A DNA stretch of 64,000 nucleotides from a plasmid: the sequence record NZ_CP104760.1. One strand, written 5' to 3'. The notes below the pieces were generated by a model. The model saw only the letters and a program-made list of their open reading frames with translations. It was not told the origin of the DNA and searched no databases. Every line of letters starts with the position of its first letter. Positions within the stretch are counted from its first letter, which is position 1. Made by a program: the position numbers and the translations under genes. Of the stretch, positions 1 through 64,000 are shown piece by piece.

Positions 1-155
1 CAGAGAGGAGTTGCTCGCTCCGGCGCGCTGAATTCAGGAGCACAGTACTGCGGCGGCAAAAAGAGAAAAAGCGACCCTGGAGAACAGCACTTTCTCTCGT
101 CGAGGTAAAATCAGCGGCGAATCAGAGTAGAGGCGCGTGGGTAAGCCTTCTGCCG

Positions 156-1082
156 TTACTGGCCGTTTTTTTGCTGAATACTCTGGCAGATGGTGGTTTT
201 AAGCCATTGCGTAGAGGATTTTTTCCCGCTTCGCTTATGAGAGTAGATTTTTACGGTGAAGCGGGGCACGGCGAAAGGCAGGCGGAAGATCTTCACGCTG
301 GCGAGCGGTTGCAGACGGTTCGCAACGGAAGAGGGGATCGCCATAAGCAGTTCGCTCTCCGCCACGATAAACGGCGAGCTCAGCATCGAAGGCGTTTTTA
401 GCGTGATACGGCGCGCCAGTCCGAGACGCGCAAGGTGGGTATCCAGCAATCCCTTCTTTTCGTTCCAGGGGGTCACCACCAGATGCCCGGCGGCGAGATA
501 CTCCTCCAGCGTCAGGCTCGATCGGGCGCTATGGCTGAGCACGACAAATTCGTCACTGAAGAGATCGATCTCCTCCAGATCCGGGTGTATGACCTCATCC
601 GGTTCGCTGAAACTCAGCGCCAAATCCACTTCTCCCGCCAGTAATTCATTCAGCGCCGGTTTATGAGGCAAATAGCAAAGCTCAAAATCAATGCCCGGCG
701 CCGTTCTCTGCACGCTGTTCATCAACCCAGGAAAGACGCTGAAAGCGGTGTAGTCGGTTACGGCAAGACGAAACGCCTCTTTGCTCTTCAGAGGATCGAA
801 CGGCTGCACCGGATTAAGGTGCTGATTCAGAGCGGATAAGGACGCCGCGATATAAGGCGCCAGCTGGGAGGCGTAAACGCTGGGACACATTTTATGCCCT
901 TCGCGATAGAAGAGCGGATCTTTAAGAAATTCACGCAGCCGGGTTAAGGCATGGCTCAGCGCAGAGGTGCTCATAGAGAGTTCCGCTGCTGCCAGCCGGA
1001 CGGAACGATGCCGGTAGACCGCATCGAAAACAGGGAGCAGGTTCAGATCGAGCCGCCGCAGCACATGATGCATGAAATTCAC
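156..1082 (-). CDS. LysR-family transcriptional regulator
   Basis: 308-aa ORF. N-terminal HTH typical of LysR (LNLLPVFDAVYRHRSVRLAAAELSMSTSALSHALTRLRE) followed by a substrate-binding domain. Confidence 0.85.
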   Translation of the reverse strand: MNFMHHVLRRLDLNLLPVFDAVYRHRSVRLAAAELSMSTSALSHALTRLREFLKDPLFYREGHKMCPSVYASQLAPYIAASLSALNQHLNPVQPFDPLKSKEAFRLAVTDYTAFSVFPGLMNSVQRTAPGIDFELCYLPHKPALNELLAGEVDLALSFSEPDEVIHPDLEEIDLFSDEFVVLSHSARSSLTLEEYLAAGHLVVTPWNEKKGLLDTHLARLGLARRITLKTPSMLSSPFIVAESELLMAIPSSVANRLQPLASVKIFRLPFAVPRFTVKIYSHKRSGKKSSTQWLKTTICQSIQQKNGQ

Positions 1083-1167
1083 CTGTAATTGATTTTATTG
1101 CACTTAATTCATTGAAAGATACCGATTATCCTTACCGGCATCAAACTGTTTGGTTAAGGGAAAGTTT

Positions 1168-1656
1168 ATGAGTGTTACGATCCGACCGGCCCGCCTGGAA
1201 GATGCTGACGCTATTTATAATATGATCAACGGTTTAGCCGTTTATCGGGACGCGCCGCTGGAGTCTGTTCCCGATATCGAAGAGGTGCGAAAGTCGCTGT
1301 TTTCACCAGAAACCACAGCTGAAGCCTGTATTTGTGAAATTGACGGGATAATCGCTGGCTATTCAGTCATTTCGATGAGCCATGCGGCATGGTTAGGCCG
1401 CCGCAGCCTGAATATGGAAGATTTATATTTTACCCCCGACTATCGCGGGCGAGGCGCGGGCAAGGCGATGCTGCAATATATCGCGCAACTGGCGGTCAGT
1501 CGGCAGTGCAGCCGTATTGAATGGAACGTCCTCGAGTGGGATAACTGCGCCAAAGAGTTTTACCACAGCATCGATGCGCTGCCCCTGAGCGAGTGGGTTC
1601 GCTACCGGCTGGACGGCCCCGCGCTGCAGAAGTTCGCCGCCCGCGACGCCTCCTGA
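1168..1656 (+). CDS. GNAT family N-acetyltransferase
   Basis: ORF 1150-1656. Start chosen at ATG 1168 (MSVTIRPARLEDAD), preceded by AAGGGAAAG RBS. Acetyl-CoA-binding motif region YRGRGAGKAML. Confidence 0.8.
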   Translation: MSVTIRPARLEDADAIYNMINGLAVYRDAPLESVPDIEEVRKSLFSPETTAEACICEIDGIIAGYSVISMSHAAWLGRRSLNMEDLYFTPDYRGRGAGKAMLQYIAQLAVSRQCSRIEWNVLEWDNCAKEFYHSIDALPLSEWVRYRLDGPALQKFAARDAS

Positions 1657-1841
1657 ACAGCCTGTTTGCGCACGGCCTGATGCTTGCGGCCGTGAAGCGC
1701 GCGTTGTTTTTACCGCATAAAAAAAATCGCCACGGCGAGGCTTGAAAACTCTCCGGATGCATCTATAACTGTCACTGGACAGGGGAGACGCCTGTTCCCG
1801 ATGAGCTTTTGAATGAACGACTAATTCAGGAGGTTATCACT

Positions 1842-2336
1842 ATGTCTTTACGTAATTTCCCGGTGTTTCCTTTAATCAGCGATTCGCTTTTTTCCGATCG
1901 CTTCAGCCGCATTGACCGCCTTTTTAGCCAGCTGACCGGCGATACGCCTGTTGCCGTCGCGCCCCCTTATAACCTCAAACAGCTCGACGACGAGCGCTAT
2001 ACGCTCACCCTCAGCGTGCCCGGCTGGAAAGAGAGCGAGCTGGAAATCGAAGTGGCGGGCGGTCGCCTGACGGTGACCGGTCGAAAAGAGGAGCGTACCG
2101 AAAACGAGGCGTCATCTGACAGCGATCGCAGCGATGGAAGCTGGCTGCACCGCGGCATCAGCCGCACCGATTTCCGTCTGAGCTACAGCGTGCCGGAGCA
2201 TATGAAGGTGACGGAGGCGAGACTGCAGGACGGGCTGCTCAGCGTTGGCCTGCATCTGGAGATCCCGGAAAGCGAGAAACCGCGCCGCATACCCATTGCG
2301 CACCATGCGTCGGATGTAATTGAACATCAGGCTTAA
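1842..2336 (+). CDS. Hsp20/alpha-crystallin family small heat-shock protein (IbpA/IbpB-like) with C-terminal extension
   Basis: Start ATG 1842 preceded by CAGGAGG. N-terminus MSLRNFPVFPL...DRLFSQLTG and core YNLKQLDDERYTLTLSVPGW...EIEVAGGRLTVTGRK match the IbpA/B pattern. Confidence 0.8.
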   Translation: MSLRNFPVFPLISDSLFSDRFSRIDRLFSQLTGDTPVAVAPPYNLKQLDDERYTLTLSVPGWKESELEIEVAGGRLTVTGRKEERTENEASSDSDRSDGSWLHRGISRTDFRLSYSVPEHMKVTEARLQDGLLSVGLHLEIPESEKPRRIPIAHHASDVIEHQA

Positions 2337-2418
2337 GCCATCAGCCTGACCATCGGTGGAGGGTGCCGCTATCGGCATCCTCCCGCTATACATGCATCTG
2401 GAAATCAGGAGGACTGTC

Positions 2419-2715
2419 ATGAACAGCATTATCGTACCGGCAGACCGGCGGCTTTACCCGTCAGTAGCGGATGAGAGCGTGATGGCGGTCAGGATGAAAC
2501 TGGGTAATTCACGGCTCCAGGTCAATTACCGCCGAGTGCCAGGCGGCATTATGCCGGTTATCGCCGTCGATTTTTTCAACGAGAAAGGGAAACTCTATAG
2601 CCTGCAATATCATCTGCCGCCGGATACCCCTGAACGGACCGATCGCCGGATCTCGCTTCTGATGCGGCTGATAGAGAAAGAAGCTGGTCAGGCGTCTTTT
2701 GCGGCAGCGCTTTAA
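2419..2715 (+). CDS. hypothetical protein (98 aa)
   Basis: ORF with AGGAGG RBS 6 nt upstream of ATG 2419. No recognisable motifs. Confidence 0.5.
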   Translation: MNSIIVPADRRLYPSVADESVMAVRMKLGNSRLQVNYRRVPGGIMPVIAVDFFNEKGKLYSLQYHLPPDTPERTDRRISLLMRLIEKEAGQASFAAAL

Positions 2716-2762
2716 AATTTACTACGCGCTTTTAACTCAACAGTGGAAAGAGGGGAAAAAAG

Positions 2763-2849
2763 ATGCTGGCCGCCTTACTGGTAAACGCTTCATTTACGTC
2801 AACGCTGCTGGTGATGACGGCGTTTGCCCTGAAAGATATCAATAAATGA
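2763..2849 (+). CDS. candidate 28-aa hydrophobic small protein (MLAALLVNASFTSTLLVMTAFALKDINK)
   Basis: ATG 2763 preceded by AGAGGGGAAAAAAG. Predicted single TM helix. Immediately followed by a strong hairpin. Not in the ORF track because of its size. Confidence 0.25.
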   Translation: MLAALLVNASFTSTLLVMTAFALKDINK

Positions 2850-2886
2850 GATGTTTTTAGCAGTGACGTATTCAGCGACGTTTTAA

Positions 2887-2914
2887 AACAGCCATACGGC
2901 GACGTATGGCTGTT
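2887..2914. terminator. perfect 12-bp stem / 4-nt loop hairpin (AACAGCCATACG-gcga-CGTATGGCTGTT), likely bidirectional terminator
   Basis: Stem read directly. On the minus strand it sits 26 nt downstream of the hydrolase stop (2940) and is followed by TTTTAAAA. On the plus strand it follows the small ORF. Confidence 0.6.
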
Positions 2915-2939
2915 GTTGTCGGCGTGGAAATGGAACGCG

Positions 2940-3764
2940 TTATGAAAGGGTCTTGAGGAACGCCAGCAGATCGGTGTTCAGCTGCTCGGTATGCGTTACC
3001 GCAAAGCCGTGCGGCGCATTGTCGTACACCTTCAGCTGCGCGCCTTCAATCATCTCTGCGGCCAGCTTGCCGGTGGTTTCGAACGGCACCACCTGGTCGT
3101 TGCTGCCGTGAATAACCAGCGTAGGCACGTCGATTTTCGCCATATCGGGACGGAAATCGGTGGTGGAAAACGCCTTAACGCACTCCAGCGTACCCTTGAG
3201 CGACGCCAGCAGCGCGATATTCAGGGTCTGCGTCAGCACGCCTTCAGAGACGGTCTGTCCGGCATTGGTGCCATAAAAAGGAACGGCGAAGTCGCTGATA
3301 AACTGCGCGCGATCGTTGCGCAGCCCGGCCAGAATGCCGTCGAATACCGACTGATCCACGCCCTGCGGGAAATCTTCCCTTTTGCCGAAAGCTGGCGTGA
3401 CCGCGCCCAGCAGCACCAGGCCATCTACGCGCGCCGAGCCGTAGTTGTTGATGTAGCGCGTCACGTCGCCGCCGCCCATGGAGAAACCCACCAGCGTGAC
3501 GTTCTGCAGGTCGAGATGGGTAATCAGATCGTTGATATCGGATGCGAACGTATCGTAGTCATAGCCGGTCCACGGCTGATCGGAGCGGCCGAAACCACGA
3601 CGATCGAACGCGATGACGCGGTAGCCGTTTTCCGCCAGCAGGTTCAGCTGGTTGTCCCACATATCAGCGTCCAGCGGCCAGCCGTGGCTGAACAGAACGG
3701 GCTTCCCGTTGCCCCAGTCTTTAAAATAGATTTGCGTACCGTCAGCAGTGTTAATCGTGCTCAT
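2940..3764 (-). CDS. alpha/beta hydrolase (non-haem haloperoxidase/arylesterase-like)
   Basis: 274 aa. N-terminus DGTQIYFKDWGNGKPVLFSHGWPLDADMWDNQ. Nucleophile elbow GFSMGG. Typical of the non-haem chloroperoxidase/esterase subfamily. Confidence 0.8.
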   Translation of the reverse strand: MSTINTADGTQIYFKDWGNGKPVLFSHGWPLDADMWDNQLNLLAENGYRVIAFDRRGFGRSDQPWTGYDYDTFASDINDLITHLDLQNVTLVGFSMGGGDVTRYINNYGSARVDGLVLLGAVTPAFGKREDFPQGVDQSVFDGILAGLRNDRAQFISDFAVPFYGTNAGQTVSEGVLTQTLNIALLASLKGTLECVKAFSTTDFRPDMAKIDVPTLVIHGSNDQVVPFETTGKLAAEMIEGAQLKVYDNAPHGFAVTHTEQLNTDLLAFLKTLS

Positions 3765-3800
3765 TGTCTTTTCCTTGTGATGTTGAATGAAAAGCAGCTG

Positions 3801-5429
3801 TTATTCAGGCGCAACCAGATAACGCGCAACCGGCATCTGTTCGGCCTGATGGAATGCATAAACGCGGTTCTGAATTTTCTGGTCGTTCATGGTGTAGCGC
3901 TCAAGCTGGCGCAGATGCTCCATCCAGGAACCCACCACAAAGGTCTCAACGAAAAGGCCCGGCTGAAGGATATCTTCATAGACCGCCCAGTTGATGGCGC
4001 CGCCGCGCCGACGGACACGTCTCATATCCTGCATGCAGAGGGTAAAGGCGTGCGCGTCGGCCTGGCGGATCTGATACTCGTAGCTCACCCGCACCGGTCC
4101 GCGATCGTGATGAATATCGAGCGCCGGCACCGGCTCGCTGATCTCGCTGACATCAAGGTTGAGATCGGGATCTTTATCAAGACGCCAGCGCAGCACGGTA
4201 AGGCTGGCTAGTGCCATACCCAGCGTGGCGATGCAGAGCGAGACCGGGATACCGTAGCGGGACGCGAGCTGCCCCCAGACGGCGCTGCCCAGCGTCATCG
4301 AGCCGAAGAAAACGGTGAGATAGACCGCCAGCGCGCGCGCTTTAACCCAGCGGGCAGCGCTGCGCTGTGCACCCAGGTTCAGCGTCGAGAGCACGGCGAT
4401 CCACGCGAAGCCGGTAAAAAACTCAAAGGCGTTCAGCAGCCAGAAGTGCCTGATAAAGGCGAGCGCCAGCATGGTCGCGGCAAACATCAGGCTCGCCAGC
4501 ACCATCAGCCGATCGGGATTGAACCGTTTACGCAGCCGCGGCAGCAGCACCGCGCCGCTGATGGCGCCTACGCCGATACAGGCGAGCATAATGCCGTAAC
4601 CACCCGGGCCCAGCCCCAGCTCGCGACGCGCCACCAGCGGCAGCAGGGCCCAGCCAGCGCTACCAAAGACAAAGAAGGCGACGGTACGCACCAGCACGTT
4701 GCGCAGCACCGGCGCGGCGTGCACATAGCGCAGACCCGCGCGCACCGCCGAAAAGAAGTGCTCCGGCGGCAGCCGTTGCACGCTGGGCGCTTCTTTCCAG
4801 CGGTAGAGCACCCAGGCCACGCCGAGCACGGAGAGGGCGTTTAGCATGAAGACCATCCACGGCCCCGCGAACGACAGAATCAGACCGCCGAGCGCCGGGC
4901 CGATGGCGCGGCTGATGTTAATGCCGAGCGAGTTCAGCGCGATAGCGGGACCCAGCTCCTCTTTGCTGACCAGATCCGGCACGATGGCCTGAAAGGGCGG
5001 CGAACTCATTGCTGCGCCAGCGCTCATCAGGAAGGCGGCAATCAGCAACACCAGCGGCGTAACGTGCCCGGTGAAAGAGAGTAAAGTCAGACCGGTTGCG
5101 GCAATAAACACCCACAGCTGCGAAAAGAGCAGGTATTTGCGGCGATCGATAATATCCGCCAGCACGCCGGAGGGCAGCGCGAACAGGAACATCGGCAGGC
5201 TGCTGGCCGCCTGCACCAGCGCCACGTTCAGCGGATCGGCGCTGAGCGTCAGCATGGTCCAGTTGACGCCGACGTCATTCATCCAGGAGCCAATATTGGA
5301 GACGACCGTCGCTATCCACAGCATGCGGAACAGAGGCTGGCGCAGCGGCTGCCAGGGCGATGCGGCCGTCGGGACGGGCGCGATCGCCTCGTCCGGGGTG
5401 ACGGCATTGATATCGTTAACCTGCGCCAT
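3801..5429 (-). CDS. MFS transporter with ~120-aa C-terminal cytoplasmic extension
   Basis: ORF 3801-5477. Start set at ATG 5429 (MAQVND), preceded by AGAGAGG. 12-TM-like hydrophobic pattern. MFS signature LPSGVLADIIDRRK. Confidence 0.75.
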   Translation of the reverse strand: MAQVNDINAVTPDEAIAPVPTAASPWQPLRQPLFRMLWIATVVSNIGSWMNDVGVNWTMLTLSADPLNVALVQAASSLPMFLFALPSGVLADIIDRRKYLLFSQLWVFIAATGLTLLSFTGHVTPLVLLIAAFLMSAGAAMSSPPFQAIVPDLVSKEELGPAIALNSLGINISRAIGPALGGLILSFAGPWMVFMLNALSVLGVAWVLYRWKEAPSVQRLPPEHFFSAVRAGLRYVHAAPVLRNVLVRTVAFFVFGSAGWALLPLVARRELGLGPGGYGIMLACIGVGAISGAVLLPRLRKRFNPDRLMVLASLMFAATMLALAFIRHFWLLNAFEFFTGFAWIAVLSTLNLGAQRSAARWVKARALAVYLTVFFGSMTLGSAVWGQLASRYGIPVSLCIATLGMALASLTVLRWRLDKDPDLNLDVSEISEPVPALDIHHDRGPVRVSYEYQIRQADAHAFTLCMQDMRRVRRRGGAINWAVYEDILQPGLFVETFVVGSWMEHLRQLERYTMNDQKIQNRVYAFHQAEQMPVARYLVAPE

Positions 5430-5838
5430 AGCGTACCTCTCTGCGCGCGTCGGAGCCGATGCGCCACTGACCCGCACCGGTAATGGCCAGCGTGGTAAAG
5501 ATAATCAGTAGCAGCCAGCCAAACTGGCCTTCGGCAATGCTCCAGCCGGGGTGGACAACGGTCATGGCGACCAGCAGCACGCCGATAATCGGCAGGCAGG
5601 CGAGCCGGGTAAACAGGCCGAACAGGATAAAAATCGGGCAGATAACTTCGGCAAATATAGCCGGGATCAGGCTCATATAAGGACCGAGGCCAAAGGGATC
5701 CTCGATCCGCGTCAGTTCTTCACTGAAGTGAAACACCTTCGGCAGGCCATGCACGTAGAGCAACAGCAGGCAGCCGGTCAGGCGCAGGAAGAACAGCCCC
5801 GCATTAATGCGGGGCGGCTGAGAAAATCGCGTCGTCAT
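5416..5838 (-). CDS. DoxX-family membrane protein
   Basis: 140 aa with 4 TM-like segments. DoxX-like pattern (LRLTGCLLLLYVHGLPKV...). Overlaps the MFS start by 14 nt. Confidence 0.65.
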   Translation of the reverse strand: MTTRFSQPPRINAGLFFLRLTGCLLLLYVHGLPKVFHFSEELTRIEDPFGLGPYMSLIPAIFAEVICPIFILFGLFTRLACLPIIGVLLVAMTVVHPGWSIAEGQFGWLLLIIFTTLAITGAGQWRIGSDARREVRYGAG

Positions 5839-5843
5839 GGCGA

Positions 5844-7721
5844 TTAAAACGCGAAGCAGCTGCAGCCGAGCACGCCCCAGAAGGCGTTCTCCTCGGACAC
5901 CGGCAGGCTGGCGCCGCGCGCGATATCATGCGAGTGGCTGTGCACGCCGCACGGACCGCTGCACTGATGAGGCATTTGCTGCATCCCTACGCGGGTTGCT
6001 GCGGTCGGCGGCGCGCTGCGGTAGTGACCCGGCACCTTGACGACCGGCGACCACTCCGGCAGAACCGGAATAGAGGGCGGCGCTTCACTGTTAAACGCGC
6101 CGGCGGCGTAGACGATATTGCCGTCCACCAGGGTCAGCACCGACTCGATGCCTTTGATCTCCTCTTCCGGCACGCTGAAGTAGTCTTTGCTCAGCACCAC
6201 CATATCAGCCAGCTGGCCCGCTTTGATTTGACCTTTTTTACCCTGCTCGCTGGAGAACCAGGCGCTGCCCTGCGTCCACAACATCAGCGCGGTATCGCGA
6301 TCGAGACGCGCGTTGACGTCATACATCTGCATGCCGCCGACGGTACGGCCGGAGACCAGCCAGTAGAGCGCGGTCCAGGGGTTATAGCTGGCGACGCGCG
6401 TGGCGTCGGTGCCCAGGCCAACCGGTACGCCGGTCTCCAGCATACGCGCCACCGGCGGCGTGTGGCGGGTCGCTTCAATACCGTAACGCTCGGCAAAATA
6501 TTCGCCCTGGAACGCCATGCGGTGCTGCACCGCAATGCCGCCGCCCAGCTCTTTGATACGGTCGATATTGCGCTGGGTGACGGTCTCCGCATGGTCGAAG
6601 AACCAGTGCAGGCCGTTGAACGGGATCTCGCGGTTAACCTTTTCAAATACGTTGAGCATGCGGTCGATCGATTCGTCATAGGTAGCGTGCAGGCGGAACG
6701 GCCAGCGATGCTCCACCAGATGGCGCACCACGCGCTCCAGCTCATCCTCCATGCCCGGCGCCAGATCGGGACGCGGCTCGAGGAAATCTTCAAAGTCGGC
6801 AGCAGAGAAGACCAGCATCTCTCCCGCGCCGTTGTGGCGGAAGTAGTCGCTGCCCTGGCCCGGCGTCAGCATATCGGTCCACTTTTCAAAATCTTCCAGC
6901 TCGTGTCCCGGCCGCTGAGTAAAGAGGTTATAGGCGATGCGGATCGTCATCTGCTTCTTCTCATGCAGCTCGGCGATGACCTCATAGTCTTCCGGGTAGT
7001 TTTGAAAGCCGCCGCCCGCGTCGATGGCGCTGGTGAGGCCGAGACGGTTCAGTTCGCGCATAAACTGGCGGGTGGAGTTGATCTGCTGCTCCAGCGGCAG
7101 CTTCGGCCCTTTCGCCAGCGTGGCGTAAAGGATCATGGCGTTAGGACGCGCGATCAGCATGCCGGTCGGGTTGCCGTTGCTGTCGCGCTGAATTTCGCCG
7201 CCCGGCGGGTTCGGCGTATCTCGGGTGTAACCCACCACTTTCAGCGCGGCGCGGTTGAGCAGGGCGCGGTCATAGAGGTGGAGGACGAACACCGGGGTAT
7301 CCGGCGCGGCTTCGTTGATCTCGTCCAGCGTCGGCATGCGGCGCTCGGCGAACTGAAACTCGGTCCAGCCGCCCACCACGCGCACCCACTGCGGCGACGG
7401 GGTGCGTAGCGCCTGCTCTTTCAGCATGCGCAGCGCATCGGCGACCGAGGGCACGCCTTCCCAGCGCAGCTCCAGATTGTAGTTCAGGCCGCCGCGGATC
7501 AGGTGCAGGTGCGAGTCGTTAAGGCCCGGCACGGCAGTATGGCCCTTCAGGTCGATGACTTTGGTGCCTTCGCAGTGGTGCTGCATGACGTCAGCCAGGC
7601 TGCCCACTTCCAGAAATTTGCCGTCGCGGATGGCAACGGCATCGGCGATTGGGTTGCCGCGATCGACCGTATGAAACCGGCCATTAGTGAGAATGACGTC
7701 TGCTTTACCAAGGGTAACCAT
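5844..7721 (-). CDS. amidohydrolase-3 family metal-dependent hydrolase (YtcJ-like) with Cys/His-rich C-terminal tail
   Basis: 625 aa. Metal-binding HxH motif (LNDSHLHLIRGG). N-terminal pattern ILTNGRFHTVD typical of Amidohydro_3. ~40-aa tail CSGPCGVHSHSHD...GCSCFAF. Confidence 0.8.
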   Translation of the reverse strand: MVTLGKADVILTNGRFHTVDRGNPIADAVAIRDGKFLEVGSLADVMQHHCEGTKVIDLKGHTAVPGLNDSHLHLIRGGLNYNLELRWEGVPSVADALRMLKEQALRTPSPQWVRVVGGWTEFQFAERRMPTLDEINEAAPDTPVFVLHLYDRALLNRAALKVVGYTRDTPNPPGGEIQRDSNGNPTGMLIARPNAMILYATLAKGPKLPLEQQINSTRQFMRELNRLGLTSAIDAGGGFQNYPEDYEVIAELHEKKQMTIRIAYNLFTQRPGHELEDFEKWTDMLTPGQGSDYFRHNGAGEMLVFSAADFEDFLEPRPDLAPGMEDELERVVRHLVEHRWPFRLHATYDESIDRMLNVFEKVNREIPFNGLHWFFDHAETVTQRNIDRIKELGGGIAVQHRMAFQGEYFAERYGIEATRHTPPVARMLETGVPVGLGTDATRVASYNPWTALYWLVSGRTVGGMQMYDVNARLDRDTALMLWTQGSAWFSSEQGKKGQIKAGQLADMVVLSKDYFSVPEEEIKGIESVLTLVDGNIVYAAGAFNSEAPPSIPVLPEWSPVVKVPGHYRSAPPTAATRVGMQQMPHQCSGPCGVHSHSHDIARGASLPVSEENAFWGVLGCSCFAF

Positions 7722-7850
7722 AGAAACTCCTGAATGAAGGCGTCCGAAGCGGCAAGATCGGCCGTGGACAGCGCATTGTCCTGCCGTAAGTGCAGGTGAC
7801 TGGGATGGCGGGATTATGATCGGGAGGTCTGGAAAGCGTCTAGTTATACA

Positions 7851-7890
7851 AAAGGATAGGTATACGTTCGTATAGGTATACCTAAGGATA
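7851..7890. promoter_or_regulatory. repeat-rich candidate operator in divergent intergenic region
   Basis: AAGGATA-GGTATAC-gttcgt-ATAGGTATACC-TAAGGATAA. Direct repeats AAGGATA x2 and ATAGGTATAC x2. Palindromes GGTATACC and TATACG-tt-CGTATA. Confidence 0.3.
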
Positions 7891-8031
7891 ATAGTTTGAA
7901 AAAGAAAAGGTTCCTACACTGCGCTCAGACAGTGACCCACCGGTAGCGCGACATCCCGCCACTGGGTTAACAGGAAAACTGTTATTTACTGCCGTTAAAT
8001 TTTTCCACGGTATGTAGCCATACTAACCTCA

Positions 8032-8736
8032 ATGGGCAAAGACATGACCAATCGCAAACTTGAAGTACTGACGCCGCAAAACTGCCAGATCATCTTTATC
8101 GACCAGCAGCCGCAGATGGCTTTTGGCGTTCAGTCAATGGATCGCCAGGTGCTGAAAAACAACGTCGTGGCGCTGGCGAAAGCGGCGAAAGTCTTCAACA
8201 TTCCGACCGTACTGACTACCGTTGAGACAGAGAGCTTCTCTGGCAACACTTTCCCGGAGCTGCTGGACGTGTTCCCGGGCCAGGACATTCTTGAGCGCAC
8301 CTCAATGAACTCCTGGGACGATCAGAAAGTGCGCGACGCTCTGGCGGCAAACGGCAAGAAAAAGGTGGTGGTTTCAGGCCTCTGGACCGAGGTGTGCAAC
8401 AACTCCTTCGCGCTGTGCGCCATGCTGGAAGGCGATTATGAAATCTATATGGTAGCTGACGCATCAGGCGGCACCACTAAAGAGGCGCACGACTACGCGA
8501 TGCAGCGCATGGTTCAGGCTGGCGTGATCCCGGTGACCTGGCAGCAGGTGATGCTGGAATGGCAGCGCGACTGGGCCCATAAAGAGACCTATAACGCCGT
8601 TATGGACATTGCGAAAGAGCACTCAGGCGCTTACGGCATCGGCGTCGATTACGCCTACACCATGGTTCACAAAGCACCTTCTCGCCAGAAGAGCGAACAC
8701 CGTACGCTGGCGCCGGTTCCTGCGAACGTTCGTTAA
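8032..8736 (+). CDS. isochorismatase-family hydrolase (YcaC-like)
   Basis: Aligns by eye along its length with E. coli YcaC (NIPTVLTT, VSGLWTEVC, VADASGG). Start may be ATG 8044 (MTNRKL) rather than 8032. Confidence 0.8.
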   Translation: MGKDMTNRKLEVLTPQNCQIIFIDQQPQMAFGVQSMDRQVLKNNVVALAKAAKVFNIPTVLTTVETESFSGNTFPELLDVFPGQDILERTSMNSWDDQKVRDALAANGKKKVVVSGLWTEVCNNSFALCAMLEGDYEIYMVADASGGTTKEAHDYAMQRMVQAGVIPVTWQQVMLEWQRDWAHKETYNAVMDIAKEHSGAYGIGVDYAYTMVHKAPSRQKSEHRTLAPVPANVR

Positions 8737-8794
8737 TCTCGCCAGCTGGCCGGTGGTTCCTGTGGCCGGCCAGCCATGCTGGAAAGGAAAACCT

Positions 8795-9046
8795 GTGACT
8801 CCTTTATTGATCTCTCTGGGCGCGGGCGTGTTAATCGGCCTGGTTTACGCGCTGCTCAAGGTCCAGTCGCCCGCTCCGCCAGCGGTCGCGCTGGTGGGAC
8901 TGCTGGGTATGATCGTTGGCAGCTCCCTGGGCGGCGGGCTGTTTCACCGCGAGGCATCCGCTGTCGTTCCGGTAAAGGAGCAGACGCAGGGTGCCGCGGA
9001 TAAACGCGCGGTATCCCCTCCACTGACCGCGAAACAGGCGAACTGA
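8795..9046 (+). CDS. XapX-domain (DUF1427) small membrane protein
   Basis: GTG start 8795 after AAAGGAAAA. LISLGAGVLIGLVYALLKVQSPAPPAVALVGLLGM matches the XapX-domain signature. No in-frame ATG after the upstream gene stop. Confidence 0.55.
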   Translation: MTPLLISLGAGVLIGLVYALLKVQSPAPPAVALVGLLGMIVGSSLGGGLFHREASAVVPVKEQTQGAADKRAVSPPLTAKQAN

Positions 9047-9303
9047 TGATGCTGAAAACCTATTCTGTTTCGCTGGCGGCTGGCATGCTGGCCGGTCTGA
9101 TTTACGCCGCGCTGGGCGTGCATTCACCGGCACCGCCAATCGTTGCACTGCTGGGGCTGTTTGGCATGCAGGTGGGCGAACACCTTATTCCGCTGGTTAA
9201 AAGCGTGCGTCGCCGTCAGCCGGTTAACCTGCGCTGGTTTCGCCATGAATATCAACATAAAATCGGCGACACACCCCCGCCCTCAGGTGACAAAGCCCCC
9301 TAA
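9046..9303 (+). CDS. XapX-domain (DUF1427) small membrane protein, paralogue of preceding gene
   Basis: MMLKTYSVSLAAGMLAGLIYAALGVHSPAPPIVALLGLFGM. The start overlaps the previous stop (ATGA), indicating translational coupling. Confidence 0.65.
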   Translation: MMLKTYSVSLAAGMLAGLIYAALGVHSPAPPIVALLGLFGMQVGEHLIPLVKSVRRRQPVNLRWFRHEYQHKIGDTPPPSGDKAP

Positions 9304-9347
9304 GGAAGCGCCTCACGCAGGCCTGAGTTTCACGTAAGGAAAACAGC

Positions 9348-9737
9348 ATGCAGCTGTCGCAGCGCATCGTCGTCGTCGTCGATGATGAACGTTCTGTCCG
9401 CAATGGGCTTACCAACTTGCTTCAGTCTGAAGGTTATCTCACCCAGGCTTTTGAATCGGCAGAATCGCTTCTCTGTGATGAAGGCGCGATGGCGAATGCC
9501 GCGCTGTTTATCATTGATGTGCAACTGAAAGGCATGAATGGTTTCGAGCTTTTCATTAATCTTACCCGGCGGCTCTCCAGTCCGCCGGGTATTCTCGTTT
9601 CCGGCAACGGAGATGACAGCATGCTGCGGTACGCCATCGATCTTGGCGCAGTCGCTTTTTTGCCAAAACCTATCGAGATTGATACGTTGTTTGAACATAT
9701 CCGTCAGGCGTTCTCCTCGAGGGCCGCTCGCCAATGA
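9348..9737 (+). CDS. stand-alone response-regulator receiver (CheY-like) protein
   Basis: 129 aa. Acidic pocket VVVVDDE. Phospho-acceptor Asp in FIIDVQLKGMNG. Conserved Lys in AFLPKP. No output domain. Confidence 0.85.
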   Translation: MQLSQRIVVVVDDERSVRNGLTNLLQSEGYLTQAFESAESLLCDEGAMANAALFIIDVQLKGMNGFELFINLTRRLSSPPGILVSGNGDDSMLRYAIDLGAVAFLPKPIEIDTLFEHIRQAFSSRAARQ

Positions 9738-12700
9738 GCATCAATCCGCAAACGTCAGATTTAGCAGAAAACGATCCAATCGCGCTGTCAGACGATATCT
9801 CCTTTAGCCCGCTGGCGCAGGAGGGCAATGTTGAGTGGATTCTGTGTCGACATGCGGTTACCGGCGAAACCTTTGTGCTGGCTACCGCAGGCAATGAAGA
9901 GTCGGTTTTTCAGGTTACGCAACTGCTGAAAAATGAGTATGCGCTGCGTGCCAGACTCTCTGAGCGCTGGGCGTTAAAACCCCTGAGCCACACGCTCTGT
10001 CAGGGCCGTTACGCCCTGATTTACAGCGCCTTTAACTACCGTACGCTGGCGGATATCCTCAGTATGCCCCCTGGCGGCATCGCTGAATTTCTTGCCAGCG
10101 CAACGCTGCTCTGCAATACGCTGAGCCTGATGCATCAGCAGGGTCTGGTGCACGGCGATATCAAACCGGCGAACTTTTTTTACAGCGATGAAGGCACCGT
10201 TCACCTTGGCGGCTTCGGACTGGCATCGGTAGACAGCGACCTGCTTCAGCAGCCGCGCCTGCCGGTCGCGGGCGGCACGCTCGCCTATATGTCGCCTGAG
10301 CATACTTCCCGCTCAGCGCACCCTGTGAGCCGCGTGAGCGATTTGTACAGTCTGGGTATTGTGCTGTATGAGTTACTGACCGGCAGGCTCCCTTATGGCA
10401 ATGCCGATGGCGGCCATGCAGAGTGGGTACACCATCATATTGCGTCAGAAGCGCTGCCGCCTCATCTGATACGACAGGAGATCCCGGCTGTTCTCTCCGC
10501 CATCATCTTACGGCTGCTGGCGAAATCGCCGGAGTACCGTTACCAGACGGCGGAAGGGGTGCTGGCCGATCTGCGGCGTTGCGCATCGACGCTGAGGCCG
10601 GATGGAAAGATAGAGACTTTTGCTCTTGGCATGCAGGATTCTCAGGCTGCGAATTTATCATCCGACGCGCTCTGTTCGGATCATCCTCAGGCGACCGATA
10701 TTCTGGCGGCTTTCGACGAGGTCAGCAGAAGCGGCAAACACAGTCTGGTGGTGATAAGCGGCGCGCCGGGCGCGGGCAAATCTTCGCTGATCGCCTCGTC
10801 GTTTAAGCTGCTGCGGAATAAGAACGCCCTGATGACCGTCGTTAAGGCGGACCGCCACTCTCCCGTTTTACCCTACGCTGTTTTTACCGCCGCCTTCAGA
10901 ACGCTGACGCTGCATGTGCTGGGTCTTCCCACCGAAGAGATGACGCGCTGGAAGGCGCACATCGCCTGCCTGCTGGGCGACTATGCCGGGCTGGCGGTTA
11001 ACCTGGTGCCTGAGCTGGGCGTATTGCTCAATCAGAAAGCAGCTGTTCATACGCATACGCACTCTCTTGACGCCAGAAATCGCTTTAACCTGGTGGCATG
11101 CAGCCTGGTTAAAGCCTTTACGGCGCCGGGCCGTCCGCTGGTTATTCTTATCGACGATGTTCACTGGGCCGACCGCGCCACGCTGCTGCTGCTGCAAAAC
11201 CTGCTGACCCAGAGCGAGGAGATCCCTCTGCTGCTGGCGATTGCACATCGTGACAGCGTTTCGTTACCCTGCGCCGCGATAGCCGAGAATCTGAAAGCTG
11301 TCCGGGCCTGCGCGGCCCGCATTACGGATATCACGCCCGAGCCCTTTTCAGTAAAAAAGATAACAAACTGGCTGGCCGGGCTTTTTCATACCCGCAGCGG
11401 CGAGACGGAAGAGCTGGCGCAGCTTATTCACGAAAAAACCGCAGGCAACCCGCTCGCAACGCATGATTTTTTTCGCCAGGCGCTGCGCGACGGCTTTATA
11501 TCCCATAACGCGCCATTTCGCTGGGCCTACGACGCGCAGGCGATCAAAAACTGCCACTATGCGGCAAACGTCGCGGCCAGCGTGTTGCAGCATCTGACCA
11601 CGCTGCCGCTGCCGACCCGCCATCTGCTGGGGAAGTTTGCCTCTCTGGGCAGCGCAGGTGAGCTGGATACCATGAGCAGCATCCTCGATCTCGCCGTGGC
11701 GGAGATTGAACGGACGCTTCTGCCAGCGGTAGTGGCAAAGCTGATTTCGCTGAACGGCAGGGAGTACGCTTTTATGCATGACAGTATGCATGAGGCGGCG
11801 CTTAATCTGCTGGAACCCGCCGAACAGGATGCCTTCCATTATCTGGCCGCGCTGCACTATATGCATAAGTCGAACGTCGACATCACCAGTGCCGTTCTTT
11901 TCAGGGCCGCGCACCACCTGCTGACGATAAAAAACAGCGGGCTGCTGGCGCATGATGCGCATACCTTCGGTCAGCTGCTGCTGAAAGCGAGCAGGCGAGC
12001 AAAAGATAGCGGCGATTATTTCTCGGCGCTGCGATACCTGCGAACCGCGCGCTTGCTTCATGACAGCACGGGCAGCGCCGATCAGGGGGAGTTTTTACTT
12101 GAGGAGGCCGAGTGCGAATTCCTTAACGGCAACCTCGCTGTCGCGCTGGCGTTGTGCTCAGAAATTGCGGCCTCGCCCGGCGAAATAACGGAGAAAGCTG
12201 AAGCGGCCTGTCTGATCGCCGAAATTCATATGCGCCAGTCAGACAGCAAACTCGCGCTGGAGACTGCGCTTGCCTGGCTGGCGGTGTTCGGCATTCAGCT
12301 CAACCGCTACCCGGACAGCAAAGAGTGCGATGCGGCACGGATCCTCCTCAAAGAGGCGGTCGGTAAAAACCCCTATTCCCGGTTCCGCGCGCTGCCGCTC
12401 CTCAACTGTAAAAAAACAGAAGCGGTCATGAACCTGATGGCCAGCGCCAGCACCTTTGCCGCCTTCAGCAATCCGCGGCTGCACTTTATGATCCTGTGCC
12501 AGCTCCTGCATCTGACGATGGCGCGCGGCCTGAGCGGCGCATCGACTCTCGCCTTATCCTGGTATGGCGTGGTGTGCGGCGATCAATATGCTGAATACAG
12601 CCGGGGATTCGCCAGTACGCTTCTGGCGCGCGAGCTGGTGTATAAACATGATTTTGTGAGTTTTAAAGCGCGTACGCTTCTTCCGCTTGATCAGGTCAGC

Positions 12701-15301
12701 GTCTGGACGATGCCGCTGACCTATGCCATTGAACGCGCAAAAGCCGCCTTTGACGTCGGGGTTGAGACCGGCGACAGGACGTCAGCCTGCCTGGCGCTGC
12801 GCCATATGGTGATGAACTATCTTGCCCGCGGCGACCATCTGGAGGCTGTCCATACCTCTGTCACGCGCGGCATGCTGTTTGTCCGTAAGGCGCAGTATCG
12901 GGACGTAGAGGTCGTTCTGAGCATGCAGCTGGATTATATTCAGTTCCTGCGTAAGCCGCGCGGAAGCGAATTTTCAGGCCGCGATTTCCTGCCTCCGACG
13001 CTGGAGGCGGTGAAAGTTGAAAACGCCGTTGAGCCTATGTATCTGATCCAGTTCTGGACGCGGCTCTATAAAGGCATGGCGCACTTTTTCGCCGCTGAAT
13101 ATGCCTGCGCCGCGCAGTACTTCGCCGATGCAGCGCCCTTTACCGACCATATTCCCGGCCATGTGCACATGCTGGATTTCCATCTCTACAGCGCGCTGGC
13201 GCTGACGATACCGCTGAAGCCTGGTCCCCTCAGCGGCCCGTTACGCCAGCAGCTGCAGCTGCATCTCGACAAACTCGTCACCTGGGCGAACGAAAACGCA
13301 AAAACCTTTTCAGACAAAGAGGCGCTGCTGCGCGCTGAGCTGCTGCGCCTTGACGGAGAGGCTGCGCTGGCGTCCGAACAGTTTGAAAAAGCCATCGCTT
13401 TGTCGCGCGAAGGGCAGTTCCATCATATCAACGGGCTGGCGTGCGAGCTGGCAGCGCGTATGGCGTATGCGAGAAATATGGCGTTCTCGGGCGATGCCTA
13501 TATCAAAGGGGCGATATCCGCCTGGGATCGCTGGGGCGCGGGCGCGAAGGTGCGCCAGCTGGAGATGCAGTATCCCTCTGTTACCGGACATCACACGCAG
13601 ACCGCGCTGAGCACCGTCTCCTTTGAGCAAAGCGCGGTGAGCAGCGATCTGCAGAGCATGGTGACGGTGATGCGCGCGCTCACCGAGGAGATCAATCTGG
13701 ATCGCCTTATTCATATTCTGATGATGATGCTGGTCGAGCGGGCAGGGGCGCAGCACTGCATGCTGATACGGCTGACCGAGGGCAATATACCGGAAATTCA
13801 GGCGAGGGCGTCCACTACCGTCGAAGGGGTGAAGGTCAAAATTGTGCGCGAACTCCCCACCGCGACCGATCTCCCGCTTTCGGTTTTATCTGCGGTGATC
13901 CGCACCGGCCAGGAGATTCGCACCGGTAAGCCGGAGGTATTCAGCCCCTTCAGCCAGGATAATTATCTGGTGGCGTCTGGCGCGGCGGTCATGTGCGTGC
14001 CGATGTTCCGGCAGGCGCAGATGGTCGGCGTGCTCTATCTGGAAAACCGGCTGATGCCTGACGTCTTCACCGCCGATCACTCCAGGATCGTATCAATGCT
14101 CGGGGCGCAGGCCGCCGTCTCTCTTGAGACCGCTCGCCTCTATGCCGAACTGGTCGATGAGAACAACCAGCGCCGCAAAATCGAAAAGCAGCTGCGCGCC
14201 AGTCAGACGTCGCTGATGCTGGGGGAGAAAATAAGCCATACCGGCACCTGGCACTGGCACGTTGAGCCCGACATCCAGTACATCTCCGACGAATATAAAC
14301 GCATCATGGGGCTGCCGGACTCGCAGACCACCACCTCAATGGCGGAGTTTCAGCGTCGCGTTCACCCGGACGATATTCTCTCTCTGCGGGAGCTGATTGA
14401 GACCAGCGTTGAGAAAGGCGTCGTTATGCAGGCGGAGTTTCGCATTATCCGCGATGATGGCGAGTGTCGGTACATTAAAGGCATTGGCGAACCAAACGAT
14501 AACTGGCCTGAAGTGGCGGAGTATTTCGGCACCCTGACGGATATCACCGCGCAACGCCAGTCTGAGGATGCGGTCAGGATCGCGCAGGCGGATCTGGCTC
14601 GCGTCGCCCGCGCGACCACGGTGGGCCAGCTTACCTCTTCCATCGCTCATGAGATCAACCAGCCGCTGATGTCGATTGTAGCGAACGCTGGCGCGGGTCT
14701 GAGATGGCTGAAGCGCGAACCGCCGCAGCTGGAAAATGTCAGCCAGAGCATGGAGGAGATTATCCGGGAAGGTCGCCGCGCGGGCGATATTATTCGCGGG
14801 CTTCAGGCGCTGACCCGTAACCAGGCGGCGGAGTTCGCTCCGGCAAGGCTGCACCCTATCGCGCGGGATATATTAAACCTGTCGCGGCTTGAGCTGGAGC
14901 GCCGGTTCGTCTCCCTTGAGCTGAACCTGGCCGCTGAGAGTGATGAAATTTTTTGTGAGAGCGTACAGATTCAGCAGGTGCTGCTTAACCTTGTTATCAA
15001 CGCCATCGAAGCCATGACCGACAACGCGGGTATGAGCATCCTGCGTATTTCCTCCTCCCAGCCGGGCGACAACCTTATCCGTATGGAGGTCGCTGATAAC
15101 GGTACGGGCCTTTCCGATGAGATGATCGGAAAAGTGTTCGATTCGTTCTACACCACCAAAGCGGAGGGAATGGGCATGGGGCTGACGATCAGCAATGAAA
15201 TCATCAAACGTCATGGTGGAGAATTACGGGCGGAAAACCGCCCGGAAGGCGGGTGCGTTTTCTGGTTTACGCTGCCTTTGGCGCCCGCATCTCAAGCCTG
15301 A
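9734..15301 (+). CDS. 1855-aa multidomain sensor: protein-kinase-like domain / AAA (STAND-like) ATPase / helical repeats / GAF / PAS / histidine kinase
   Basis: Kinase-like motifs HGDIKPANFF and AYMSPE. Walker A GAPGAGKSS and Walker B LVILIDDVHWAD. GAF-like region ~aa 1290-1450. PAS-like region ~aa 1480-1600. HK H-box SIAHEINQPL, N-box LLNLVINAIEAM, G1 DNGTGL, G2 GMGMGLTIS. ATG overlaps the upstream REC stop (ATGA). Confidence 0.85.
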   Translation: MSINPQTSDLAENDPIALSDDISFSPLAQEGNVEWILCRHAVTGETFVLATAGNEESVFQVTQLLKNEYALRARLSERWALKPLSHTLCQGRYALIYSAFNYRTLADILSMPPGGIAEFLASATLLCNTLSLMHQQGLVHGDIKPANFFYSDEGTVHLGGFGLASVDSDLLQQPRLPVAGGTLAYMSPEHTSRSAHPVSRVSDLYSLGIVLYELLTGRLPYGNADGGHAEWVHHHIASEALPPHLIRQEIPAVLSAIILRLLAKSPEYRYQTAEGVLADLRRCASTLRPDGKIETFALGMQDSQAANLSSDALCSDHPQATDILAAFDEVSRSGKHSLVVISGAPGAGKSSLIASSFKLLRNKNALMTVVKADRHSPVLPYAVFTAAFRTLTLHVLGLPTEEMTRWKAHIACLLGDYAGLAVNLVPELGVLLNQKAAVHTHTHSLDARNRFNLVACSLVKAFTAPGRPLVILIDDVHWADRATLLLLQNLLTQSEEIPLLLAIAHRDSVSLPCAAIAENLKAVRACAARITDITPEPFSVKKITNWLAGLFHTRSGETEELAQLIHEKTAGNPLATHDFFRQALRDGFISHNAPFRWAYDAQAIKNCHYAANVAASVLQHLTTLPLPTRHLLGKFASLGSAGELDTMSSILDLAVAEIERTLLPAVVAKLISLNGREYAFMHDSMHEAALNLLEPAEQDAFHYLAALHYMHKSNVDITSAVLFRAAHHLLTIKNSGLLAHDAHTFGQLLLKASRRAKDSGDYFSALRYLRTARLLHDSTGSADQGEFLLEEAECEFLNGNLAVALALCSEIAASPGEITEKAEAACLIAEIHMRQSDSKLALETALAWLAVFGIQLNRYPDSKECDAARILLKEAVGKNPYSRFRALPLLNCKKTEAVMNLMASASTFAAFSNPRLHFMILCQLLHLTMARGLSGASTLALSWYGVVCGDQYAEYSRGFASTLLARELVYKHDFVSFKARTLLPLDQVSVWTMPLTYAIERAKAAFDVGVETGDRTSACLALRHMVMNYLARGDHLEAVHTSVTRGMLFVRKAQYRDVEVVLSMQLDYIQFLRKPRGSEFSGRDFLPPTLEAVKVENAVEPMYLIQFWTRLYKGMAHFFAAEYACAAQYFADAAPFTDHIPGHVHMLDFHLYSALALTIPLKPGPLSGPLRQQLQLHLDKLVTWANENAKTFSDKEALLRAELLRLDGEAALASEQFEKAIALSREGQFHHINGLACELAARMAYARNMAFSGDAYIKGAISAWDRWGAGAKVRQLEMQYPSVTGHHTQTALSTVSFEQSAVSSDLQSMVTVMRALTEEINLDRLIHILMMMLVERAGAQHCMLIRLTEGNIPEIQARASTTVEGVKVKIVRELPTATDLPLSVLSAVIRTGQEIRTGKPEVFSPFSQDNYLVASGAAVMCVPMFRQAQMVGVLYLENRLMPDVFTADHSRIVSMLGAQAAVSLETARLYAELVDENNQRRKIEKQLRASQTSLMLGEKISHTGTWHWHVEPDIQYISDEYKRIMGLPDSQTTTSMAEFQRRVHPDDILSLRELIETSVEKGVVMQAEFRIIRDDGECRYIKGIGEPNDNWPEVAEYFGTLTDITAQRQSEDAVRIAQADLARVARATTVGQLTSSIAHEINQPLMSIVANAGAGLRWLKREPPQLENVSQSMEEIIREGRRAGDIIRGLQALTRNQAAEFAPARLHPIARDILNLSRLELERRFVSLELNLAAESDEIFCESVQIQQVLLNLVINAIEAMTDNAGMSILRISSSQPGDNLIRMEVADNGTGLSDEMIGKVFDSFYTTKAEGMGMGLTISNEIIKRHGGELRAENRPEGGCVFWFTLPLAPASQA

Positions 15302-15333
15302 AGCAGGGCGATCCAGGCAGCAACGGGGCGCGG

Positions 15334-15948
15334 TTAGCTTTGCTCAGGCAGACCCAGCTTTTCCGCCGCCCTGACGAGGTCCGAGACTGACCGGACCGCC
15401 ATTTTTTCCATTACCCTGCGCTTATGCACCTTAGCCGTTATTTCGCTGATCCCCATTTCAGCCGCAACCTGCTTGTTCAGCAGGCCGCGAATAACATACT
15501 GCATAAGCTCTTTCTCGCGCGGCGTCAGCGAACTAAAGCGCGCGGTCATTGCTCGCTTCTCCTGCGACGCCAGCGCGCATTTTTCCGACAGCGCCAGTGC
15601 TTCTGAAACCACCCTCAGCAATGCGTCCGGCATAACGGGCTTGGTGAGGAACTCAAATGCACCCGCCTTCATCGCCCTGACGGTAAGCGGGATGGTGCCA
15701 TACCCGGTCAGAAAGATGGTCGGAATCGAATAGCCCCGCTCCGTCAGATGAAGCGAGACATCAAAACCATCAAGCTCCGGCATGTTCAGATCCACTATCA
15801 GGCAGCAGGGCGTACTGTAATCGGCCTGGTCAAGAAAGGCAGACGGAGAGAGAAAAGTCGAAACCTGGTAACCTTCGGAACTGAGAAGGTTCTGCAGCGA
15901 GGCGATGACCGATTCTTCATCATCAACGATATAAATTGTTTTATCCAT
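15334..15948 (-). CDS. FixJ/NarL (LuxR-type HTH) family response regulator
   Basis: 204 aa. Receiver motifs IYIVDDEES, LIVDLNMPELDG, AFEFLTKP. C-terminal LuxR HTH (LTPREKELMQYVIRGLLNKQVAAEMGISEITAKVHKRRVMEKM). Confidence 0.9.
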   Translation of the reverse strand: MDKTIYIVDDEESVIASLQNLLSSEGYQVSTFLSPSAFLDQADYSTPCCLIVDLNMPELDGFDVSLHLTERGYSIPTIFLTGYGTIPLTVRAMKAGAFEFLTKPVMPDALLRVVSEALALSEKCALASQEKRAMTARFSSLTPREKELMQYVIRGLLNKQVAAEMGISEITAKVHKRRVMEKMAVRSVSDLVRAAEKLGLPEQS

Positions 15949-16454
15949 AAGGATGCATTCTGGCTTTTATTCTTTCTGTGTTTGCAGGCGAGTCAATATA
16001 TCCTGAACGCAGTATGAATGGAATCATCCATTGTAATGGCTAACAGCGTCATGCGTCGCTTACCCGGCTGATATTGTGCAGGTTTTAACGGCACAGAGGA
16101 AAATCATATTGATATTTTATCAGGCAACACATCATTTTCTGTTTATGCCTCGTCCTTATCACCAGGCAAGTTTTAGCATGTTAGTCTATATATTAAGGCA
16201 GTTAATCCAGCGTCTGTAATAATTCTGTCGCAGAACTTACAGACTATTCCGCTTGCAGGGTTTATGTCGCGTTTCTGGTTGGTTATTTATAGCCGCAGCT
16301 TTTTTAAGAGCCTTTTTTCACCGTTAATTCTGGTTTAAAAAATGTCGCTGACGCTGGCGTTTTATTTATATGAGATCCCGCAGAAAGAGGGCGCAGGCGG
16401 CTTTTAAAATCGCCGCGTGCGGTTGAGTAATTAGCGGAAAGTCGTCAGGCAGCC

Positions 16455-17264
16455 CTAACGCAAAGGCAGACATGAGTCGGGAAGGGCGCTGCGGTGTTTA
16501 TAGCACAGGGAGAAGAAGGCAAAAATCAGCACCAGTTCTGCGGCATCCCCGCCGTAATACATCCATTCCGCCGCCGCCTCTATTTCACTTAACGGGCTCA
16601 TGGTCGCGCGTGGATAACCGTAGCCATACATGATCTTTGCAAGAATGCCATGGGCCGCCGTCGCCAGAAACAGAACGGCGAGGCGCATCGCCCTGCCGGG
16701 ACGACGCGGCGCAGGATCGGGGCCCGCAATCGACCAGGTGAACAGATAGCCGGAGAGGACAAAATGGAGGTGCAGGAAAACAAACGCCGCGGGATGGGTC
16801 ATGCTAAACAGATAAAACGGCGTCAGGTAGAGCAGGTACATGCCGCCGATGTCGAGCACCGCCGCAGTGACAGGATGAATAAGCACACGAACGGGTCGAG
16901 CGTTAAGGAACGCCATCAGCCTGCGTGACATTTCGCGCGATGCGTTACGCAGCAAAAGTATCCCCGGCGCGCCAAATACCAGGCCGAGCGGGCCAAACAT
17001 GCCCAGCAGCAGATGCTGAACCATATGACCGCGCATATCCCGGTGGGCCCAGTCTGCTATCGGCGGCAGCATCGCCGCCATAATCATCAGGATCCCGGCG
17101 GAAAAGCTCGCCGTTCGCCAGCCGCTCCAGCGCGAGCGGGGCGAGCGCCGCAGTCGATAAGCGTAAAAGAGATAAACGCAGAGTATCAGCGCGGGCAGCA
17201 CAACCAGCAGCAAAAGCAGCAGCGCCGTGGCGCTCGACGAGCCATGATGCATGGCGTGATCCAT
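16455..17264 (-). CDS. CtaG/Caa3-type cytochrome-oxidase-assembly-factor-like (COG3336) integral membrane protein
   Basis: 269 aa with ~7 TM segments. Conserved His pair in HMVQHLLLG. Family assignment from memory of the CtaG/CopD-like pattern, moderate confidence. Confidence 0.5.
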   Translation of the reverse strand: MDHAMHHGSSSATALLLLLLVVLPALILCVYLFYAYRLRRSPRSRWSGWRTASFSAGILMIMAAMLPPIADWAHRDMRGHMVQHLLLGMFGPLGLVFGAPGILLLRNASREMSRRLMAFLNARPVRVLIHPVTAAVLDIGGMYLLYLTPFYLFSMTHPAAFVFLHLHFVLSGYLFTWSIAGPDPAPRRPGRAMRLAVLFLATAAHGILAKIMYGYGYPRATMSPLSEIEAAAEWMYYGGDAAELVLIFAFFSLCYKHRSALPDSCLPLR

Positions 17265-17713
17265 CAGCGTTTCCCTGCCGACCGGCGCAGCAACATCCAG
17301 CCGATAAGCAGCAGTAGCAACCCTGCTGCATTCCAGGTCAGATCGTACAGCAGCAGGTTATCTACGTATCGGACCTGATGCAGACGGAGAAGTTTATGAT
17401 CGACGATGCCATCAAACAGCTGGAATCCACCGAGGCCAAAAAAGAACCCCGCCCAGGCGGGCAGGCGATCTATCGCCTGACGACGGCGTAAATCGGCGAA
17501 TAAATAGAATCCCGCGACAAAAAAGATCAGCTCGCCGGAGTGCAGTATCCCGTCGGACAGCAGGCTGAACGCTGGCGTGCCCCAGTCAAAAAAATGGTGC
17601 CAGGCAAGGAGCTGGTGAAACACAACTTCATCCAGCGCAGCCATCATCCCCACCCCAAGCGGGATCGTTGCCATCAGTGACCGCCGGGGATCTTTCCGCT
17701 CCGGTAAGCTCAT
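17264..17713 (-). CDS. DUF2243-like membrane protein
   Basis: Start ATG 17713 with strong RBS AGGAGAGG. Stop overlaps the start of the CtaG-like gene. 4 TM-like segments. Confidence 0.55.
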   Translation of the reverse strand: MSLPERKDPRRSLMATIPLGVGMMAALDEVVFHQLLAWHHFFDWGTPAFSLLSDGILHSGELIFFVAGFYLFADLRRRQAIDRLPAWAGFFFGLGGFQLFDGIVDHKLLRLHQVRYVDNLLLYDLTWNAAGLLLLLIGWMLLRRSAGKR

Positions 17714-17845
17714 TGTCCTCTCCTGAGGTTGTCTGGTTTTCTTTGCCGTAAAATCCTGGTAAAAAAATGCGAGAAGTCCAGTTTTTAACTGAAGGTTCTT
17801 CACCATGACCGTTTCGCTTTCCGACTAGCAGCCAGGCGCGCGCCG

Positions 17846-18748
17846 TTATTTTTTCTCATAGCGCGCAATCTCGTGCGGCGCACGTAAACTTATCCATTCG
17901 ACAAAGCTGCGATGTTTGGCCACGTAATGCACATCCTGCCGCCAGAGCAGATGAATGGGGCGCGGCGCAGGCAGTGCATCCTCCAGCAGCGGAACCAGCC
18001 GCCCGGCCGCGATATCGTCAGCTAACAAAAACCGCGGCTGTAAAATCAGCCCCGCGCCTGCCAGCGCGGCGCGGCGTAAAGCCTGTCCGTCGTTACAGCT
18101 AAAGGTTGCGTTCTCCGGCCACAGCAGGCTGTCGCCGCTACGCCAGCCGTTAAGGCTGTTCCAGTTGCTGTAGCGCAGACAGCGGTGCGTTTTCAGCGCG
18201 TCCGTACTTTGCGGCGCACCATAGCGCGCCAGGTAGGCAGGAGCGCCCGCGATGACCATACGGTAGTCGCCCAGACGCTGAGCGACCAGCGGCGTATCAG
18301 TGGGCAGCTCGCCGATACGGAAAACAAAATCAAAACCCTCGGCAACGACATCGACAAAACGATCGCTGAGATCAAGCTCAATATGCACGTCGGGAAACTG
18401 CTGCTGAAATTCACTGCATAAGGGCGCAACAAGCGTGCTGCCCAGCGTTGTCGCGGCGCTGATGCGAAGGCTGCCGGCAGGAAAACGACGCAGGCTTTCT
18501 ATACGGTTCTCGGCTGAGTGGAGCGCATCAAGCACGTGAAGGCACTCTTCATACCAGGCCTTACCCGCTTCCGTCAGGGTCTGGCGACGGGTATTACGCT
18601 GCAGCAGCCTCGCCTGTAGCTGCGTCTCCATCTGCGCGACGGTTTTTCCCACCATCACTGAAGAGATATCGAGCCGCTTTGCCGCTTCGCTAAAGCTGCC
18701 GCTCTCGACCACCGCAACGAAAACCTCCATGCCGCGTAGTTTATTCAT
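17846..18748 (-). CDS. LysR-family transcriptional regulator
   Basis: LysR HTH: MEVFVAVVESGSFSEAAKRLDISSVMVGKTVAQMETQLQARLLQR. 300 aa. Confidence 0.85.
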   Translation of the reverse strand: MNKLRGMEVFVAVVESGSFSEAAKRLDISSVMVGKTVAQMETQLQARLLQRNTRRQTLTEAGKAWYEECLHVLDALHSAENRIESLRRFPAGSLRISAATTLGSTLVAPLCSEFQQQFPDVHIELDLSDRFVDVVAEGFDFVFRIGELPTDTPLVAQRLGDYRMVIAGAPAYLARYGAPQSTDALKTHRCLRYSNWNSLNGWRSGDSLLWPENATFSCNDGQALRRAALAGAGLILQPRFLLADDIAAGRLVPLLEDALPAPRPIHLLWRQDVHYVAKHRSFVEWISLRAPHEIARYEKK

Positions 18749-18849
18749 GATTACTAACTTTTAGTTTGGGATGTTTTAATTTTTGGCCTGTTTTTCTGCT
18801 GATTGCAATCTATCAATATGGAATCAGGTTTTATTAATGAGGAATTACA

Positions 18850-19446
18850 ATGAAAGTCATGGTAATTGGCGCCAGCGGCACCATTGGCCGGGCGGTAGTG
18901 GATAATCTTGCCCCGGATCACGACATTATTCGGGTGGGTAAAACCCAGGGCGATCTGCAGGTTGACCTGACGGATGAGTCCAGCGTTAAGCGGCTGTTTG
19001 AGCAAAGCGGCGAGCTGGACGCTATTATCGCGGCGACCGGCAGCGTTCACTTCGGCCCCCTAAATGAGATGAGCAGCGAGCAGTTCAATAAAGGGCTGCA
19101 GGATAAGCTGATGGGGCAGGTCAGGCTTGTGCTGATCGGACAGCACTATCTGAAGCCCGGCGGCGTCTTTACGCTCACCACCGGAATTCTGACCCAGCAC
19201 CCTATCCGCACCGGCGTTAACGCGACGGCGGTCAACGGCGCGCTGGAAGGGTTCGTGCTTGCCGCAGCCAATGAGCTGCAGGGGCAGCGTATTAATGCGG
19301 TCAGCCCAACGGTTCTTACTGAAGCGCTGGAGAAATATGGCCCCTTTTTCCCCGGTTTCGAAAGCGCCGCAGCCAGCCGCGTCGCGCTGGCCTATCGCCG
19401 GAGCCTGGAGGGCATTGATAACGGCAAAGTTTACCGCGTCTGGTAA
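18850..19446 (+). CDS. short-chain dehydrogenase/reductase-like NAD(P)-binding protein
   Basis: Rossmann motif VIGASGTIGRAV. 198 aa. Divergent from the LysR gene. Confidence 0.7.
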   Translation: MKVMVIGASGTIGRAVVDNLAPDHDIIRVGKTQGDLQVDLTDESSVKRLFEQSGELDAIIAATGSVHFGPLNEMSSEQFNKGLQDKLMGQVRLVLIGQHYLKPGGVFTLTTGILTQHPIRTGVNATAVNGALEGFVLAAANELQGQRINAVSPTVLTEALEKYGPFFPGFESAAASRVALAYRRSLEGIDNGKVYRVW

Positions 19447-19467
19447 GAGTGATACGCGCTGGCGAAA

Positions 19468-19746
19468 TCACTTCGCCAGCGCGTGCGCCTGTTTATAAAC
19501 AGTCAGCAGGAGCTGTTCAATATTCATAAACGGGCCTCCGGCGCTGATTGTCTGGCGCAGCCAGACAATCTCAGGCTCCACGCCTCGGGGGAACAGACGC
19601 CTGTCGCTGGCGCGTCTGAGCCAGCGGCTCAGGAAAATAATGTGTGCCGTGGGGGATCGCGCGGCCTGATATTTAGCGGCGAACTTAAGGGCGACCAGCG
19701 CGCAATAATAAAAGTGCGCTTTATCTTCCACGTCGAGCCGGTTCAT
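19468..19746 (-). CDS. hypothetical protein (92 aa), last gene of dad-containing operon
   Basis: ORF 13 bp downstream of dadX, same strand. No motif recognised. Confidence 0.4.
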   Translation of the reverse strand: MNRLDVEDKAHFYYCALVALKFAAKYQAARSPTAHIIFLSRWLRRASDRRLFPRGVEPEIVWLRQTISAGGPFMNIEQLLLTVYKQAHALAK

Positions 19747-19758
19747 CTTTAAGCCTCC

Positions 19759-20829
19759 TTAACCTGTAACGACGGGCACTCTGGGGGCCAGCGCGCTGAG
19801 TAACTCATAACCCAGGGTGCCGGCCGCGTGCGCAACGTCATCCACCGGCAGTGCGGGGCCCCACAGCTCCACCGGGCTGCCCACCTGCGCATCAGGGCAG
19901 GGGGTCAGGTCAACGGCGATCATGTCCATAGAGACGGTGCCGACGATCCCGGTTCTCACGCCATTCACCAGCACCGGCGTCCCGCTGGGAGCCTGCCTGG
20001 GATAGCCGTCCGCATAGCCGCAGGCCACAATCCCGATACGCTGCGGCCCCGCTGCGCTAAACCTGCCACCGTAGCCAACGCGGGCGCCTGTCTGCAAATG
20101 CTGCACGGCGATAATCTGGCTGGTTAAGCGCATCACCGGCATAAGGCCGGTATCGGCAATATCCTGCCAGCGACCGCTGGGCGATGCGCCATAAAGCACG
20201 ATCCCGGGACGCACCCAGTCCGCATGGGTTTGCGGATGCCATAAGGTTGCCGCAGAGTTAGCCAGGCAATGCGGCAGCCGCAACGCTGCCGTCAGCGACC
20301 CGATCAGCGCCATCGGCTCCGCGACGCCCGCGTCCTCGTCGGCGCTGGCGAAGTGGGACATAAGGATGATTTCCCCGATCTGAGGCGTGGCGCTGGCCTC
20401 ACGCCAGGCGGCATGGAGGCGCTCCGGCGCAAAGCCGAGACGGTTCATACCGGAATTCACCTTCAGGTAAACAGGAATGGGGCGCTGTACGCGAGCGGCG
20501 GCTATAGCGGCCAGCTGCCAGAAGCTGTGCACGGCGGTTGTCAGCTGATAGCGGTCGATAAGCAGCAGATCGTCAGGCTCGAAAAACCCCTCCAGCAGCA
20601 GGATCGGACCCGTCCAGCCCAGCTCCCGCAGCCGGATCGCTTCATTAAGATCGAGCAGGGCAAAACCATCGCTGCTTTGCAAAGCCCGCCAGACATGATC
20701 GATACCGTGTCCGTACGCGTTCGCTTTTACTACGGACCAGATTTTTGCCTGGCCCGCTTTCTGACGAATAAGAGCAAGATTATGCCGCAGGGCGGCAGGC
20801 GAGATTTCAGCCCGAACAGGACGTGGCAC
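19759..20829 (-). CDS. dadX: alanine racemase, catabolic
   Basis: PLP-Lys motif [10 protein letters not shown]. 356 aa. Downstream of dadA as in the enterobacterial dadAX operon. Confidence 0.85.
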
Positions 20830-20850
20830 AGGCGCTCCTCCAGCTATCGG

Positions 20851-22146
20851 TTAATGGGCTTCTACAGCCGTATCGTGGAAACGTTCTCCGGTCAGGCCGT
20901 GATAGCGCGCAACGGACAGATCGCTGAAAGGGATAGCGGGCGTGGTGCCGGAAATCAGGTCGGCTATCAGCTGCCCCGAACCGCAGGCCATCGTCCATCC
21001 CAGCGTGCCGTGACCGGTATTGAGATAGAGGTTTTTAAAGCGGGTAGCGCCAACGATCGGGGTGCCATCCGGGGTCATGGGCCGCAGCCCGGTCCAGAAC
21101 GTCGCGCTGGCGAGATCGCCGCCGCCGGGATAAAGATCCTCTACTACCATTTTCAGCGTTTCTCGCCGCGCATTTTTCAGGCGGGTATTAAAGCCGACGA
21201 TTTCCGCCATGCCGCCGACGCGAATGCGATCGTCAAAGCGCGTCACCGCGACCTTATAGGTTTCATCAAGGATGGTGGAGGCGGGTGCCTTAGCGGCGTC
21301 GGCAATGGGAATCGTCAGCGAGTAGCCTTTCAGCGGGTAAACAGGAAGGGAGACCAGCCCCTTTAACAGCCGGGTCGAAAAGGAGCCAAGCGCCACGATA
21401 TAGCGATCGGCGGTCATCAGACGCTCTCCGCACTTCACGCCGATAATACGGTCGCCCTCTGCGATCAAACGCTCGACGTCAAGGTCATAGACAAAGGTCA
21501 CGCCAGCCGCCGCGGCCCGCTGCGCCAGCTTTTTAGTAAACATCTGGCAGTCGCCCGTTTCATCGTTAGGCAGGCGCAATCCTCCCGTCAGCTTGTGCGC
21601 CGAGGCGGCAAGCGCTGGCTCCGAGAGCCGCAGCTGATGCGGCTCCAGCAGCTCATAGGGCACGCCAGCCTCCTCTAATACAGCAATATCCTGCGCCGCA
21701 TGAGCGAACTGCGCGTCGGTGCGAAACAGCTGTAAGGTGCCGCCCTGACGCTCGTGGTAATGCATCCCGGTGTCGCGGCGCAGTTCACGCAGACAGTCGC
21801 GGCTGTATTCGGCGATGCGCACCATACGCGCTTTGTTAACGGCATACTGCTCCGCGTTGCAGTTTTTCAGCATCTGCCACATCCACTGCAGCTGAAACAG
21901 CGAGCCATCCGGGCGAAGCGCCAGCGGCGCGTGCTTCTGAAACATCCATTTGATGGCTTTTAACGGGATGCCCGGCGCAGCCCAGGGCGTCGCGTAGCCG
22001 GGCGAGATCTGTCCCGCGTTGCCCGCGCTGGTCTCCTCCGCGGCGGCTGGCTGACGATCCACCACAATCACTTCGTGTCCGGCTTTGGCGAGATACCACG
22101 CGCTGGTCACGCCGACCACGCCGCTACCCAAAATTAATACTTTCAT
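20851..22146 (-). CDS. dadA: D-amino acid dehydrogenase small subunit
   Basis: FAD motif [31 protein letters not shown]. 431 aa, typical DadA length and N-terminus. Confidence 0.85.
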
Positions 22147-22193
22147 CTGGCGAACTCCTTGAGCGTAGCGGCTGCCAGGCAGCCGTTTCAGGG

Positions 22194-23690
22194 TTAGCTG
22201 TTGCTGGGGAAGGCAAACTGCGCCGCTTCCTGCGATTTCTGCCGGGGCCAGCGCTGAGTGATGGTTTTACGACGCGTATAGAAGCGCACGCCGTCAGGAC
22301 CGTAAGCATGCAGATCGCCGAACAGTGAACGTTTCCAGCCGCCAAAGCTGTGAAAGGCGACCGGCACCGGCAGCGGCACGTTAACGCCGACCATGCCCGC
22401 TTCGATTTCGTTGCCGAAGGTGCGCGCCGCTTCGCCGTCACGCGTAAAAATACAGGTGCCGTTGCCATATTCATGACGGTTGATCAGCGCGATGGCTTCG
22501 CCAAGCGAGCTGACGCGCACCACGCAGAGAACGGGTCCGAATATCTCCTCTTTATAGATACGCATCTCCGGCGTGACGCGATCGAACAGGCATCCCCCGA
22601 GGAAGTAGCCGTTCTCGTGGCCTGCTACGCGCAGCGTGCGGCCGTCAATGACCAGCTCAGCGCCCGCGGCGACCCCGTCATCGATGTAGCCGGTCACCTT
22701 TTCCTTGTGCGCGGCGGTCACCAGCGGGCCCATATCCAGACCGCAGGCGGTGCCCGCCCCGACCTTCAGCGCAGTGATTTTGGGCGAGAGCCGGGCGATG
22801 AGCGCATCAGCCACCGCATCGCCGACACATACCGCAACAGAGATCGCCATGCAGCGCTCACCGCAGGAGCCGTAGGCTGCCCCCATCAGCGCGCTGACCG
22901 CGTTATCAAGATCGGCGTCCGGCATGACGACCGCATGATTTTTCGCTCCGCCCAGCGCCTGCACGCGTTTGCCGCGCCGGGTGCCTTCGCGGTAGATATA
23001 CTCGGCAACCGGCGTAGAGCCGACAAAGCTGATCGCCTTCACCTCGTCGCTTTCGATCAGCGCATCGACCGCCTCTTTATCGCCGTTCACCACGTTCAGC
23101 ACGCCTGCGGGTAAGCCAGCCTGCTGGAACAGCGAGGCGATAAGCAGCGTGGAGCTGGGATCGCGCTCAGAGGGCTTGAGCACAAAGGTGTTGCCGCAGG
23201 CGATCGCCAGCGGATACATCCACAGCGGCACCATGGCTGGAAAGTTAAAGGGCGTAATGCCAGCCACCACGCCTACCGCGTGAAAGTCACTCCATGAGTC
23301 GATATCCGGTCCCGCATTGCGGCTGTATTCGCCTTTAAGCAATTCAGGCGCCGCGCTGGCGTATTCCACGTTCTCTATTCCGCGTTTCAGTTCGCCCGCC
23401 GCGTCCTCCAGAGTCTTGCCATGCTCTTCGCTGATAAGCTGAACGATCGCTTTTTCATTGGCCTCCAGCAGCTGTTTAAAGCGAAACAGCACCTGCACCC
23501 GCTTCGCCGGGGGCATGCTGCGCCAGGCGGGCAGCGCGGCGCTGGCGGCAGCAATCGCCTCCTGTACCGTGGTGGCGCTCGCCAGCTCAACCTGACGAAT
23601 CGCTTCGCCGGTAGCGGGGTTGAACACGCTGGCTGTACGGCCGTCGGGCTTGCGCATTTCGCCGTTTATCAGATGGGTAATAATGGTCAT
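22194..23690 (-). CDS. mmsA: CoA-acylating methylmalonate/malonate-semialdehyde dehydrogenase
   Basis: Start ATG 23690 ([10 protein letters not shown]), preceded by GAGG. ALDH motifs and catalytic Cys region. MmsA-type N-terminus and length (~498 aa). Confidence 0.8.
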
Positions 23691-23704
23691 GTTGCTTGCC
23701 TCGC

Positions 23705-25036
23705 TTAACTGATGTGATGCAGGGCTTCGCCCACCGCGTCGAACAGGCGATCCAGTTCCGCGGGCTGCGTGTTGAACATCGGGCCGAACTGCAGCGTGTC
23801 GCCGCCAAAACGCACGTAAAAACCCGCTTTCCATAGCGCCATCCCGGCATCGAAAGGCCGAACCGTGGCATCGCCGTCCCGCGGCGCCAGCTGAATAGCG
23901 CCCACCAGACCGCAGTTACGGATATCGACGACGTTTGGACAGCGGGCAAGGGCGTGAAGGGTGCGCTCAAAGCAGGGCGCCAGTTCGGCAGACTGGGCAA
24001 TCAGCGACTCGCTCTCCAGCAGGTCGAGGGTCGCAAGCCCCGCCGCGCAGGCGACCGGGTGCGCTGAGTAGGTGTAGCCGTGGGCAAACTCAACGGCGTG
24101 CTCGGGCAGCGACTGCGACATAAAGGTGTTATAGATTTCGCTGCTGGCGACCACGCCGCCGAGCGGAATAGCGCCGTTAGTGACCTGCTTGGCGAAGTTG
24201 AGCATATCTGGCGTGACGCCAAAATACTCCGCGCCGCTCCAGCGCCCCATGCGGCCAAAGCCGGTAATGACCTCATCGAATATCAGCAGGATATTGTGCT
24301 GGGTACAGATTTCACGCAGGCGCTGCAGATAGCCGCGCGGCGGGATAATGGCGCCAGCAGATCCCGAGAGCGGCTCGACGATCAGCGCGGCAATGTTCGA
24401 GGCGTCATGCAGCTCAATCAGCCTGAGCATCTCATTCGCCAGCGCTTCGCCGCCGGTTTCGGCCTGTCCTCGGGTAAAGGGGAGATCGGCCTGTAGCGTG
24501 TGCGGGAGATGATCGACATCCATAAACTGGCCGAACATCTTGCGGTTGCCGCCGATGCCGCCCAAGCTGGTCCCGGCGATATTCACGCCGTGGTAGCCGC
24601 GCGCCCGGCCAATCAGTTTGGTTTTCGCCGGCTGGCCTTTGGCGCGCCAGTAGGCACGCGCCATCTTCACTGCCGTATCGGCTGATTCGGAGCCCGAACC
24701 GGTAAAAAAGACGTGATTTAACTCGCCTGGCATGCGGCGCGCGATCTTGTCGGCCAGTTGAAACGAGAGCGGATGACCGTACTGGAAGCCGGGCGAGTAA
24801 TCGAGCGTGCTGAGCTGCTTCGCCACGGCCTGCTGGATCGCGCTGCGGGTATGGCCAGCGCCGCAGGTCCAGAGTCCGGAGAGGCTGTCGAATATCTGCC
24901 GCCCCTTATCATCCGTTAGCCAGCGTCCCTCAGCGGCAACGATAAAGCGCGGATCGCGCTGGAAATTACGGTTGGCGCTGAATGGCATCCAGTGCGCCTG
25001 TAAATTGAGCGAGGCGGTATTAACGGATTCGGACAT
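23705..25036 (-). CDS. class-III omega-aminotransferase (beta-alanine/omega-amino acid:pyruvate transaminase-like)
   Basis: 443 aa. Motifs SLSGLWTCGAGH, FFTGSGSESADTAVKMAR and DEVITGFGRMG (PLP-Lys region) match the omega-amino acid-pyruvate aminotransferase subfamily. Confidence 0.8.
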   Translation of the reverse strand: MSESVNTASLNLQAHWMPFSANRNFQRDPRFIVAAEGRWLTDDKGRQIFDSLSGLWTCGAGHTRSAIQQAVAKQLSTLDYSPGFQYGHPLSFQLADKIARRMPGELNHVFFTGSGSESADTAVKMARAYWRAKGQPAKTKLIGRARGYHGVNIAGTSLGGIGGNRKMFGQFMDVDHLPHTLQADLPFTRGQAETGGEALANEMLRLIELHDASNIAALIVEPLSGSAGAIIPPRGYLQRLREICTQHNILLIFDEVITGFGRMGRWSGAEYFGVTPDMLNFAKQVTNGAIPLGGVVASSEIYNTFMSQSLPEHAVEFAHGYTYSAHPVACAAGLATLDLLESESLIAQSAELAPCFERTLHALARCPNVVDIRNCGLVGAIQLAPRDGDATVRPFDAGMALWKAGFYVRFGGDTLQFGPMFNTQPAELDRLFDAVGEALHHIS

Positions 25037-25134
25037 GATTTTTCCTCCAGACGGGTGTCAGGAGAGTTTGCAATCAAGTCTCAGGTAAGTTAAATGCATA
25101 TAAACTCACCTTCACTTATGGAAATTCTCACCTT

Positions 25135-26037
25135 ATGAAAAGCAAATCTCTGGCCCAGGTCACCGATTTTGACCTGAAGCTGCTGCGCATATTTAAAACG
25201 GTGAGCGAGTGCGGAAGTTTCTCAGCCGCCGAAAGCCTGCTGGGCATTACGCGCTCCGCCATCAGCCTTAACATGAGCGACCTGGAAAAGCGGCTGGGTA
25301 TGCGTCTGTGCCAGCGCGGACGATCGGGCTTTGCGCTGACGGATGAAGGGCGCGAGATTCTCAGGCACAGCGACAGCATGATGGCGGCGATTGAGAACTT
25401 CCGGCAGCAGGTTAACCAGATGCACAAGCAGCTGCGCGGCGAGTTCAATATCGGGATTATTAATAATCTGGTGACGCAGCCGCGTATGAAAATCACCCAT
25501 GCGCTGGATTCGCTGCGCGCCAGCGGCCCGGATATTCGGCTGAATATCAGCATGATGACCGCTTCTGATATCGAACGCGGGCTGATGGACGGCCGGCTGC
25601 ATGTCGGCGCGCTGCCGCTGACGTCGCCGATTTCGGGACTGGACTACATGCAGCTTTATGATGAGAAATCAAACCTTTACTGTAGCAGCAAGCACCCGCT
25701 CTTCTCTCAGGAAACGCCGCCTGACGATGCACAGCTGATGCAGTTTGACGCCGTTGCGCCGGGCTTTCGCATGACGGCCGAGGCGATTGGCATGCATCAG
25801 AAGCTTCACTGCACGGCGACCGCCTCTGATCGTGAAGGCATCGCGTTTCTGATCCTGACCGGACGCTTTATCGGCTTCCTGCCCGATCACTATGCCGCGC
25901 AGTGGGTGGAAAAAGCGCAGATGCGCGCCGTTGCGCCAGTGCGCCTGCACTTCAGCAGTAAAATCGGTATCGCCACCCGCACCGGCCGCCGTGCAAATGC
26001 CATTCTGGAAAAATTCATCCAGTCACTCGATCTCTAA
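25135..26037 (+). CDS. LysR-family transcriptional regulator (divergent from aminotransferase operon)
   Basis: HTH: LKLLRIFKTVSECGSFSAAESLLGITRSAISLNMSDLEKRLGMRLCQR. Confidence 0.85.
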   Translation: MKSKSLAQVTDFDLKLLRIFKTVSECGSFSAAESLLGITRSAISLNMSDLEKRLGMRLCQRGRSGFALTDEGREILRHSDSMMAAIENFRQQVNQMHKQLRGEFNIGIINNLVTQPRMKITHALDSLRASGPDIRLNISMMTASDIERGLMDGRLHVGALPLTSPISGLDYMQLYDEKSNLYCSSKHPLFSQETPPDDAQLMQFDAVAPGFRMTAEAIGMHQKLHCTATASDREGIAFLILTGRFIGFLPDHYAAQWVEKAQMRAVAPVRLHFSSKIGIATRTGRRANAILEKFIQSLDL

Positions 26038-26247
26038 AACCCGCCTCTCTTCTGCTTTATGACGCCGGTCACACCCATCTGGCGATCGGCGTCAAAGTTT
26101 GACCATAAGTAAACCATATTGGTTGACTTTGTTAATTTTGTGCTTCTATTCTCCGAGTGGTAATGCATACAAGGATGCACACAAATTAAGGAAGTAACAC
26201 ACCCAACTGTTCCTGTTCGCAACATCTAACGTTTGGACGAGGTCGTT

Positions 26248-27081
26248 ATGGTCAGTGTTCGTTTATCCGCTTTTAAAAAGCTCGCCTGCTGTCTGGCGCT
26301 GGGCAGCGCGCTGTGCGCCCCGGCATCTTCCGCCCTGGCTGCCGACAACTTCTGGCAGACAATTCAGCAAAAAGGCGTGCTGCGCTGCGGCGCGGCACCA
26401 GCGGCGCCTTACGTCATGCGCGATCCAAAAACGCAGCAGTACAGCGGCTACTTTGCCGAACTGTGCCGCGACTTTGCGCAGAACGTGCTGAAGGTGAAGG
26501 TGCAGTTCGTTGACGCCAGCTGGGACACGCTGGTCGCGGGCCTGCAGAGCGACAAATGGGATTTGGCGATGGCGCTGAATCAGACGCCGGAGCGCGCGCT
26601 GGCGGTGGGCTTCTCAGTACCGGCGCAGGATTATCAAATCTCTTTCCTGGTCAATAAGCAGAACCCGAAGGTAAACGGCCTGGGCAATAAACTGGCGGAT
26701 TACGATAAGGAAGAGGTGACCTTCGCGGTAATGTCGGGCACGGCGCAGGATAAAGCGATCAGCGCCGCGATCAAAAAAGCCAAAATTATGCGTCTGCCGG
26801 GTAACGACGAAAGCCGCATGGCCCTGATGGCGCGGCGCGCGGACGTACTGGTTGACGCCAGCGACACCAACCACCTGTTCGCCGTGGCGAACCCGGACTG
26901 GGCGAAAGAGATCCTGCCCACCCCGGCGCTGGCGAAGCAGGGCGTCTCCTTCGGCCTGCCGCGCGCTGTCTCCGCGGCCGATCTGGATGTACTTAACATT
27001 TACCTGAGCCAGCGTCGCGCCACGGGCGATATCGACAGGCTGGTTAACCAGGCATCCATTCAGGCGAACGCCGCTAAATAA
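26248..27081 (+). CDS. polar amino-acid ABC transporter substrate-binding protein (family 3)
   Basis: Start ATG 26248 after GGACGAGG. Signal peptide ending SSALAADN. SBP_bac_3-like layout. Confidence 0.75.
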   Translation: MVSVRLSAFKKLACCLALGSALCAPASSALAADNFWQTIQQKGVLRCGAAPAAPYVMRDPKTQQYSGYFAELCRDFAQNVLKVKVQFVDASWDTLVAGLQSDKWDLAMALNQTPERALAVGFSVPAQDYQISFLVNKQNPKVNGLGNKLADYDKEEVTFAVMSGTAQDKAISAAIKKAKIMRLPGNDESRMALMARRADVLVDASDTNHLFAVANPDWAKEILPTPALAKQGVSFGLPRAVSAADLDVLNIYLSQRRATGDIDRLVNQASIQANAAK

Positions 27082-27137
27082 CAGCTGATTGAATTTCACA
27101 GAGTCGCGTGCATGCCGCACGCAGCGGAGAAATAACT

Positions 27138-27974
27138 ATGAATGGCTCAACCAATCTGGCGGCGGCTCCCGCTCGCCCGCAGGACGTACGCCCGTTATTT
27201 ATCAATGAATTTAATAAAGGCGAATTTATTCAGCTGGAAAACGTCAGCAAGGCATATGGTGATTTGGTCGTTATGGATAATTTCCAGCTCAGCATGAAAA
27301 ACGACGACCGGCTGGTGATTATTGGGCCTAGCGGCAGCGGTAAAAGTTCTTTGCTGCGCGTATTAATGGGGCTGGAAGGGATTCAGCGCGGAACCATTAA
27401 TTTTCAGAAGCAACACTATATTGTCGGCGACAAAGAGAAGCAGGCAAAAATCGTCGATAATAATATTCAGAAAAAAATAGGAATGGTATTTCAGCACTAC
27501 ACGCTCTTCCCGCATCTCTCTGTTTTACAGAACCTGATCCTGGCGCCGGTTAAGGTGCACAAGGTGGCGAAAAAAACCGCCACCGATAAGGCGCGCGCTT
27601 TGCTGGCGCGCTTCGGGCTGGAAAGCAAGCTTAACGCCTATCCGAGCCAGCTGTCGGGCGGACAGAAGCAGCGTGTGGCGATTGCGCGCGCGCTGATGCT
27701 GGAGCCGGAGCTGATGCTGTTTGACGAAGTTACTTCCGCGCTCGATCCGGAAATGGTCACCGAAGTGCAGAACGTGATGATGCAGCTTGCCGAGCAAAAA
27801 ATGGCGATGATTATCGTGACCCACGATATGCACTTTGCGCGCAATATCGCCTCGCGCGTTATTTTCTGCGCTAACGGAAGGATCGTCGAACAGGGTCATC
27901 CTGAAATGTTATTTACCTGCCCGAAAGAGACCCGCACCCGTGAGTTTCTGGAAAAAGTCTTACACCTTAATTAA
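27138..27974 (+). CDS. amino-acid ABC transporter ATP-binding protein
   Basis: Start ATG 27138 after GGAG. Walker [13 protein letters not shown] signature LSGGQKQRVAIARAL. Walker B LMLFDEVTSALD. Confidence 0.85.
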   Translation: MNGSTNLAAAPARPQDVRPLFINEFNKGEFIQLENVSKAYGDLVVMDNFQLSMKNDDRLVIIGPSGSGKSSLLRVLMGLEGIQRGTINFQKQHYIVGDKEKQAKIVDNNIQKKIGMVFQHYTLFPHLSVLQNLILAPVKVHKVAKKTATDKARALLARFGLESKLNAYPSQLSGGQKQRVAIARALMLEPELMLFDEVTSALDPEMVTEVQNVMMQLAEQKMAMIIVTHDMHFARNIASRVIFCANGRIVEQGHPEMLFTCPKETRTREFLEKVLHLN

Positions 27975-27983
27975 GGGGGCGCG

Positions 27984-28655
27984 ATGGATTATCAATTTAA
28001 CTTCCACTTTCTCAGCGGACATTTCGACGCGCTGTGGGATGGCTTAAAAATAACCCTTGAGCTTTCACTGATGGCAAACGTGCTTGGCCTGACGCTGGGA
28101 TTTATTTTATGCCTGATGGCGATGAGCCGCTTTTCTGTTATTCGCTGGCCAACGAAATTATTTATTGAGTTTTTTCGCTGTACGCCGGTATTGCTGCAAA
28201 TCGTCTGGTTTTACTACTGCGTTCCAATGATGTTCAACCTGTTTATCGACCCGATATATATGGGCTTTCTGGCGCTAGGGCTGAACCTGGCCGCGTTTAA
28301 CGCCGAGGCCTACCGCGCGGGCGTGCAGGCCGTACCGCGAGAACATCACGACGCTGGCGTAGCGCTGGGGCTGAACGGCCTGCAGCAGACGCTTTATGTG
28401 GTGCTGCCGCAGGCGTTTCGCAGCGCGCTGCCGGTGCTGATGACCAACGGCATTTCCATCCTGCAGCAGACGGCGCTGGTCGCGATTGTCGCCATCTCCG
28501 ACCTGATGTACGTGGGGAAGAACATTGCCACCGAGAGCTATCGTCCGCTGGAAACCTACTCGCTGATCGCGCTGATCTACTTCGCGCTATCGCTGCCGAT
28601 TTCCCAGCTGGTTTCCTGGATCGAGCGTCGTCAGGACGCGGCGACGGCGCGCTAA
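27984..28655 (+). CDS. amino-acid ABC transporter permease (His/Glu/Gln/Arg/opine family)
   Basis: 223 aa, 5-6 TM segments. Permease of the polar amino-acid type. Confidence 0.8.
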   Translation: MDYQFNFHFLSGHFDALWDGLKITLELSLMANVLGLTLGFILCLMAMSRFSVIRWPTKLFIEFFRCTPVLLQIVWFYYCVPMMFNLFIDPIYMGFLALGLNLAAFNAEAYRAGVQAVPREHHDAGVALGLNGLQQTLYVVLPQAFRSALPVLMTNGISILQQTALVAIVAISDLMYVGKNIATESYRPLETYSLIALIYFALSLPISQLVSWIERRQDAATAR

Positions 28656-28665
28656 GGAGCGGATT

Positions 28666-29331
28666 ATGACGCTTGATTTCACGCAGGTTTTTTCTTACTG
28701 GCACGTGCTACTGCAGGGGCTGGGTATCACGCTGATTTTTACGCTGAGCTGCGCCGTGCTGGGAAGCCTGGCGGGCTTTGTTATCAGCCTGCTGCGCCTC
28801 TCCTCTTTTGCGCCGCTGCGCTGGCTGCTCACGCTCTACGTGGAGTTCTTTCGCGGAACGCCGCTGCTGATCCAGCTGTTCTGGGTGTTCTTTTGCTTTC
28901 CGGTGGTCTTCCGGCTCGATATTTCGCCCTGGGTCTGCGTCACGCTTTCACTGGTGATGTATATGGCGGCGATCACCAGCGAAACCTTTCGCGGCTCGCT
29001 GAAGTCGATCGCTGGCGAGCAGCATGACGCCTGCGTGGCGCTCAGCCTGACGCCTGCCGCCAGGGTGCTTTACGTTATTTTCCCGCAGGCGCTGCTGCGC
29101 GCCGTGCCAACGTTGCTGTCGAACGTGGTCAGCCTGTTTAAAGAGAGCGCGCTGATCTCGTCCGTCGGCGTCGCCGACCTGATGTTCGTCGGCCAGAACA
29201 TATCCAACAGTACGGCGCGTCCGGTTGAGTTTCTCACCGCCGTCGCTGTGATCTATTTCGTCGTGGCATTCCCCTTAACGCGTCTGGTGGGCGTCGTCGA
29301 GTCGCGTTTGCTGCGTCGCTACGCCCTTTGA
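28666..29331 (+). CDS. amino-acid ABC transporter permease (second subunit)
   Basis: 221 aa, paralogous to the preceding permease. Confidence 0.8.
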   Translation: MTLDFTQVFSYWHVLLQGLGITLIFTLSCAVLGSLAGFVISLLRLSSFAPLRWLLTLYVEFFRGTPLLIQLFWVFFCFPVVFRLDISPWVCVTLSLVMYMAAITSETFRGSLKSIAGEQHDACVALSLTPAARVLYVIFPQALLRAVPTLLSNVVSLFKESALISSVGVADLMFVGQNISNSTARPVEFLTAVAVIYFVVAFPLTRLVGVVESRLLRRYAL

Positions 29332-29356
29332 TAACCGATCCACAGGAGCTGTAACC

Positions 29357-30235
29357 ATGAAGATGAAAGGCATTTTACCTGCGCTGGTCACCCCGTTTAA
29401 CGATGCGGGCGACGTCGATCACGATCAACTGGCCGCGATTCTGGAGTATCAGCTTAAGGCGGGCGTAAGCGGTTTTGTACCGCTCGGCTCGACCGGCGAA
29501 TACTATGCGCTCACCAACGAAGAGCGCCGTCAGGTACTGAAAACGGTGAAAACCGTGGTGGGGGATCGCGGCACGCTGATCGCAGGTGCCAACGGCTCCT
29601 GTACCCGCGAGGTGCTGGAACAGGTCAGACAGACGGTTGAGGCGGGCTACCACAATCTGCTGATCGCGCCGCCCTATTACGCGCTGCCGTCACAAGAGGA
29701 GCTGATAGCGCATTACCAGGCGATTTTAAATGAATTTAGTGACATTAACCTGGTTCTCTATAACTATCCCGTGCGCACCAATGTAGAGGTAGGCTTTGGC
29801 GTGCTGGACGCGTTTAAAGATCATCCTCGGGTCGTCGGCATTAAGGAGAGCAGCGGCAGCGTGCTGCGCGCCGTTGAGATTGGCAACGCTTATAAAGCGC
29901 ATTATCAGCTCTCCTGCGGCTCCGACGACGTCGCCTTTGACTTCTTTATGTGGGGCGCCAGCAGCTGGATCTGCGGACCGGCCAACTGCTTCCCGGATCA
30001 GATCTGCGACTTCTACCGTAAGTTCAGCAGCGGCGATCTGGCTGGCGCGCAGAACGTGATGCGCGCGCTGTTCCCGGTGATGGCGAGCATGGAAGAGGGC
30101 AAATTTATTCAGAAGGTAAAATATGGCTGCGAGCTGGCGGGCTTCAGGCCGGGCAATGCGCGTATGCCGCTGCTGCCGCTGACCGCCGAAGAGAAGGCCG
30201 ATTTCCGCAAAATTTTTGAAGCGTCGCAGGGCTAA
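29357..30235 (+). CDS. DapA/DHDPS-family lyase (candidate 1-pyrroline-4-hydroxy-2-carboxylate deaminase, HypD-like)
   Basis: DHDPS-family N-terminus ILPALVTPF...GSTGEYYALT. 292 aa. Genomic context with hydroxyproline genes. Confidence 0.65.
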   Translation: MKMKGILPALVTPFNDAGDVDHDQLAAILEYQLKAGVSGFVPLGSTGEYYALTNEERRQVLKTVKTVVGDRGTLIAGANGSCTREVLEQVRQTVEAGYHNLLIAPPYYALPSQEELIAHYQAILNEFSDINLVLYNYPVRTNVEVGFGVLDAFKDHPRVVGIKESSGSVLRAVEIGNAYKAHYQLSCGSDDVAFDFFMWGASSWICGPANCFPDQICDFYRKFSSGDLAGAQNVMRALFPVMASMEEGKFIQKVKYGCELAGFRPGNARMPLLPLTAEEKADFRKIFEASQG

Positions 30236-30297
30236 ACCGACTGGCGCGCAGGCTGGCGAATAGCCCGTTTGTCAGCCGCTTAACTGAGTGAAACAAC

Positions 30298-31563
30298 ATG
30301 TCGAAACAGCAGCAGTCAGTAGTGATTGGTGGCGGTATTGTTGGCGTCTGTTGCGCCCTCTACCTGCAAAAGGAGGGGCATCAGGTGTGGCTGATCGATC
30401 CGGCCGCGCCGGGCGACAGCACGGCCAAATGGAGCTGCGGGCAGATGGCGGTGAGCGAAATTATCCCGCTCTCTAAGCCAGGCATACTCAAGCGTATTCC
30501 CGGCTGGCTGCTGGATCAGACCGGGCCTTTGGCGCTGCGTCCGGCGGCGGTGCCGTCGATTTTACCCTGGTTTTTACGCTTCGTCGGCAACGCGCGTCCC
30601 AGCCGCATTAACGCGATTTCGCAGGCGATGGCGACGCTTACGCGTGAAGTCTACAACGATTTTGCCGCGCTGCTGGCGCTCTGCCCGGATAAAACGCTGC
30701 TTGGTCAGCGTCCGGTAATTGAAGTGTTTGATACGCCGCACGGCCTGGCGGCCGAGCGCGAGCACCTGGAGCTGCGCGAGCGGCTGGGCTTCAAGGCTGA
30801 GATGCTCGACGCGGGCGCCATTGGCGAACTGGAGCCGGTGCTGGCGGGCAAGTTTTCCCACGGCGTGCTCTTTCCCGACTGGTGCGCGGTCAGCGATACC
30901 AAAGGTTTTATCGCCGCGCTCACCGAGGCGTTCGTGCGTCAGGGCGGCATACGCATTGACACCGAAGCGGCCACTATTCTCGAGGCGCAGGGCGTAGCCA
31001 CCGGCGTCACGCTGCACGACGGCCGTATGCTCTCTGCCGATCACGTTGTGGTGGCGGCGGGAACCGGTTCGCGCCGCTTTTTCCCGCAGCTTGGGGTGCG
31101 CGTGCCGCTGACCGGCATTTCCGGCTATCAGGCGCTCCTGCCGCAGCCAGAGGTGGAGTTTCGTCACTCGGTCATCTATGCGGATGGCGGTTTTTGCTTT
31201 ACGCCCATGACGCGGGGTCTGCAAATTGGCGGCACCATCGAGTTTGCAGGCGCCGACGCCAGACCTGACTTCAGGCGCGCGGAAATTATCCTGCAAAAGG
31301 CGCGCAGACTGCTGCCGCAGCTTAACGACACGGCGAAGGAGTTTGGCGTAGGGCATCGTCCTTTTTTACCCGATACCAAACCGATCATCGATCGCTCGCG
31401 CCGCCTGCAAAACGTCCTGATGGCTTTTGGTCACGGGCAGCTCGGCCTGACGCTGGGTGCCACTACGGGTCGCCTGATCGCCGATCTTGCCGCGAAGCGT
31501 TCGACTGCGCAGGACCTGACGCCCTTTAGTGCCTATCGATTTATGGAAGGAGAACGCACATGA
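30298..31563 (+). CDS. FAD-dependent oxidoreductase (DadA/DAO superfamily; candidate D-hydroxyproline dehydrogenase HypO-like)
   Basis: FAD dinucleotide motif VVIGGGIVGVCCALYLQKEGHQVWLID. 421 aa. Confidence 0.65.
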   Translation: MSKQQQSVVIGGGIVGVCCALYLQKEGHQVWLIDPAAPGDSTAKWSCGQMAVSEIIPLSKPGILKRIPGWLLDQTGPLALRPAAVPSILPWFLRFVGNARPSRINAISQAMATLTREVYNDFAALLALCPDKTLLGQRPVIEVFDTPHGLAAEREHLELRERLGFKAEMLDAGAIGELEPVLAGKFSHGVLFPDWCAVSDTKGFIAALTEAFVRQGGIRIDTEAATILEAQGVATGVTLHDGRMLSADHVVVAAGTGSRRFFPQLGVRVPLTGISGYQALLPQPEVEFRHSVIYADGGFCFTPMTRGLQIGGTIEFAGADARPDFRRAEIILQKARRLLPQLNDTAKEFGVGHRPFLPDTKPIIDRSRRLQNVLMAFGHGQLGLTLGATTGRLIADLAAKRSTAQDLTPFSAYRFMEGERT

Positions 31564-33041
31564 GCTTTAGCAACACCCTGTTTATCAATGGAGAGTGGAA
31601 GCCACCGGTCAGGGGCGGCAGCTTCGATACCATCGATCCCGCAACTGAGGTCGCTATCGCGCAGGTGGCGGCGGCCACCAGAGAGGATGTTGATCTGGCG
31701 GTTCAGGCGGCACGGCGCGCCTTTGACGACGGCGGCTGGCCTCTGCTGAGCGGAAAGCAGCGCGCTGACTATCTGCGCCGCATCGCCAGCCTGATCCGCG
31801 ATAAACAGCAGACGCTGGCGGAGCTGGAGGTGCGCGACAACGGTAAGCCGCTGCCGGAGGCGCTGTGGGATATTGGCGATACCGCCTACTGCTTCGACTT
31901 TTACGCCGACCTGGCGGAGAAGCTGGATGGCGAGCGAGAGCAGACGGTCGCGCTCACCGACGAACGCTTCAGCTCGGTCGCGCGCAAAGAGCCGGTAGGC
32001 GTCTGCGGCGCGATCGTGCCGTGGAATTTCCCGATGCTGATGGCGGCCTGGAAAGTGGCGCCTGCGCTGGCGGCGGGCTGTACCGTCGTGCTGAAACCCT
32101 CGGAGGTCACGCCGCTTACCGCCCTGCAGCTGGCGGAGATTGCCCGCGAGGCAGAGCTGCCGCCGGGCGTGCTCAACGTTATCACCGGCTTTGGCCCGGA
32201 GGCTGGCGCGCCGCTGAGCGAGCACCCGGATGTCGACAAGCTCGCCTTCACCGGCAGCGTGCCGACCGGCCGTAAAATCATGCAGACCGCGGCCGCTGAT
32301 ATTAAAAACGTCAGCCTTGAGCTGGGCGGGAAGTCCGCTTTTATTGTGTTTGACGACAGCGATATTGAAAAAGCAGTGGAGTGGATCCTCTTCGGTATTT
32401 TCTGGAACAAAGGCGAAGTCTGTTCCGCGACGTCACGCGTGCTGGTACAGCGCGGACTCTATGAGCCTCTGCTGGCGCGGCTGGTGGAGGAAGCGGAGAA
32501 GATCCGCATCGGCAACGGCATGCAGGCGGACGTGCTGCTGGGGCCGCTGGTTAATGCGGCGCAGTATGATAAGGTCCGGCGCGCTATCGCGCAGGGCGTG
32601 GAGCAGGGCGCGACGCTGCTGAGCGGGGGGGCGCGTCCGGCGGGACATGAGAAGGGCTTTTTCCTGCAGCCGACTATTTTTACCGATATGACGGAAGAGA
32701 GCGATATCTGGCGGGAAGAGATCTTCGGCCCGGTGGTCTGCGTGCGGGCGTTTGACAACGAAGCGGAAGCCATCGCCTCCGCCAACCGTTCGCGCTTTGG
32801 CCTGGCGGCCGCTGTTATGTCAGCCGATCTCGAACGCGCGGAGCGGGTAGCGCGCAGGCTACGGGCAGGCATCATCTGGATCAACTGTTCGCAGCCTACC
32901 TTCACTGAGGCGCCGTGGGGCGGCTATAAGCAGAGCGGTATCGGCCGCGAGCTAGGCGAATGGGGATTAAACAACTACCTGGAAATCAAACAAATTACCC
33001 GCTACGACAGCGAAGAGCCCTGGGGCTGGTACCTGAAATAA
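31560..33041 (+). CDS. NAD(P)-dependent aldehyde dehydrogenase (candidate alpha-ketoglutarate-semialdehyde dehydrogenase)
   Basis: ALDH motifs FTGSVPTGRKI, ELGGKSAFIVFDD and catalytic Cys in GEVCSATSRV. Start overlaps the upstream stop (ATGA). Confidence 0.75.
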   Translation: MSFSNTLFINGEWKPPVRGGSFDTIDPATEVAIAQVAAATREDVDLAVQAARRAFDDGGWPLLSGKQRADYLRRIASLIRDKQQTLAELEVRDNGKPLPEALWDIGDTAYCFDFYADLAEKLDGEREQTVALTDERFSSVARKEPVGVCGAIVPWNFPMLMAAWKVAPALAAGCTVVLKPSEVTPLTALQLAEIAREAELPPGVLNVITGFGPEAGAPLSEHPDVDKLAFTGSVPTGRKIMQTAAADIKNVSLELGGKSAFIVFDDSDIEKAVEWILFGIFWNKGEVCSATSRVLVQRGLYEPLLARLVEEAEKIRIGNGMQADVLLGPLVNAAQYDKVRRAIAQGVEQGATLLSGGARPAGHEKGFFLQPTIFTDMTEESDIWREEIFGPVVCVRAFDNEAEAIASANRSRFGLAAAVMSADLERAERVARRLRAGIIWINCSQPTFTEAPWGGYKQSGIGRELGEWGLNNYLEIKQITRYDSEEPWGWYLK

Positions 33042-33052
33042 GAGATAACGCG

Positions 33053-34078
33053 ATGCGCTGGAAAAAAACGCTACAGCTGATTGATGTGCACTGTGAAGGT
33101 GAGATAGGCAAAGTCATTACGTCGGGCGTCATAGATATTCCGGGCGCCACGATGCTCGACAAGATGAATTACATCAACGAGGTCGATGACAGTCTGCGCC
33201 GTTTAGTCACGCTGGAGCCGCGCGGCTGCCTGCAGATGTCGGTAAACCTGCTGCTGCCGCCGACGGTGCCGGGGGCCCATGCCGGTTTTATCGTGCTCCA
33301 GGCGGACAAAGCGCATCCAATGTCCGGCAGCAACTGCATCTGCGTGGTGACCGCGCTGCTTGAGACCGGCATGGTCGCCATGCAGGAGCCGGAAACCCGG
33401 GTCGTCCTCGACACGCCGGCCGGCATCGTGACGGCCATTGCACGCTGCTCCGACGGCCGCTGTCTCAGCGTTTCGCTCGATATGGTGCCCGCCTTTGTTG
33501 AGCATCTGGATCGCGAGTTCGAGATCCCCGGCGTGGGCAAGCTGAAGGCGGATATCGCCTTTGGCGGCGTCTACTATGCGCTGGTGGATGTGGAGCAGAT
33601 CGGTCTGACCATCGGGCCTGATAACGCGCGCGCCCTGGCGAGCTACGGCGTCGATTTTCGCCACTACATCAACCAGCAGATCAAGGTAGCGCATCCTCTG
33701 CTGCCGCAAATCAATGAGGTCGCCTACGTTATGTTTCGCCAGCGCGAAGAGAGCCGAATCTGGCGCACCTGCACTACGCTGCCGCCGGGGCGGGTCGATC
33801 GCTCACCCTGCGGCACCGGCAGCTCGGCAAACCTGGCGACGCTTGACGCGCGGGGCGAGGTTGAAATCGGCGATGAGCTGACCTCGCGCTCTACCATTAA
33901 CGGCGAGTTCAGGGTGCAGCTGCTCGGCCGTACGCAGGTTGGCGAGAAGTCGGCCGTGTTGCCGCGCGTAACGGGACGGGCCTGGGTTTACGGCTTTCAG
34001 CAGCTGGGGGTGGATCCGGACGATCCTCTCTCCGCCGGCTTTATGCTGAGCGACACCTGGGGACCGGCATTGTCCTGA
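33053..34078 (+). CDS. proline racemase-family enzyme with Cys/Cys catalytic pair (candidate 4-hydroxyproline 2-epimerase)
   Basis: Start ATG 33053 (MRWKKTLQLIDVHCEGE). First catalytic Cys in MSGSNCICVV. Second in DRSPCGTGSSA. A Cys/Cys pair indicates an epimerase/racemase rather than a dehydratase. Confidence 0.75.
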   Translation: MRWKKTLQLIDVHCEGEIGKVITSGVIDIPGATMLDKMNYINEVDDSLRRLVTLEPRGCLQMSVNLLLPPTVPGAHAGFIVLQADKAHPMSGSNCICVVTALLETGMVAMQEPETRVVLDTPAGIVTAIARCSDGRCLSVSLDMVPAFVEHLDREFEIPGVGKLKADIAFGGVYYALVDVEQIGLTIGPDNARALASYGVDFRHYINQQIKVAHPLLPQINEVAYVMFRQREESRIWRTCTTLPPGRVDRSPCGTGSSANLATLDARGEVEIGDELTSRSTINGEFRVQLLGRTQVGEKSAVLPRVTGRAWVYGFQQLGVDPDDPLSAGFMLSDTWGPALS

Positions 34079-34130
34079 CTGATGCTGACCGCTAACATGC
34101 CTTTAAATTCTTCAGCCAAAGAGTCGGATA

Positions 34131-34841
34131 ATGCGCAAAAAAAGTGAGAAAGAAGAGGGAGCAGGACGTCGCCACGGCGGACGTTATATCTATGAAGAGC
34201 TGCGCCGCCAGATCCTCACGCTTCAGCTAAAGCATGGCGAGCAGCTGGATGAGATTTCGCTGGCGACCACCTTTGGCCTGTCGCGGTCGCCGGTGCGCGA
34301 TGCGATGGCGCGGCTGGTCAGTGAAGGGCTGGTGACTATTCTGCCCAACCGGACGGCGATCGTGACGCCGTTTGAGATTGAGGAGTTTCCTAACTACATC
34401 ACGGCGCTGGACTTAGTGCAGCGCGCGGTGACCCGTCTGGCGGCGCTGCATCGCAACGATGAGGATATCGCCCGTATCGAGGCGGCCAACGAAGCCTATA
34501 TGGAGATGGTTTATAAAGGTGACTTTAGCGCCATGACCGAGCGCAACAAGGAGTTTCATCTTGCGATAGCCGCTGCGGCGCGCAACGGCTATCTGGCGAA
34601 ATATTATGACAAATTACTGTCGGAAGGGCAGCGCATACAGCATTTACAGTTCGATTTTATGACGCGTCAGGACGCGCCCTCAAAGCTGGGACGGGATCAC
34701 GATGAGCTGATCGCGGCGATTAAATCGGGCGACCCGGATCTGGCGGACACCAGAGCGCACGAACATACGATGCTGTTTCAAAATCGCTTTCTGACCTTTA
34801 TGCAGCGCAATTTATTAAAGGATATGGAGCTGAACTATTAA
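34131..34841 (+). CDS. GntR-family (FadR/FCD subfamily) transcriptional regulator
   Basis: wHTH: IYEELRRQILTLQLKHGEQLDEISLATTFGLSRSPVRDAMARLVSEGLV. C-terminal FCD-like helical domain. Confidence 0.8.
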   Translation: MRKKSEKEEGAGRRHGGRYIYEELRRQILTLQLKHGEQLDEISLATTFGLSRSPVRDAMARLVSEGLVTILPNRTAIVTPFEIEEFPNYITALDLVQRAVTRLAALHRNDEDIARIEAANEAYMEMVYKGDFSAMTERNKEFHLAIAAAARNGYLAKYYDKLLSEGQRIQHLQFDFMTRQDAPSKLGRDHDELIAAIKSGDPDLADTRAHEHTMLFQNRFLTFMQRNLLKDMELNY

Positions 34842-34892
34842 TTAACGGCTCCGATTCTGCCCGCTGATTTTGTCGCACCCGCAGATTCGTTC

Positions 34893-34915
34893 CGGCAGAC
34901 TGCTGCCGCCTTTTT
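34893..34915 (+). terminator. rho-independent terminator (CGGCAG-actg-CTGCCG followed by CCTTTTT)
   Basis: 6-bp GC-rich stem, 4-nt loop and T-run read directly. 50 nt downstream of the GntR stop. Confidence 0.55.
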
Positions 34916-34954
34916 AAGCTTTTTCATATTTAACCATCGTTAAAAGGACTAAAA

Positions 34955-35710
34955 ATGAATCGCTTTCAGAACAAGAACGTCATTATTACCGGCGGCGCGG
35001 GAGGTATAGGCGAGGCCGTCTGCCGCCGCTTTGCGCGCGAGGGCGCGCAGGTGTGGATTCTGGACAGCAACGCCCGGGCAGCGGCGGCGCTGGCAGAAGA
35101 TATCAACGCTTCGGGCGGCAGGGCGCGCTGGCAGGCGGTGGATCTCTCCAGCCGAGAGGCGATTGCGGCCTTTGTCTCTGAGCTGAAAGCGCAGGAAAGC
35201 CGCATTGATGTGCTGATCAACAATGCGGGTATTAACCGGCGCGGCGCGCTGCTTGATCTGAGCGAAACGGACTGGGAAGAGACCTTTACCCTGAACCTTG
35301 ATGCGCTGTTTCATATGTGTCGCGCCGTACTGCCGCATATGATCGCGCAGGGCGGCGGCGCCATCGTCAATACCGCCTCGCAGTGGGGCCTGCACCCGGC
35401 GCCGGGTCATATCGCCTACAATACCTCTAAAGCCGCCGTGGCGGCATTTACCCTTAACCTCGCCCGCGACTACGCGCCGGCAAAGGTGCGAGTTAACGCC
35501 GTCTGCCCCGGCGAGGTCCGCACGCCCATGCTGGAGAGCAATCTTGCCCGCAGCGGCCGCTCGCTGGACGATCTTAATGCGCTGGTGCCGTTCGGGCGTA
35601 TTGGCGAGCCGGAAGAGATTGCCGCGGCGATCGCTTTTCTCGCTTCTGATGAAGCGCCCTATCTGTGCGGTTCTTTGCTGGAAATCACTGGCGCACAAGC
35701 CGTCGCTTAA
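34955..35710 (+). CDS. SDR-family oxidoreductase
   Basis: TGGAGGIG cofactor motif. NNAG. Catalytic YNTSK. Confidence 0.8.
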   Translation: MNRFQNKNVIITGGAGGIGEAVCRRFAREGAQVWILDSNARAAAALAEDINASGGRARWQAVDLSSREAIAAFVSELKAQESRIDVLINNAGINRRGALLDLSETDWEETFTLNLDALFHMCRAVLPHMIAQGGGAIVNTASQWGLHPAPGHIAYNTSKAAVAAFTLNLARDYAPAKVRVNAVCPGEVRTPMLESNLARSGRSLDDLNALVPFGRIGEPEEIAAAIAFLASDEAPYLCGSLLEITGAQAVA

Positions 35711-35724
35711 CCAAAGGAGTGAAG

Positions 35725-36477
35725 ATGAGTTCTCTGTCAGGAAAAACGGTGCTGGTAACCGGTGCGACCAAGGGCATCGGCAGCGAAATAGTAAAAGCGC
35801 TGCTCGCGGAAGGCGCGAGGGTTATCGGTCACTACGGCCGCGACAGGCAGAGCGCCGGGCAGATGCTGGCACGCTATCCCGAACGTCTGCAGTTGATTCA
35901 GTCAGATTTAGCGCAGGCGGACGGCGCACAGCGGCTGTGGCAGCAGGCGCTGAGCCTCACCGAGACCATTGACGTGCTGGTGAACAACGCCGGGATTTAC
36001 GTCGCGACGCCGCTGAACGACGCGGCGGCCTGGGACGACGGCTGGCAGCTTAATTTACAGGTGAATCTGAAAGCGCCGGCAGACCTGTGCCGACTGGCTA
36101 TCGAACACTTCGCCGCGCACGGCGGCGGCATCATTATCAATATGGCCAGCCGCTCCTCACATCGCGGCGATGGGCCGGATCATCTTGCCTACGGCGCGGC
36201 TAAAGGCGGTCTGCTGGCGCTGACCAAAGGCATCGCGCGCGGCTACGGTCATCAGAACGTGCTGGCCTACGCGCTGGCGCCCGGCTGGGTGCGCACCGCC
36301 ATGGCGGAAGAGCATATCGCCAGCGTTGGCGAAGAGAAGGTCACGGCCGATCTGCCGCTGCGGGAAGTGACGCCTCCCTCCGACGTCGCGGCGATGATCG
36401 CCTTTCTCGCCAGCGGTAAATGTCGCCATGCCACCGGCTCGACAATCGACATTACAGGCGCAGACTACGTTCGTTAA
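35725..36477 (+). CDS. SDR-family oxidoreductase
   Basis: Start ATG 35725 after AAGGAG. TGATKGIG. NNAG. YGAAK. Confidence 0.8.
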   Translation: MSSLSGKTVLVTGATKGIGSEIVKALLAEGARVIGHYGRDRQSAGQMLARYPERLQLIQSDLAQADGAQRLWQQALSLTETIDVLVNNAGIYVATPLNDAAAWDDGWQLNLQVNLKAPADLCRLAIEHFAAHGGGIIINMASRSSHRGDGPDHLAYGAAKGGLLALTKGIARGYGHQNVLAYALAPGWVRTAMAEEHIASVGEEKVTADLPLREVTPPSDVAAMIAFLASGKCRHATGSTIDITGADYVR

Positions 36478-36624
36478 CGTTTTCTCTCGTTGCGGGCATG
36501 CTTAAAACCTCTGTTCGGCGTCTGCCCGCCTTTTCTGAGCTGTTCCTGATCCATTAAGCCAGGCTTAACCCTTTGTAAGTATGCGGATATATCGCCTGGC
36601 TTCTCTCTGCCTCTCTGTGCAAGA

Positions 36625-36640
36625 TGTGATCTTGGTCACA
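36625..36640. promoter_or_regulatory. CRP-consensus site TGTGA-tcttgg-TCACA upstream of gcd
   Basis: Perfect match to both CRP half-sites with 6-bp spacer, ~355 bp upstream of the gcd start. Confidence 0.45.
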
Positions 36641-36994
36641 TCGTCCCGATCTATTAATCATAATTTAAAGTTATGTAAACACGCTGCATTGACTTTGTTA
36701 AAGGCCGGGATCTATCCTTCACGCCGCCATGTGTACAGGTTTGTATGCATTTATCTGCTGAAGCAGATTACGCAATGCTTAAAGCACAAGGCTGATAAAG
36801 ATGCGCGGACGCTAAGTCCAGGTTGCAACATCAAATAACCCCGCAAAATTTATGACGTTCCTGTTCGTAACTGAAACGGGCGGGCAGCCTTTTGCCTGAT
36901 AACTGTCGGCGGGAAAGGACGTCTCTTTTCACCGGGATATTTATCAGTTGAGAGCGGAGTGGATGCCTTTATTAATTAACAAGGGAAATAATTT

Positions 36995-39373
36995 ATGGAT
37001 GTGAATAAAACGGGGAAGCTCGGGCGAATCTGGCTAAGGCTGGTTGGCATTGTCACCGCCCTGGCCGGTCTCTATTTTATCGGCGGCGGGGGCTGGCTGG
37101 TCTGGCTGGGCGGCAGCGGATACTTTTTGATTGCTGGCGTGCTGCTGCTCGTCAGCGGTATTTTACTGTTCCGCCGTCATATGGCGGGCGCACTGCTGTT
37201 CGGCGTTACGCTGATCTTCAGTATTATCTGGTCGTTAATGGATGTTGGGCTGCAGTTCTGGCCGCTCTTTTCCCGACTCTTCGCACCCGCTGCGGGCGCG
37301 GTGCTGATTGCGTTTTCCGTTCCTCTGCTCTCCCGCCATCGTCAAACGCGTCACTGGTCGCTGGCCTTCGGCGGCGTGGTTGCGGTTGGCGTAATTGCCG
37401 CCTTTATCAGCACCTTCCAGCCAAAGGGAATTATCCGCAACGGAGATGTGGCAGCAAACAACGCGTCCGCTCACGATATCGCACCAGACTCCGGCCCTCA
37501 GGACTGGCAAACCTGGTCGGGAGATAGCAGGGGCTCACGCTTTTCAACGCTGAGCGATATCACCCCTGAAAACGTAAACGATCTTAAGGTCGCCTGGACG
37601 GCGCATACCGGCGAAGCCGTGGTGCCGGATAAAGGTGATGCGGAAGATCAGAACACGCCGCTGCAGATCGGCGACAGCCTGTTTGTCTGCACCGCCTACA
37701 CCTCGCTGATCTCCTACGATATCGACAGTGGTCAGGAAAAATGGCGTTACACCGCGGGCCGGGGCAACTCTACCTATCAGCGCTGCCGGGGCATTGGCTA
37801 CTTTGATGCGACCCGCGCTAAAAACGTGGTATCGCCAGGCAGCGCGCTTGACGCCTCCGTCAGCCCGCAGCGGCTGTTCTTCCCAACCGGTGACGGGCGC
37901 CTGGTCGCCATTGATGCGCACACGGGCAAGCCCGCCGCGAACTTTGGCGATAACGGCGTTGTCGACCTGAAGACCGGCATGGGTGAAGTGAAGCCTGGCT
38001 ACTATCAGCAGTCTTCCGCGCCGTTGGTGGCTGGCAACCTGGTTATCGTCGGCGGCCGCGTTATCGATAACTTCGAAACCGGTGAGCCGCCGGGCGTGGT
38101 TCGCGCCTTCGATGCCGTGACCGGAAAGCTGGTATGGGCGTGGGATCCAGGTAATCCTGCGGTGACGCGCGAGCCGCTCTCCCCGGCAGGTTACACGCGC
38201 GGCACGCCAAACGTCTGGGTCGGTATGTCTTATGACGCCGATCTCGGCCAGGTTTACCTGCCAACAGGCAACGCCACGCCGGACTTCTTCGGTGGCGAAC
38301 GTACCCCGGAAGATGACAAGTACAGTTCCTCTATCGTGGCGGTCAATGTGGCAACCGGTCGTCCGGTCTGGCACTTCCAGACCGTTCATCACGACCTGTG
38401 GGACTTTGATGTCACGGGCACGCCGCTGCTGTATGACATTAAAAACGATGACGGCACCGTCACGCCTGCGCTGGCTGAAACCTCTAAAACCGGCATGATT
38501 TACCTGCTCGATCGCCGTAACGGTAAACCGATCGCGCCGATTGAGGAGCGTCCTGTACCACAGGGCAATCTGCCGGGCGAACGCTATTCGCCTACGCAGC
38601 CTTACTCCTCAATGCCGGGTATCGGCAATGAGACGCTGAAAGAGTCCGATATGTGGGGCGCCACGCCGTTCGATCAGCTGCTGTGCCGCATTCGCTTTAA
38701 GTCCAGTCGCTATGAAGGCATTTTTACTCCTCCTGGGCTGGATATGACGCTGCAATATCCAGGATCGCTTGGTGGAATTAACTGGGGAGGCGTCTCAGTT
38801 GACCCCACGACGAATCTGATGTTTGTTAATGATTTACGTCTGGGTCTGTACTACAAAATGGTCGCTGCCAAAGACATTCCACCGGGACAAGGCACCAGCG
38901 AAGGGATGGGGTGGATTGTCCAGAAAGGGCTTCCGTTTGGTACTTTGCGTGAGCGTCTGATGTCGCCGCTGGGTGTGCCTTGCCAGGCGCCGCCTTTCGG
39001 CACGCTCTCGGCGATTAACCTGAAAACGCATCAGCTGGTATGGCAGATTCCAGTAGGCACCGTCCAGGATACCGGGCCGTTAGGGATACCGGTTGGCCTG
39101 CAGATGCCGCTGGGTATGCCAACCCTGGGGCCATCGCTGGCCACGCGTTCTGGCCTGCTGTTCTTTGCGGGTACGCAGGATTTTTATCTGCGCGCGTATA
39201 ACAGCCACACGGGCGAGGAGCTGTGGAAATCACGTCTGCCAGTGGGTAGCCAGAGCGGTCCCATCACCTACCGCTCGGCGAAGACAGGCAAGCAATACGT
39301 GGTTATTTTTGCCGGCGGTTCACCACATTCTGGCAAGCGCGGCGATGACGTTATCGCCTACAGCTTGCCCTGA
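36995..39373 (+). CDS. gcd: membrane-bound PQQ-dependent glucose dehydrogenase
   Basis: 792 aa. 5-TM N-terminus then PQQ beta-propeller. Collinear by eye with E. coli Gcd (LYFIGGGGWL, TVHHDLWD, KTGKQYVVIFAGG...DVIAY). Confidence 0.9.
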   Translation: MDVNKTGKLGRIWLRLVGIVTALAGLYFIGGGGWLVWLGGSGYFLIAGVLLLVSGILLFRRHMAGALLFGVTLIFSIIWSLMDVGLQFWPLFSRLFAPAAGAVLIAFSVPLLSRHRQTRHWSLAFGGVVAVGVIAAFISTFQPKGIIRNGDVAANNASAHDIAPDSGPQDWQTWSGDSRGSRFSTLSDITPENVNDLKVAWTAHTGEAVVPDKGDAEDQNTPLQIGDSLFVCTAYTSLISYDIDSGQEKWRYTAGRGNSTYQRCRGIGYFDATRAKNVVSPGSALDASVSPQRLFFPTGDGRLVAIDAHTGKPAANFGDNGVVDLKTGMGEVKPGYYQQSSAPLVAGNLVIVGGRVIDNFETGEPPGVVRAFDAVTGKLVWAWDPGNPAVTREPLSPAGYTRGTPNVWVGMSYDADLGQVYLPTGNATPDFFGGERTPEDDKYSSSIVAVNVATGRPVWHFQTVHHDLWDFDVTGTPLLYDIKNDDGTVTPALAETSKTGMIYLLDRRNGKPIAPIEERPVPQGNLPGERYSPTQPYSSMPGIGNETLKESDMWGATPFDQLLCRIRFKSSRYEGIFTPPGLDMTLQYPGSLGGINWGGVSVDPTTNLMFVNDLRLGLYYKMVAAKDIPPGQGTSEGMGWIVQKGLPFGTLRERLMSPLGVPCQAPPFGTLSAINLKTHQLVWQIPVGTVQDTGPLGIPVGLQMPLGMPTLGPSLATRSGLLFFAGTQDFYLRAYNSHTGEELWKSRLPVGSQSGPITYRSAKTGKQYVVIFAGGSPHSGKRGDDVIAYSLP

Positions 39374-39446
39374 TGGCAGACGCCTGTAGCAGGTGAACAG
39401 CGCTCAGGAGAGCCGTGAGTGACGCTCGCGGCTCGCCTGTTACTGG

Positions 39447-40358
39447 CTACTGATAGATGATTCCCGGCGGGTTCACCTCTGACGCGCTGACCGCTTCGCT
39501 CGACTGTCCCCACCGCTTTAACGCCTCACGATACTTCCCGTTCTGAATCAGCCCGTTTATCGCCTCCTGCAGCGCGATGTCCAGGCCGTTTCCCTTTTTG
39601 CTTGTGACGGCGACCGGCGTACGATAAGGGCCATAGCCGATGATTTTGGTTTTCCCGTTCAGCGCGACTTTCCAGGAGGCGGAAGAATCTGGACCAAACA
39701 TTGCGTCGGCGCGTCCTGAAAGCAGGTAGAGCATGGAGGAGGCTTCGTCCGACAGATAGATGAAGTCGACAGGCTTCAGCCCCTTTGCCCGGTTTTTTTC
39801 ATCCCAGCTGAGCAGTATTCTCTCCTGATTGGTGCCCGACTGAACGATGATGCGCTTGCCTGCCGCTTCCTCAGGGGAGTTGATGCTGGTCAGGCTGCTG
39901 TCAGCCCTGGCGGAAAAGCTCTGTCGGCTGGAGCGGTAGGTGGCGAAATCAAACTTCTTTTTTCTCTCCTCGGTGACCGCGATATTAAACATGGCCGCAT
40001 CATACCGCCCGGAGGTAATGCCCAGCGGCCAGTCCTCCCAGGCGGCCGGAATAATTCTCAGCTTCAGCCCCAGGCTCTGCGCAATCAGCGACGCGATGTC
40101 CGGATCGCTGCCGATAAGCGATTTATTGTCAGAGCCGAGAAAGTAGAGAGGCGGCGAATGGGTGGTTGAAATGGCGATGGTCAGATAGCCCGGCGTAATA
40201 AAGTGAAAATCTGCAGGTATTTTTGCGACAGCGTTGGGGTTAATCGGGGCGCTCAGCGGTTGTTCATTTTTGACAATATCCACGCGCTTAAAATCATCTG
40301 CATAGAGCGTGAGAGGAAGAAAGAGGGTAAAACAAAGCAGTTTTGCTAATAAGTTCAT
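39447..40358 (-). CDS. ABC transporter substrate-binding protein (polar amino-acid family)
   Basis: 303 aa. Signal peptide. Paralogue of 42771-43712 (shared blocks [39 protein letters not shown]). Confidence 0.75.
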   Translation of the reverse strand: MNLLAKLLCFTLFLPLTLYADDFKRVDIVKNEQPLSAPINPNAVAKIPADFHFITPGYLTIAISTTHSPPLYFLGSDNKSLIGSDPDIASLIAQSLGLKLRIIPAAWEDWPLGITSGRYDAAMFNIAVTEERKKKFDFATYRSSRQSFSARADSSLTSINSPEEAAGKRIIVQSGTNQERILLSWDEKNRAKGLKPVDFIYLSDEASSMLYLLSGRADAMFGPDSSASWKVALNGKTKIIGYGPYRTPVAVTSKKGNGLDIALQEAINGLIQNGKYREALKRWGQSSEAVSASEVNPPGIIYQ

Positions 40359-40559
40359 CGGGCGGTCCTTATCTGGCCGAGGCGTGGCCTTAATTAATAA
40401 TGACGGGAGTGCATATCTTTTTATTCGCGTATCAGCGGGAAATAACGATATCCTGTTTTAACGCGTTTGCTTAATAACCATTCCGGCTATCAAAGCCGTT
40501 ATATTAAATAACGGCTTTTCTTTGGGGCGGGAGGAAAGCAAGAAGACGCTCAATAACTT

Positions 40560-41348
40560 TTATAGCACCCGTGACAGGAACTGTCGGGTGCGCTCATTTT
40601 TGGCATCCGCCAGAATTTCCGCACCGCCGGTTTCAATAATTTTCCCGTGATCCATAAAGACAATATTGTCGGCAACTTCGCGTGCAAACCCAATTTCGTG
40701 CGTCACCACGACCATCGTGGTACCTGAGCGGGCCAGGTTTTTGATAACCTCCAGCACTTCGCCCACCAGCTCGGGATCGAGCGCTGAGGTTGGCTCATCA
40801 AAAAGCATCACGCGCGGCCTGAGCATCAGCGCGCGGGCAATCGCTATACGCTGCTGCTGACCGCCCGACAGATGTCGCGGCCAGGCGTCGGCCTTATGGG
40901 CGAGTCCCACGGTGGTCAGCAGCCTGCTGGCGAGCGCGATAGCCTCATCTTTCTTCAGCTGCTTATGCGCGACCGGCGCCTCAATTAAGTTCTGCAGAAC
41001 GGTCATATGGGGGAAAAGGTTAAAGTTCTGAAAGACGTAACCCACGTTAATGCGTTGCTTAAGGATCTCCTTCTCCTTAAGCTCGTGAAGCCGATCGTTT
41101 TTCTTTCTGTAACCGATATATTCCCCGTCTATTTGAATAAAGCCCTGATCGACGCGCTCAAGGTGGTTGATGGTTCTTAACAGCGTTGATTTTCCCGAGC
41201 CGGAAGGCCCCAGAATAACGGTAACGGTACCCGGTTTAATATTGAGCGAAATATCATCCAGCGCCTTATGGCGTCCAAAGTATTTTGTGATGGATGAAAT
41301 CACGATCTCACCGCGCAGAGGCTTATCGAAATCGACGGCTTTAAGCAT
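40560..41348 (-). CDS. ABC transporter ATP-binding protein
   Basis: Walker [13 protein letters not shown] signature [15 protein letters not shown]. Walker [13 protein letters not shown]. Confidence 0.85.
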
Positions 41349-42254
41349 TTAATTTTCCTCTACGGCCTGGATGGATTTTACGCGTGAGAATAAAGGTTTC
41401 AGCGATCCTTGCGGGCTGCGCTGCGCGCTTTTCGCCAGATGCCGTTCGACAAAATACTGAATGGCGGAGAGTGCCGTAGTGATAATCAAATACCAGGCTG
41501 CGCCCACCATCAGCAGCGGAATGACCTCCTGGTTGCGGTTGTAGATCATCTGAATGGTGTAAAACAGCTCCGGCATGGCCAGCACATAAACCATCGCGGT
41601 TCCCTTCGCCAGACTGATGATTTCATTAAAAGCAGTAGGAATAATGGCTCTAAGCGCCTGCGGCAGGATAATGCGCAGGGTTCTGCGCCGCGCGGAAAGC
41701 CCCAGCGCTGCGGCTGCCTCAAACTGGCCATGATCGACGCCCATAAAGCCGCCGCGAATGATCTCCGCGCTGTAGGCGGACTGTACTAATGTCAGGCCGA
41801 TCACCGCGGCGGGAAACTGTCCAAGCACGTTGATCGTCGGGAAACTGCCCCAGCTCAGCGTGGTAAAGGGGATGCCTATTGAGAGCCGGTCATAGAGATA
41901 GGAGAAGTTATAAAGCACGATTAGCACCACGATCAGCGGCAGCGAGCGAAACAGCCAGATATAGCCCCAGGAGAGCGTCCGCAGCAGCCATGAGGATGAC
42001 ATACGCGCCATCGCGAGCAGGCCGCCAAACAGCAGGCTAAGTACGGTGCCCCACAGCGTCAGCAGCAGCGTCTGCCATAAACCGTGAATAATAACCGGAT
42101 CAAAAAACCATCGCGCAAATACGCCCCATTCCCAGCGCGGGTTCAGCGCGACTGACTGAATAATCCCGGCGAAAATCGCCAGCGCGAAGATACTGCCTGC
42201 GATCCTTCCGGGATAGCGCGCCGGAACGACTTTTAATGTGTGGTGTTTATTCAT
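41349..42254 (-). CDS. ABC transporter permease (polar amino-acid type)
   Basis: 301 aa, multi-TM. Directly abuts the ATPase gene. Start overlaps the GNAT stop by 1 nt. Confidence 0.8.
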   Translation of the reverse strand: MNKHHTLKVVPARYPGRIAGSIFALAIFAGIIQSVALNPRWEWGVFARWFFDPVIIHGLWQTLLLTLWGTVLSLLFGGLLAMARMSSSWLLRTLSWGYIWLFRSLPLIVVLIVLYNFSYLYDRLSIGIPFTTLSWGSFPTINVLGQFPAAVIGLTLVQSAYSAEIIRGGFMGVDHGQFEAAAALGLSARRRTLRIILPQALRAIIPTAFNEIISLAKGTAMVYVLAMPELFYTIQMIYNRNQEVIPLLMVGAAWYLIITTALSAIQYFVERHLAKSAQRSPQGSLKPLFSRVKSIQAVEEN

Positions 42255-42769
42255 CAGGAATTCACTTCAAGAGGGTCAATGGCCTTGCGGAAACCCAGTC
42301 GGCCGTCGTAAGGAGGCAGCGAGTAGCGCTCCAGATCGCCGCTCAGATCGTGCAGGGCGTGAAAACCGTGGCGCAGATAGAGCCGGGTGGCGCCGCGCTG
42401 CCGGAAGCCGGTTGTCAGGTAGATCTGGCTATAGCCCGCTTTCGCCGCCAGTCTCTCCAGCTCCGATAATATTTCTCCCGCCAGGCCCTGCTGGCGAAGA
42501 TCGGATCGCACCCAGATGCGCTTGAATTCGGCGGTCTGCGCGTCATAGCGTTTAAAGCCGCCCATGGCGAGGATCTGGCCCGCCTTCTCCAGCACGATAA
42601 AGCCACCCTGAGGCGGCAGATACCATTCGGTTTGTTCAGGCACGGCGTGACGAGAAAAGTAGTCGCCATAGATGCTGGCGTACTCTTCCATTAGCCCTTT
42701 CATAATCTCTGCGAGCGCCTCGTCAGCCGGCGAGACGAGGCGAAAAGCGTAGCTGCTCTCCAGCGGCAT
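42254..42769 (-). CDS. GNAT family N-acetyltransferase embedded in transporter operon
   Basis: 171 aa. GNAT motif RQQGLAGEILSELERLA. Confidence 0.75.
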   Translation of the reverse strand: MPLESSYAFRLVSPADEALAEIMKGLMEEYASIYGDYFSRHAVPEQTEWYLPPQGGFIVLEKAGQILAMGGFKRYDAQTAEFKRIWVRSDLRQQGLAGEILSELERLAAKAGYSQIYLTTGFRQRGATRLYLRHGFHALHDLSGDLERYSLPPYDGRLGFRKAIDPLEVNS

Positions 42770-42770
42770 A

Positions 42771-43712
42771 CTAATCTCCCAGTCCTGGCGGATTAATTTC
42801 AGAGCGATCGATTTTTTCGATCCCCTCGCCCCAGCGATTCAGCACCTTGAGGTAGTCACCGTTTTCAATAACGCCGTTAAGCGCGACGTTAACGGCGTTT
42901 ACCAGCCCTGAATCTTTTTTAACGGCCGCGCCGATATGTGCCGTTTTCGGCCAGCCGCCTGCCACGCTGCCGACCCGATGCGTAGTGCCCGTCAGGGCGG
43001 CTTTCCAGGCGCCGATCACATTAGGGCCAAAGTAGGCATCTGCGCGTCCCGATTGCAGCGTCAGATTGAGCATCGCTTCATCGCGGGAATAAACCGGAGT
43101 GAAGGGTTTAAGCCCTTTCGCCTGATTCTGCTTGTCCCAGGCCAGCAGCACCGCTTCCTGATTGGTGCCGGAGGTCACGATAATGCGCAGCCCGGCAATA
43201 TCCTCTGGCTTAGAGATTGAGGTAATGGGGCTATCCTTTTTCACGTAGAAGCCCAGCGTATCGCGGCGATAGGTGGCGAAGTCAAACTTTGCCTTGCGCG
43301 CGTTCGTTACCGTTACGTTGGTGATAGCGGCATCATATTTCCCTGCGATAACGCCCAGCGGCCAGTCTTCCCACGAGGTCGGGACGATATTCAGCTTCAG
43401 GCCCAGGCTATCCGCGATCAGCCTTGCCATATCGACCTCGCTGCCGAGCAGGGTTTTATTGTCGTCGGCATAAACAAAAAGCGGGGGAGAGTTATGTGCC
43501 AGTACTGCCACGGTAAAGTAGCCGGGCTTTACAAAATGAAAGTCCTTTGGCAGCACGGCAAGCGCCGCGGGATTTTCAGGCGTATCGACAGGTTGTTTAT
43601 TCGCTTCGAGGCTGATGGGCTGACCGTTCAGCGAGACAGCGTTCTCATCCGCCAGCACCGGACAGGTGGCGAATAACAGCAGAGCGACTGAAAGCGTTTT
43701 TTTGATATTCAT
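42771..43712 (-). CDS. ABC transporter substrate-binding protein (second copy)
   Basis: 313 aa. Signal peptide [21 protein letters not shown]. Confidence 0.75.
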
Positions 43713-45025
43713 TGACCCGCCTGCCGTTGCGTTATTTTTTTGTTCAGCAAATTCTCCCGCAGGGTATTTGCGCGATAGCTTTTGGGCGTAAGCCCTCTTT
43801 CCTGAAGAAGCGGCACGACCCGATCGACGAAGCGGGGAAACGTATCGGGCGTTCCGCCCATGATGATAAAACCGTCTGCTGCTCTGTTCTCAAACCAGTG
43901 CTGCAGTCCGTCGGCTACCTCTTCTGCCGTGCCGATAAACACCGGACGCGGCGTCGCGGACTCCAGCGCCGCCTGGCGTAGCGTAAAGCCTTGCTCTTTC
44001 GCCTTGCGTTTGATTTCGTCGGTATAGCCGCGAAAGCTGTTCTGCCCGAGCGTGCCCAGCTCCGGGAAAGGTTCGTCGAGCGGATACTGTGAAAAATCAT
44101 GGTGATCAAAATAGCGACCCAGGAAGTTCAGTGCCTCCTCGACGGAAACCAGCCCGGCGACGGACTGATACTGCTTTTCCGCATCCTCGGCGGACTCACC
44201 GACAATCACCGTCACGCCCTGCAAAATCGCTAAGTCAGCTTCGCTGCGCCCATAGTTGTTCAGCTCTCCTTTCAGGGATTCATAATAGGCCTGCGCTTTT
44301 TCGACGCTGTCCTGACGGGTAAAGACCGCCTCTGCCTGGGCGGCGGCGAGCGCGATCCCCGCATCGGAGGTGCCCGCCTGGAATATAACCGGCTGCCCCT
44401 GCGCCGAACGTCCTATATTCAGCGGACCCTGAACCTGAAAATATTTACCTTCGTGATTGAGGGTGTGCATTTTCTCCGGTTCAAAGAACTGGCCCGTCTC
44501 TTTATTGCGCACAAACGCATCTTCATCCCAGGAGTTCCATAAGCCTTTCACCACCTCGATATACTCTTGCGCTATCTGGTAGCGCTCTCCATGGTCGGGA
44601 TGCTTCTCGCGGGAAAAGTTTTTCGCCGAGCCCTCAAGCGGCGTCGTGACCACGTTCCAGCCCGCCCGCCCATCACTGAGATGATCGAGGCTCATAAATT
44701 GCCGGGCAACGGTAAACGGTTCGCTGTAGGAGGTCGAGACGGTGCCGACCAGTCCGATTTTGCGGGTTACCAGCGCCAGCGCGGAGAGCAGCGTCATCGG
44801 CTCAAAGCGGTTGAGAAAGTGGGGCGCGGATTTTGCGTTAATAAAGAGGCCATCGGCGACAAAGACAAAATCGAAAATTCCCTCTTCCGCCTTGGTCGCA
44901 ATGCTGCGTGCGAAATCAAAGCTGATGCTGGCATCTGCCTGCGCGGTTTGATGACGCCATGCGGACATATTTCCCATCGCGCCATGGATCATGGTGCCAA
45001 GATGCATTTTCCTGTTTTTCATCAT
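43709..45025 (-). CDS. NtaA/SnaA/DszA-family FMNH2-dependent monooxygenase (LLM class)
   Basis: 438 aa. Length and N-terminal pattern [18 protein letters not shown]...[10 protein letters not shown] typical of the nitrilotriacetate-monooxygenase-component-A family. Stop overlaps the SBP start (ATGA). Confidence 0.7.
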
Positions 45026-45110
45026 ATTCCAGATTAATCAATGCCGGTAAATAAGACGTATGAATAGCCGCCGCTTTTACCTGGGGCGGCTATTTATCCC
45101 TGACGTCACG

Positions 45111-46100
45111 TTAATTAAGCGATCTATTCGCTAGCAGTTCGATCGATCTCACCCGGGCGCGCGCTTCCGCGACAGGCGTATCAACGATGAATTCATCAAT
45201 ATGATATTTCTCATGCAGTCGCGTCAGCTTTTGGTGGATATCGCCAGCGGTGCCGTGCAGCAGCGACGGCATCCGCTTTTCAATGGTGTAATGCTGATAC
45301 CCCGCCTGCCTGACGTAGAGTTCAGCCAGCTCGTAAGTCGAGACGTTAACGCCCGGCTGGCCTTCGGCCATGACGTGATAAACACACAGGCCCTCAGCGA
45401 GCGCGGCGGCCTCAGCCTGGGTGGTGGCGGCGATGACCTGAAGCGCCACCAGCGCTTTTTTGCCGCCGCTGTGCTCCGTGTAGGCCAGCAAAGCGTCCTG
45501 CATCAGCTGTTCGTCGCCGTTGATGTGTGCCGCATAGACAAAATCCCACCCCAGCTCGGCGGCGAGCCGGGCGCTTTCCCGGCTGGCGCCGAGTAAAAAT
45601 CGCGAGGCGGGCTGAGCAGGGGCGGGCGTCGCCTTGAGTTCCTTCTGCTTTTCCTCCCGCGCTGGCCGTAACCAGCCGTCCAGCAGGCGAATCTGAGCGG
45701 CAAAGTCGCCTTTTTCTGCGGGATTCACGCCCTGTTGCAGCGCCCTGGTGGCAAGCGGCAGGCCGCCGGGCGCTTTACCCACACCTAAATCGATACGGTC
45801 AGGCGCAAGCGCAGAAAGCAGGTTAAAATTCTCCGCTACTTTATAAGGGCTGTAGTGCTGGAGCATGACCCCGCCTGAGCCGAGCCGAATGCTTTTCGTC
45901 TCGCCGATCGCTCTGGCGATCAGCAACTCCGGCGAAGGGCTGGCCAGGGCCGTGGAGTTATGGTGCTCCGCAAACCAGTAGCGGTGATAGCCTAATCGCT
46001 CCGCTATCTGAACGAGCTGCAATGAGCGAGACAGTGCGCTCGCTGCGTCTTCAGATTTATCGAGCGGGCATTTATCCAAAATGCTTAGCTGGTAGGTCAT
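45111..46100 (-). CDS. luciferase-like (LLM class) flavin-dependent oxidoreductase
   Basis: Start ATG 46100 (MTYQLSILDK) after AGGAGG. Motifs YHRYWFAEHH and LGSGGVMLQHYSPYKVAE typical of LLM monooxygenases. Confidence 0.7.
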   Translation of the reverse strand: MTYQLSILDKCPLDKSEDAASALSRSLQLVQIAERLGYHRYWFAEHHNSTALASPSPELLIARAIGETKSIRLGSGGVMLQHYSPYKVAENFNLLSALAPDRIDLGVGKAPGGLPLATRALQQGVNPAEKGDFAAQIRLLDGWLRPAREEKQKELKATPAPAQPASRFLLGASRESARLAAELGWDFVYAAHINGDEQLMQDALLAYTEHSGGKKALVALQVIAATTQAEAAALAEGLCVYHVMAEGQPGVNVSTYELAELYVRQAGYQHYTIEKRMPSLLHGTAGDIHQKLTRLHEKYHIDEFIVDTPVAEARARVRSIELLANRSLN

Positions 46101-46754
46101 TTGTCCTCCTGTATACATGTTTGCATTTTTTTATTTATTGCCTGTGATTGCAAAGAACAAAAAAGCAAAAACAAATTATCTATCTGGCAATGCAGCAAGC
46201 TTTTTTCTGGGCTCGGTTGTCACTTTTCTGCTTTTTCACTCTTTTTCGCTAAGCGATCAACTTTAAATTAAGGGCGTTTGCCGGGCGGTGGGGAGCCAGA
46301 AAATCAACGGCTTTAACCGCTTATTAGCGGGAAAGGATTGCCTGACAGGATGAATGATATGAAACCATCAAGATAAAGCGTGACAAATACCTTTTTTAAC
46401 TAACAGTTATTTCTAAGCGTGAGATCGCTAAGACAAGAAGAAAGAGAGTGGCAATTACTGATTTTCAGCCAACGGGATTGTTATTATTTCAAACAGGCGA
46501 ACCCGGGTAGTAATCGATCCCACCCTAAACGAGACGTTAAAGCGTAACGCGGCGGATGAGGATAGTGAGCATTTTGTAACTTTTTGATGTTTAAATATTG
46601 GCTGTTTCGCCCGAAGGAAATTTACGCACGGGCATCAACTTTTAGCCGTTAACAAGGCGTTTGAGCAAGAGGGCGGGAAAGAGAGGTATTTTGCGGTAAA
46701 GAACTGACGGCACAGGTTTGCGTCGGGAAAATAACCGAACGCCATCTTATGGGA

Positions 46755-47085
46755 TTAATAGTAGATTAAAATAACACACTCCAGCTCTTCCTGAAGACGG
46801 TATACTTCTTTGAAGTAACTTTGGCATTCGGCGTTGTTATAGTTAGCCGCATCATTATTTTTCAGGCGCTCACATATCTTGCCATAAAGAAAGCGGTAAG
46901 CGTGCTTGTCCGAATTTTCGCCATGGCAAACAAAATGAAGGAAATTCAGGGTATGTCCATACTCTATAAAGCCCAGGGCCGCAGCCGGGATAAAATATGC
47001 CTTTTTGATAATCTACCAGTCGATATTTTCTGAACAGGGCTTTGTTTCCCTTTGGGCGGGGCGCTACCTTCTTACGCGGCGGCAC
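46755..47085 (-). pseudogene. frameshifted low-GC gene remnant
   Basis: Two overlapping protein-like frames on the minus strand (…YRLVDYQKGIFYP… and …FIPAAALGFIEYGHTLNFLHFVCHGENSDKHAYRFLYGKICERLKNN…). Neither has a credible start. GC is visibly lower than the flanks. Confidence 0.3.
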
Positions 47086-47207
47086 CTGATACCATAACCG
47101 TTGCTGGCGGCAAAATTAACTTTAACGCTTCAGTTATAGCGGCCCCTGTGCGGTATATAATTCATCTGATGGCCAGCATGCCACGCTGGGTCAGATTGCC
47201 AGAGACA

Positions 47208-47251
47208 GCGCGTAATCCCCTTACCCGTTACACCGGCGAAGGATTACGCGC
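47208..47251. repeat. 11-bp perfect inverted repeat GCGCGTAATCC…GGATTACGCGC with 22-nt spacer
   Basis: Read directly. Lies 48 bp downstream of the iutA stop on the transcribed strand. No T-run. Confidence 0.5.
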
Positions 47252-47298
47252 GGAAATGTCCTCACAAAAGCGCTGACAGAACAGATGCCAGCCTGAAA

Positions 47299-49488
47299 TC
47301 AGAACACCACAGAATAATTGAGACCAAAGGTTCGGCCACGGCCCTTATAGGTATAAAGGCCTGCATCGCCATAGGTCGGGCTGTAAAGCCCCGGCGCTCG
47401 CTGACCCCATACCGTGGTGTAATCCTTATCCAGCAGGTTCTCTACGCTGAAGCTGAGTTTTCCGACCGGCAGAGCGTAGCTTCCCAGGAAATCAACGGTG
47501 TTATAGCCATCGATTTTTTTCCCATCAGCGTCGGTGAGATCAAAGGTTTGCGTGCTCTGGACGCGCAGATTCCAGTCGCCCGGCGCCCAGTTCAGCCAGG
47601 CGCTGACTTTAGATGGGCTGGCGCTGTCTATTGTCAGCTTCTCCCATTTATCCTCTACGCGCGTTTCCGATTTGATGATATTGAAGTTAGAGCCGGTGCT
47701 CCATTCGCTGTCGTCAAAGAAATAATCAACCTGTCCCTCAACGCCATAAATGCGACGCTTGTCGTCATCCAGATTAATGGTCATGTCGGTTTTATTGATA
47801 CTGATGGTTTTATCTGAGAGCGAATAATAGGCCGCGAGCTGGGTGCGCAGGTTATCCCCGGTAAAGCGCCAGCCTAGCTCATAAGAATCAACTTTAATCC
47901 CATCCAGTCTGGAATCATTCACGTTAACGCTGTTGGTGAGGTTGTAATGGCCGTTAGCTAACCGGTAGGTGCCTGAGCCGTAATATTTTGCCAGGTCCGG
48001 GATTTCAAAGCCCTGCGAGAAGTTAAACCATACCTGCTGGCGCTCGGTCAGACGTCCCAGAATGCCGGCATTGAACAGCAGATTATTGTAGTCAGTTGAA
48101 CCGCCAGGAACTGCATCCGCCGACCTCGCCTGGCCGGTGGCGATCGCCTGCTGCTGCGCATAGCCAACAAAGTCGTCTACCTTGTTTTTCGTATACTGAT
48201 AGCGAACGCCGCCGCTTAGCGTGATGGCATCGATGTCGTAGCTGGACTGCAGGAATGGCGCGAGGTTGGTAATGCTGTAGCCCGGATAGCGCCCGACATT
48301 ATAGGCATTTTTCAGCGTCATCCCGCCGCTTTGCGCAGCCGTGTTCAGGTCAAAGAATTGCTGGTTAGCGTCAAAGGTTTCATGATCGACGTCGACACCG
48401 TAAGTCAGCGACAGAGAGTCGACCGGTTTACTGTTAATGGTCAATTTGCCGCCATAAAAATCGGTTTTTTGCTGCGAGGCGCCGATGCTGGTGACGCGAT
48501 TGCGGCTGAGGGTAGGGAAAGGGTAGAAGCTCAGGTTTTCGTCACGATAGTAAACCTGTGCCACCAGATCCTGACCCATAAAATCGGTATTGGAATACTG
48601 CAGGTTAATCAGATGGCGCTCGGTTCCAGGCAGACGGTCAGAGTCGAGACTGCCAGAATTGTGGGCGTTGCCGGAGCCGGTTACGGCCGAGAAGTTCTCG
48701 CCCAGATAAAGCCCGTGTTTGCCGTCTGATTCGCTTTTGAAGTACTGCGTGGTCAGCTGCAGCTGCTGGTTCTCATCAATATTGAGCGTGCCGGTGCCCA
48801 TAATATCCAGGCGATCGGAGTACTGCAGCCCGGTCTGGGTATTATCGATGATCGCCTCATTGCCTTTGCCATCATACCAGCCGCCATAGCGCTGATAGGC
48901 AACCGACAGGCGGCCCGCAGCCTTGTCGTCGCCGCCGCTCACGGCAGCGGCAATATTTTCATCACGATCGTTATGGCTGTTGAACCCGCTCTTAAACCCG
49001 GTTTGCAGTTCCGCTTCTGTTCCCGCCTGGCCTTTTTTAGTGACGATGTTAATCAAGCCGCCGGTACTGCCGCCGCCGTAGAGCGAGGTTGCGCCTGAAA
49101 TCACCTCAATACGTTCGATATTAAAGGGATCGATCGCGTCCAGCTGGCGGCTGTCGCTGCGCGATGAGTTGAGGCGAACGCCGTCCACCATCACCATCAT
49201 CGAGCGACCGCGCATGTTCATGCCGTAGTTCGTTCGCCCCTGACTGCTGACGTCCATGCCTGGAATAAGCTGCGCCAGCACCTCCTTCAACTCTTTACCG
49301 CCCTGAACCTGCTGCTCAATCTCAGCCTGCTCAATGATCCAAGTGGTTTGCGCCATCTCCGCCACGCTGCGATGCGTGCGGCTGGCGGAGACGACCATCT
49401 GTTCTTCTTTTGGCTCTTCAGCCCAGGCGCTGGAAGAGAGCATTGCGAGTAAACAAGGATTTAAAACCCACAGATACGGCTGTTTCAT
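47299..49488 (-). CDS. iutA: TonB-dependent ferric-aerobactin receptor
   Basis: 729 aa. Collinear by eye with E. coli IutA (VAEMAQTTW, IQGGKELK, NYGMN, LNSSRTDSRQLD, GATSLYGGGSTGGLINIVTKKGQ, C-terminal KGRGRTFGLNYSV-F). Signal peptide and C-terminal Phe. Confidence 0.9.
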   Translation of the reverse strand: MKQPYLWVLNPCLLAMLSSSAWAEEPKEEQMVVSASRTHRSVAEMAQTTWIIEQAEIEQQVQGGKELKEVLAQLIPGMDVSSQGRTNYGMNMRGRSMMVMVDGVRLNSSRSDSRQLDAIDPFNIERIEVISGATSLYGGGSTGGLINIVTKKGQAGTEAELQTGFKSGFNSHNDRDENIAAAVSGGDDKAAGRLSVAYQRYGGWYDGKGNEAIIDNTQTGLQYSDRLDIMGTGTLNIDENQQLQLTTQYFKSESDGKHGLYLGENFSAVTGSGNAHNSGSLDSDRLPGTERHLINLQYSNTDFMGQDLVAQVYYRDENLSFYPFPTLSRNRVTSIGASQQKTDFYGGKLTINSKPVDSLSLTYGVDVDHETFDANQQFFDLNTAAQSGGMTLKNAYNVGRYPGYSITNLAPFLQSSYDIDAITLSGGVRYQYTKNKVDDFVGYAQQQAIATGQARSADAVPGGSTDYNNLLFNAGILGRLTERQQVWFNFSQGFEIPDLAKYYGSGTYRLANGHYNLTNSVNVNDSRLDGIKVDSYELGWRFTGDNLRTQLAAYYSLSDKTISINKTDMTINLDDDKRRIYGVEGQVDYFFDDSEWSTGSNFNIIKSETRVEDKWEKLTIDSASPSKVSAWLNWAPGDWNLRVQSTQTFDLTDADGKKIDGYNTVDFLGSYALPVGKLSFSVENLLDKDYTTVWGQRAPGLYSPTYGDAGLYTYKGRGRTFGLNYSVVF

Positions 49489-49510
49489 TTGTTATTTTTT
49501 TCCGATGAAT

Positions 49511-50836
49511 TTAATACTGAAATGAATTAACGGATTGTTGATGATCCTGTTCGTGCTGCTCCGGCTGCTGTGTACGCCAGTGGATCACGCCAGGGGTGGT
49601 GGTCAGCTCGAAGGGCGCTTCCGGGTGCGCGCGATTGAGAATGCGGGCGGCACGCCAGGCCATCAGGCTGAGCTGGGGTTCAGCAATGCCAAGGCGCTGC
49701 ATCCCGGCATTGACGGCAAAAAGGCAATTACTTTCCGGCCCGTCCCAGTTAAGGGTGAAATCAGTGTTGATCTGGAAATTTTCGTCGCGGTCCAGCGGCA
49801 GGCGGTGCGCGACTGGCGCCAGGAAGGCTGGGCGCACAGCGCGGTAGCCGGTAGCAAAAATCACCACATCCGTTATCAGCTCCTCTTCTCCGCTGTCGAG
49901 GTGATGACGCAGCCCCAGCCGCTGCGCATCCTGTTCCTGCTGAAGAGAGATAACCGAACGTGACGGCATCAGACGCGCCCACGGCTGCTCGCGCAGCACT
50001 TCAAACCGGTGATACATCGCCCGATAGATGGCGAGAAGCGACTCGCTGGTAATGCCGTCTGACGTCATCTTCTGTTCGTTCAACATCTGCTGACGTGCGC
50101 TTTCGTCCAGAGTCGAGAAGCTTTCCAGATATTCCGGCGTGAAATACTCATTGGCAAAGGCGGCTTCATCCAGCGCGTTGTAGTTGTTGCGGCGCGATAC
50201 CCAGTTCAGTGAGGCGGGCTGGCCCCACTCGCCGCGGAAGATATTGAGGAAAAGATCGGCTCCGCTCTGTCCTCCGCCGACAAGAGTGACGCGCTTATTT
50301 CTCAGGTCTGGCTTGCGCAGCATCATCTCGCTGGCGTGGAAGCAGCGATCGCTCTGTTCAGTGACGCACGCTGGCAGACTGGCCTGTTTGCCAATGCCAA
50401 GGCATATATGTCGCGCCTGAAAACGGTCGTGGGCGGTTTCGACCGTGAACAGCCGGGTCACGTCGTTAAAACTTACGCGCGTTACCGGCTGGTTAAATGC
50501 CAGATTGCTGAGACGCTTCGCCACCCAGGCAAGGTAATCCGCAAACTCCTCTCTGGACACCGTACGCTGTTCAGTGGTCAAGAAGCGGTAGAATTTTTTC
50601 CGCTGTACCAGATAGTTAACAAAGCTATAGCGGTTCGTCGGCTCAACTGCGCTCACCAGATCTTTGAGAAAGCAGGTTTGCATCGCGCAGTCTGGCACCA
50701 TCATGCCCGGATGCCAGGCGAAGTGGGGCTTACGCTCAAGAAACAGCGAGCTAAAACCTTCCAGTCCTTCAGCCAGAGCGGCAACGCTGAGGTTGAACGG
50801 TCCGATGCCGATGCCAATGAAATCATATACCTTCAT
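49511..50836 (-). CDS. iucD: L-lysine N6-monooxygenase
   Basis: 441 aa. FAD motif DFIGIGIGPFNLS. HPGMMVPDC. QKMTSDGIT. Collinear with E. coli IucD. Confidence 0.9.
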   Translation of the reverse strand: MKVYDFIGIGIGPFNLSVAALAEGLEGFSSLFLERKPHFAWHPGMMVPDCAMQTCFLKDLVSAVEPTNRYSFVNYLVQRKKFYRFLTTEQRTVSREEFADYLAWVAKRLSNLAFNQPVTRVSFNDVTRLFTVETAHDRFQARHICLGIGKQASLPACVTEQSDRCFHASEMMLRKPDLRNKRVTLVGGGQSGADLFLNIFRGEWGQPASLNWVSRRNNYNALDEAAFANEYFTPEYLESFSTLDESARQQMLNEQKMTSDGITSESLLAIYRAMYHRFEVLREQPWARLMPSRSVISLQQEQDAQRLGLRHHLDSGEEELITDVVIFATGYRAVRPAFLAPVAHRLPLDRDENFQINTDFTLNWDGPESNCLFAVNAGMQRLGIAEPQLSLMAWRAARILNRAHPEAPFELTTTPGVIHWRTQQPEQHEQDHQQSVNSFQY

Positions 50837-52560
50837 TTTGCAGACTCCTGGGTGACCAGATAGAGAGGGTTATCAAGATCGGTGAGATAGTCAGGCAGCA
50901 TTCGGCTGCCGCCGTCATGCTCTGAGAAAGTCAGCTTTACCGGATTGAGGATGACGCGGATGATCTGTGGCCTGAACAGGTCAAACATAGCGAAGCGCTC
51001 GGCCATCTCCGGGTGTTGCGCCATGTACTGCTGAACCGTGCTGGCGAGCAGGCGGTAGAAATGGGGTTCGTCGATGCCCGACTGCAGCGTGAGACGAGAG
51101 ATAAAGCGCAGCACGGTGACAAAATGTCCGGTCTGCAGGTCGTGAATAAGATAGTCGGCGCTGAGGCGCGCGGTGACATCCTTAACGGCGGCGGGCAGCG
51201 ACGCCGCTTCCGGAAAATCTTTATCAACGAGGCGCATATCGCCCTGAAAATCCTTGAGCAGAATGCGCTGCGGTATAGCGTCCTTCATCACCAGCGTGAC
51301 GTTCTGACCATGCGCAATAAGCGCCACGCCGTAGCGACACATCAGGTGATAGAAGGGGATCACGACCGCTTCAAACATCCGGCTAAGCCAGCTTGCCGCA
51401 TCCAGACCCGAGCGTTTGATCCAGGCGTCAATCAGCGGACGGCCGGCGTTATCCGTTTCCATCAGCGCCGCCATCAGCACGGCCTGCTCGCCCGGCTGCA
51501 GATAGCAGCAAGGGTTTTCGCGCCAGATAACGCCGAGCATCTCCTGGTAGCGATACGGCGCTTCAGGTAGCGCGGCATAGCCTTCGTGGGATAAATAGCC
51601 TGCGGCAGGCTCCGCCAGAATCTGGGCGCCCGTCGCGCGTAGCGTTTTATCCTGAGCGAACTGCGTCTTTAACCAGCCGGATGCCAGCGGCCCAGCGGCG
51701 ATATACTTTCCAGGGATGCCGCGATAGCAGGAGGTGTTGTAGATTGTCAGCGGCAGTTTGATATCGAACCGCGCCGGTCGGCTAACGTTGGTCAGCGTGC
51801 GCAGCGACTGCTGGGCCAGATAGTGGTCACCGAAGGCACCCAGCTCAACCATCTCTCCGCGTGCCAGATAAGGCAGAAAATGAATCGCGATTTTTTGCTG
51901 CCACTGCCAGGGGTGGACGGGCACTGCGATCCAGTTTTCGTCGAGTCCGGCTGACTGCCAGCGCTGATGAAAACGCGTTAACTCCGCGTCATTCATGGCA
52001 CTGGCGATCAAGGCAGAGATGTCGCACGCCTCATCGTGGCGCCAGATAAATTTATCCCGTCGAACCGCTATCCAGTGCAGGCGAAACCGGTTCCCATACT
52101 CCGGCGCATAGGCGCGCAGGGCATCCAGTCCCCAGCCGCGGCGGCCTTTGTTGAAGATAAACTTTGGATGCCCGCTGAGCAGGCACTGCAGCTCATCCGG
52201 ATCACGATCAATCAGATCGTCCGCGCTCAGGGAGTGGCGCGCTTCCAGCAGCTGTAAATCGCCGCGCAGCGTGGCGTAGAGATCTTCCAGATGCTCTGCC
52301 GTCTGGGCATCGCTCATCTCCAGCACGACGGCCAGCTGACGCAGCAGCGCGTCAGCGTCCATCTGCCCGCCGCGTAGAGAACCGGCATCGATGTGTAGCC
52401 AGCCCCAGATGCTGCGGCTGGCCGTAAATTCCCAGCGTGCCGCGCCAACGGCGATTTCCCAGCGTCCTGCTTTTTTTTCCACCGCGCGCAACGCCTGCTC
52501 GTACTCAAGCTCGGCGAGCATTTTGGCAATCATGTCGCGATTAACGCGTTCCCACATCAT
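50833..52560 (-). CDS. iucC: aerobactin synthase (IucA/IucC family NIS synthetase)
   Basis: 575 aa. IucA/IucC-family blocks. Position between iucB and iucD. 4-nt overlaps at both ends. Confidence 0.85.
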   Translation of the reverse strand: MMWERVNRDMIAKMLAELEYEQALRAVEKKAGRWEIAVGAARWEFTASRSIWGWLHIDAGSLRGGQMDADALLRQLAVVLEMSDAQTAEHLEDLYATLRGDLQLLEARHSLSADDLIDRDPDELQCLLSGHPKFIFNKGRRGWGLDALRAYAPEYGNRFRLHWIAVRRDKFIWRHDEACDISALIASAMNDAELTRFHQRWQSAGLDENWIAVPVHPWQWQQKIAIHFLPYLARGEMVELGAFGDHYLAQQSLRTLTNVSRPARFDIKLPLTIYNTSCYRGIPGKYIAAGPLASGWLKTQFAQDKTLRATGAQILAEPAAGYLSHEGYAALPEAPYRYQEMLGVIWRENPCCYLQPGEQAVLMAALMETDNAGRPLIDAWIKRSGLDAASWLSRMFEAVVIPFYHLMCRYGVALIAHGQNVTLVMKDAIPQRILLKDFQGDMRLVDKDFPEAASLPAAVKDVTARLSADYLIHDLQTGHFVTVLRFISRLTLQSGIDEPHFYRLLASTVQQYMAQHPEMAERFAMFDLFRPQIIRVILNPVKLTFSEHDGGSRMLPDYLTDLDNPLYLVTQESAK

Positions 52561-53507
52561 AAGCCCACCTCCGTGAAGAACCGGCTACGCTCGCTCATCA
52601 CCAGGCGGGAGCGCTTGTGTGGAAAATCGAACTCTTTAAGGGTGTGGTAACCAGCAACGGGCAGGTGCCGGAACAGACGCTGATTGTCGTAACGCGGTTC
52701 AGCGACGATGCGCTGCGTACGGGGTTCGTCGAGGAATAAACAGTGTGTCAGCCCGCGAAGCCAGCTGCGGATAAAGTGCGCGCCACGCCACGCCTCTTCG
52801 CCAACCAGCATATGCAGGCCGCGATCGTAAGGGTGCCAGCGGTAGTGGCGGCCGATGCGATCTTCCGCCGCCCAGTAAATTTCAAAATAGCCAAACGGCT
52901 CATCGTCGAAACAGCCAATCACGGGGTAGCAGTAAGAGGCGTCGAGCTGTTTGCGCAGGTAATTTTCCAGCTCCTGCTGTGGCGCCGCCATTTCCCAGAA
53001 GGCGTTGACGCGCGGCGTGTTCATCCAGCGGGTAAAGCGCGCGGCGTCCTCCGCCACGTCAGCGACGCGAAAGCTGAGCGTCCGTTTAATCTGCGGATCG
53101 TAACGTCGATATATTTCACCGTCTGGTCTTGCCGGACGCACCGGATAACAGAGCTGACGATCGTCATCGAACTGCATTTTCCCGCTGGCAACCGGCTGCT
53201 CGCCGCAGCGCCAGAGCGGCAGCTGCCAGAAGGACTCGCGTGAAAAGTAATCGCTGTTGACGGCATCGAAAAGCCTCTGCGCCTGAGGCTCATGCCGCCA
53301 CTGCGCCCAGGGGAGATGAATGCCGCTCAGGTGCGGCGCGGCGACCAGCAGCTGATCGATCGCCTCTGCAAGCCAGCCGTCCGGGAGGGCCGTTATGAAC
53401 TGCAGCGAGGCGCTATTATCCAGCCCAAGCAGTAGCGGCAAGGTCTGTCCGGTAAGCGCGCACCGGAAACCCTGATCGCCATGAACGATATTCGCCTTTG
53501 GCATCAC
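52557..53507 (-). CDS. iucB: N6-hydroxylysine O-acetyltransferase
   Basis: 316 aa. Position and size of IucB. Acyl-CoA N-acyltransferase-like C-terminal half. Confidence 0.85.
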   Translation of the reverse strand: MMPKANIVHGDQGFRCALTGQTLPLLLGLDNSASLQFITALPDGWLAEAIDQLLVAAPHLSGIHLPWAQWRHEPQAQRLFDAVNSDYFSRESFWQLPLWRCGEQPVASGKMQFDDDRQLCYPVRPARPDGEIYRRYDPQIKRTLSFRVADVAEDAARFTRWMNTPRVNAFWEMAAPQQELENYLRKQLDASYCYPVIGCFDDEPFGYFEIYWAAEDRIGRHYRWHPYDRGLHMLVGEEAWRGAHFIRSWLRGLTHCLFLDEPRTQRIVAEPRYDNQRLFRHLPVAGYHTLKEFDFPHKRSRLVMSERSRFFTEVGL

Positions 53508-55246
53508 GCCTTCTCCCTGTAAAACGGATTCTGGAAATCGAAGTAGATCACTGCCGGATCGGCAAGGGTGTTTTCATTGCGATCGTGGAGATAACAAAAG
53601 AAGTTGCCTTTGCAGTTCCAGTATCTGTTGTCGAGCACGTAATCGAGGCAGCGGGTATCGCTGACGCGGCTGCGCAACTCCGCCAGTCTGTCGCGCACCA
53701 GCGACATAAGACGCGCTTCTGTTTCAAAGCCCGCCGCGCCCAGCGCAGCGGTGACGGCCAGCGTCGAGTTAACCAGCAGGTAATAGGGGAAGTAGCGCAG
53801 AACCTGCTCGCGGCTGAAGCGATTTTCTGCATCGGCTTCGTCAATTTGAGTGAGCCAGTCGCCGGCGTTTTCAGTGAAGCCGCTTCCCTGACAGTCGCGA
53901 TAGAGCAGCCCAACCGGCAAATCCTGCTGCATTTCCACCAGGATGTTTTGCTGATGCGCCAGCAGGACCAGACCGTAATCCGCTTCTGTGCCGAACAACG
54001 GCAGCAGTACACGATCGCAGTAGGCGGTCAGCCAGCATTGCGCCGCCTGGCTTAACGTCAGCCCAAGCCGGACGCTGAGCCTTCTGACCGCCGCCGCCAG
54101 CAGGCTCTCTCCGCCGTCAGGCGCAGCCTGCGTCAGGCTGACCAGCACGTTAGTCTGCGTTTCCGGGGTATCGAAGAGGAGATTCACGCGAAACGCCATC
54201 AGGCTCTCCTCCTGAATCGCGCCATCGACCGAGCGCAGCCCGGCCCAGCCATCCTCCTGCATAACGCGCATCGCTGGATATTGCATCTGCAGCGCCTGCC
54301 AGCGTGGCGTCTGGGCCAGACGGGCAAGACGCATTCCACGTTTCACCTCTTTCACCGACAGGGTGCGCACGGAATTGGTCAGGCGCACGCTAAGCGAGAA
54401 TTTGATCATGTCGTTGCTGGAGGGGGAATAAAGCGAACGCGATGAGCTGGTGGGCAGCCAGGCGTTCCCGGCTTCCCCTAAATCGATCACCGCGCCGTTA
54501 GTCACCAGCTGCTGACACCAGCCCTGCGATAACAGATGTCGGGCCTGCCAGGGATGCATGGGGATCAGCCAGCGCGTGTCCGTAAACTGGCTCAGCAGCG
54601 CGGGCGCGCTCTGTGCGGCAAAGCGCAATAAGCGGGCGCGCAGCGATAAGCCGAGGCTTTCGCCAGCAATATACTGGCAGTCGACGGAGAGCCAGTGCAG
54701 CGGGAAGTCTGAACCGAAATCAGGCAGATAGCGGCGGGCTTCCGACGCATCGAAGGGCTCGTGCGATTTTGGGGCAGGGTGGAAGGCGTGCCCCACCAGA
54801 AGCGCCTGTTCCGCTTCAGCAAATGAGAGCGGCCTTTGTCGTAACGCAGGCCAGCGATGTCGCAGAGTGATCGCCTGCCAGGTGTTCGCATGGCTTTGCG
54901 AGACGCGCTGTTGAAACCGTTCGATGACCTCACTGTCCAGCTCGGCCCGAATAGCTGGCTTTGCCAGGATCAGGGAGAGCAGGGTTTCAAAGCTGACGGC
55001 TTTGCCCTCCGGCGACCCCGGGCTGATGAACAGGGCGGGAAACTGATAGTGATGGTGCTGAGTGGGTGAAAAATAGCGCAGAGGCAGGCACAGGGCGTGC
55101 GACGCCGAAAGCGGCAGGTAAATATGGTGCTTCTGCGCTGGCGGCGCGTCTGGAACATACTTCCAGTCACCCGTTTCCCGGAAAAGCGCATTAAGAAAAC
55201 ACTGCGCCGCCACGTCAACGCCAGCCATCTGAGAAAGAGAATCCAT
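53504..55246 (-). CDS. iucA: N2-citryl-N6-acetyl-N6-hydroxylysine synthase (IucA/IucC family)
   Basis: 580 aa. First gene of the operon. IucA/IucC-family blocks. Fur box immediately upstream. Confidence 0.85.
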   Translation of the reverse strand: MDSLSQMAGVDVAAQCFLNALFRETGDWKYVPDAPPAQKHHIYLPLSASHALCLPLRYFSPTQHHHYQFPALFISPGSPEGKAVSFETLLSLILAKPAIRAELDSEVIERFQQRVSQSHANTWQAITLRHRWPALRQRPLSFAEAEQALLVGHAFHPAPKSHEPFDASEARRYLPDFGSDFPLHWLSVDCQYIAGESLGLSLRARLLRFAAQSAPALLSQFTDTRWLIPMHPWQARHLLSQGWCQQLVTNGAVIDLGEAGNAWLPTSSSRSLYSPSSNDMIKFSLSVRLTNSVRTLSVKEVKRGMRLARLAQTPRWQALQMQYPAMRVMQEDGWAGLRSVDGAIQEESLMAFRVNLLFDTPETQTNVLVSLTQAAPDGGESLLAAAVRRLSVRLGLTLSQAAQCWLTAYCDRVLLPLFGTEADYGLVLLAHQQNILVEMQQDLPVGLLYRDCQGSGFTENAGDWLTQIDEADAENRFSREQVLRYFPYYLLVNSTLAVTAALGAAGFETEARLMSLVRDRLAELRSRVSDTRCLDYVLDNRYWNCKGNFFCYLHDRNENTLADPAVIYFDFQNPFYREKA

Positions 55247-55268
55247 TAGTCAGTCTCACTGAATAAAT

Positions 55269-55287
55269 GATAATGATTATCGTTATA
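55269..55287. promoter_or_regulatory. Fur box GATAATGATTATCGTTATA (16/19 to consensus) in iucA/shiF divergent promoter
   Basis: Compared by eye to GATAATGATAATCATTATC. On the iucA strand it overlaps a putative -10, with a TTGCCA -35-like hexamer upstream. Confidence 0.7.
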
Positions 55288-55410
55288 ATAATTATTTCAT
55301 TTACAATGGCAACTAATTTTGCAATATTTGCATACATATCATGTCAGGTATACCCCTGTTTTTAACGGTGTCTTTACATTTATGCGTCAGTTACCTCAAA
55401 ACTGCTTAAT

Positions 55411-56589
55411 ATGAAAGCGTCAGGAAAATCGAGCTGGCCTCTGGCTTTCTGTGCCGGTTTACTGGGGATTGGTCAGAATGGCTTACTGGTCGTGCTGCCC
55501 CAGCTGGTTGATATGACGGGCCTGACGCTCTCGACCTGGGCAGGCCTGTTGATGTTTGGTTCGATGTTGTTTTTGCCCGCCTCTCCGTGGTGGGGGCGCG
55601 TCTCTGAAGTGAAGGGCTGTAAGTTTGTCGTGGTGGTTTCGCTGGCAGGCTATTTGCTGAGCTTTGGCGTGATGGCGTTGATGGTATGGCTGATGGCCGA
55701 AAGAGAGGCGGGAATCTATGCAGGGCTTGCGGGCCTGATCCTTTCGCGCGTGATTTATGGCCTGACCGTCTCGGGTATGGTCCCCGCCGCGCAAACCTGG
55801 GCAATGCAGCGCGCGGGAACGGATAAGCGTATGGCTGCGCTGGCGGTTATCAGCTCCGGCCTGAGCTGTGGAAGATTGCTGGGGCCGCCTCTGGCCGCGC
55901 TTGCTCTTGGCGTTTACCCCATGGCCCCCCTTTGGCTGATGGCCGTCGCGCCACTCTTCGCCTTGATACTTATTAGCGGCCAGTATCGCGATCCACCCCT
56001 GGCGGCTGTTCCGCATCACTCTGCGCGTTTGCATTCAGGTTTGCTGCCATGTCTGCTGCTGGCCGCGCTGCTCGCCCTGTGCATCAGCCTGATGCAGATC
56101 GGACTGACGCCCATCCTGCGGGGCATTATTGACGCGCCGGCGGCGGTCAGTCGTCACATTGCCTGGCTACTGAGCCTGGCTGCAGCCAGTACGCTGCTGG
56201 CGCAGTTTCTGATCGTAAGGCCGCAGCGGCTAGGCTTACAGCCGCTTCTTTTCACTGCGGCGCTATTGATGAGCACAGGGCTGGGCATGATGGTTATCGG
56301 CAATTTAATGTCGCTTTATGCGGGGATTGCCGTCACCTCCTTCGGCGCCGCTATGGCTACGCCTGCTTATCAGCTCCTGCTTAACCAGAAACTTTCCCTC
56401 GGCAAAGGGGCCGGCCTGATAGCTACCAGCCACACGCTTGGCTATGGCCTGAGCGCCTTGTTGATCCCCTTTATCACATGGCTATCGGGGCAGAACCACC
56501 TGCTGGCGGGCGCATGGATAGCGTCAATGCTGTTCTTTATGATGACCTGCTGGCTGGGATTAACGGCACGCGCTGAAAGCACGCGCTAA
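55411..56589 (+). CDS. shiF: MFS transporter divergent from iucA (ShiF-like)
   Basis: 392 aa, 12-TM pattern. Divergent placement relative to iucA matches the ShiF arrangement of aerobactin loci. Confidence 0.7.
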   Translation: MKASGKSSWPLAFCAGLLGIGQNGLLVVLPQLVDMTGLTLSTWAGLLMFGSMLFLPASPWWGRVSEVKGCKFVVVVSLAGYLLSFGVMALMVWLMAEREAGIYAGLAGLILSRVIYGLTVSGMVPAAQTWAMQRAGTDKRMAALAVISSGLSCGRLLGPPLAALALGVYPMAPLWLMAVAPLFALILISGQYRDPPLAAVPHHSARLHSGLLPCLLLAALLALCISLMQIGLTPILRGIIDAPAAVSRHIAWLLSLAAASTLLAQFLIVRPQRLGLQPLLFTAALLMSTGLGMMVIGNLMSLYAGIAVTSFGAAMATPAYQLLLNQKLSLGKGAGLIATSHTLGYGLSALLIPFITWLSGQNHLLAGAWIASMLFFMMTCWLGLTARAESTR

Positions 56590-56604
56590 GCGTCAGGAAA
56601 AAAT

Positions 56605-57492
56605 ATGTCCATCATTTCAGGTTACCGGTTATTCAACGTCACCCTGCAGCAAAAGAAATGGCTTTCGCCTTCCCTTGTGCGCTGCGTATTTACGGGAGAA
56701 GAGGTGAGGATGATGAAGATGGACGGACCCGATCAACGTATCAAAATTCTCTTTCCGTCGCAGAAGGGGGACGCTCCCTCGTTAACGGCACAGTCGCCCT
56801 GGCGGGAACAGCTTAAACGCCTTCCGCCAGAGCAAAGGCCCGTTCCGCGCACTTATACGCTTCGCCGCGTCAACGCAGACCCATGCCAGGCAGAGGTCGA
56901 GTTTGTTATTCACGGTACCGACGGGCCTGCTTCGGCCTGGGTCATTCGCGCCATGCCAGGCGATGCTTTGCAGATGATCGCCCCCAACCAGCAGCACAGC
57001 GGCGACAGCGGCGGATATGAATGGAAACCGCATTCCGCAGTCGAGCGCGCGCTGGTGGTTGCCGATGAGACAGCGCTGCCAGCGGTGAAGGGGATCCTCA
57101 GACAGGTGGCGAAAATGGCATCGCCGCCTGCGCTTCAGATTTTTCAGGAGGTGCCACGCTCAGAGGACCGCGTCGACTGGCGTGAATATGCGTTTGCGGA
57201 GGTATTCTGGCTGCCGCGCGACAGAACCGGGGCGACTCACGGCGCGGCGCTGCTGGCGGCGGTTAAGGCGTACGTATCTCTTCCTGACTACGCGCTCACG
57301 ACTTACCCGAACAAGACGTATGAGGACGAACAGACGATCTTATGGCATGGCGCAGAGAGCGAAAATAACCGTTTTTATGGCTGGGTGGCTGCGGAGTCAT
57401 CAGCCGTAAAACATATCCGGCGCTATCTGGTGGGTGAGCGCAAGGTTGCCAGTGAGAACGTCAGCTTTATGGCCTACTGGAGTAAAAGCTAA
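56605..57492 (+). CDS. siderophore-interacting protein (FAD-binding ferric-siderophore reductase, ViuB/YqjH-like)
   Basis: 295 aa. FAD-binding RTYTLRR motif. SIP-family layout. 15 bp downstream of the shiF-like gene. Confidence 0.7.
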   Translation: MSIISGYRLFNVTLQQKKWLSPSLVRCVFTGEEVRMMKMDGPDQRIKILFPSQKGDAPSLTAQSPWREQLKRLPPEQRPVPRTYTLRRVNADPCQAEVEFVIHGTDGPASAWVIRAMPGDALQMIAPNQQHSGDSGGYEWKPHSAVERALVVADETALPAVKGILRQVAKMASPPALQIFQEVPRSEDRVDWREYAFAEVFWLPRDRTGATHGAALLAAVKAYVSLPDYALTTYPNKTYEDEQTILWHGAESENNRFYGWVAAESSAVKHIRRYLVGERKVASENVSFMAYWSKS

Positions 57493-58140
57493 TGTCAGGC
57501 TGATAAAGCAAGGTGCCTGAGTTTCATCGCGTTTGTTGCGGCTGAGGCCCCTGCATTATCACAGGCCCAGGGAAAATGCTCAGGTGCCGCAATACGTCAA
57601 CGCCGCATGAGGCGGTTTTCAAGCCATTCCTCTCCCCTCCGCAGACCGCGCGCGATTTTATGGCTCTGCATCTGCCGCTCGCGCTTCTGGCGACAGGCGA
57701 CCTGCTGACGCGGAGGCTGGCGTCCGGCAGCGTCTTAGAGGATGACTTGCACTCTATGCTTCAGGCAGGGGAAACCTCTGACGCAGGGGCCTTTATGCGT
57801 GAACTGGCGCAGCGGGTGAGTCAAACAGTCGGTTTATTGCAGACCTCCCTCACCGTATCAGCCTGACGTTTGCGCTGTAGCGACGCTGGCACCGCCCCGG
57901 CGGCCCGAACAGTTATCAGCCCGCTCCCGTTATTCCCGCTATTGAAGCAACGGTGCGACGTAAATCATGCGGCGCGCACTTATCGATCCTGCACCTGTTC
58001 CGACGCTGGCAGAACATCTGACAGACGTATACAGGCCCGCTTTTACGATCCACTTCAAACTATCAGTAAATCATCTGAGCAATGGCAAAAATTAAGTTGC
58101 CTGTTTCATCGGCTCATCGAATGATGAGTAGAACGTTTTA

Positions 58141-58154
58141 GTAGAACGTTCTAC
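58141..58154. promoter_or_regulatory. perfect 14-bp palindrome GTAGAACGTTCTAC (LacI-family-type operator) plus upstream half-site GTAGAACGTT (58128-58137)
   Basis: Read directly, ~60 bp upstream of the PTS EIICB start. Central CG as in LacI/GalR-family operators. Confidence 0.5.
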
Positions 58155-58211
58155 CTACTCCAACAGCACTTAAAAAGTGTCTTCCAGGGCCTTGAATCGG
58201 GGAAAAACAGC

Positions 58212-59711
58212 ATGAGTCTGTTCTCAGGATTAATTAAATCGTTATCAAAATTGTCGATGATAGGGCGCGCCTTGATGTTGCCTATCTCGCTGCTGCCTGC
58301 CGCTGGCCTGTTACTGGCTTTCGGCGACAAATTTCATTTGCCGCTGATGATGAATGCCGGGGGCGTCATCTTCGATAATTTACCGATGCTGTTCGCTATC
58401 GGTTCCGCGGTCGGGCTGGCTTCGGAGTCGGGAATCGCGGCGCTGTCGGCTGCGGTGTCGGTCTTTGTGACCAATATTACGATCGGCACGGTGATGGGCA
58501 TTACCCCGGAGATGGCGTCGCAGGGGGGCAAATATGCGATGGTGGTGGGGATCCCCACGTTGCAAATGGGGGTATTCGGCGGCCTGATTTGCGGCGTGCT
58601 CGCCGCCTGGTGTTATAACCGCTTCCATACTTTGCAGCTGCCTGAGTTCCTCGGTTTCTTCTCCGGCAAACGCTTTGTCGCCATCGCGACGGCCTGTTTA
58701 TCCTTTTTAATGGGGCTGCTGCTGCCTTATGTCTGGCAGCATATCCAGTCGGGCATTGATGCGCTCTCTGTGATGGTAAACGGCAACAACCAGGCGGCAT
58801 CCACCTTTATTTTCGGTCTGGTAGAGCGCGCGCTTATTCCGCTCGGACTGCATCATATCTGGTATCCCTCTTTCTGGTACTCGTTTGGCGACTACACCAC
58901 CCATGCCGGGCTGGTGATCCATGGCGATCAGACCATCTGGTTTAAGATGCTGGAAGAGGGCGTGAAATCCTTTAGCAGCGACTCGTACCAGAACGCCGGT
59001 AAGTTTATGCAGGGCGAATTCCCGTTGATGCTGTTTGCTCTGCCTGCCGCCTGCCTTGCTATGTATCACGAAGCGCATACCGCCAATAAGAAGATCGCGG
59101 CAGGGATCCTCTTTTCCGCCGCGCTGACCTGCTTTTTGACCGGGATCACGGAGCCCGTTGAGTTTACCTTTATCTTTGTGGCGCCGGTGCTCTACGTCTT
59201 TAACGCCATCATGGCGGGCCTGGCCTACATGATGATGTATCTGATGCATGCGCATATCGCTAAATCCTTCTCCGCCGGCTTTATCGATTATCTGTCGTTT
59301 GGCATCCTGCCGTCCTTTAACGGATATCAGACTAACTACCTGAACGCCGTGATCATCGGCGTGCCGATGGGACTGATTTACTACTTTACCTTCCGCTATG
59401 TCATCCGCCGTCTGGATATTAAAACCCCAGGCCGCACGCTGGTCACGGCCAGTGTGAACGATAAATCGGATAACGAGGTCGCAACGGAAATCATTGGCTT
59501 GCTTGGCGGGGCACAAAATATCAATACTGTGGGATCCTGCATCACCCGGTTGCGTCTTGACGTAGTGAAAAGCGAGCTGGTAGATAAAGATGGCCTTAAC
59601 GGCGTTGGCGCACGCGGCGTGGTCTTTATCGGCGATACGGGAATACAGGTGATTTTTGGCGCCCGCGCGCAGTTTATCGCGCAAACCATGCAGACCATGC
59701 TGGCAAAATAA
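58212..59711 (+). CDS. PTS system EIICB component, glucose/maltose/alpha-glucoside family
   Basis: 499 aa. EIIC membrane domain. C-terminal EIIB with phosphocysteine motif VGSCITRLRLDV. Confidence 0.85.
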   Translation: MSLFSGLIKSLSKLSMIGRALMLPISLLPAAGLLLAFGDKFHLPLMMNAGGVIFDNLPMLFAIGSAVGLASESGIAALSAAVSVFVTNITIGTVMGITPEMASQGGKYAMVVGIPTLQMGVFGGLICGVLAAWCYNRFHTLQLPEFLGFFSGKRFVAIATACLSFLMGLLLPYVWQHIQSGIDALSVMVNGNNQAASTFIFGLVERALIPLGLHHIWYPSFWYSFGDYTTHAGLVIHGDQTIWFKMLEEGVKSFSSDSYQNAGKFMQGEFPLMLFALPAACLAMYHEAHTANKKIAAGILFSAALTCFLTGITEPVEFTFIFVAPVLYVFNAIMAGLAYMMMYLMHAHIAKSFSAGFIDYLSFGILPSFNGYQTNYLNAVIIGVPMGLIYYFTFRYVIRRLDIKTPGRTLVTASVNDKSDNEVATEIIGLLGGAQNINTVGSCITRLRLDVVKSELVDKDGLNGVGARGVVFIGDTGIQVIFGARAQFIAQTMQTMLAK

Positions 59712-59761
59712 CAGGTGACTCATGTCTCCGGCTCCGGCTGGAGACGCTATTTCAAGGCAGG

Positions 59762-60799
59762 ATGATTCCTTCAGGAGCAGGTTTGAAAAAAGTCAGCATC
59801 ATTGATGTTGCCAAAGAGGCTGGCGTATCCGTCTCTACCGTCTCACTGGTGTTGCGGCAGAAAGGCAAGATCTCCGACGCGACCATTGCAAAGGTGCAGG
59901 CAGCTATTGAGCAACTGGGCTATGTGCATAACGTAGCGGCGGCTAATCTGCGCGCCAGCACTTCAAACCTGATAGGTCTGATCCTCTGCGATTTTAGCGA
60001 CAGCTATGCCATCAAAGTGATGGCAAGCGTGGTAAAGGAATTAGAAAAACACGGATTTATGGTGTTTCTTGGCCAGCCCCAGGATAACGGGGCCAGCCTT
60101 GAGCGTTGTCTTCTCTCATTCAAACAGCAGGGCGTGGCGGGCATTATTTATCTGACCTCTGACACTAAGCACGCCACGCTGCCTGAACAGCTTCGCCAGT
60201 GCCCGTTGCCATTGGTTGTCGTCTCTCAGATATTGATTAATGAGGCCTGTAACCTGGTCATGCGCGACAACCGACAGGCCGCCGCGCTGGCGACACGCTA
60301 TCTGCTGGAACGCGGACACCGTAATATCGGTTACATCGGTGGGCAGGCCGACTGTCTGCTTCGCATGCAGCGACTGCAGGGATTTCGCGCCAGCCTGCAG
60401 CAAAACGGCATTGTGCAAAAAGAGGACTCGGCGCCCGCATGCAGCGAAGATACCTGGGCGGCAAGCCAGGTCACTCGCCATCTGCTGGAAAAAAACCACA
60501 CCCTGACCGCGCTGCTTTGTCATTCGCCGACGGCGCTGATTGGCGCCATTAACGGGATTCATCAGGTCGGGCGCACGCTGGGTAAGGATCTGTTTCTGAC
60601 GCAGCAAGTGGCGCTGATCGGCTTTGAAGATATGCTGCACGTCAATCTTACCTCGCCGTCGTTGACCTGCGTGTCATCCGCCAGCGAGGAAACCGGGCGG
60701 CAGGCAGCAGAGCTGATGATGAGTCAGATCAGGGAGCCCGCGTTGCCGACGCAGCGCATTATGCTGAGCGGGGAGCTTGTCGTCAGGGAGTCGGCGTAG
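59762..60799 (+). CDS. LacI-family transcriptional regulator
   Basis: HTH: VSIIDVAKEAGVSVSTVSLVLRQKG. Periplasmic-binding-protein-like effector domain. True start may be TTG 59786. Confidence 0.8.
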   Translation: MIPSGAGLKKVSIIDVAKEAGVSVSTVSLVLRQKGKISDATIAKVQAAIEQLGYVHNVAAANLRASTSNLIGLILCDFSDSYAIKVMASVVKELEKHGFMVFLGQPQDNGASLERCLLSFKQQGVAGIIYLTSDTKHATLPEQLRQCPLPLVVVSQILINEACNLVMRDNRQAAALATRYLLERGHRNIGYIGGQADCLLRMQRLQGFRASLQQNGIVQKEDSAPACSEDTWAASQVTRHLLEKNHTLTALLCHSPTALIGAINGIHQVGRTLGKDLFLTQQVALIGFEDMLHVNLTSPSLTCVSSASEETGRQAAELMMSQIREPALPTQRIMLSGELVVRESA

Positions 60800-60932
60800 T
60801 GGTTGTGTACGCCGGAAAGATGACATAAACGTTGCTGGCCGTTCATGCCAGGGGGATTGCGGAAAAGAAGAAAAGAGGTGGGCTCAGCGGCCCTCGTCAA
60901 AGCTTTACCCCAGATTGCCTGGGGTATTTTAT

Positions 60933-62207
60933 TTACAGCATGCTGTAGAGCAGCGCGGACATGGTGAGCAGGCCACCGATAATAACGGTGATTGCCATCC
61001 CGCCTCTCAGCGCATGCAGCTCCTTTCTGGTATAGACAAGGTAAGAAGGGATAGCGAACACAAAGATAGCAATCAGAGGCCCGCATACCGTTTCAATCAG
61101 CGCCATTACATCAGGGTTCCAGTATGCGACCGCAAACGACACCGCAAACAAGATTGCGAACGCCATGGCTTTTGCCCGCTTACGGCCCGCGTCATCTTTT
61201 ACGCCAACAGCATCGCCGATGAGCGTTGAGAAGGTTTCCGCAACCGGCAGGCAGACCCCAAGAAAGGATTTTGTCATCGCCACCATGGCGATAAAAGGCG
61301 CAATCAAAAATAACAGGCCAGCCCCCCCGCTCCCTTCCATAACGGAAAGTACATTCAGGTTTTGTGCTCGGGCATTCACAAACACGTCATGCGGCATGCT
61401 CAGCACGCAGCTCAGGACGAAAAAGATAACGCTGGAAAAAATGGCGCAATAAGCCAGACGAATCACGCTGACGGCTTTCTCTTCGCCGCCGTTTCCTTTT
61501 TCCAGATAATAAGAGGATAAAGGCGACATCATCGGCGCAGAACAAAAGGAGAAGGTGATCAACGGCAGCGTCAACCAGAGCGCTTTAAGTGAGATACCGG
61601 AAGACGCACCCGTGATTTCCTGCATTGACGCCGTCAGGTTTGAAAGATGCCAGGAAGGGATCTGCATCACAGCAATCAGCAAGAGAGAGAGCGCAAAGGG
61701 TATAGCCAGCGTGCTCATCGTACTTACAACACGGTCACGCCCTTTGCTTAACACAATAAACAAGCACGCGACGACGATGAATGACAACAGCGCGCGGCTG
61801 ACTTCGGCGAAGTGCAGATGGACGGTAAAATAGTTGTCCAGCGCGTTAACCAGTGAAACAGCGTAAACAAGCGTGACGGGGAAGTGGGCTACGCAGAAAA
61901 ATAGCTTAATGCCCTGACGGCCTTTCGGACCGAAAAATTTACCGAAGAGAGGAAGGGAGGCATTGTCTGCCTGCTTATCACGCATAAAGATGCGACAGAT
62001 CAGTAGATGCGGTACCAGAGACAGCGGTAAAGCCAGTAAAAACATCATTAACAACACGACAGCTCCCCGCGTGCCCACTTCTACTGGCAGAAAAAGCGTA
62101 CCCGCACCTACTGTCGTACCGTATACCCCCATCATCCAGACCGTATCTTTAATCGACCATGCTGTTCTGCTCGCGGCTACGTTTTTATTTTTTACTTGAG
62201 TATTCAT
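60933..62207 (-). CDS. HAAAP-family amino-acid permease (serine/threonine or aromatic amino-acid transporter-like)
   Basis: 424 aa, 11 TM-like segments. Size and composition of the SdaC/TdcC/Mtr family. Long AT-rich 5-prime leader. Confidence 0.6.
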   Translation of the reverse strand: MNTQVKNKNVAASRTAWSIKDTVWMMGVYGTTVGAGTLFLPVEVGTRGAVVLLMMFLLALPLSLVPHLLICRIFMRDKQADNASLPLFGKFFGPKGRQGIKLFFCVAHFPVTLVYAVSLVNALDNYFTVHLHFAEVSRALLSFIVVACLFIVLSKGRDRVVSTMSTLAIPFALSLLLIAVMQIPSWHLSNLTASMQEITGASSGISLKALWLTLPLITFSFCSAPMMSPLSSYYLEKGNGGEEKAVSVIRLAYCAIFSSVIFFVLSCVLSMPHDVFVNARAQNLNVLSVMEGSGGAGLLFLIAPFIAMVAMTKSFLGVCLPVAETFSTLIGDAVGVKDDAGRKRAKAMAFAILFAVSFAVAYWNPDVMALIETVCGPLIAIFVFAIPSYLVYTRKELHALRGGMAITVIIGGLLTMSALLYSML

Positions 62208-62764
62208 TTCTGCACTATATCTATTGAATGTTAAAACAATTACGCTACATTATTGCTTCTTCTTTAACTAAATCGACGCACTAGCGCATAAAAACACCTG
62301 AAATGGGGCGGGCCAGACGCTTATCAGAAGGCGTCGAATTGTCCGTTAAAATACCGCACAGGCCAAATCATTTCGTAGAAGTGTGACCAGACTGGCTGAA
62401 GGATGCTGCATTGTTATGCTCATCTTGCCAGCGTCAAACACTGGTCAGGGCGGCTGGGCGCTGGATGCCTGCCGGGACAGATGCTGCAAAATGTTCTTAC
62501 CATGCTGATATTTTCACGAAGCAAAAAAATATTTCGCTTACGGCAGTTGTTTTTGCTGTTTCATATCATTAATTATCTGGGTCTGGGTAACGAATTAAAT
62601 ACGTCGCCACACCAAAAAAATATTGCTACGTCGGGGATATTACTATTGCTGGTGCTTACAGAGATATTTTAAGTGCGCTTTTATATTAAGGGTCAGGCAA
62701 AAGCATGGCCATGTAATTTTAAATTTAAAAGGTAATGCTTATCCGCACCCTACAGCATAAAAAA

Positions 62765-62794
62765 AGCCCCATCAAAAAATGCTGGGGCTTTTTT
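62765..62794 (-). terminator. rho-independent terminator AGCCCCA-loop-TGGGGCT flanked by A- and T-runs
   Basis: 7-bp stem. A7 before and T6 after, so functional in either direction. Follows the minus-strand gene that ends at 62886. Confidence 0.7.
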
Positions 62795-62885
62795 ATATAA
62801 CTGCCGGACGATTCAACCGATCATTTATTTAACCGTTCGGTTCCGGCATGTTTTTTAAGGCGAAAATGGCTATCAGCTTTACGCT

Positions 62886-63980
62886 TTATGAGTCCCAGAT
62901 AGCACCGTACGCCCCGCGGCCACGAGCCTCACACCCTTCCACCACGTAATCAGTAAGCCCACGGTTTGCAATGCACACTACCGCTTCCGCCTCTATGCGT
63001 TCTGCTTCCTGCCAGGCAAGCTCCAGCAGATCCGGTTTACCCTTCGCATCGGTGTCCCAGATAATGATATCCGGCACCACGGTCAGCACCTCGTCAACAA
63101 AAGCATCGCCGTAGGTAAGACGGGGATTACGCGTTGACCAGATCAGACTGCGGCGCGGCCGGTTAGCCACCAGGTGGGGTAGCAGAGGGCCAATACCGCT
63201 GCCCGTGGCGACAAACACCACTGAGTGAAAGAGCTGATGCACACTGCCAACGCCAGGCGTGGGAATGCCGCGAAACCAGACATGGCCTGGCGGATTATCA
63301 ATAAACTCGCTGGTCCAGTCACCCGCCCGTGAAACCAGCATCCGGCAGCCGCGCCCCTGCAGCACCGGGATGTTAGCAAACGCATGCCATTCACTCAGCG
63401 GATGACGACTAATGGTAAACGACGAGCCGGTAAAGGGATCGCGTGGCAAGTTGAAATGCAGCAGCACCGCATGCTCCGACGGGCGGGTAAAGGTCACCGG
63501 TACCCGACGCAGATGAAGCCAGGGCACCAGCACACTGACAGTAATGGTCAGCAGCCCCCAGAAGGCGGGTAGCATGTACACTGAATGGTGCGTGTCACGG
63601 GCAAAACAGCTTACCTGAGCCCATGAGAGAAACAGTGCCAGCCAGCCAACGTAGCGATGAACGTGTTCAAACTGATTATGATAACGCGCGCGCACCGCCG
63701 GCAGGGCCATCAGGCAGATCAACGCCAGCAGCAGCCCCAGCATAAGATTAAGCATCACCAGCTGCAGTGAAACGCCCGGCAAATGATGCATATAGTTCCA
63801 GCAAACGCCGGCCGTAAATCCCAGCGTCCATAAAGTGGCAAATAATGCACAACCTGAATGTATCCCGCCAAAGTGATAGACCTTGGCCAGATGTCGACGC
63901 ACCTTTAATGGCCAGTTTCGCGGGGTTTTCCAGACAAGGCGGAACAGCAGATTAATCAGATATTGCTGACGAATAAGCAC
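62886..63980 (-). CDS. ferric-reductase-like transmembrane oxidoreductase (His-rich TM domain plus FNR-like FAD/NAD-binding domain); N-terminus may lie beyond window
   Basis: N-terminal half multi-TM with conserved His residues. C-terminal GSGIGPL NAD-binding-type motif. Reading frame stays open to the window edge and the annotated start is GTG. Confidence 0.5.
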   Translation of the reverse strand: MLIRQQYLINLLFRLVWKTPRNWPLKVRRHLAKVYHFGGIHSGCALFATLWTLGFTAGVCWNYMHHLPGVSLQLVMLNLMLGLLLALICLMALPAVRARYHNQFEHVHRYVGWLALFLSWAQVSCFARDTHHSVYMLPAFWGLLTITVSVLVPWLHLRRVPVTFTRPSEHAVLLHFNLPRDPFTGSSFTISRHPLSEWHAFANIPVLQGRGCRMLVSRAGDWTSEFIDNPPGHVWFRGIPTPGVGSVHQLFHSVVFVATGSGIGPLLPHLVANRPRRSLIWSTRNPRLTYGDAFVDEVLTVVPDIIIWDTDAKGKPDLLELAWQEAERIEAEAVVCIANRGLTDYVVEGCEARGRGAYGAIWDS

Positions 63981-64000
63981 GGTAATTAATAAATTACCCA

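Follow-up and report, generated by a model that had tools for sequence, protein, structure and literature searches.

A plasmid-borne operon of Pantoea piersonii with a predicted role in salvage of S-substituted cysteines

We analysed a seven-gene operon on a 278-kb plasmid of Pantoea piersonii, within a 64-kb stretch of DNA (the window) that is 99.1% identical to P. piersonii plasmid p277859. Judged by homology and conserved gene context, the operon probably imports and dealkylates S-substituted cysteines and so salvages their cysteine sulfur. On the same grounds it appears to be a Gram-negative counterpart, here called type A, of the Cmo (ytmI-ytnM) pathway of Bacillus subtilis. It is a variant of an already known pathway, widespread in Enterobacterales, and its value lies in annotation; there is little surprise in it, since the pathway has been worked out in B. 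subtilis. It may be added that Pantoea belongs to the Erwiniaceae and hence falls outside the strict sense of the Enterobacteriaceae, the family to which a preliminary description of this DNA referred.

Gene order, junctions and distribution

All seven ORFs are intact on the minus strand in the order CmoO-like LLM monooxygenase, NtaA-like monooxygenase, SBP1, GNAT, permease, ATPase and SBP2, exactly where the preliminary description had placed them, and the families it assigned are borne out by Pfam and TIGR model matches. The LLM gene lies 85 bp from the NtaA-like gene, which overlaps SBP1 by 4 nt; SBP1 is followed after 1 bp by the GNAT, which overlaps the permease by 1 nt, and the permease and ATPase are separated by 0 bp. 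Both overlaps had been claimed earlier, as had gaps of 1-85 bp, a range contradicted by the junction between ATPase and SBP2, a spacer of 201 bp (40359..40559, no strand assigned). Its sequence contains an 11-bp perfect inverted repeat, AAAGCCGTTAT-N5-ATAACGGCTTT (40518-40492), with no U-tract after it; the repeat is predicted to fold as a hairpin, yet the overall stability of the spacer is ordinary (z -1.17). The repeat could act as an operator or weak attenuator ahead of SBP2, and no coding remnant was found in the spacer. Upstream of the operon, comparison of the corresponding regions points to a probable promoter and leader at 46101..46330 (minus strand). The leader has AATGCAAACATGT (46127-46115), matching the block TAATAATGCAGACATGTT kept upstream of orthologous Enterobacteriaceae operons, and a simple sigma-70 scan found no consensus promoter in 46101..46330, which would be compatible with an activator-dependent promoter.

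Of 80 fetched species loci, 62 have the type A gene order (Enterobacterales and Acinetobacter). One of them is that of Klebsiella pneumoniae, in which the ORFs of ATPase and SBP2 overlap at the junction equivalent to the 201-bp spacer; in the remaining type A loci the tblastn matches of these two genes lie about 10-100 nt apart. A CmoO-like gene occurs within 10 kb of the CmoJ gene in 77 of the 80 loci, in two architectures, and the two are adjacent in Bacillus too. The second architecture, type B, consists of proteobacterial loci in which the same CmoO and CmoJ homologues accompany a GNAT 37-46% identical to SnaA, which ties the pair to an acetylation step. The operon was found in 0 of 5,426 E. 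coli genomes. Our literature search found no paper characterising this operon type in Gram-negatives, and to that extent the earlier remark, in which no characterised equivalent from Enterobacteriaceae was known, stands; a related locus of Dickeya dadantii, of the acetylate-cleave-deacetylate (2SL/yxe) type, has however been characterised (PMC9706529).

Monooxygenases, acetyltransferase and transporter

The CmoO-like LLM (45111..46118, minus strand; PF00296; MsnO8 family, TIGR03558, 325 bits) is 40.4% identical to B. subtilis CmoO/YtmO over 332/335 residues (E 8e-70) and is predicted to be a thioether S-oxygenase of the flavin monooxygenase type. Its start is probably at 46100 and not 46118, in view of an AGGAGG Shine-Dalgarno sequence at 46110-46105 and of the 990-nt RefSeq form on the plasmid. 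The NtaA/DszA-family monooxygenase (43709..45025, minus strand) matches the NtaA/DmoA model TIGR03860 with 530 bits and is 54.7% identical to CmoJ/YtnJ (509 bits) and 47.4% to ScmK/YxeK; since ScmK and CmoJ are themselves 48.1% identical, the enzyme groups with CmoJ. The BLAST comparison with Bacillus proposed in the preliminary description thus came out as expected for both monooxygenases. In the PDB the CmoJ-like enzyme matches YtnJ (1yw1/6ask; E 1e-161, 541 bits) as against 196 bits for EmoA, and it is far under the cutoffs of SsuD (57 vs 518), SfnG (81 vs 383) and RutA (73 vs 498). Both LLMs score well under the SsuD and SfnG equivalog cutoffs, and the closest characterised relative of either is, by a wide margin, a Cmo enzyme. 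The reactions of CmoO and CmoJ are established (PMC10863075), and the CmoJ-like enzyme is correspondingly predicted to be a C-S cleaving, FMNH2-dependent monooxygenase. An identity of 55% to CmoJ does not fix the substrate, as ScmK and CmoJ, which are 48% identical, differ in substrates and chemistry. In the tree the window protein sits on a long branch that splits off before all other type A copies, so its specificity may have shifted.

The GNAT (42254..42769, minus strand; PF00583) had been taken for a counterpart of SnaA, which was not borne out: BLAST gave no similarity to SnaA/YtmI (E 2.4) or ScmL/YxeL, and a MAFFT alignment gave 18-22% identity to SnaA/ScmL, with motif A (RQQGLA) lining up with theirs. 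No NCBIfam model reached its cutoff, the weak sub-threshold matches being ArsN-type resistance acetyltransferases. By its sequence this GNAT is of a subfamily different from SnaA/ScmL. It occupies the same operon position in 63 of the 80 loci (the 62 of type A and one of Serratia without an SBP), and its predicted role, derived from this position, is N-acetylation of the S-substituted cysteine after import.

Both periplasmic SBPs belong to SBP_bac_3 (PF00497) and are encoded on the minus strand, SBP1 at 42771..43712 with a signal peptide ending VLA/DEN and SBP2, a paralogue 48% identical to it, at 39447..40358 with a signal peptide ending LYA/DD. They are just 23-25% identical to TcyK (E 1e-6 to 1e-7; for SBP1 a weak match of 25%, E 2e-6) and no close characterised relative of either was found, which does not favour their earlier reading as TcyJ/K-type cystine binders. 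The PAAT-type ABC permease of 301 aa (41349..42254, minus strand; PF00528) has a cystine permease as its top NCBIfam match, under cutoff, with identities of 31% to ScmN and 30-36% to TcyL/M; encoded by one gene, it presumably forms a homodimer. The ATPase (40560..41348, minus strand; PF00005) scores 307 bits against a cutoff of 406 for the TcyN model and is 51% identical to ScmO and 49% to TcyN.

Proposed pathway and alternative explanations

In the pathway that we propose, the two paralogous SBPs would hand the substrate to the homodimeric permease and its ATPase, the GNAT would N-acetylate the amino group, and the CmoO-like LLM would convert the thioether into a sulfoxide. The CmoJ-like enzyme would then, with FMNH2 and O2, cut the S-alkyl C-S bond to give an aldehyde and N-acetylcysteine sulfenic acid, which would be reduced to N-acetylcysteine. 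FMNH2 would be supplied by a housekeeping Fre- or SsuE-type reductase; no flavin reductase is annotated in the plasmid part covered by the window, in agreement with the earlier statement that none is encoded locally. Homologues of CmoI, RibR, YtnM and the SndA deacetylase were likewise not found in the 64-kb window. As the plasmid copy has no deacetylase, the last step would depend on an enzyme encoded elsewhere, either the M20 enzyme of a paralogous operon or another cellular deacylase. The same strain, URMC-2103A041, has such a complete, M20-containing operon on its 528-kb plasmid p527820, and the copy in the window has diverged as a paralogue, sharing about 70% identity with every other copy. 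A closely related M20 amidohydrolase adjoins the operon in 58 of the 62 type A loci, K. pneumoniae ATCC 13883 among them, and in 54 of these its gene lies between both LLM genes. The type A M20 proteins are 41-51% identical to SndA/YtnL, that of K. pneumoniae being 47% identical to SndA and 48% to ScmP. N-acetylcysteine deacetylase activity is proven for SndA/YtnL and ScmP, and in vivo the deacetylases of this kind in B. subtilis can stand in for one another (PMC12757645).

It is unlikely, though worth keeping in mind, that the operon instead serves the import and detoxification or catabolism of another modified amino acid (a plant S-alk(en)yl-cysteine sulfoxide, a methionine/homocysteine derivative or a non-sulfur amino-acid analogue), with the GNAT conferring protection or resistance and the LLMs acting on another heteroatom bond. 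The separate GNAT subfamily with its ArsN-type matches, the SBPs without close characterised relatives, the divergence of the window copy and the varied functions of the NtaA/DszA family would suit such a role, but each LLM is nearest to the Cmo enzymes, with the YtnJ match far above that of EmoA and the SsuD, SfnG and RutA cutoffs missed by far, and the orthologous operons include an SndA/ScmP-like N-acetylcysteine deacetylase. Breakdown of S-(2-succino)cysteine (2SC) of the Scm/Yxe type, in which the NtaA-family enzyme would, like ScmK, take N-acetyl-2SC as its direct substrate, we regard as improbable. The CmoJ-like enzyme is nearer CmoJ than ScmK, ScmK being equidistant from both, and is under the >50% identity at which Hillmann et al. 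called YxeK orthologues (PMC9706529). A CmoO-type sulfoxidase, unneeded in the ScmK route, is conserved alongside, and a ScmQ homologue and ScmL-like GNAT are both absent. Against this must be set the 47.4% identity to ScmK, a lone permease and ATPase slightly nearer ScmN/ScmO than TcyL/M/N, a type A M20 marginally nearer ScmP than SndA, and the JGI label 'N-acetyl-S-(2-succino)cysteine monooxygenase' on some CmoJ-family proteins.

The missing M20 gene, the 201-bp spacer that breaks an otherwise tight operon and the long branch could also be read as signs of a decaying, redundant duplicate of the megaplasmid operon, with deacetylase loss as its first erosion and no function of its own. We hold this to be very improbable, as the seven reading frames are undamaged in both strains compared and are all under purifying selection (pN/pS about 0.10, from 34 synonymous and 11 nonsynonymous codon changes). 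Moreover, the 85-bp LLM/NtaA-like junction has no M20 remnant and is thus not a recent deletion scar, and the proteins differ by about 30% from those of the other copy, too much for a recent duplication. Nor is the window copy alone in this respect: a closely related M20 does not adjoin the operon in at least three other lineages (Tatumella, Dickeya oryzae and Dickeya undicola), and in P. eucrina the M20 is encoded on the opposite strand, about 5.5 kb upstream.

Comparison with known systems

The ytmI-ytnM operon of B. subtilis is reportedly devoted to S-alkylcysteine salvage (Chan 2014; Hazra 2022). The Pantoea operon resembles it in its CmoJ and CmoO homologues, GNAT, TcyN-like ATPase, polar-amino-acid-type ABC importer with two paralogous SBPs and predicted acetylate-oxidise-cleave logic, and shares an SndA-like M20 with it in the orthologous Enterobacterales operons, though not in the window copy. 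It differs in having one permease gene in place of two, a GNAT not of the SnaA type and distant SBPs, in lacking CmoI, RibR, YtnM and the deacetylase, in that no YtlI-type regulator adjoins it, and in being plasmid-borne with the monooxygenase genes first. The parallel with ytmI-ytnJ drawn in the preliminary description therefore holds for both monooxygenases and the ATPase, but not for the GNAT, the SBPs, the number of permeases or CmoI/RibR/YtnM/SndA. The genes described for S-alkylcysteine salvage by ytmI-ytnM are SnaA, TcyJKLMN, CmoO, CmoI, CmoJ, RibR, SndA and YtnM (PMC10863075).

The Bacillus scm operon (yxeK-Q) breaks down S-(2-succino)cysteine, and through its 2SL variant, found in Dickeya dadantii and Enterococcus italicus, the strategy has been experimentally tested in a member of Enterobacterales (PMC9706529, PMC12757645). 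Common to scm and the Pantoea operon are the strategy of acetyltransferase, ABC importer, cleavage enzyme and M20 deacetylase, the single permease, the ScmO-like ATPase and the NtaA-family monooxygenase. The Pantoea operon has in addition a second, CmoO-type monooxygenase that scm lacks; it has neither ScmQ nor the 2SL lyase, and by BLAST its GNAT shows no relationship to ScmL. The Dickeya loci in our set (L068 and L070) represent a different locus that has no 2SL.

The Ssu, Tau, Sfn and Msu systems of E. coli and Pseudomonas desulfurise sulfonates and sulfones with two-component FMNH2 LLM monooxygenases and ABC importers under CysB/Cbl control. Shared with them are the predicted LLM-class FMNH2-dependent C-S cleavage, the linked ABC importer, the need for a separate flavin reductase and, presumably, a sulfur-scavenging role. 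Unlike these systems, the Pantoea operon encodes no SsuE-type reductase, its LLMs fall under the SsuD/SfnG cutoffs, its transporter is of the amino-acid and not the sulfonate type, a GNAT is present, and the product would be cysteine as opposed to sulfite.

Operon layout, upstream region and plasmid surroundings

The seven minus-strand ORFs at 39447-46118 were found in the order given in the preliminary description, and their families were confirmed by Pfam and NCBIfam. The first gene encodes an LLM oxidoreductase of the MsnO8 family (TIGR03558, 325 bits) and the second an NtaA/DmoA-family monooxygenase (TIGR03860, 530 bits), followed by SBP1 (SBP_bac_3), a GNAT, a permease of the polar-amino-acid type, an ABC ATPase and, as the seventh gene, SBP2 (SBP_bac_3), which is 48% identical to SBP1. 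All seven carry generic names in RefSeq. The true start of the LLM gene is most likely 46100, after AGGAGG, which is also the start used in the RefSeq annotation of the plasmid. From 5′ to 3′ along the operon, 85 bp separate the LLM and NtaA-like genes, the NtaA-like and SBP1 genes overlap by 4 nt, 1 bp lies between the SBP1 and GNAT genes, the GNAT and permease genes overlap by 1 nt, and the permease and ATPase genes abut (0 bp). The ATPase and SBP2 genes are 201 bp apart, and here the gap range of 1-85 bp given earlier fails. At this junction the ORFs overlap in Klebsiella pneumoniae (L005), and in the other loci with the window's gene order (hereafter type A) the ATPase and SBP2 matches in tblastn lie ~10-100 nt apart. 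The 201-bp spacer holds a perfect 11-bp inverted repeat, AAAGCCGTTAT-N5-ATAACGGCTTT (40518-40492), which resembles an operator more closely than a terminator because no U-tract follows it. Also, a simple promoter/terminator scan, with counts not above shuffle expectation, found no canonical terminator in the spacer. An Rfam scan of 39000-47400 (E ≤ 0.1) gave no match, and blastx and blastn against all ORFs of the fetched loci found no gene remnants in the three intergenic regions.

Upstream of the LLM gene, the type-A operons of Enterobacteriaceae (L005-L073) share a strongly conserved block consisting of AAATGTAAATTAATTGTTTCTC, ~18 nt and then TAATAATGCAGACATGTT, located ~100 to 20 nt before the LLM ATG; the window retains AATGCAAACATGT at 46127-46115. 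We take the AAATGTAAATTAATTGTTTCTC/TAATAATGCAGACATGTT block as a candidate activator site with a -10 element. In the orthologues the core promoter is preceded by a conserved AT-rich block, which suggests activator control without pointing to CysB or Cbl. The same simple scan, again with counts not above shuffle expectation, gave no sigma-70 consensus promoter in front of the LLM gene, which is compatible with an activator-dependent promoter. In the RefSeq annotation of the stretch covered by the window, no regulator gene adjoins the operon. It may be noted that the 1.18 kb separating the operon from the siderophore receptor gene (46119-47298) is AT-rich (GC ~43-49%) and unusually long for an intergenic region; no ORF in it reaches 80 aa, it resembles no ORF of any fetched locus, and it has no Rfam match.

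Plasmid p277859 (NZ_CP115897.1) of Pantoea piersonii URMC-2103A041 matches the window at 99.1% identity. The operon is flanked by an aerobactin cluster upstream and gcd downstream. As stated earlier, no flavin reductase is encoded locally, none being annotated in the plasmid stretch covered by the window. The cluster directly upstream of the operon is a complete aerobactin-type siderophore cluster (47299-57492), with iucA-D and a TonB-dependent receptor on the minus strand and a divergent MFS transporter and siderophore-interacting protein; its counterparts on plasmids of Pantoea agglomerans and Cronobacter are 84% and ~76% identical, respectively. A hydroxyproline-type amino-acid catabolic cluster occupies 25135-34841 (LysR regulator, SBP, ATPase, two permeases, DapA-like lyase, D-amino-acid dehydrogenase, aldehyde dehydrogenase, proline-racemase-family dehydratase and GntR regulator). 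The 1,855-aa ORF at 9734-15301, named 'ATP-binding protein' in RefSeq, may encode a hybrid sensor kinase, since response-regulator genes are found on both its sides.

Relation of the enzymes and importer to the Bacillus proteins

The B. subtilis ytmI-ytnM operon, which encodes the Cmo pathway for S-alkylcysteines, and the B. halotolerans yxe/scm operon, for breakdown of S-(2-succino)cysteine (2SC), were used as references; the YxeP proteins of B. halotolerans and B. subtilis are 92% identical. On BLASTP comparison the two monooxygenases matched their proposed Bacillus counterparts. The NtaA-like enzyme is 54.7% identical to CmoJ/YtnJ over 426 aa (509 bits) and 47.4% identical to ScmK/YxeK of B. 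halotolerans (419 bits), and ScmK and CmoJ are themselves 48.1% identical. By these values the enzyme groups with CmoJ and would be of CmoJ type by identity. Yet the 55% identity is only suggestive as a substrate indicator and does not fix the substrate, because ScmK and CmoJ act on different substrates while being 48% identical. Among PDB entries the highest of the scores compared was for YtnJ (541 bits, with 262 bits for DszA). For the LLM oxidoreductase the identity to CmoO/YtmO is 40.4% across 332 of 335 residues (E 8e-70), and a CmoO-like gene lies within 10 kb of the CmoJ gene in 77 of the 80 species loci compared.

The correspondence proposed for the GNAT and the SBPs did not hold up in the same way. 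For the window GNAT the BLASTP match to SnaA has an E value of 2.4, which we counted as no match, and no BLASTP similarity to ScmL was seen; SnaA and ScmL share 44% identity. In a MAFFT alignment the GNAT shows 18-22% identity to SnaA/ScmL (22% to SnaA) with acetyl-CoA motif A aligned, and a search of solved structures gave weak matches only, to uncharacterised acetyltransferases. SBP1 and SBP2, both of which have signal peptides, match TcyK weakly (23-25% identity, E 1e-6 to 1e-7). For the ATPase the BLASTP identities are 49% (TcyN) and 51% (ScmO), and for the single permease 30-36% (TcyL/M) and 31% (ScmN).

The NCBIfam equivalog scores of the NtaA-like enzyme were far below cutoff for SsuD (57 against 518 bits), SfnG (81 against 383 bits) and RutA (73 against 498 bits), and an NtaA-EmoA-type enzyme was set aside as EmoA scores 196 bits in the PDB, far under YtnJ. 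A ScmK orthologue working without a sulfoxidase would be expected to exceed 50% identity by the published criterion (PMC9706529); the value to ScmK is under this threshold and lower than that to CmoJ, and a CmoO-like gene is present. A complete Scm/Yxe gene set was likewise rejected, as the GNAT does not match ScmL in BLAST and the operon has neither an M20 amidohydrolase gene nor a MmgE/PrpD-family gene (ScmQ).

Distribution, the missing deacetylase and the second copy

A scan with one genome per species gave 80 loci, whose architectures were determined by tblastn. Type A accounts for 62 of these, in Pantoea, Klebsiella pneumoniae ATCC 13883, Enterobacter, Kosakonia, Citrobacter, Leclercia, Cedecea, Erwinia, Pectobacterium, Dickeya, Tatumella, Acinetobacter and others. 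A second proteobacterial architecture (type B), found in Rhizobium, Comamonas, Burkholderia, Ewingella, Rahnella and one Erwinia, again has the CmoO-like and CmoJ-like genes, here accompanied by a GNAT with 37-46% identity to SnaA; such true SnaA-like GNATs occur in type-B loci only. In these loci (L063, L069, L071, L072, L074, L077, L080, L081) the LLM gene and the SnaA-like GNAT lie within ~10 kb of CmoJ; most have tandem ABC ATPase genes directly upstream of CmoJ, and some have extra NtaA-family paralogues. None of 5,426 complete E. coli genomes has the operon, only tcyN-like fragments being matched. The Dickeya oryzae locus (L068) was considered as the published Dickeya yxe/2SL locus, and this was rejected as neither 2SL nor M20 is found nearby. 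In 30 Enterobacteriaceae species (at 15452-16069 in the K. pneumoniae locus L005, and in 29 other loci) the type-A operon is followed within ~5 kb, and often immediately after SBP2, by a GST-like gene that the window lacks; this neighbour is consistent with a link to glutathione S-conjugate catabolism.

The M20 gene, encoding a predicted N-acetylcysteine deacetylase, is absent from the window operon, and cleanly so. No M20/SndA homologue was found in the 64-kb window (best E 1.9), and blastx and blastn against ORFs of the fetched loci gave no M20 remnant in the 85-bp LLM-CmoJ junction. The earlier interpretation is incomplete, because this deacetylase is absent. Of the 62 type-A loci, 58 have a closely related M20 gene adjoining the operon, and 54 of these place it between the LLM and CmoJ genes. 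The encoded proteins are TIGR01891 members with 41-51% identity to SndA (47% to SndA and 48% to ScmP in K. pneumoniae); YtnL and ScmP are demonstrated N-acetylcysteine deacetylases (PMC12757645). Tatumella ptyseos, Dickeya oryzae and D. undicola also lack a closely related M20 gene beside the operon, and in P. eucrina it is located ~5.5 kb upstream of the operon on the opposite strand.

P. piersonii URMC-2103A041 has a second, complete type-A operon containing M20 on the 528-kb plasmid p527820, a form present in 73 Pantoea plasmid records. Adjoining this paralogous operon (L086, 1-6146) is a second candidate organosulfur or peptide scavenging cluster, with a TIGR04028-family SBP, two permeases, a double ATPase, a TIGR04027-type FMN-dependent LLM and an alkylhydroperoxidase-domain protein. 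Several other Pantoea type-A loci (L015, L019, L033, L037, L049 and L057) have tandem ABC ATPase matches at the corresponding place upstream, on the opposite strand. The window proteins are ~50-84% identical to any other copy, and the window CmoJ, on a long branch, is basal to every type-A sequence. With 34 synonymous and 11 nonsynonymous codon changes against the p277859 operon (pN/pS ~0.10) and all ORFs intact, the window copy is not decaying. A joint reading, which we consider possible though less likely than not, is that the plasmid operon would be a subfunctionalised, deacetylase-less paralogue and not a spare copy, using the megaplasmid M20 in trans and having its own substrate range (for example S-alk(en)yl-cysteine sulfoxides from plants, or certain conjugates of electrophiles with cysteine), and that the type-A system took its acetyltransferase from a GNAT subfamily other than SnaA/ScmL for the same protective acetylation.

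Proposed pathway and comparison with the Cmo system

For the window operon we infer a route in which the SBPs would capture an S-substituted cysteine in the periplasm and the single permease and ATPase would bring it in. The GNAT would then acetylate it, the CmoO-like enzyme would make the sulfoxide, and the CmoJ-like enzyme would cut the C-S bond to give an aldehyde and N-acetylcysteine sulfenic acid. Cysteine would be released by reduction and by deacetylation through an enzyme whose gene lies elsewhere, the megaplasmid M20 being the obvious candidate; FMNH2 would be supplied by a reductase encoded elsewhere. N-acetylcysteine deacetylases of Bacillus are redundant in vivo. The reading of acetylation, sulfoxidation, cleavage and deacetylation draws mainly on the recurrent association of CmoO-like, CmoJ-like, GNAT and M20 genes. 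For the two monooxygenases and the overall logic the preliminary description is right; its GNAT and SBPs as Bacillus counterparts are wrong or unsupported.

The Cmo link gives a specific testable hypothesis for seven or eight genes per genome, namely recovery of cysteine from S-alkylated cysteines, which are end products of glutathione-based electrophile detoxification and plant organosulfur metabolism. The operon type is found in many Enterobacterales (Klebsiella pneumoniae, Enterobacter, Citrobacter, Pantoea, Pectobacterium, Dickeya) and in Acinetobacter, under generic RefSeq gene names. Full-text literature searches found no published study of this Gram-negative operon type. [quoted passage not shown] The value of the present analysis is in refined annotation and pathway evolution; it brings no new principle and would not surprise a specialist, the non-orthologous GNAT and the deacetylase-less second copy being of mild interest.

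In B. subtilis the Cmo operon has the accessory genes CmoI (glutaredoxin-like), RibR and YtnM and the divergent regulator YtlI, which are absent from the window operon. Homologues of CmoI, RibR and YtnM were found neither in the 64-kb window nor, by tblastn, in any proteobacterial locus. For YtlI, tblastn gave weak LysR-family matches (25-33% identical) away from the operon and none in the plasmid copy of the window operon. The importer, a possible counterpart of the cystine/S-alkylcysteine ABC importer TcyJKLMN, is of the same transporter class and has two SBPs; these match TcyK weakly, and the permease gene is single. As to how the system is built, the acetylation step would be filled by another GNAT lineage, the deacetylase is dispensable inside the operon, and two diverged copies are present on two plasmids in one strain. 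We regard the operon as a variant of an already known pathway; the operon family to which it belongs is common and poorly annotated.
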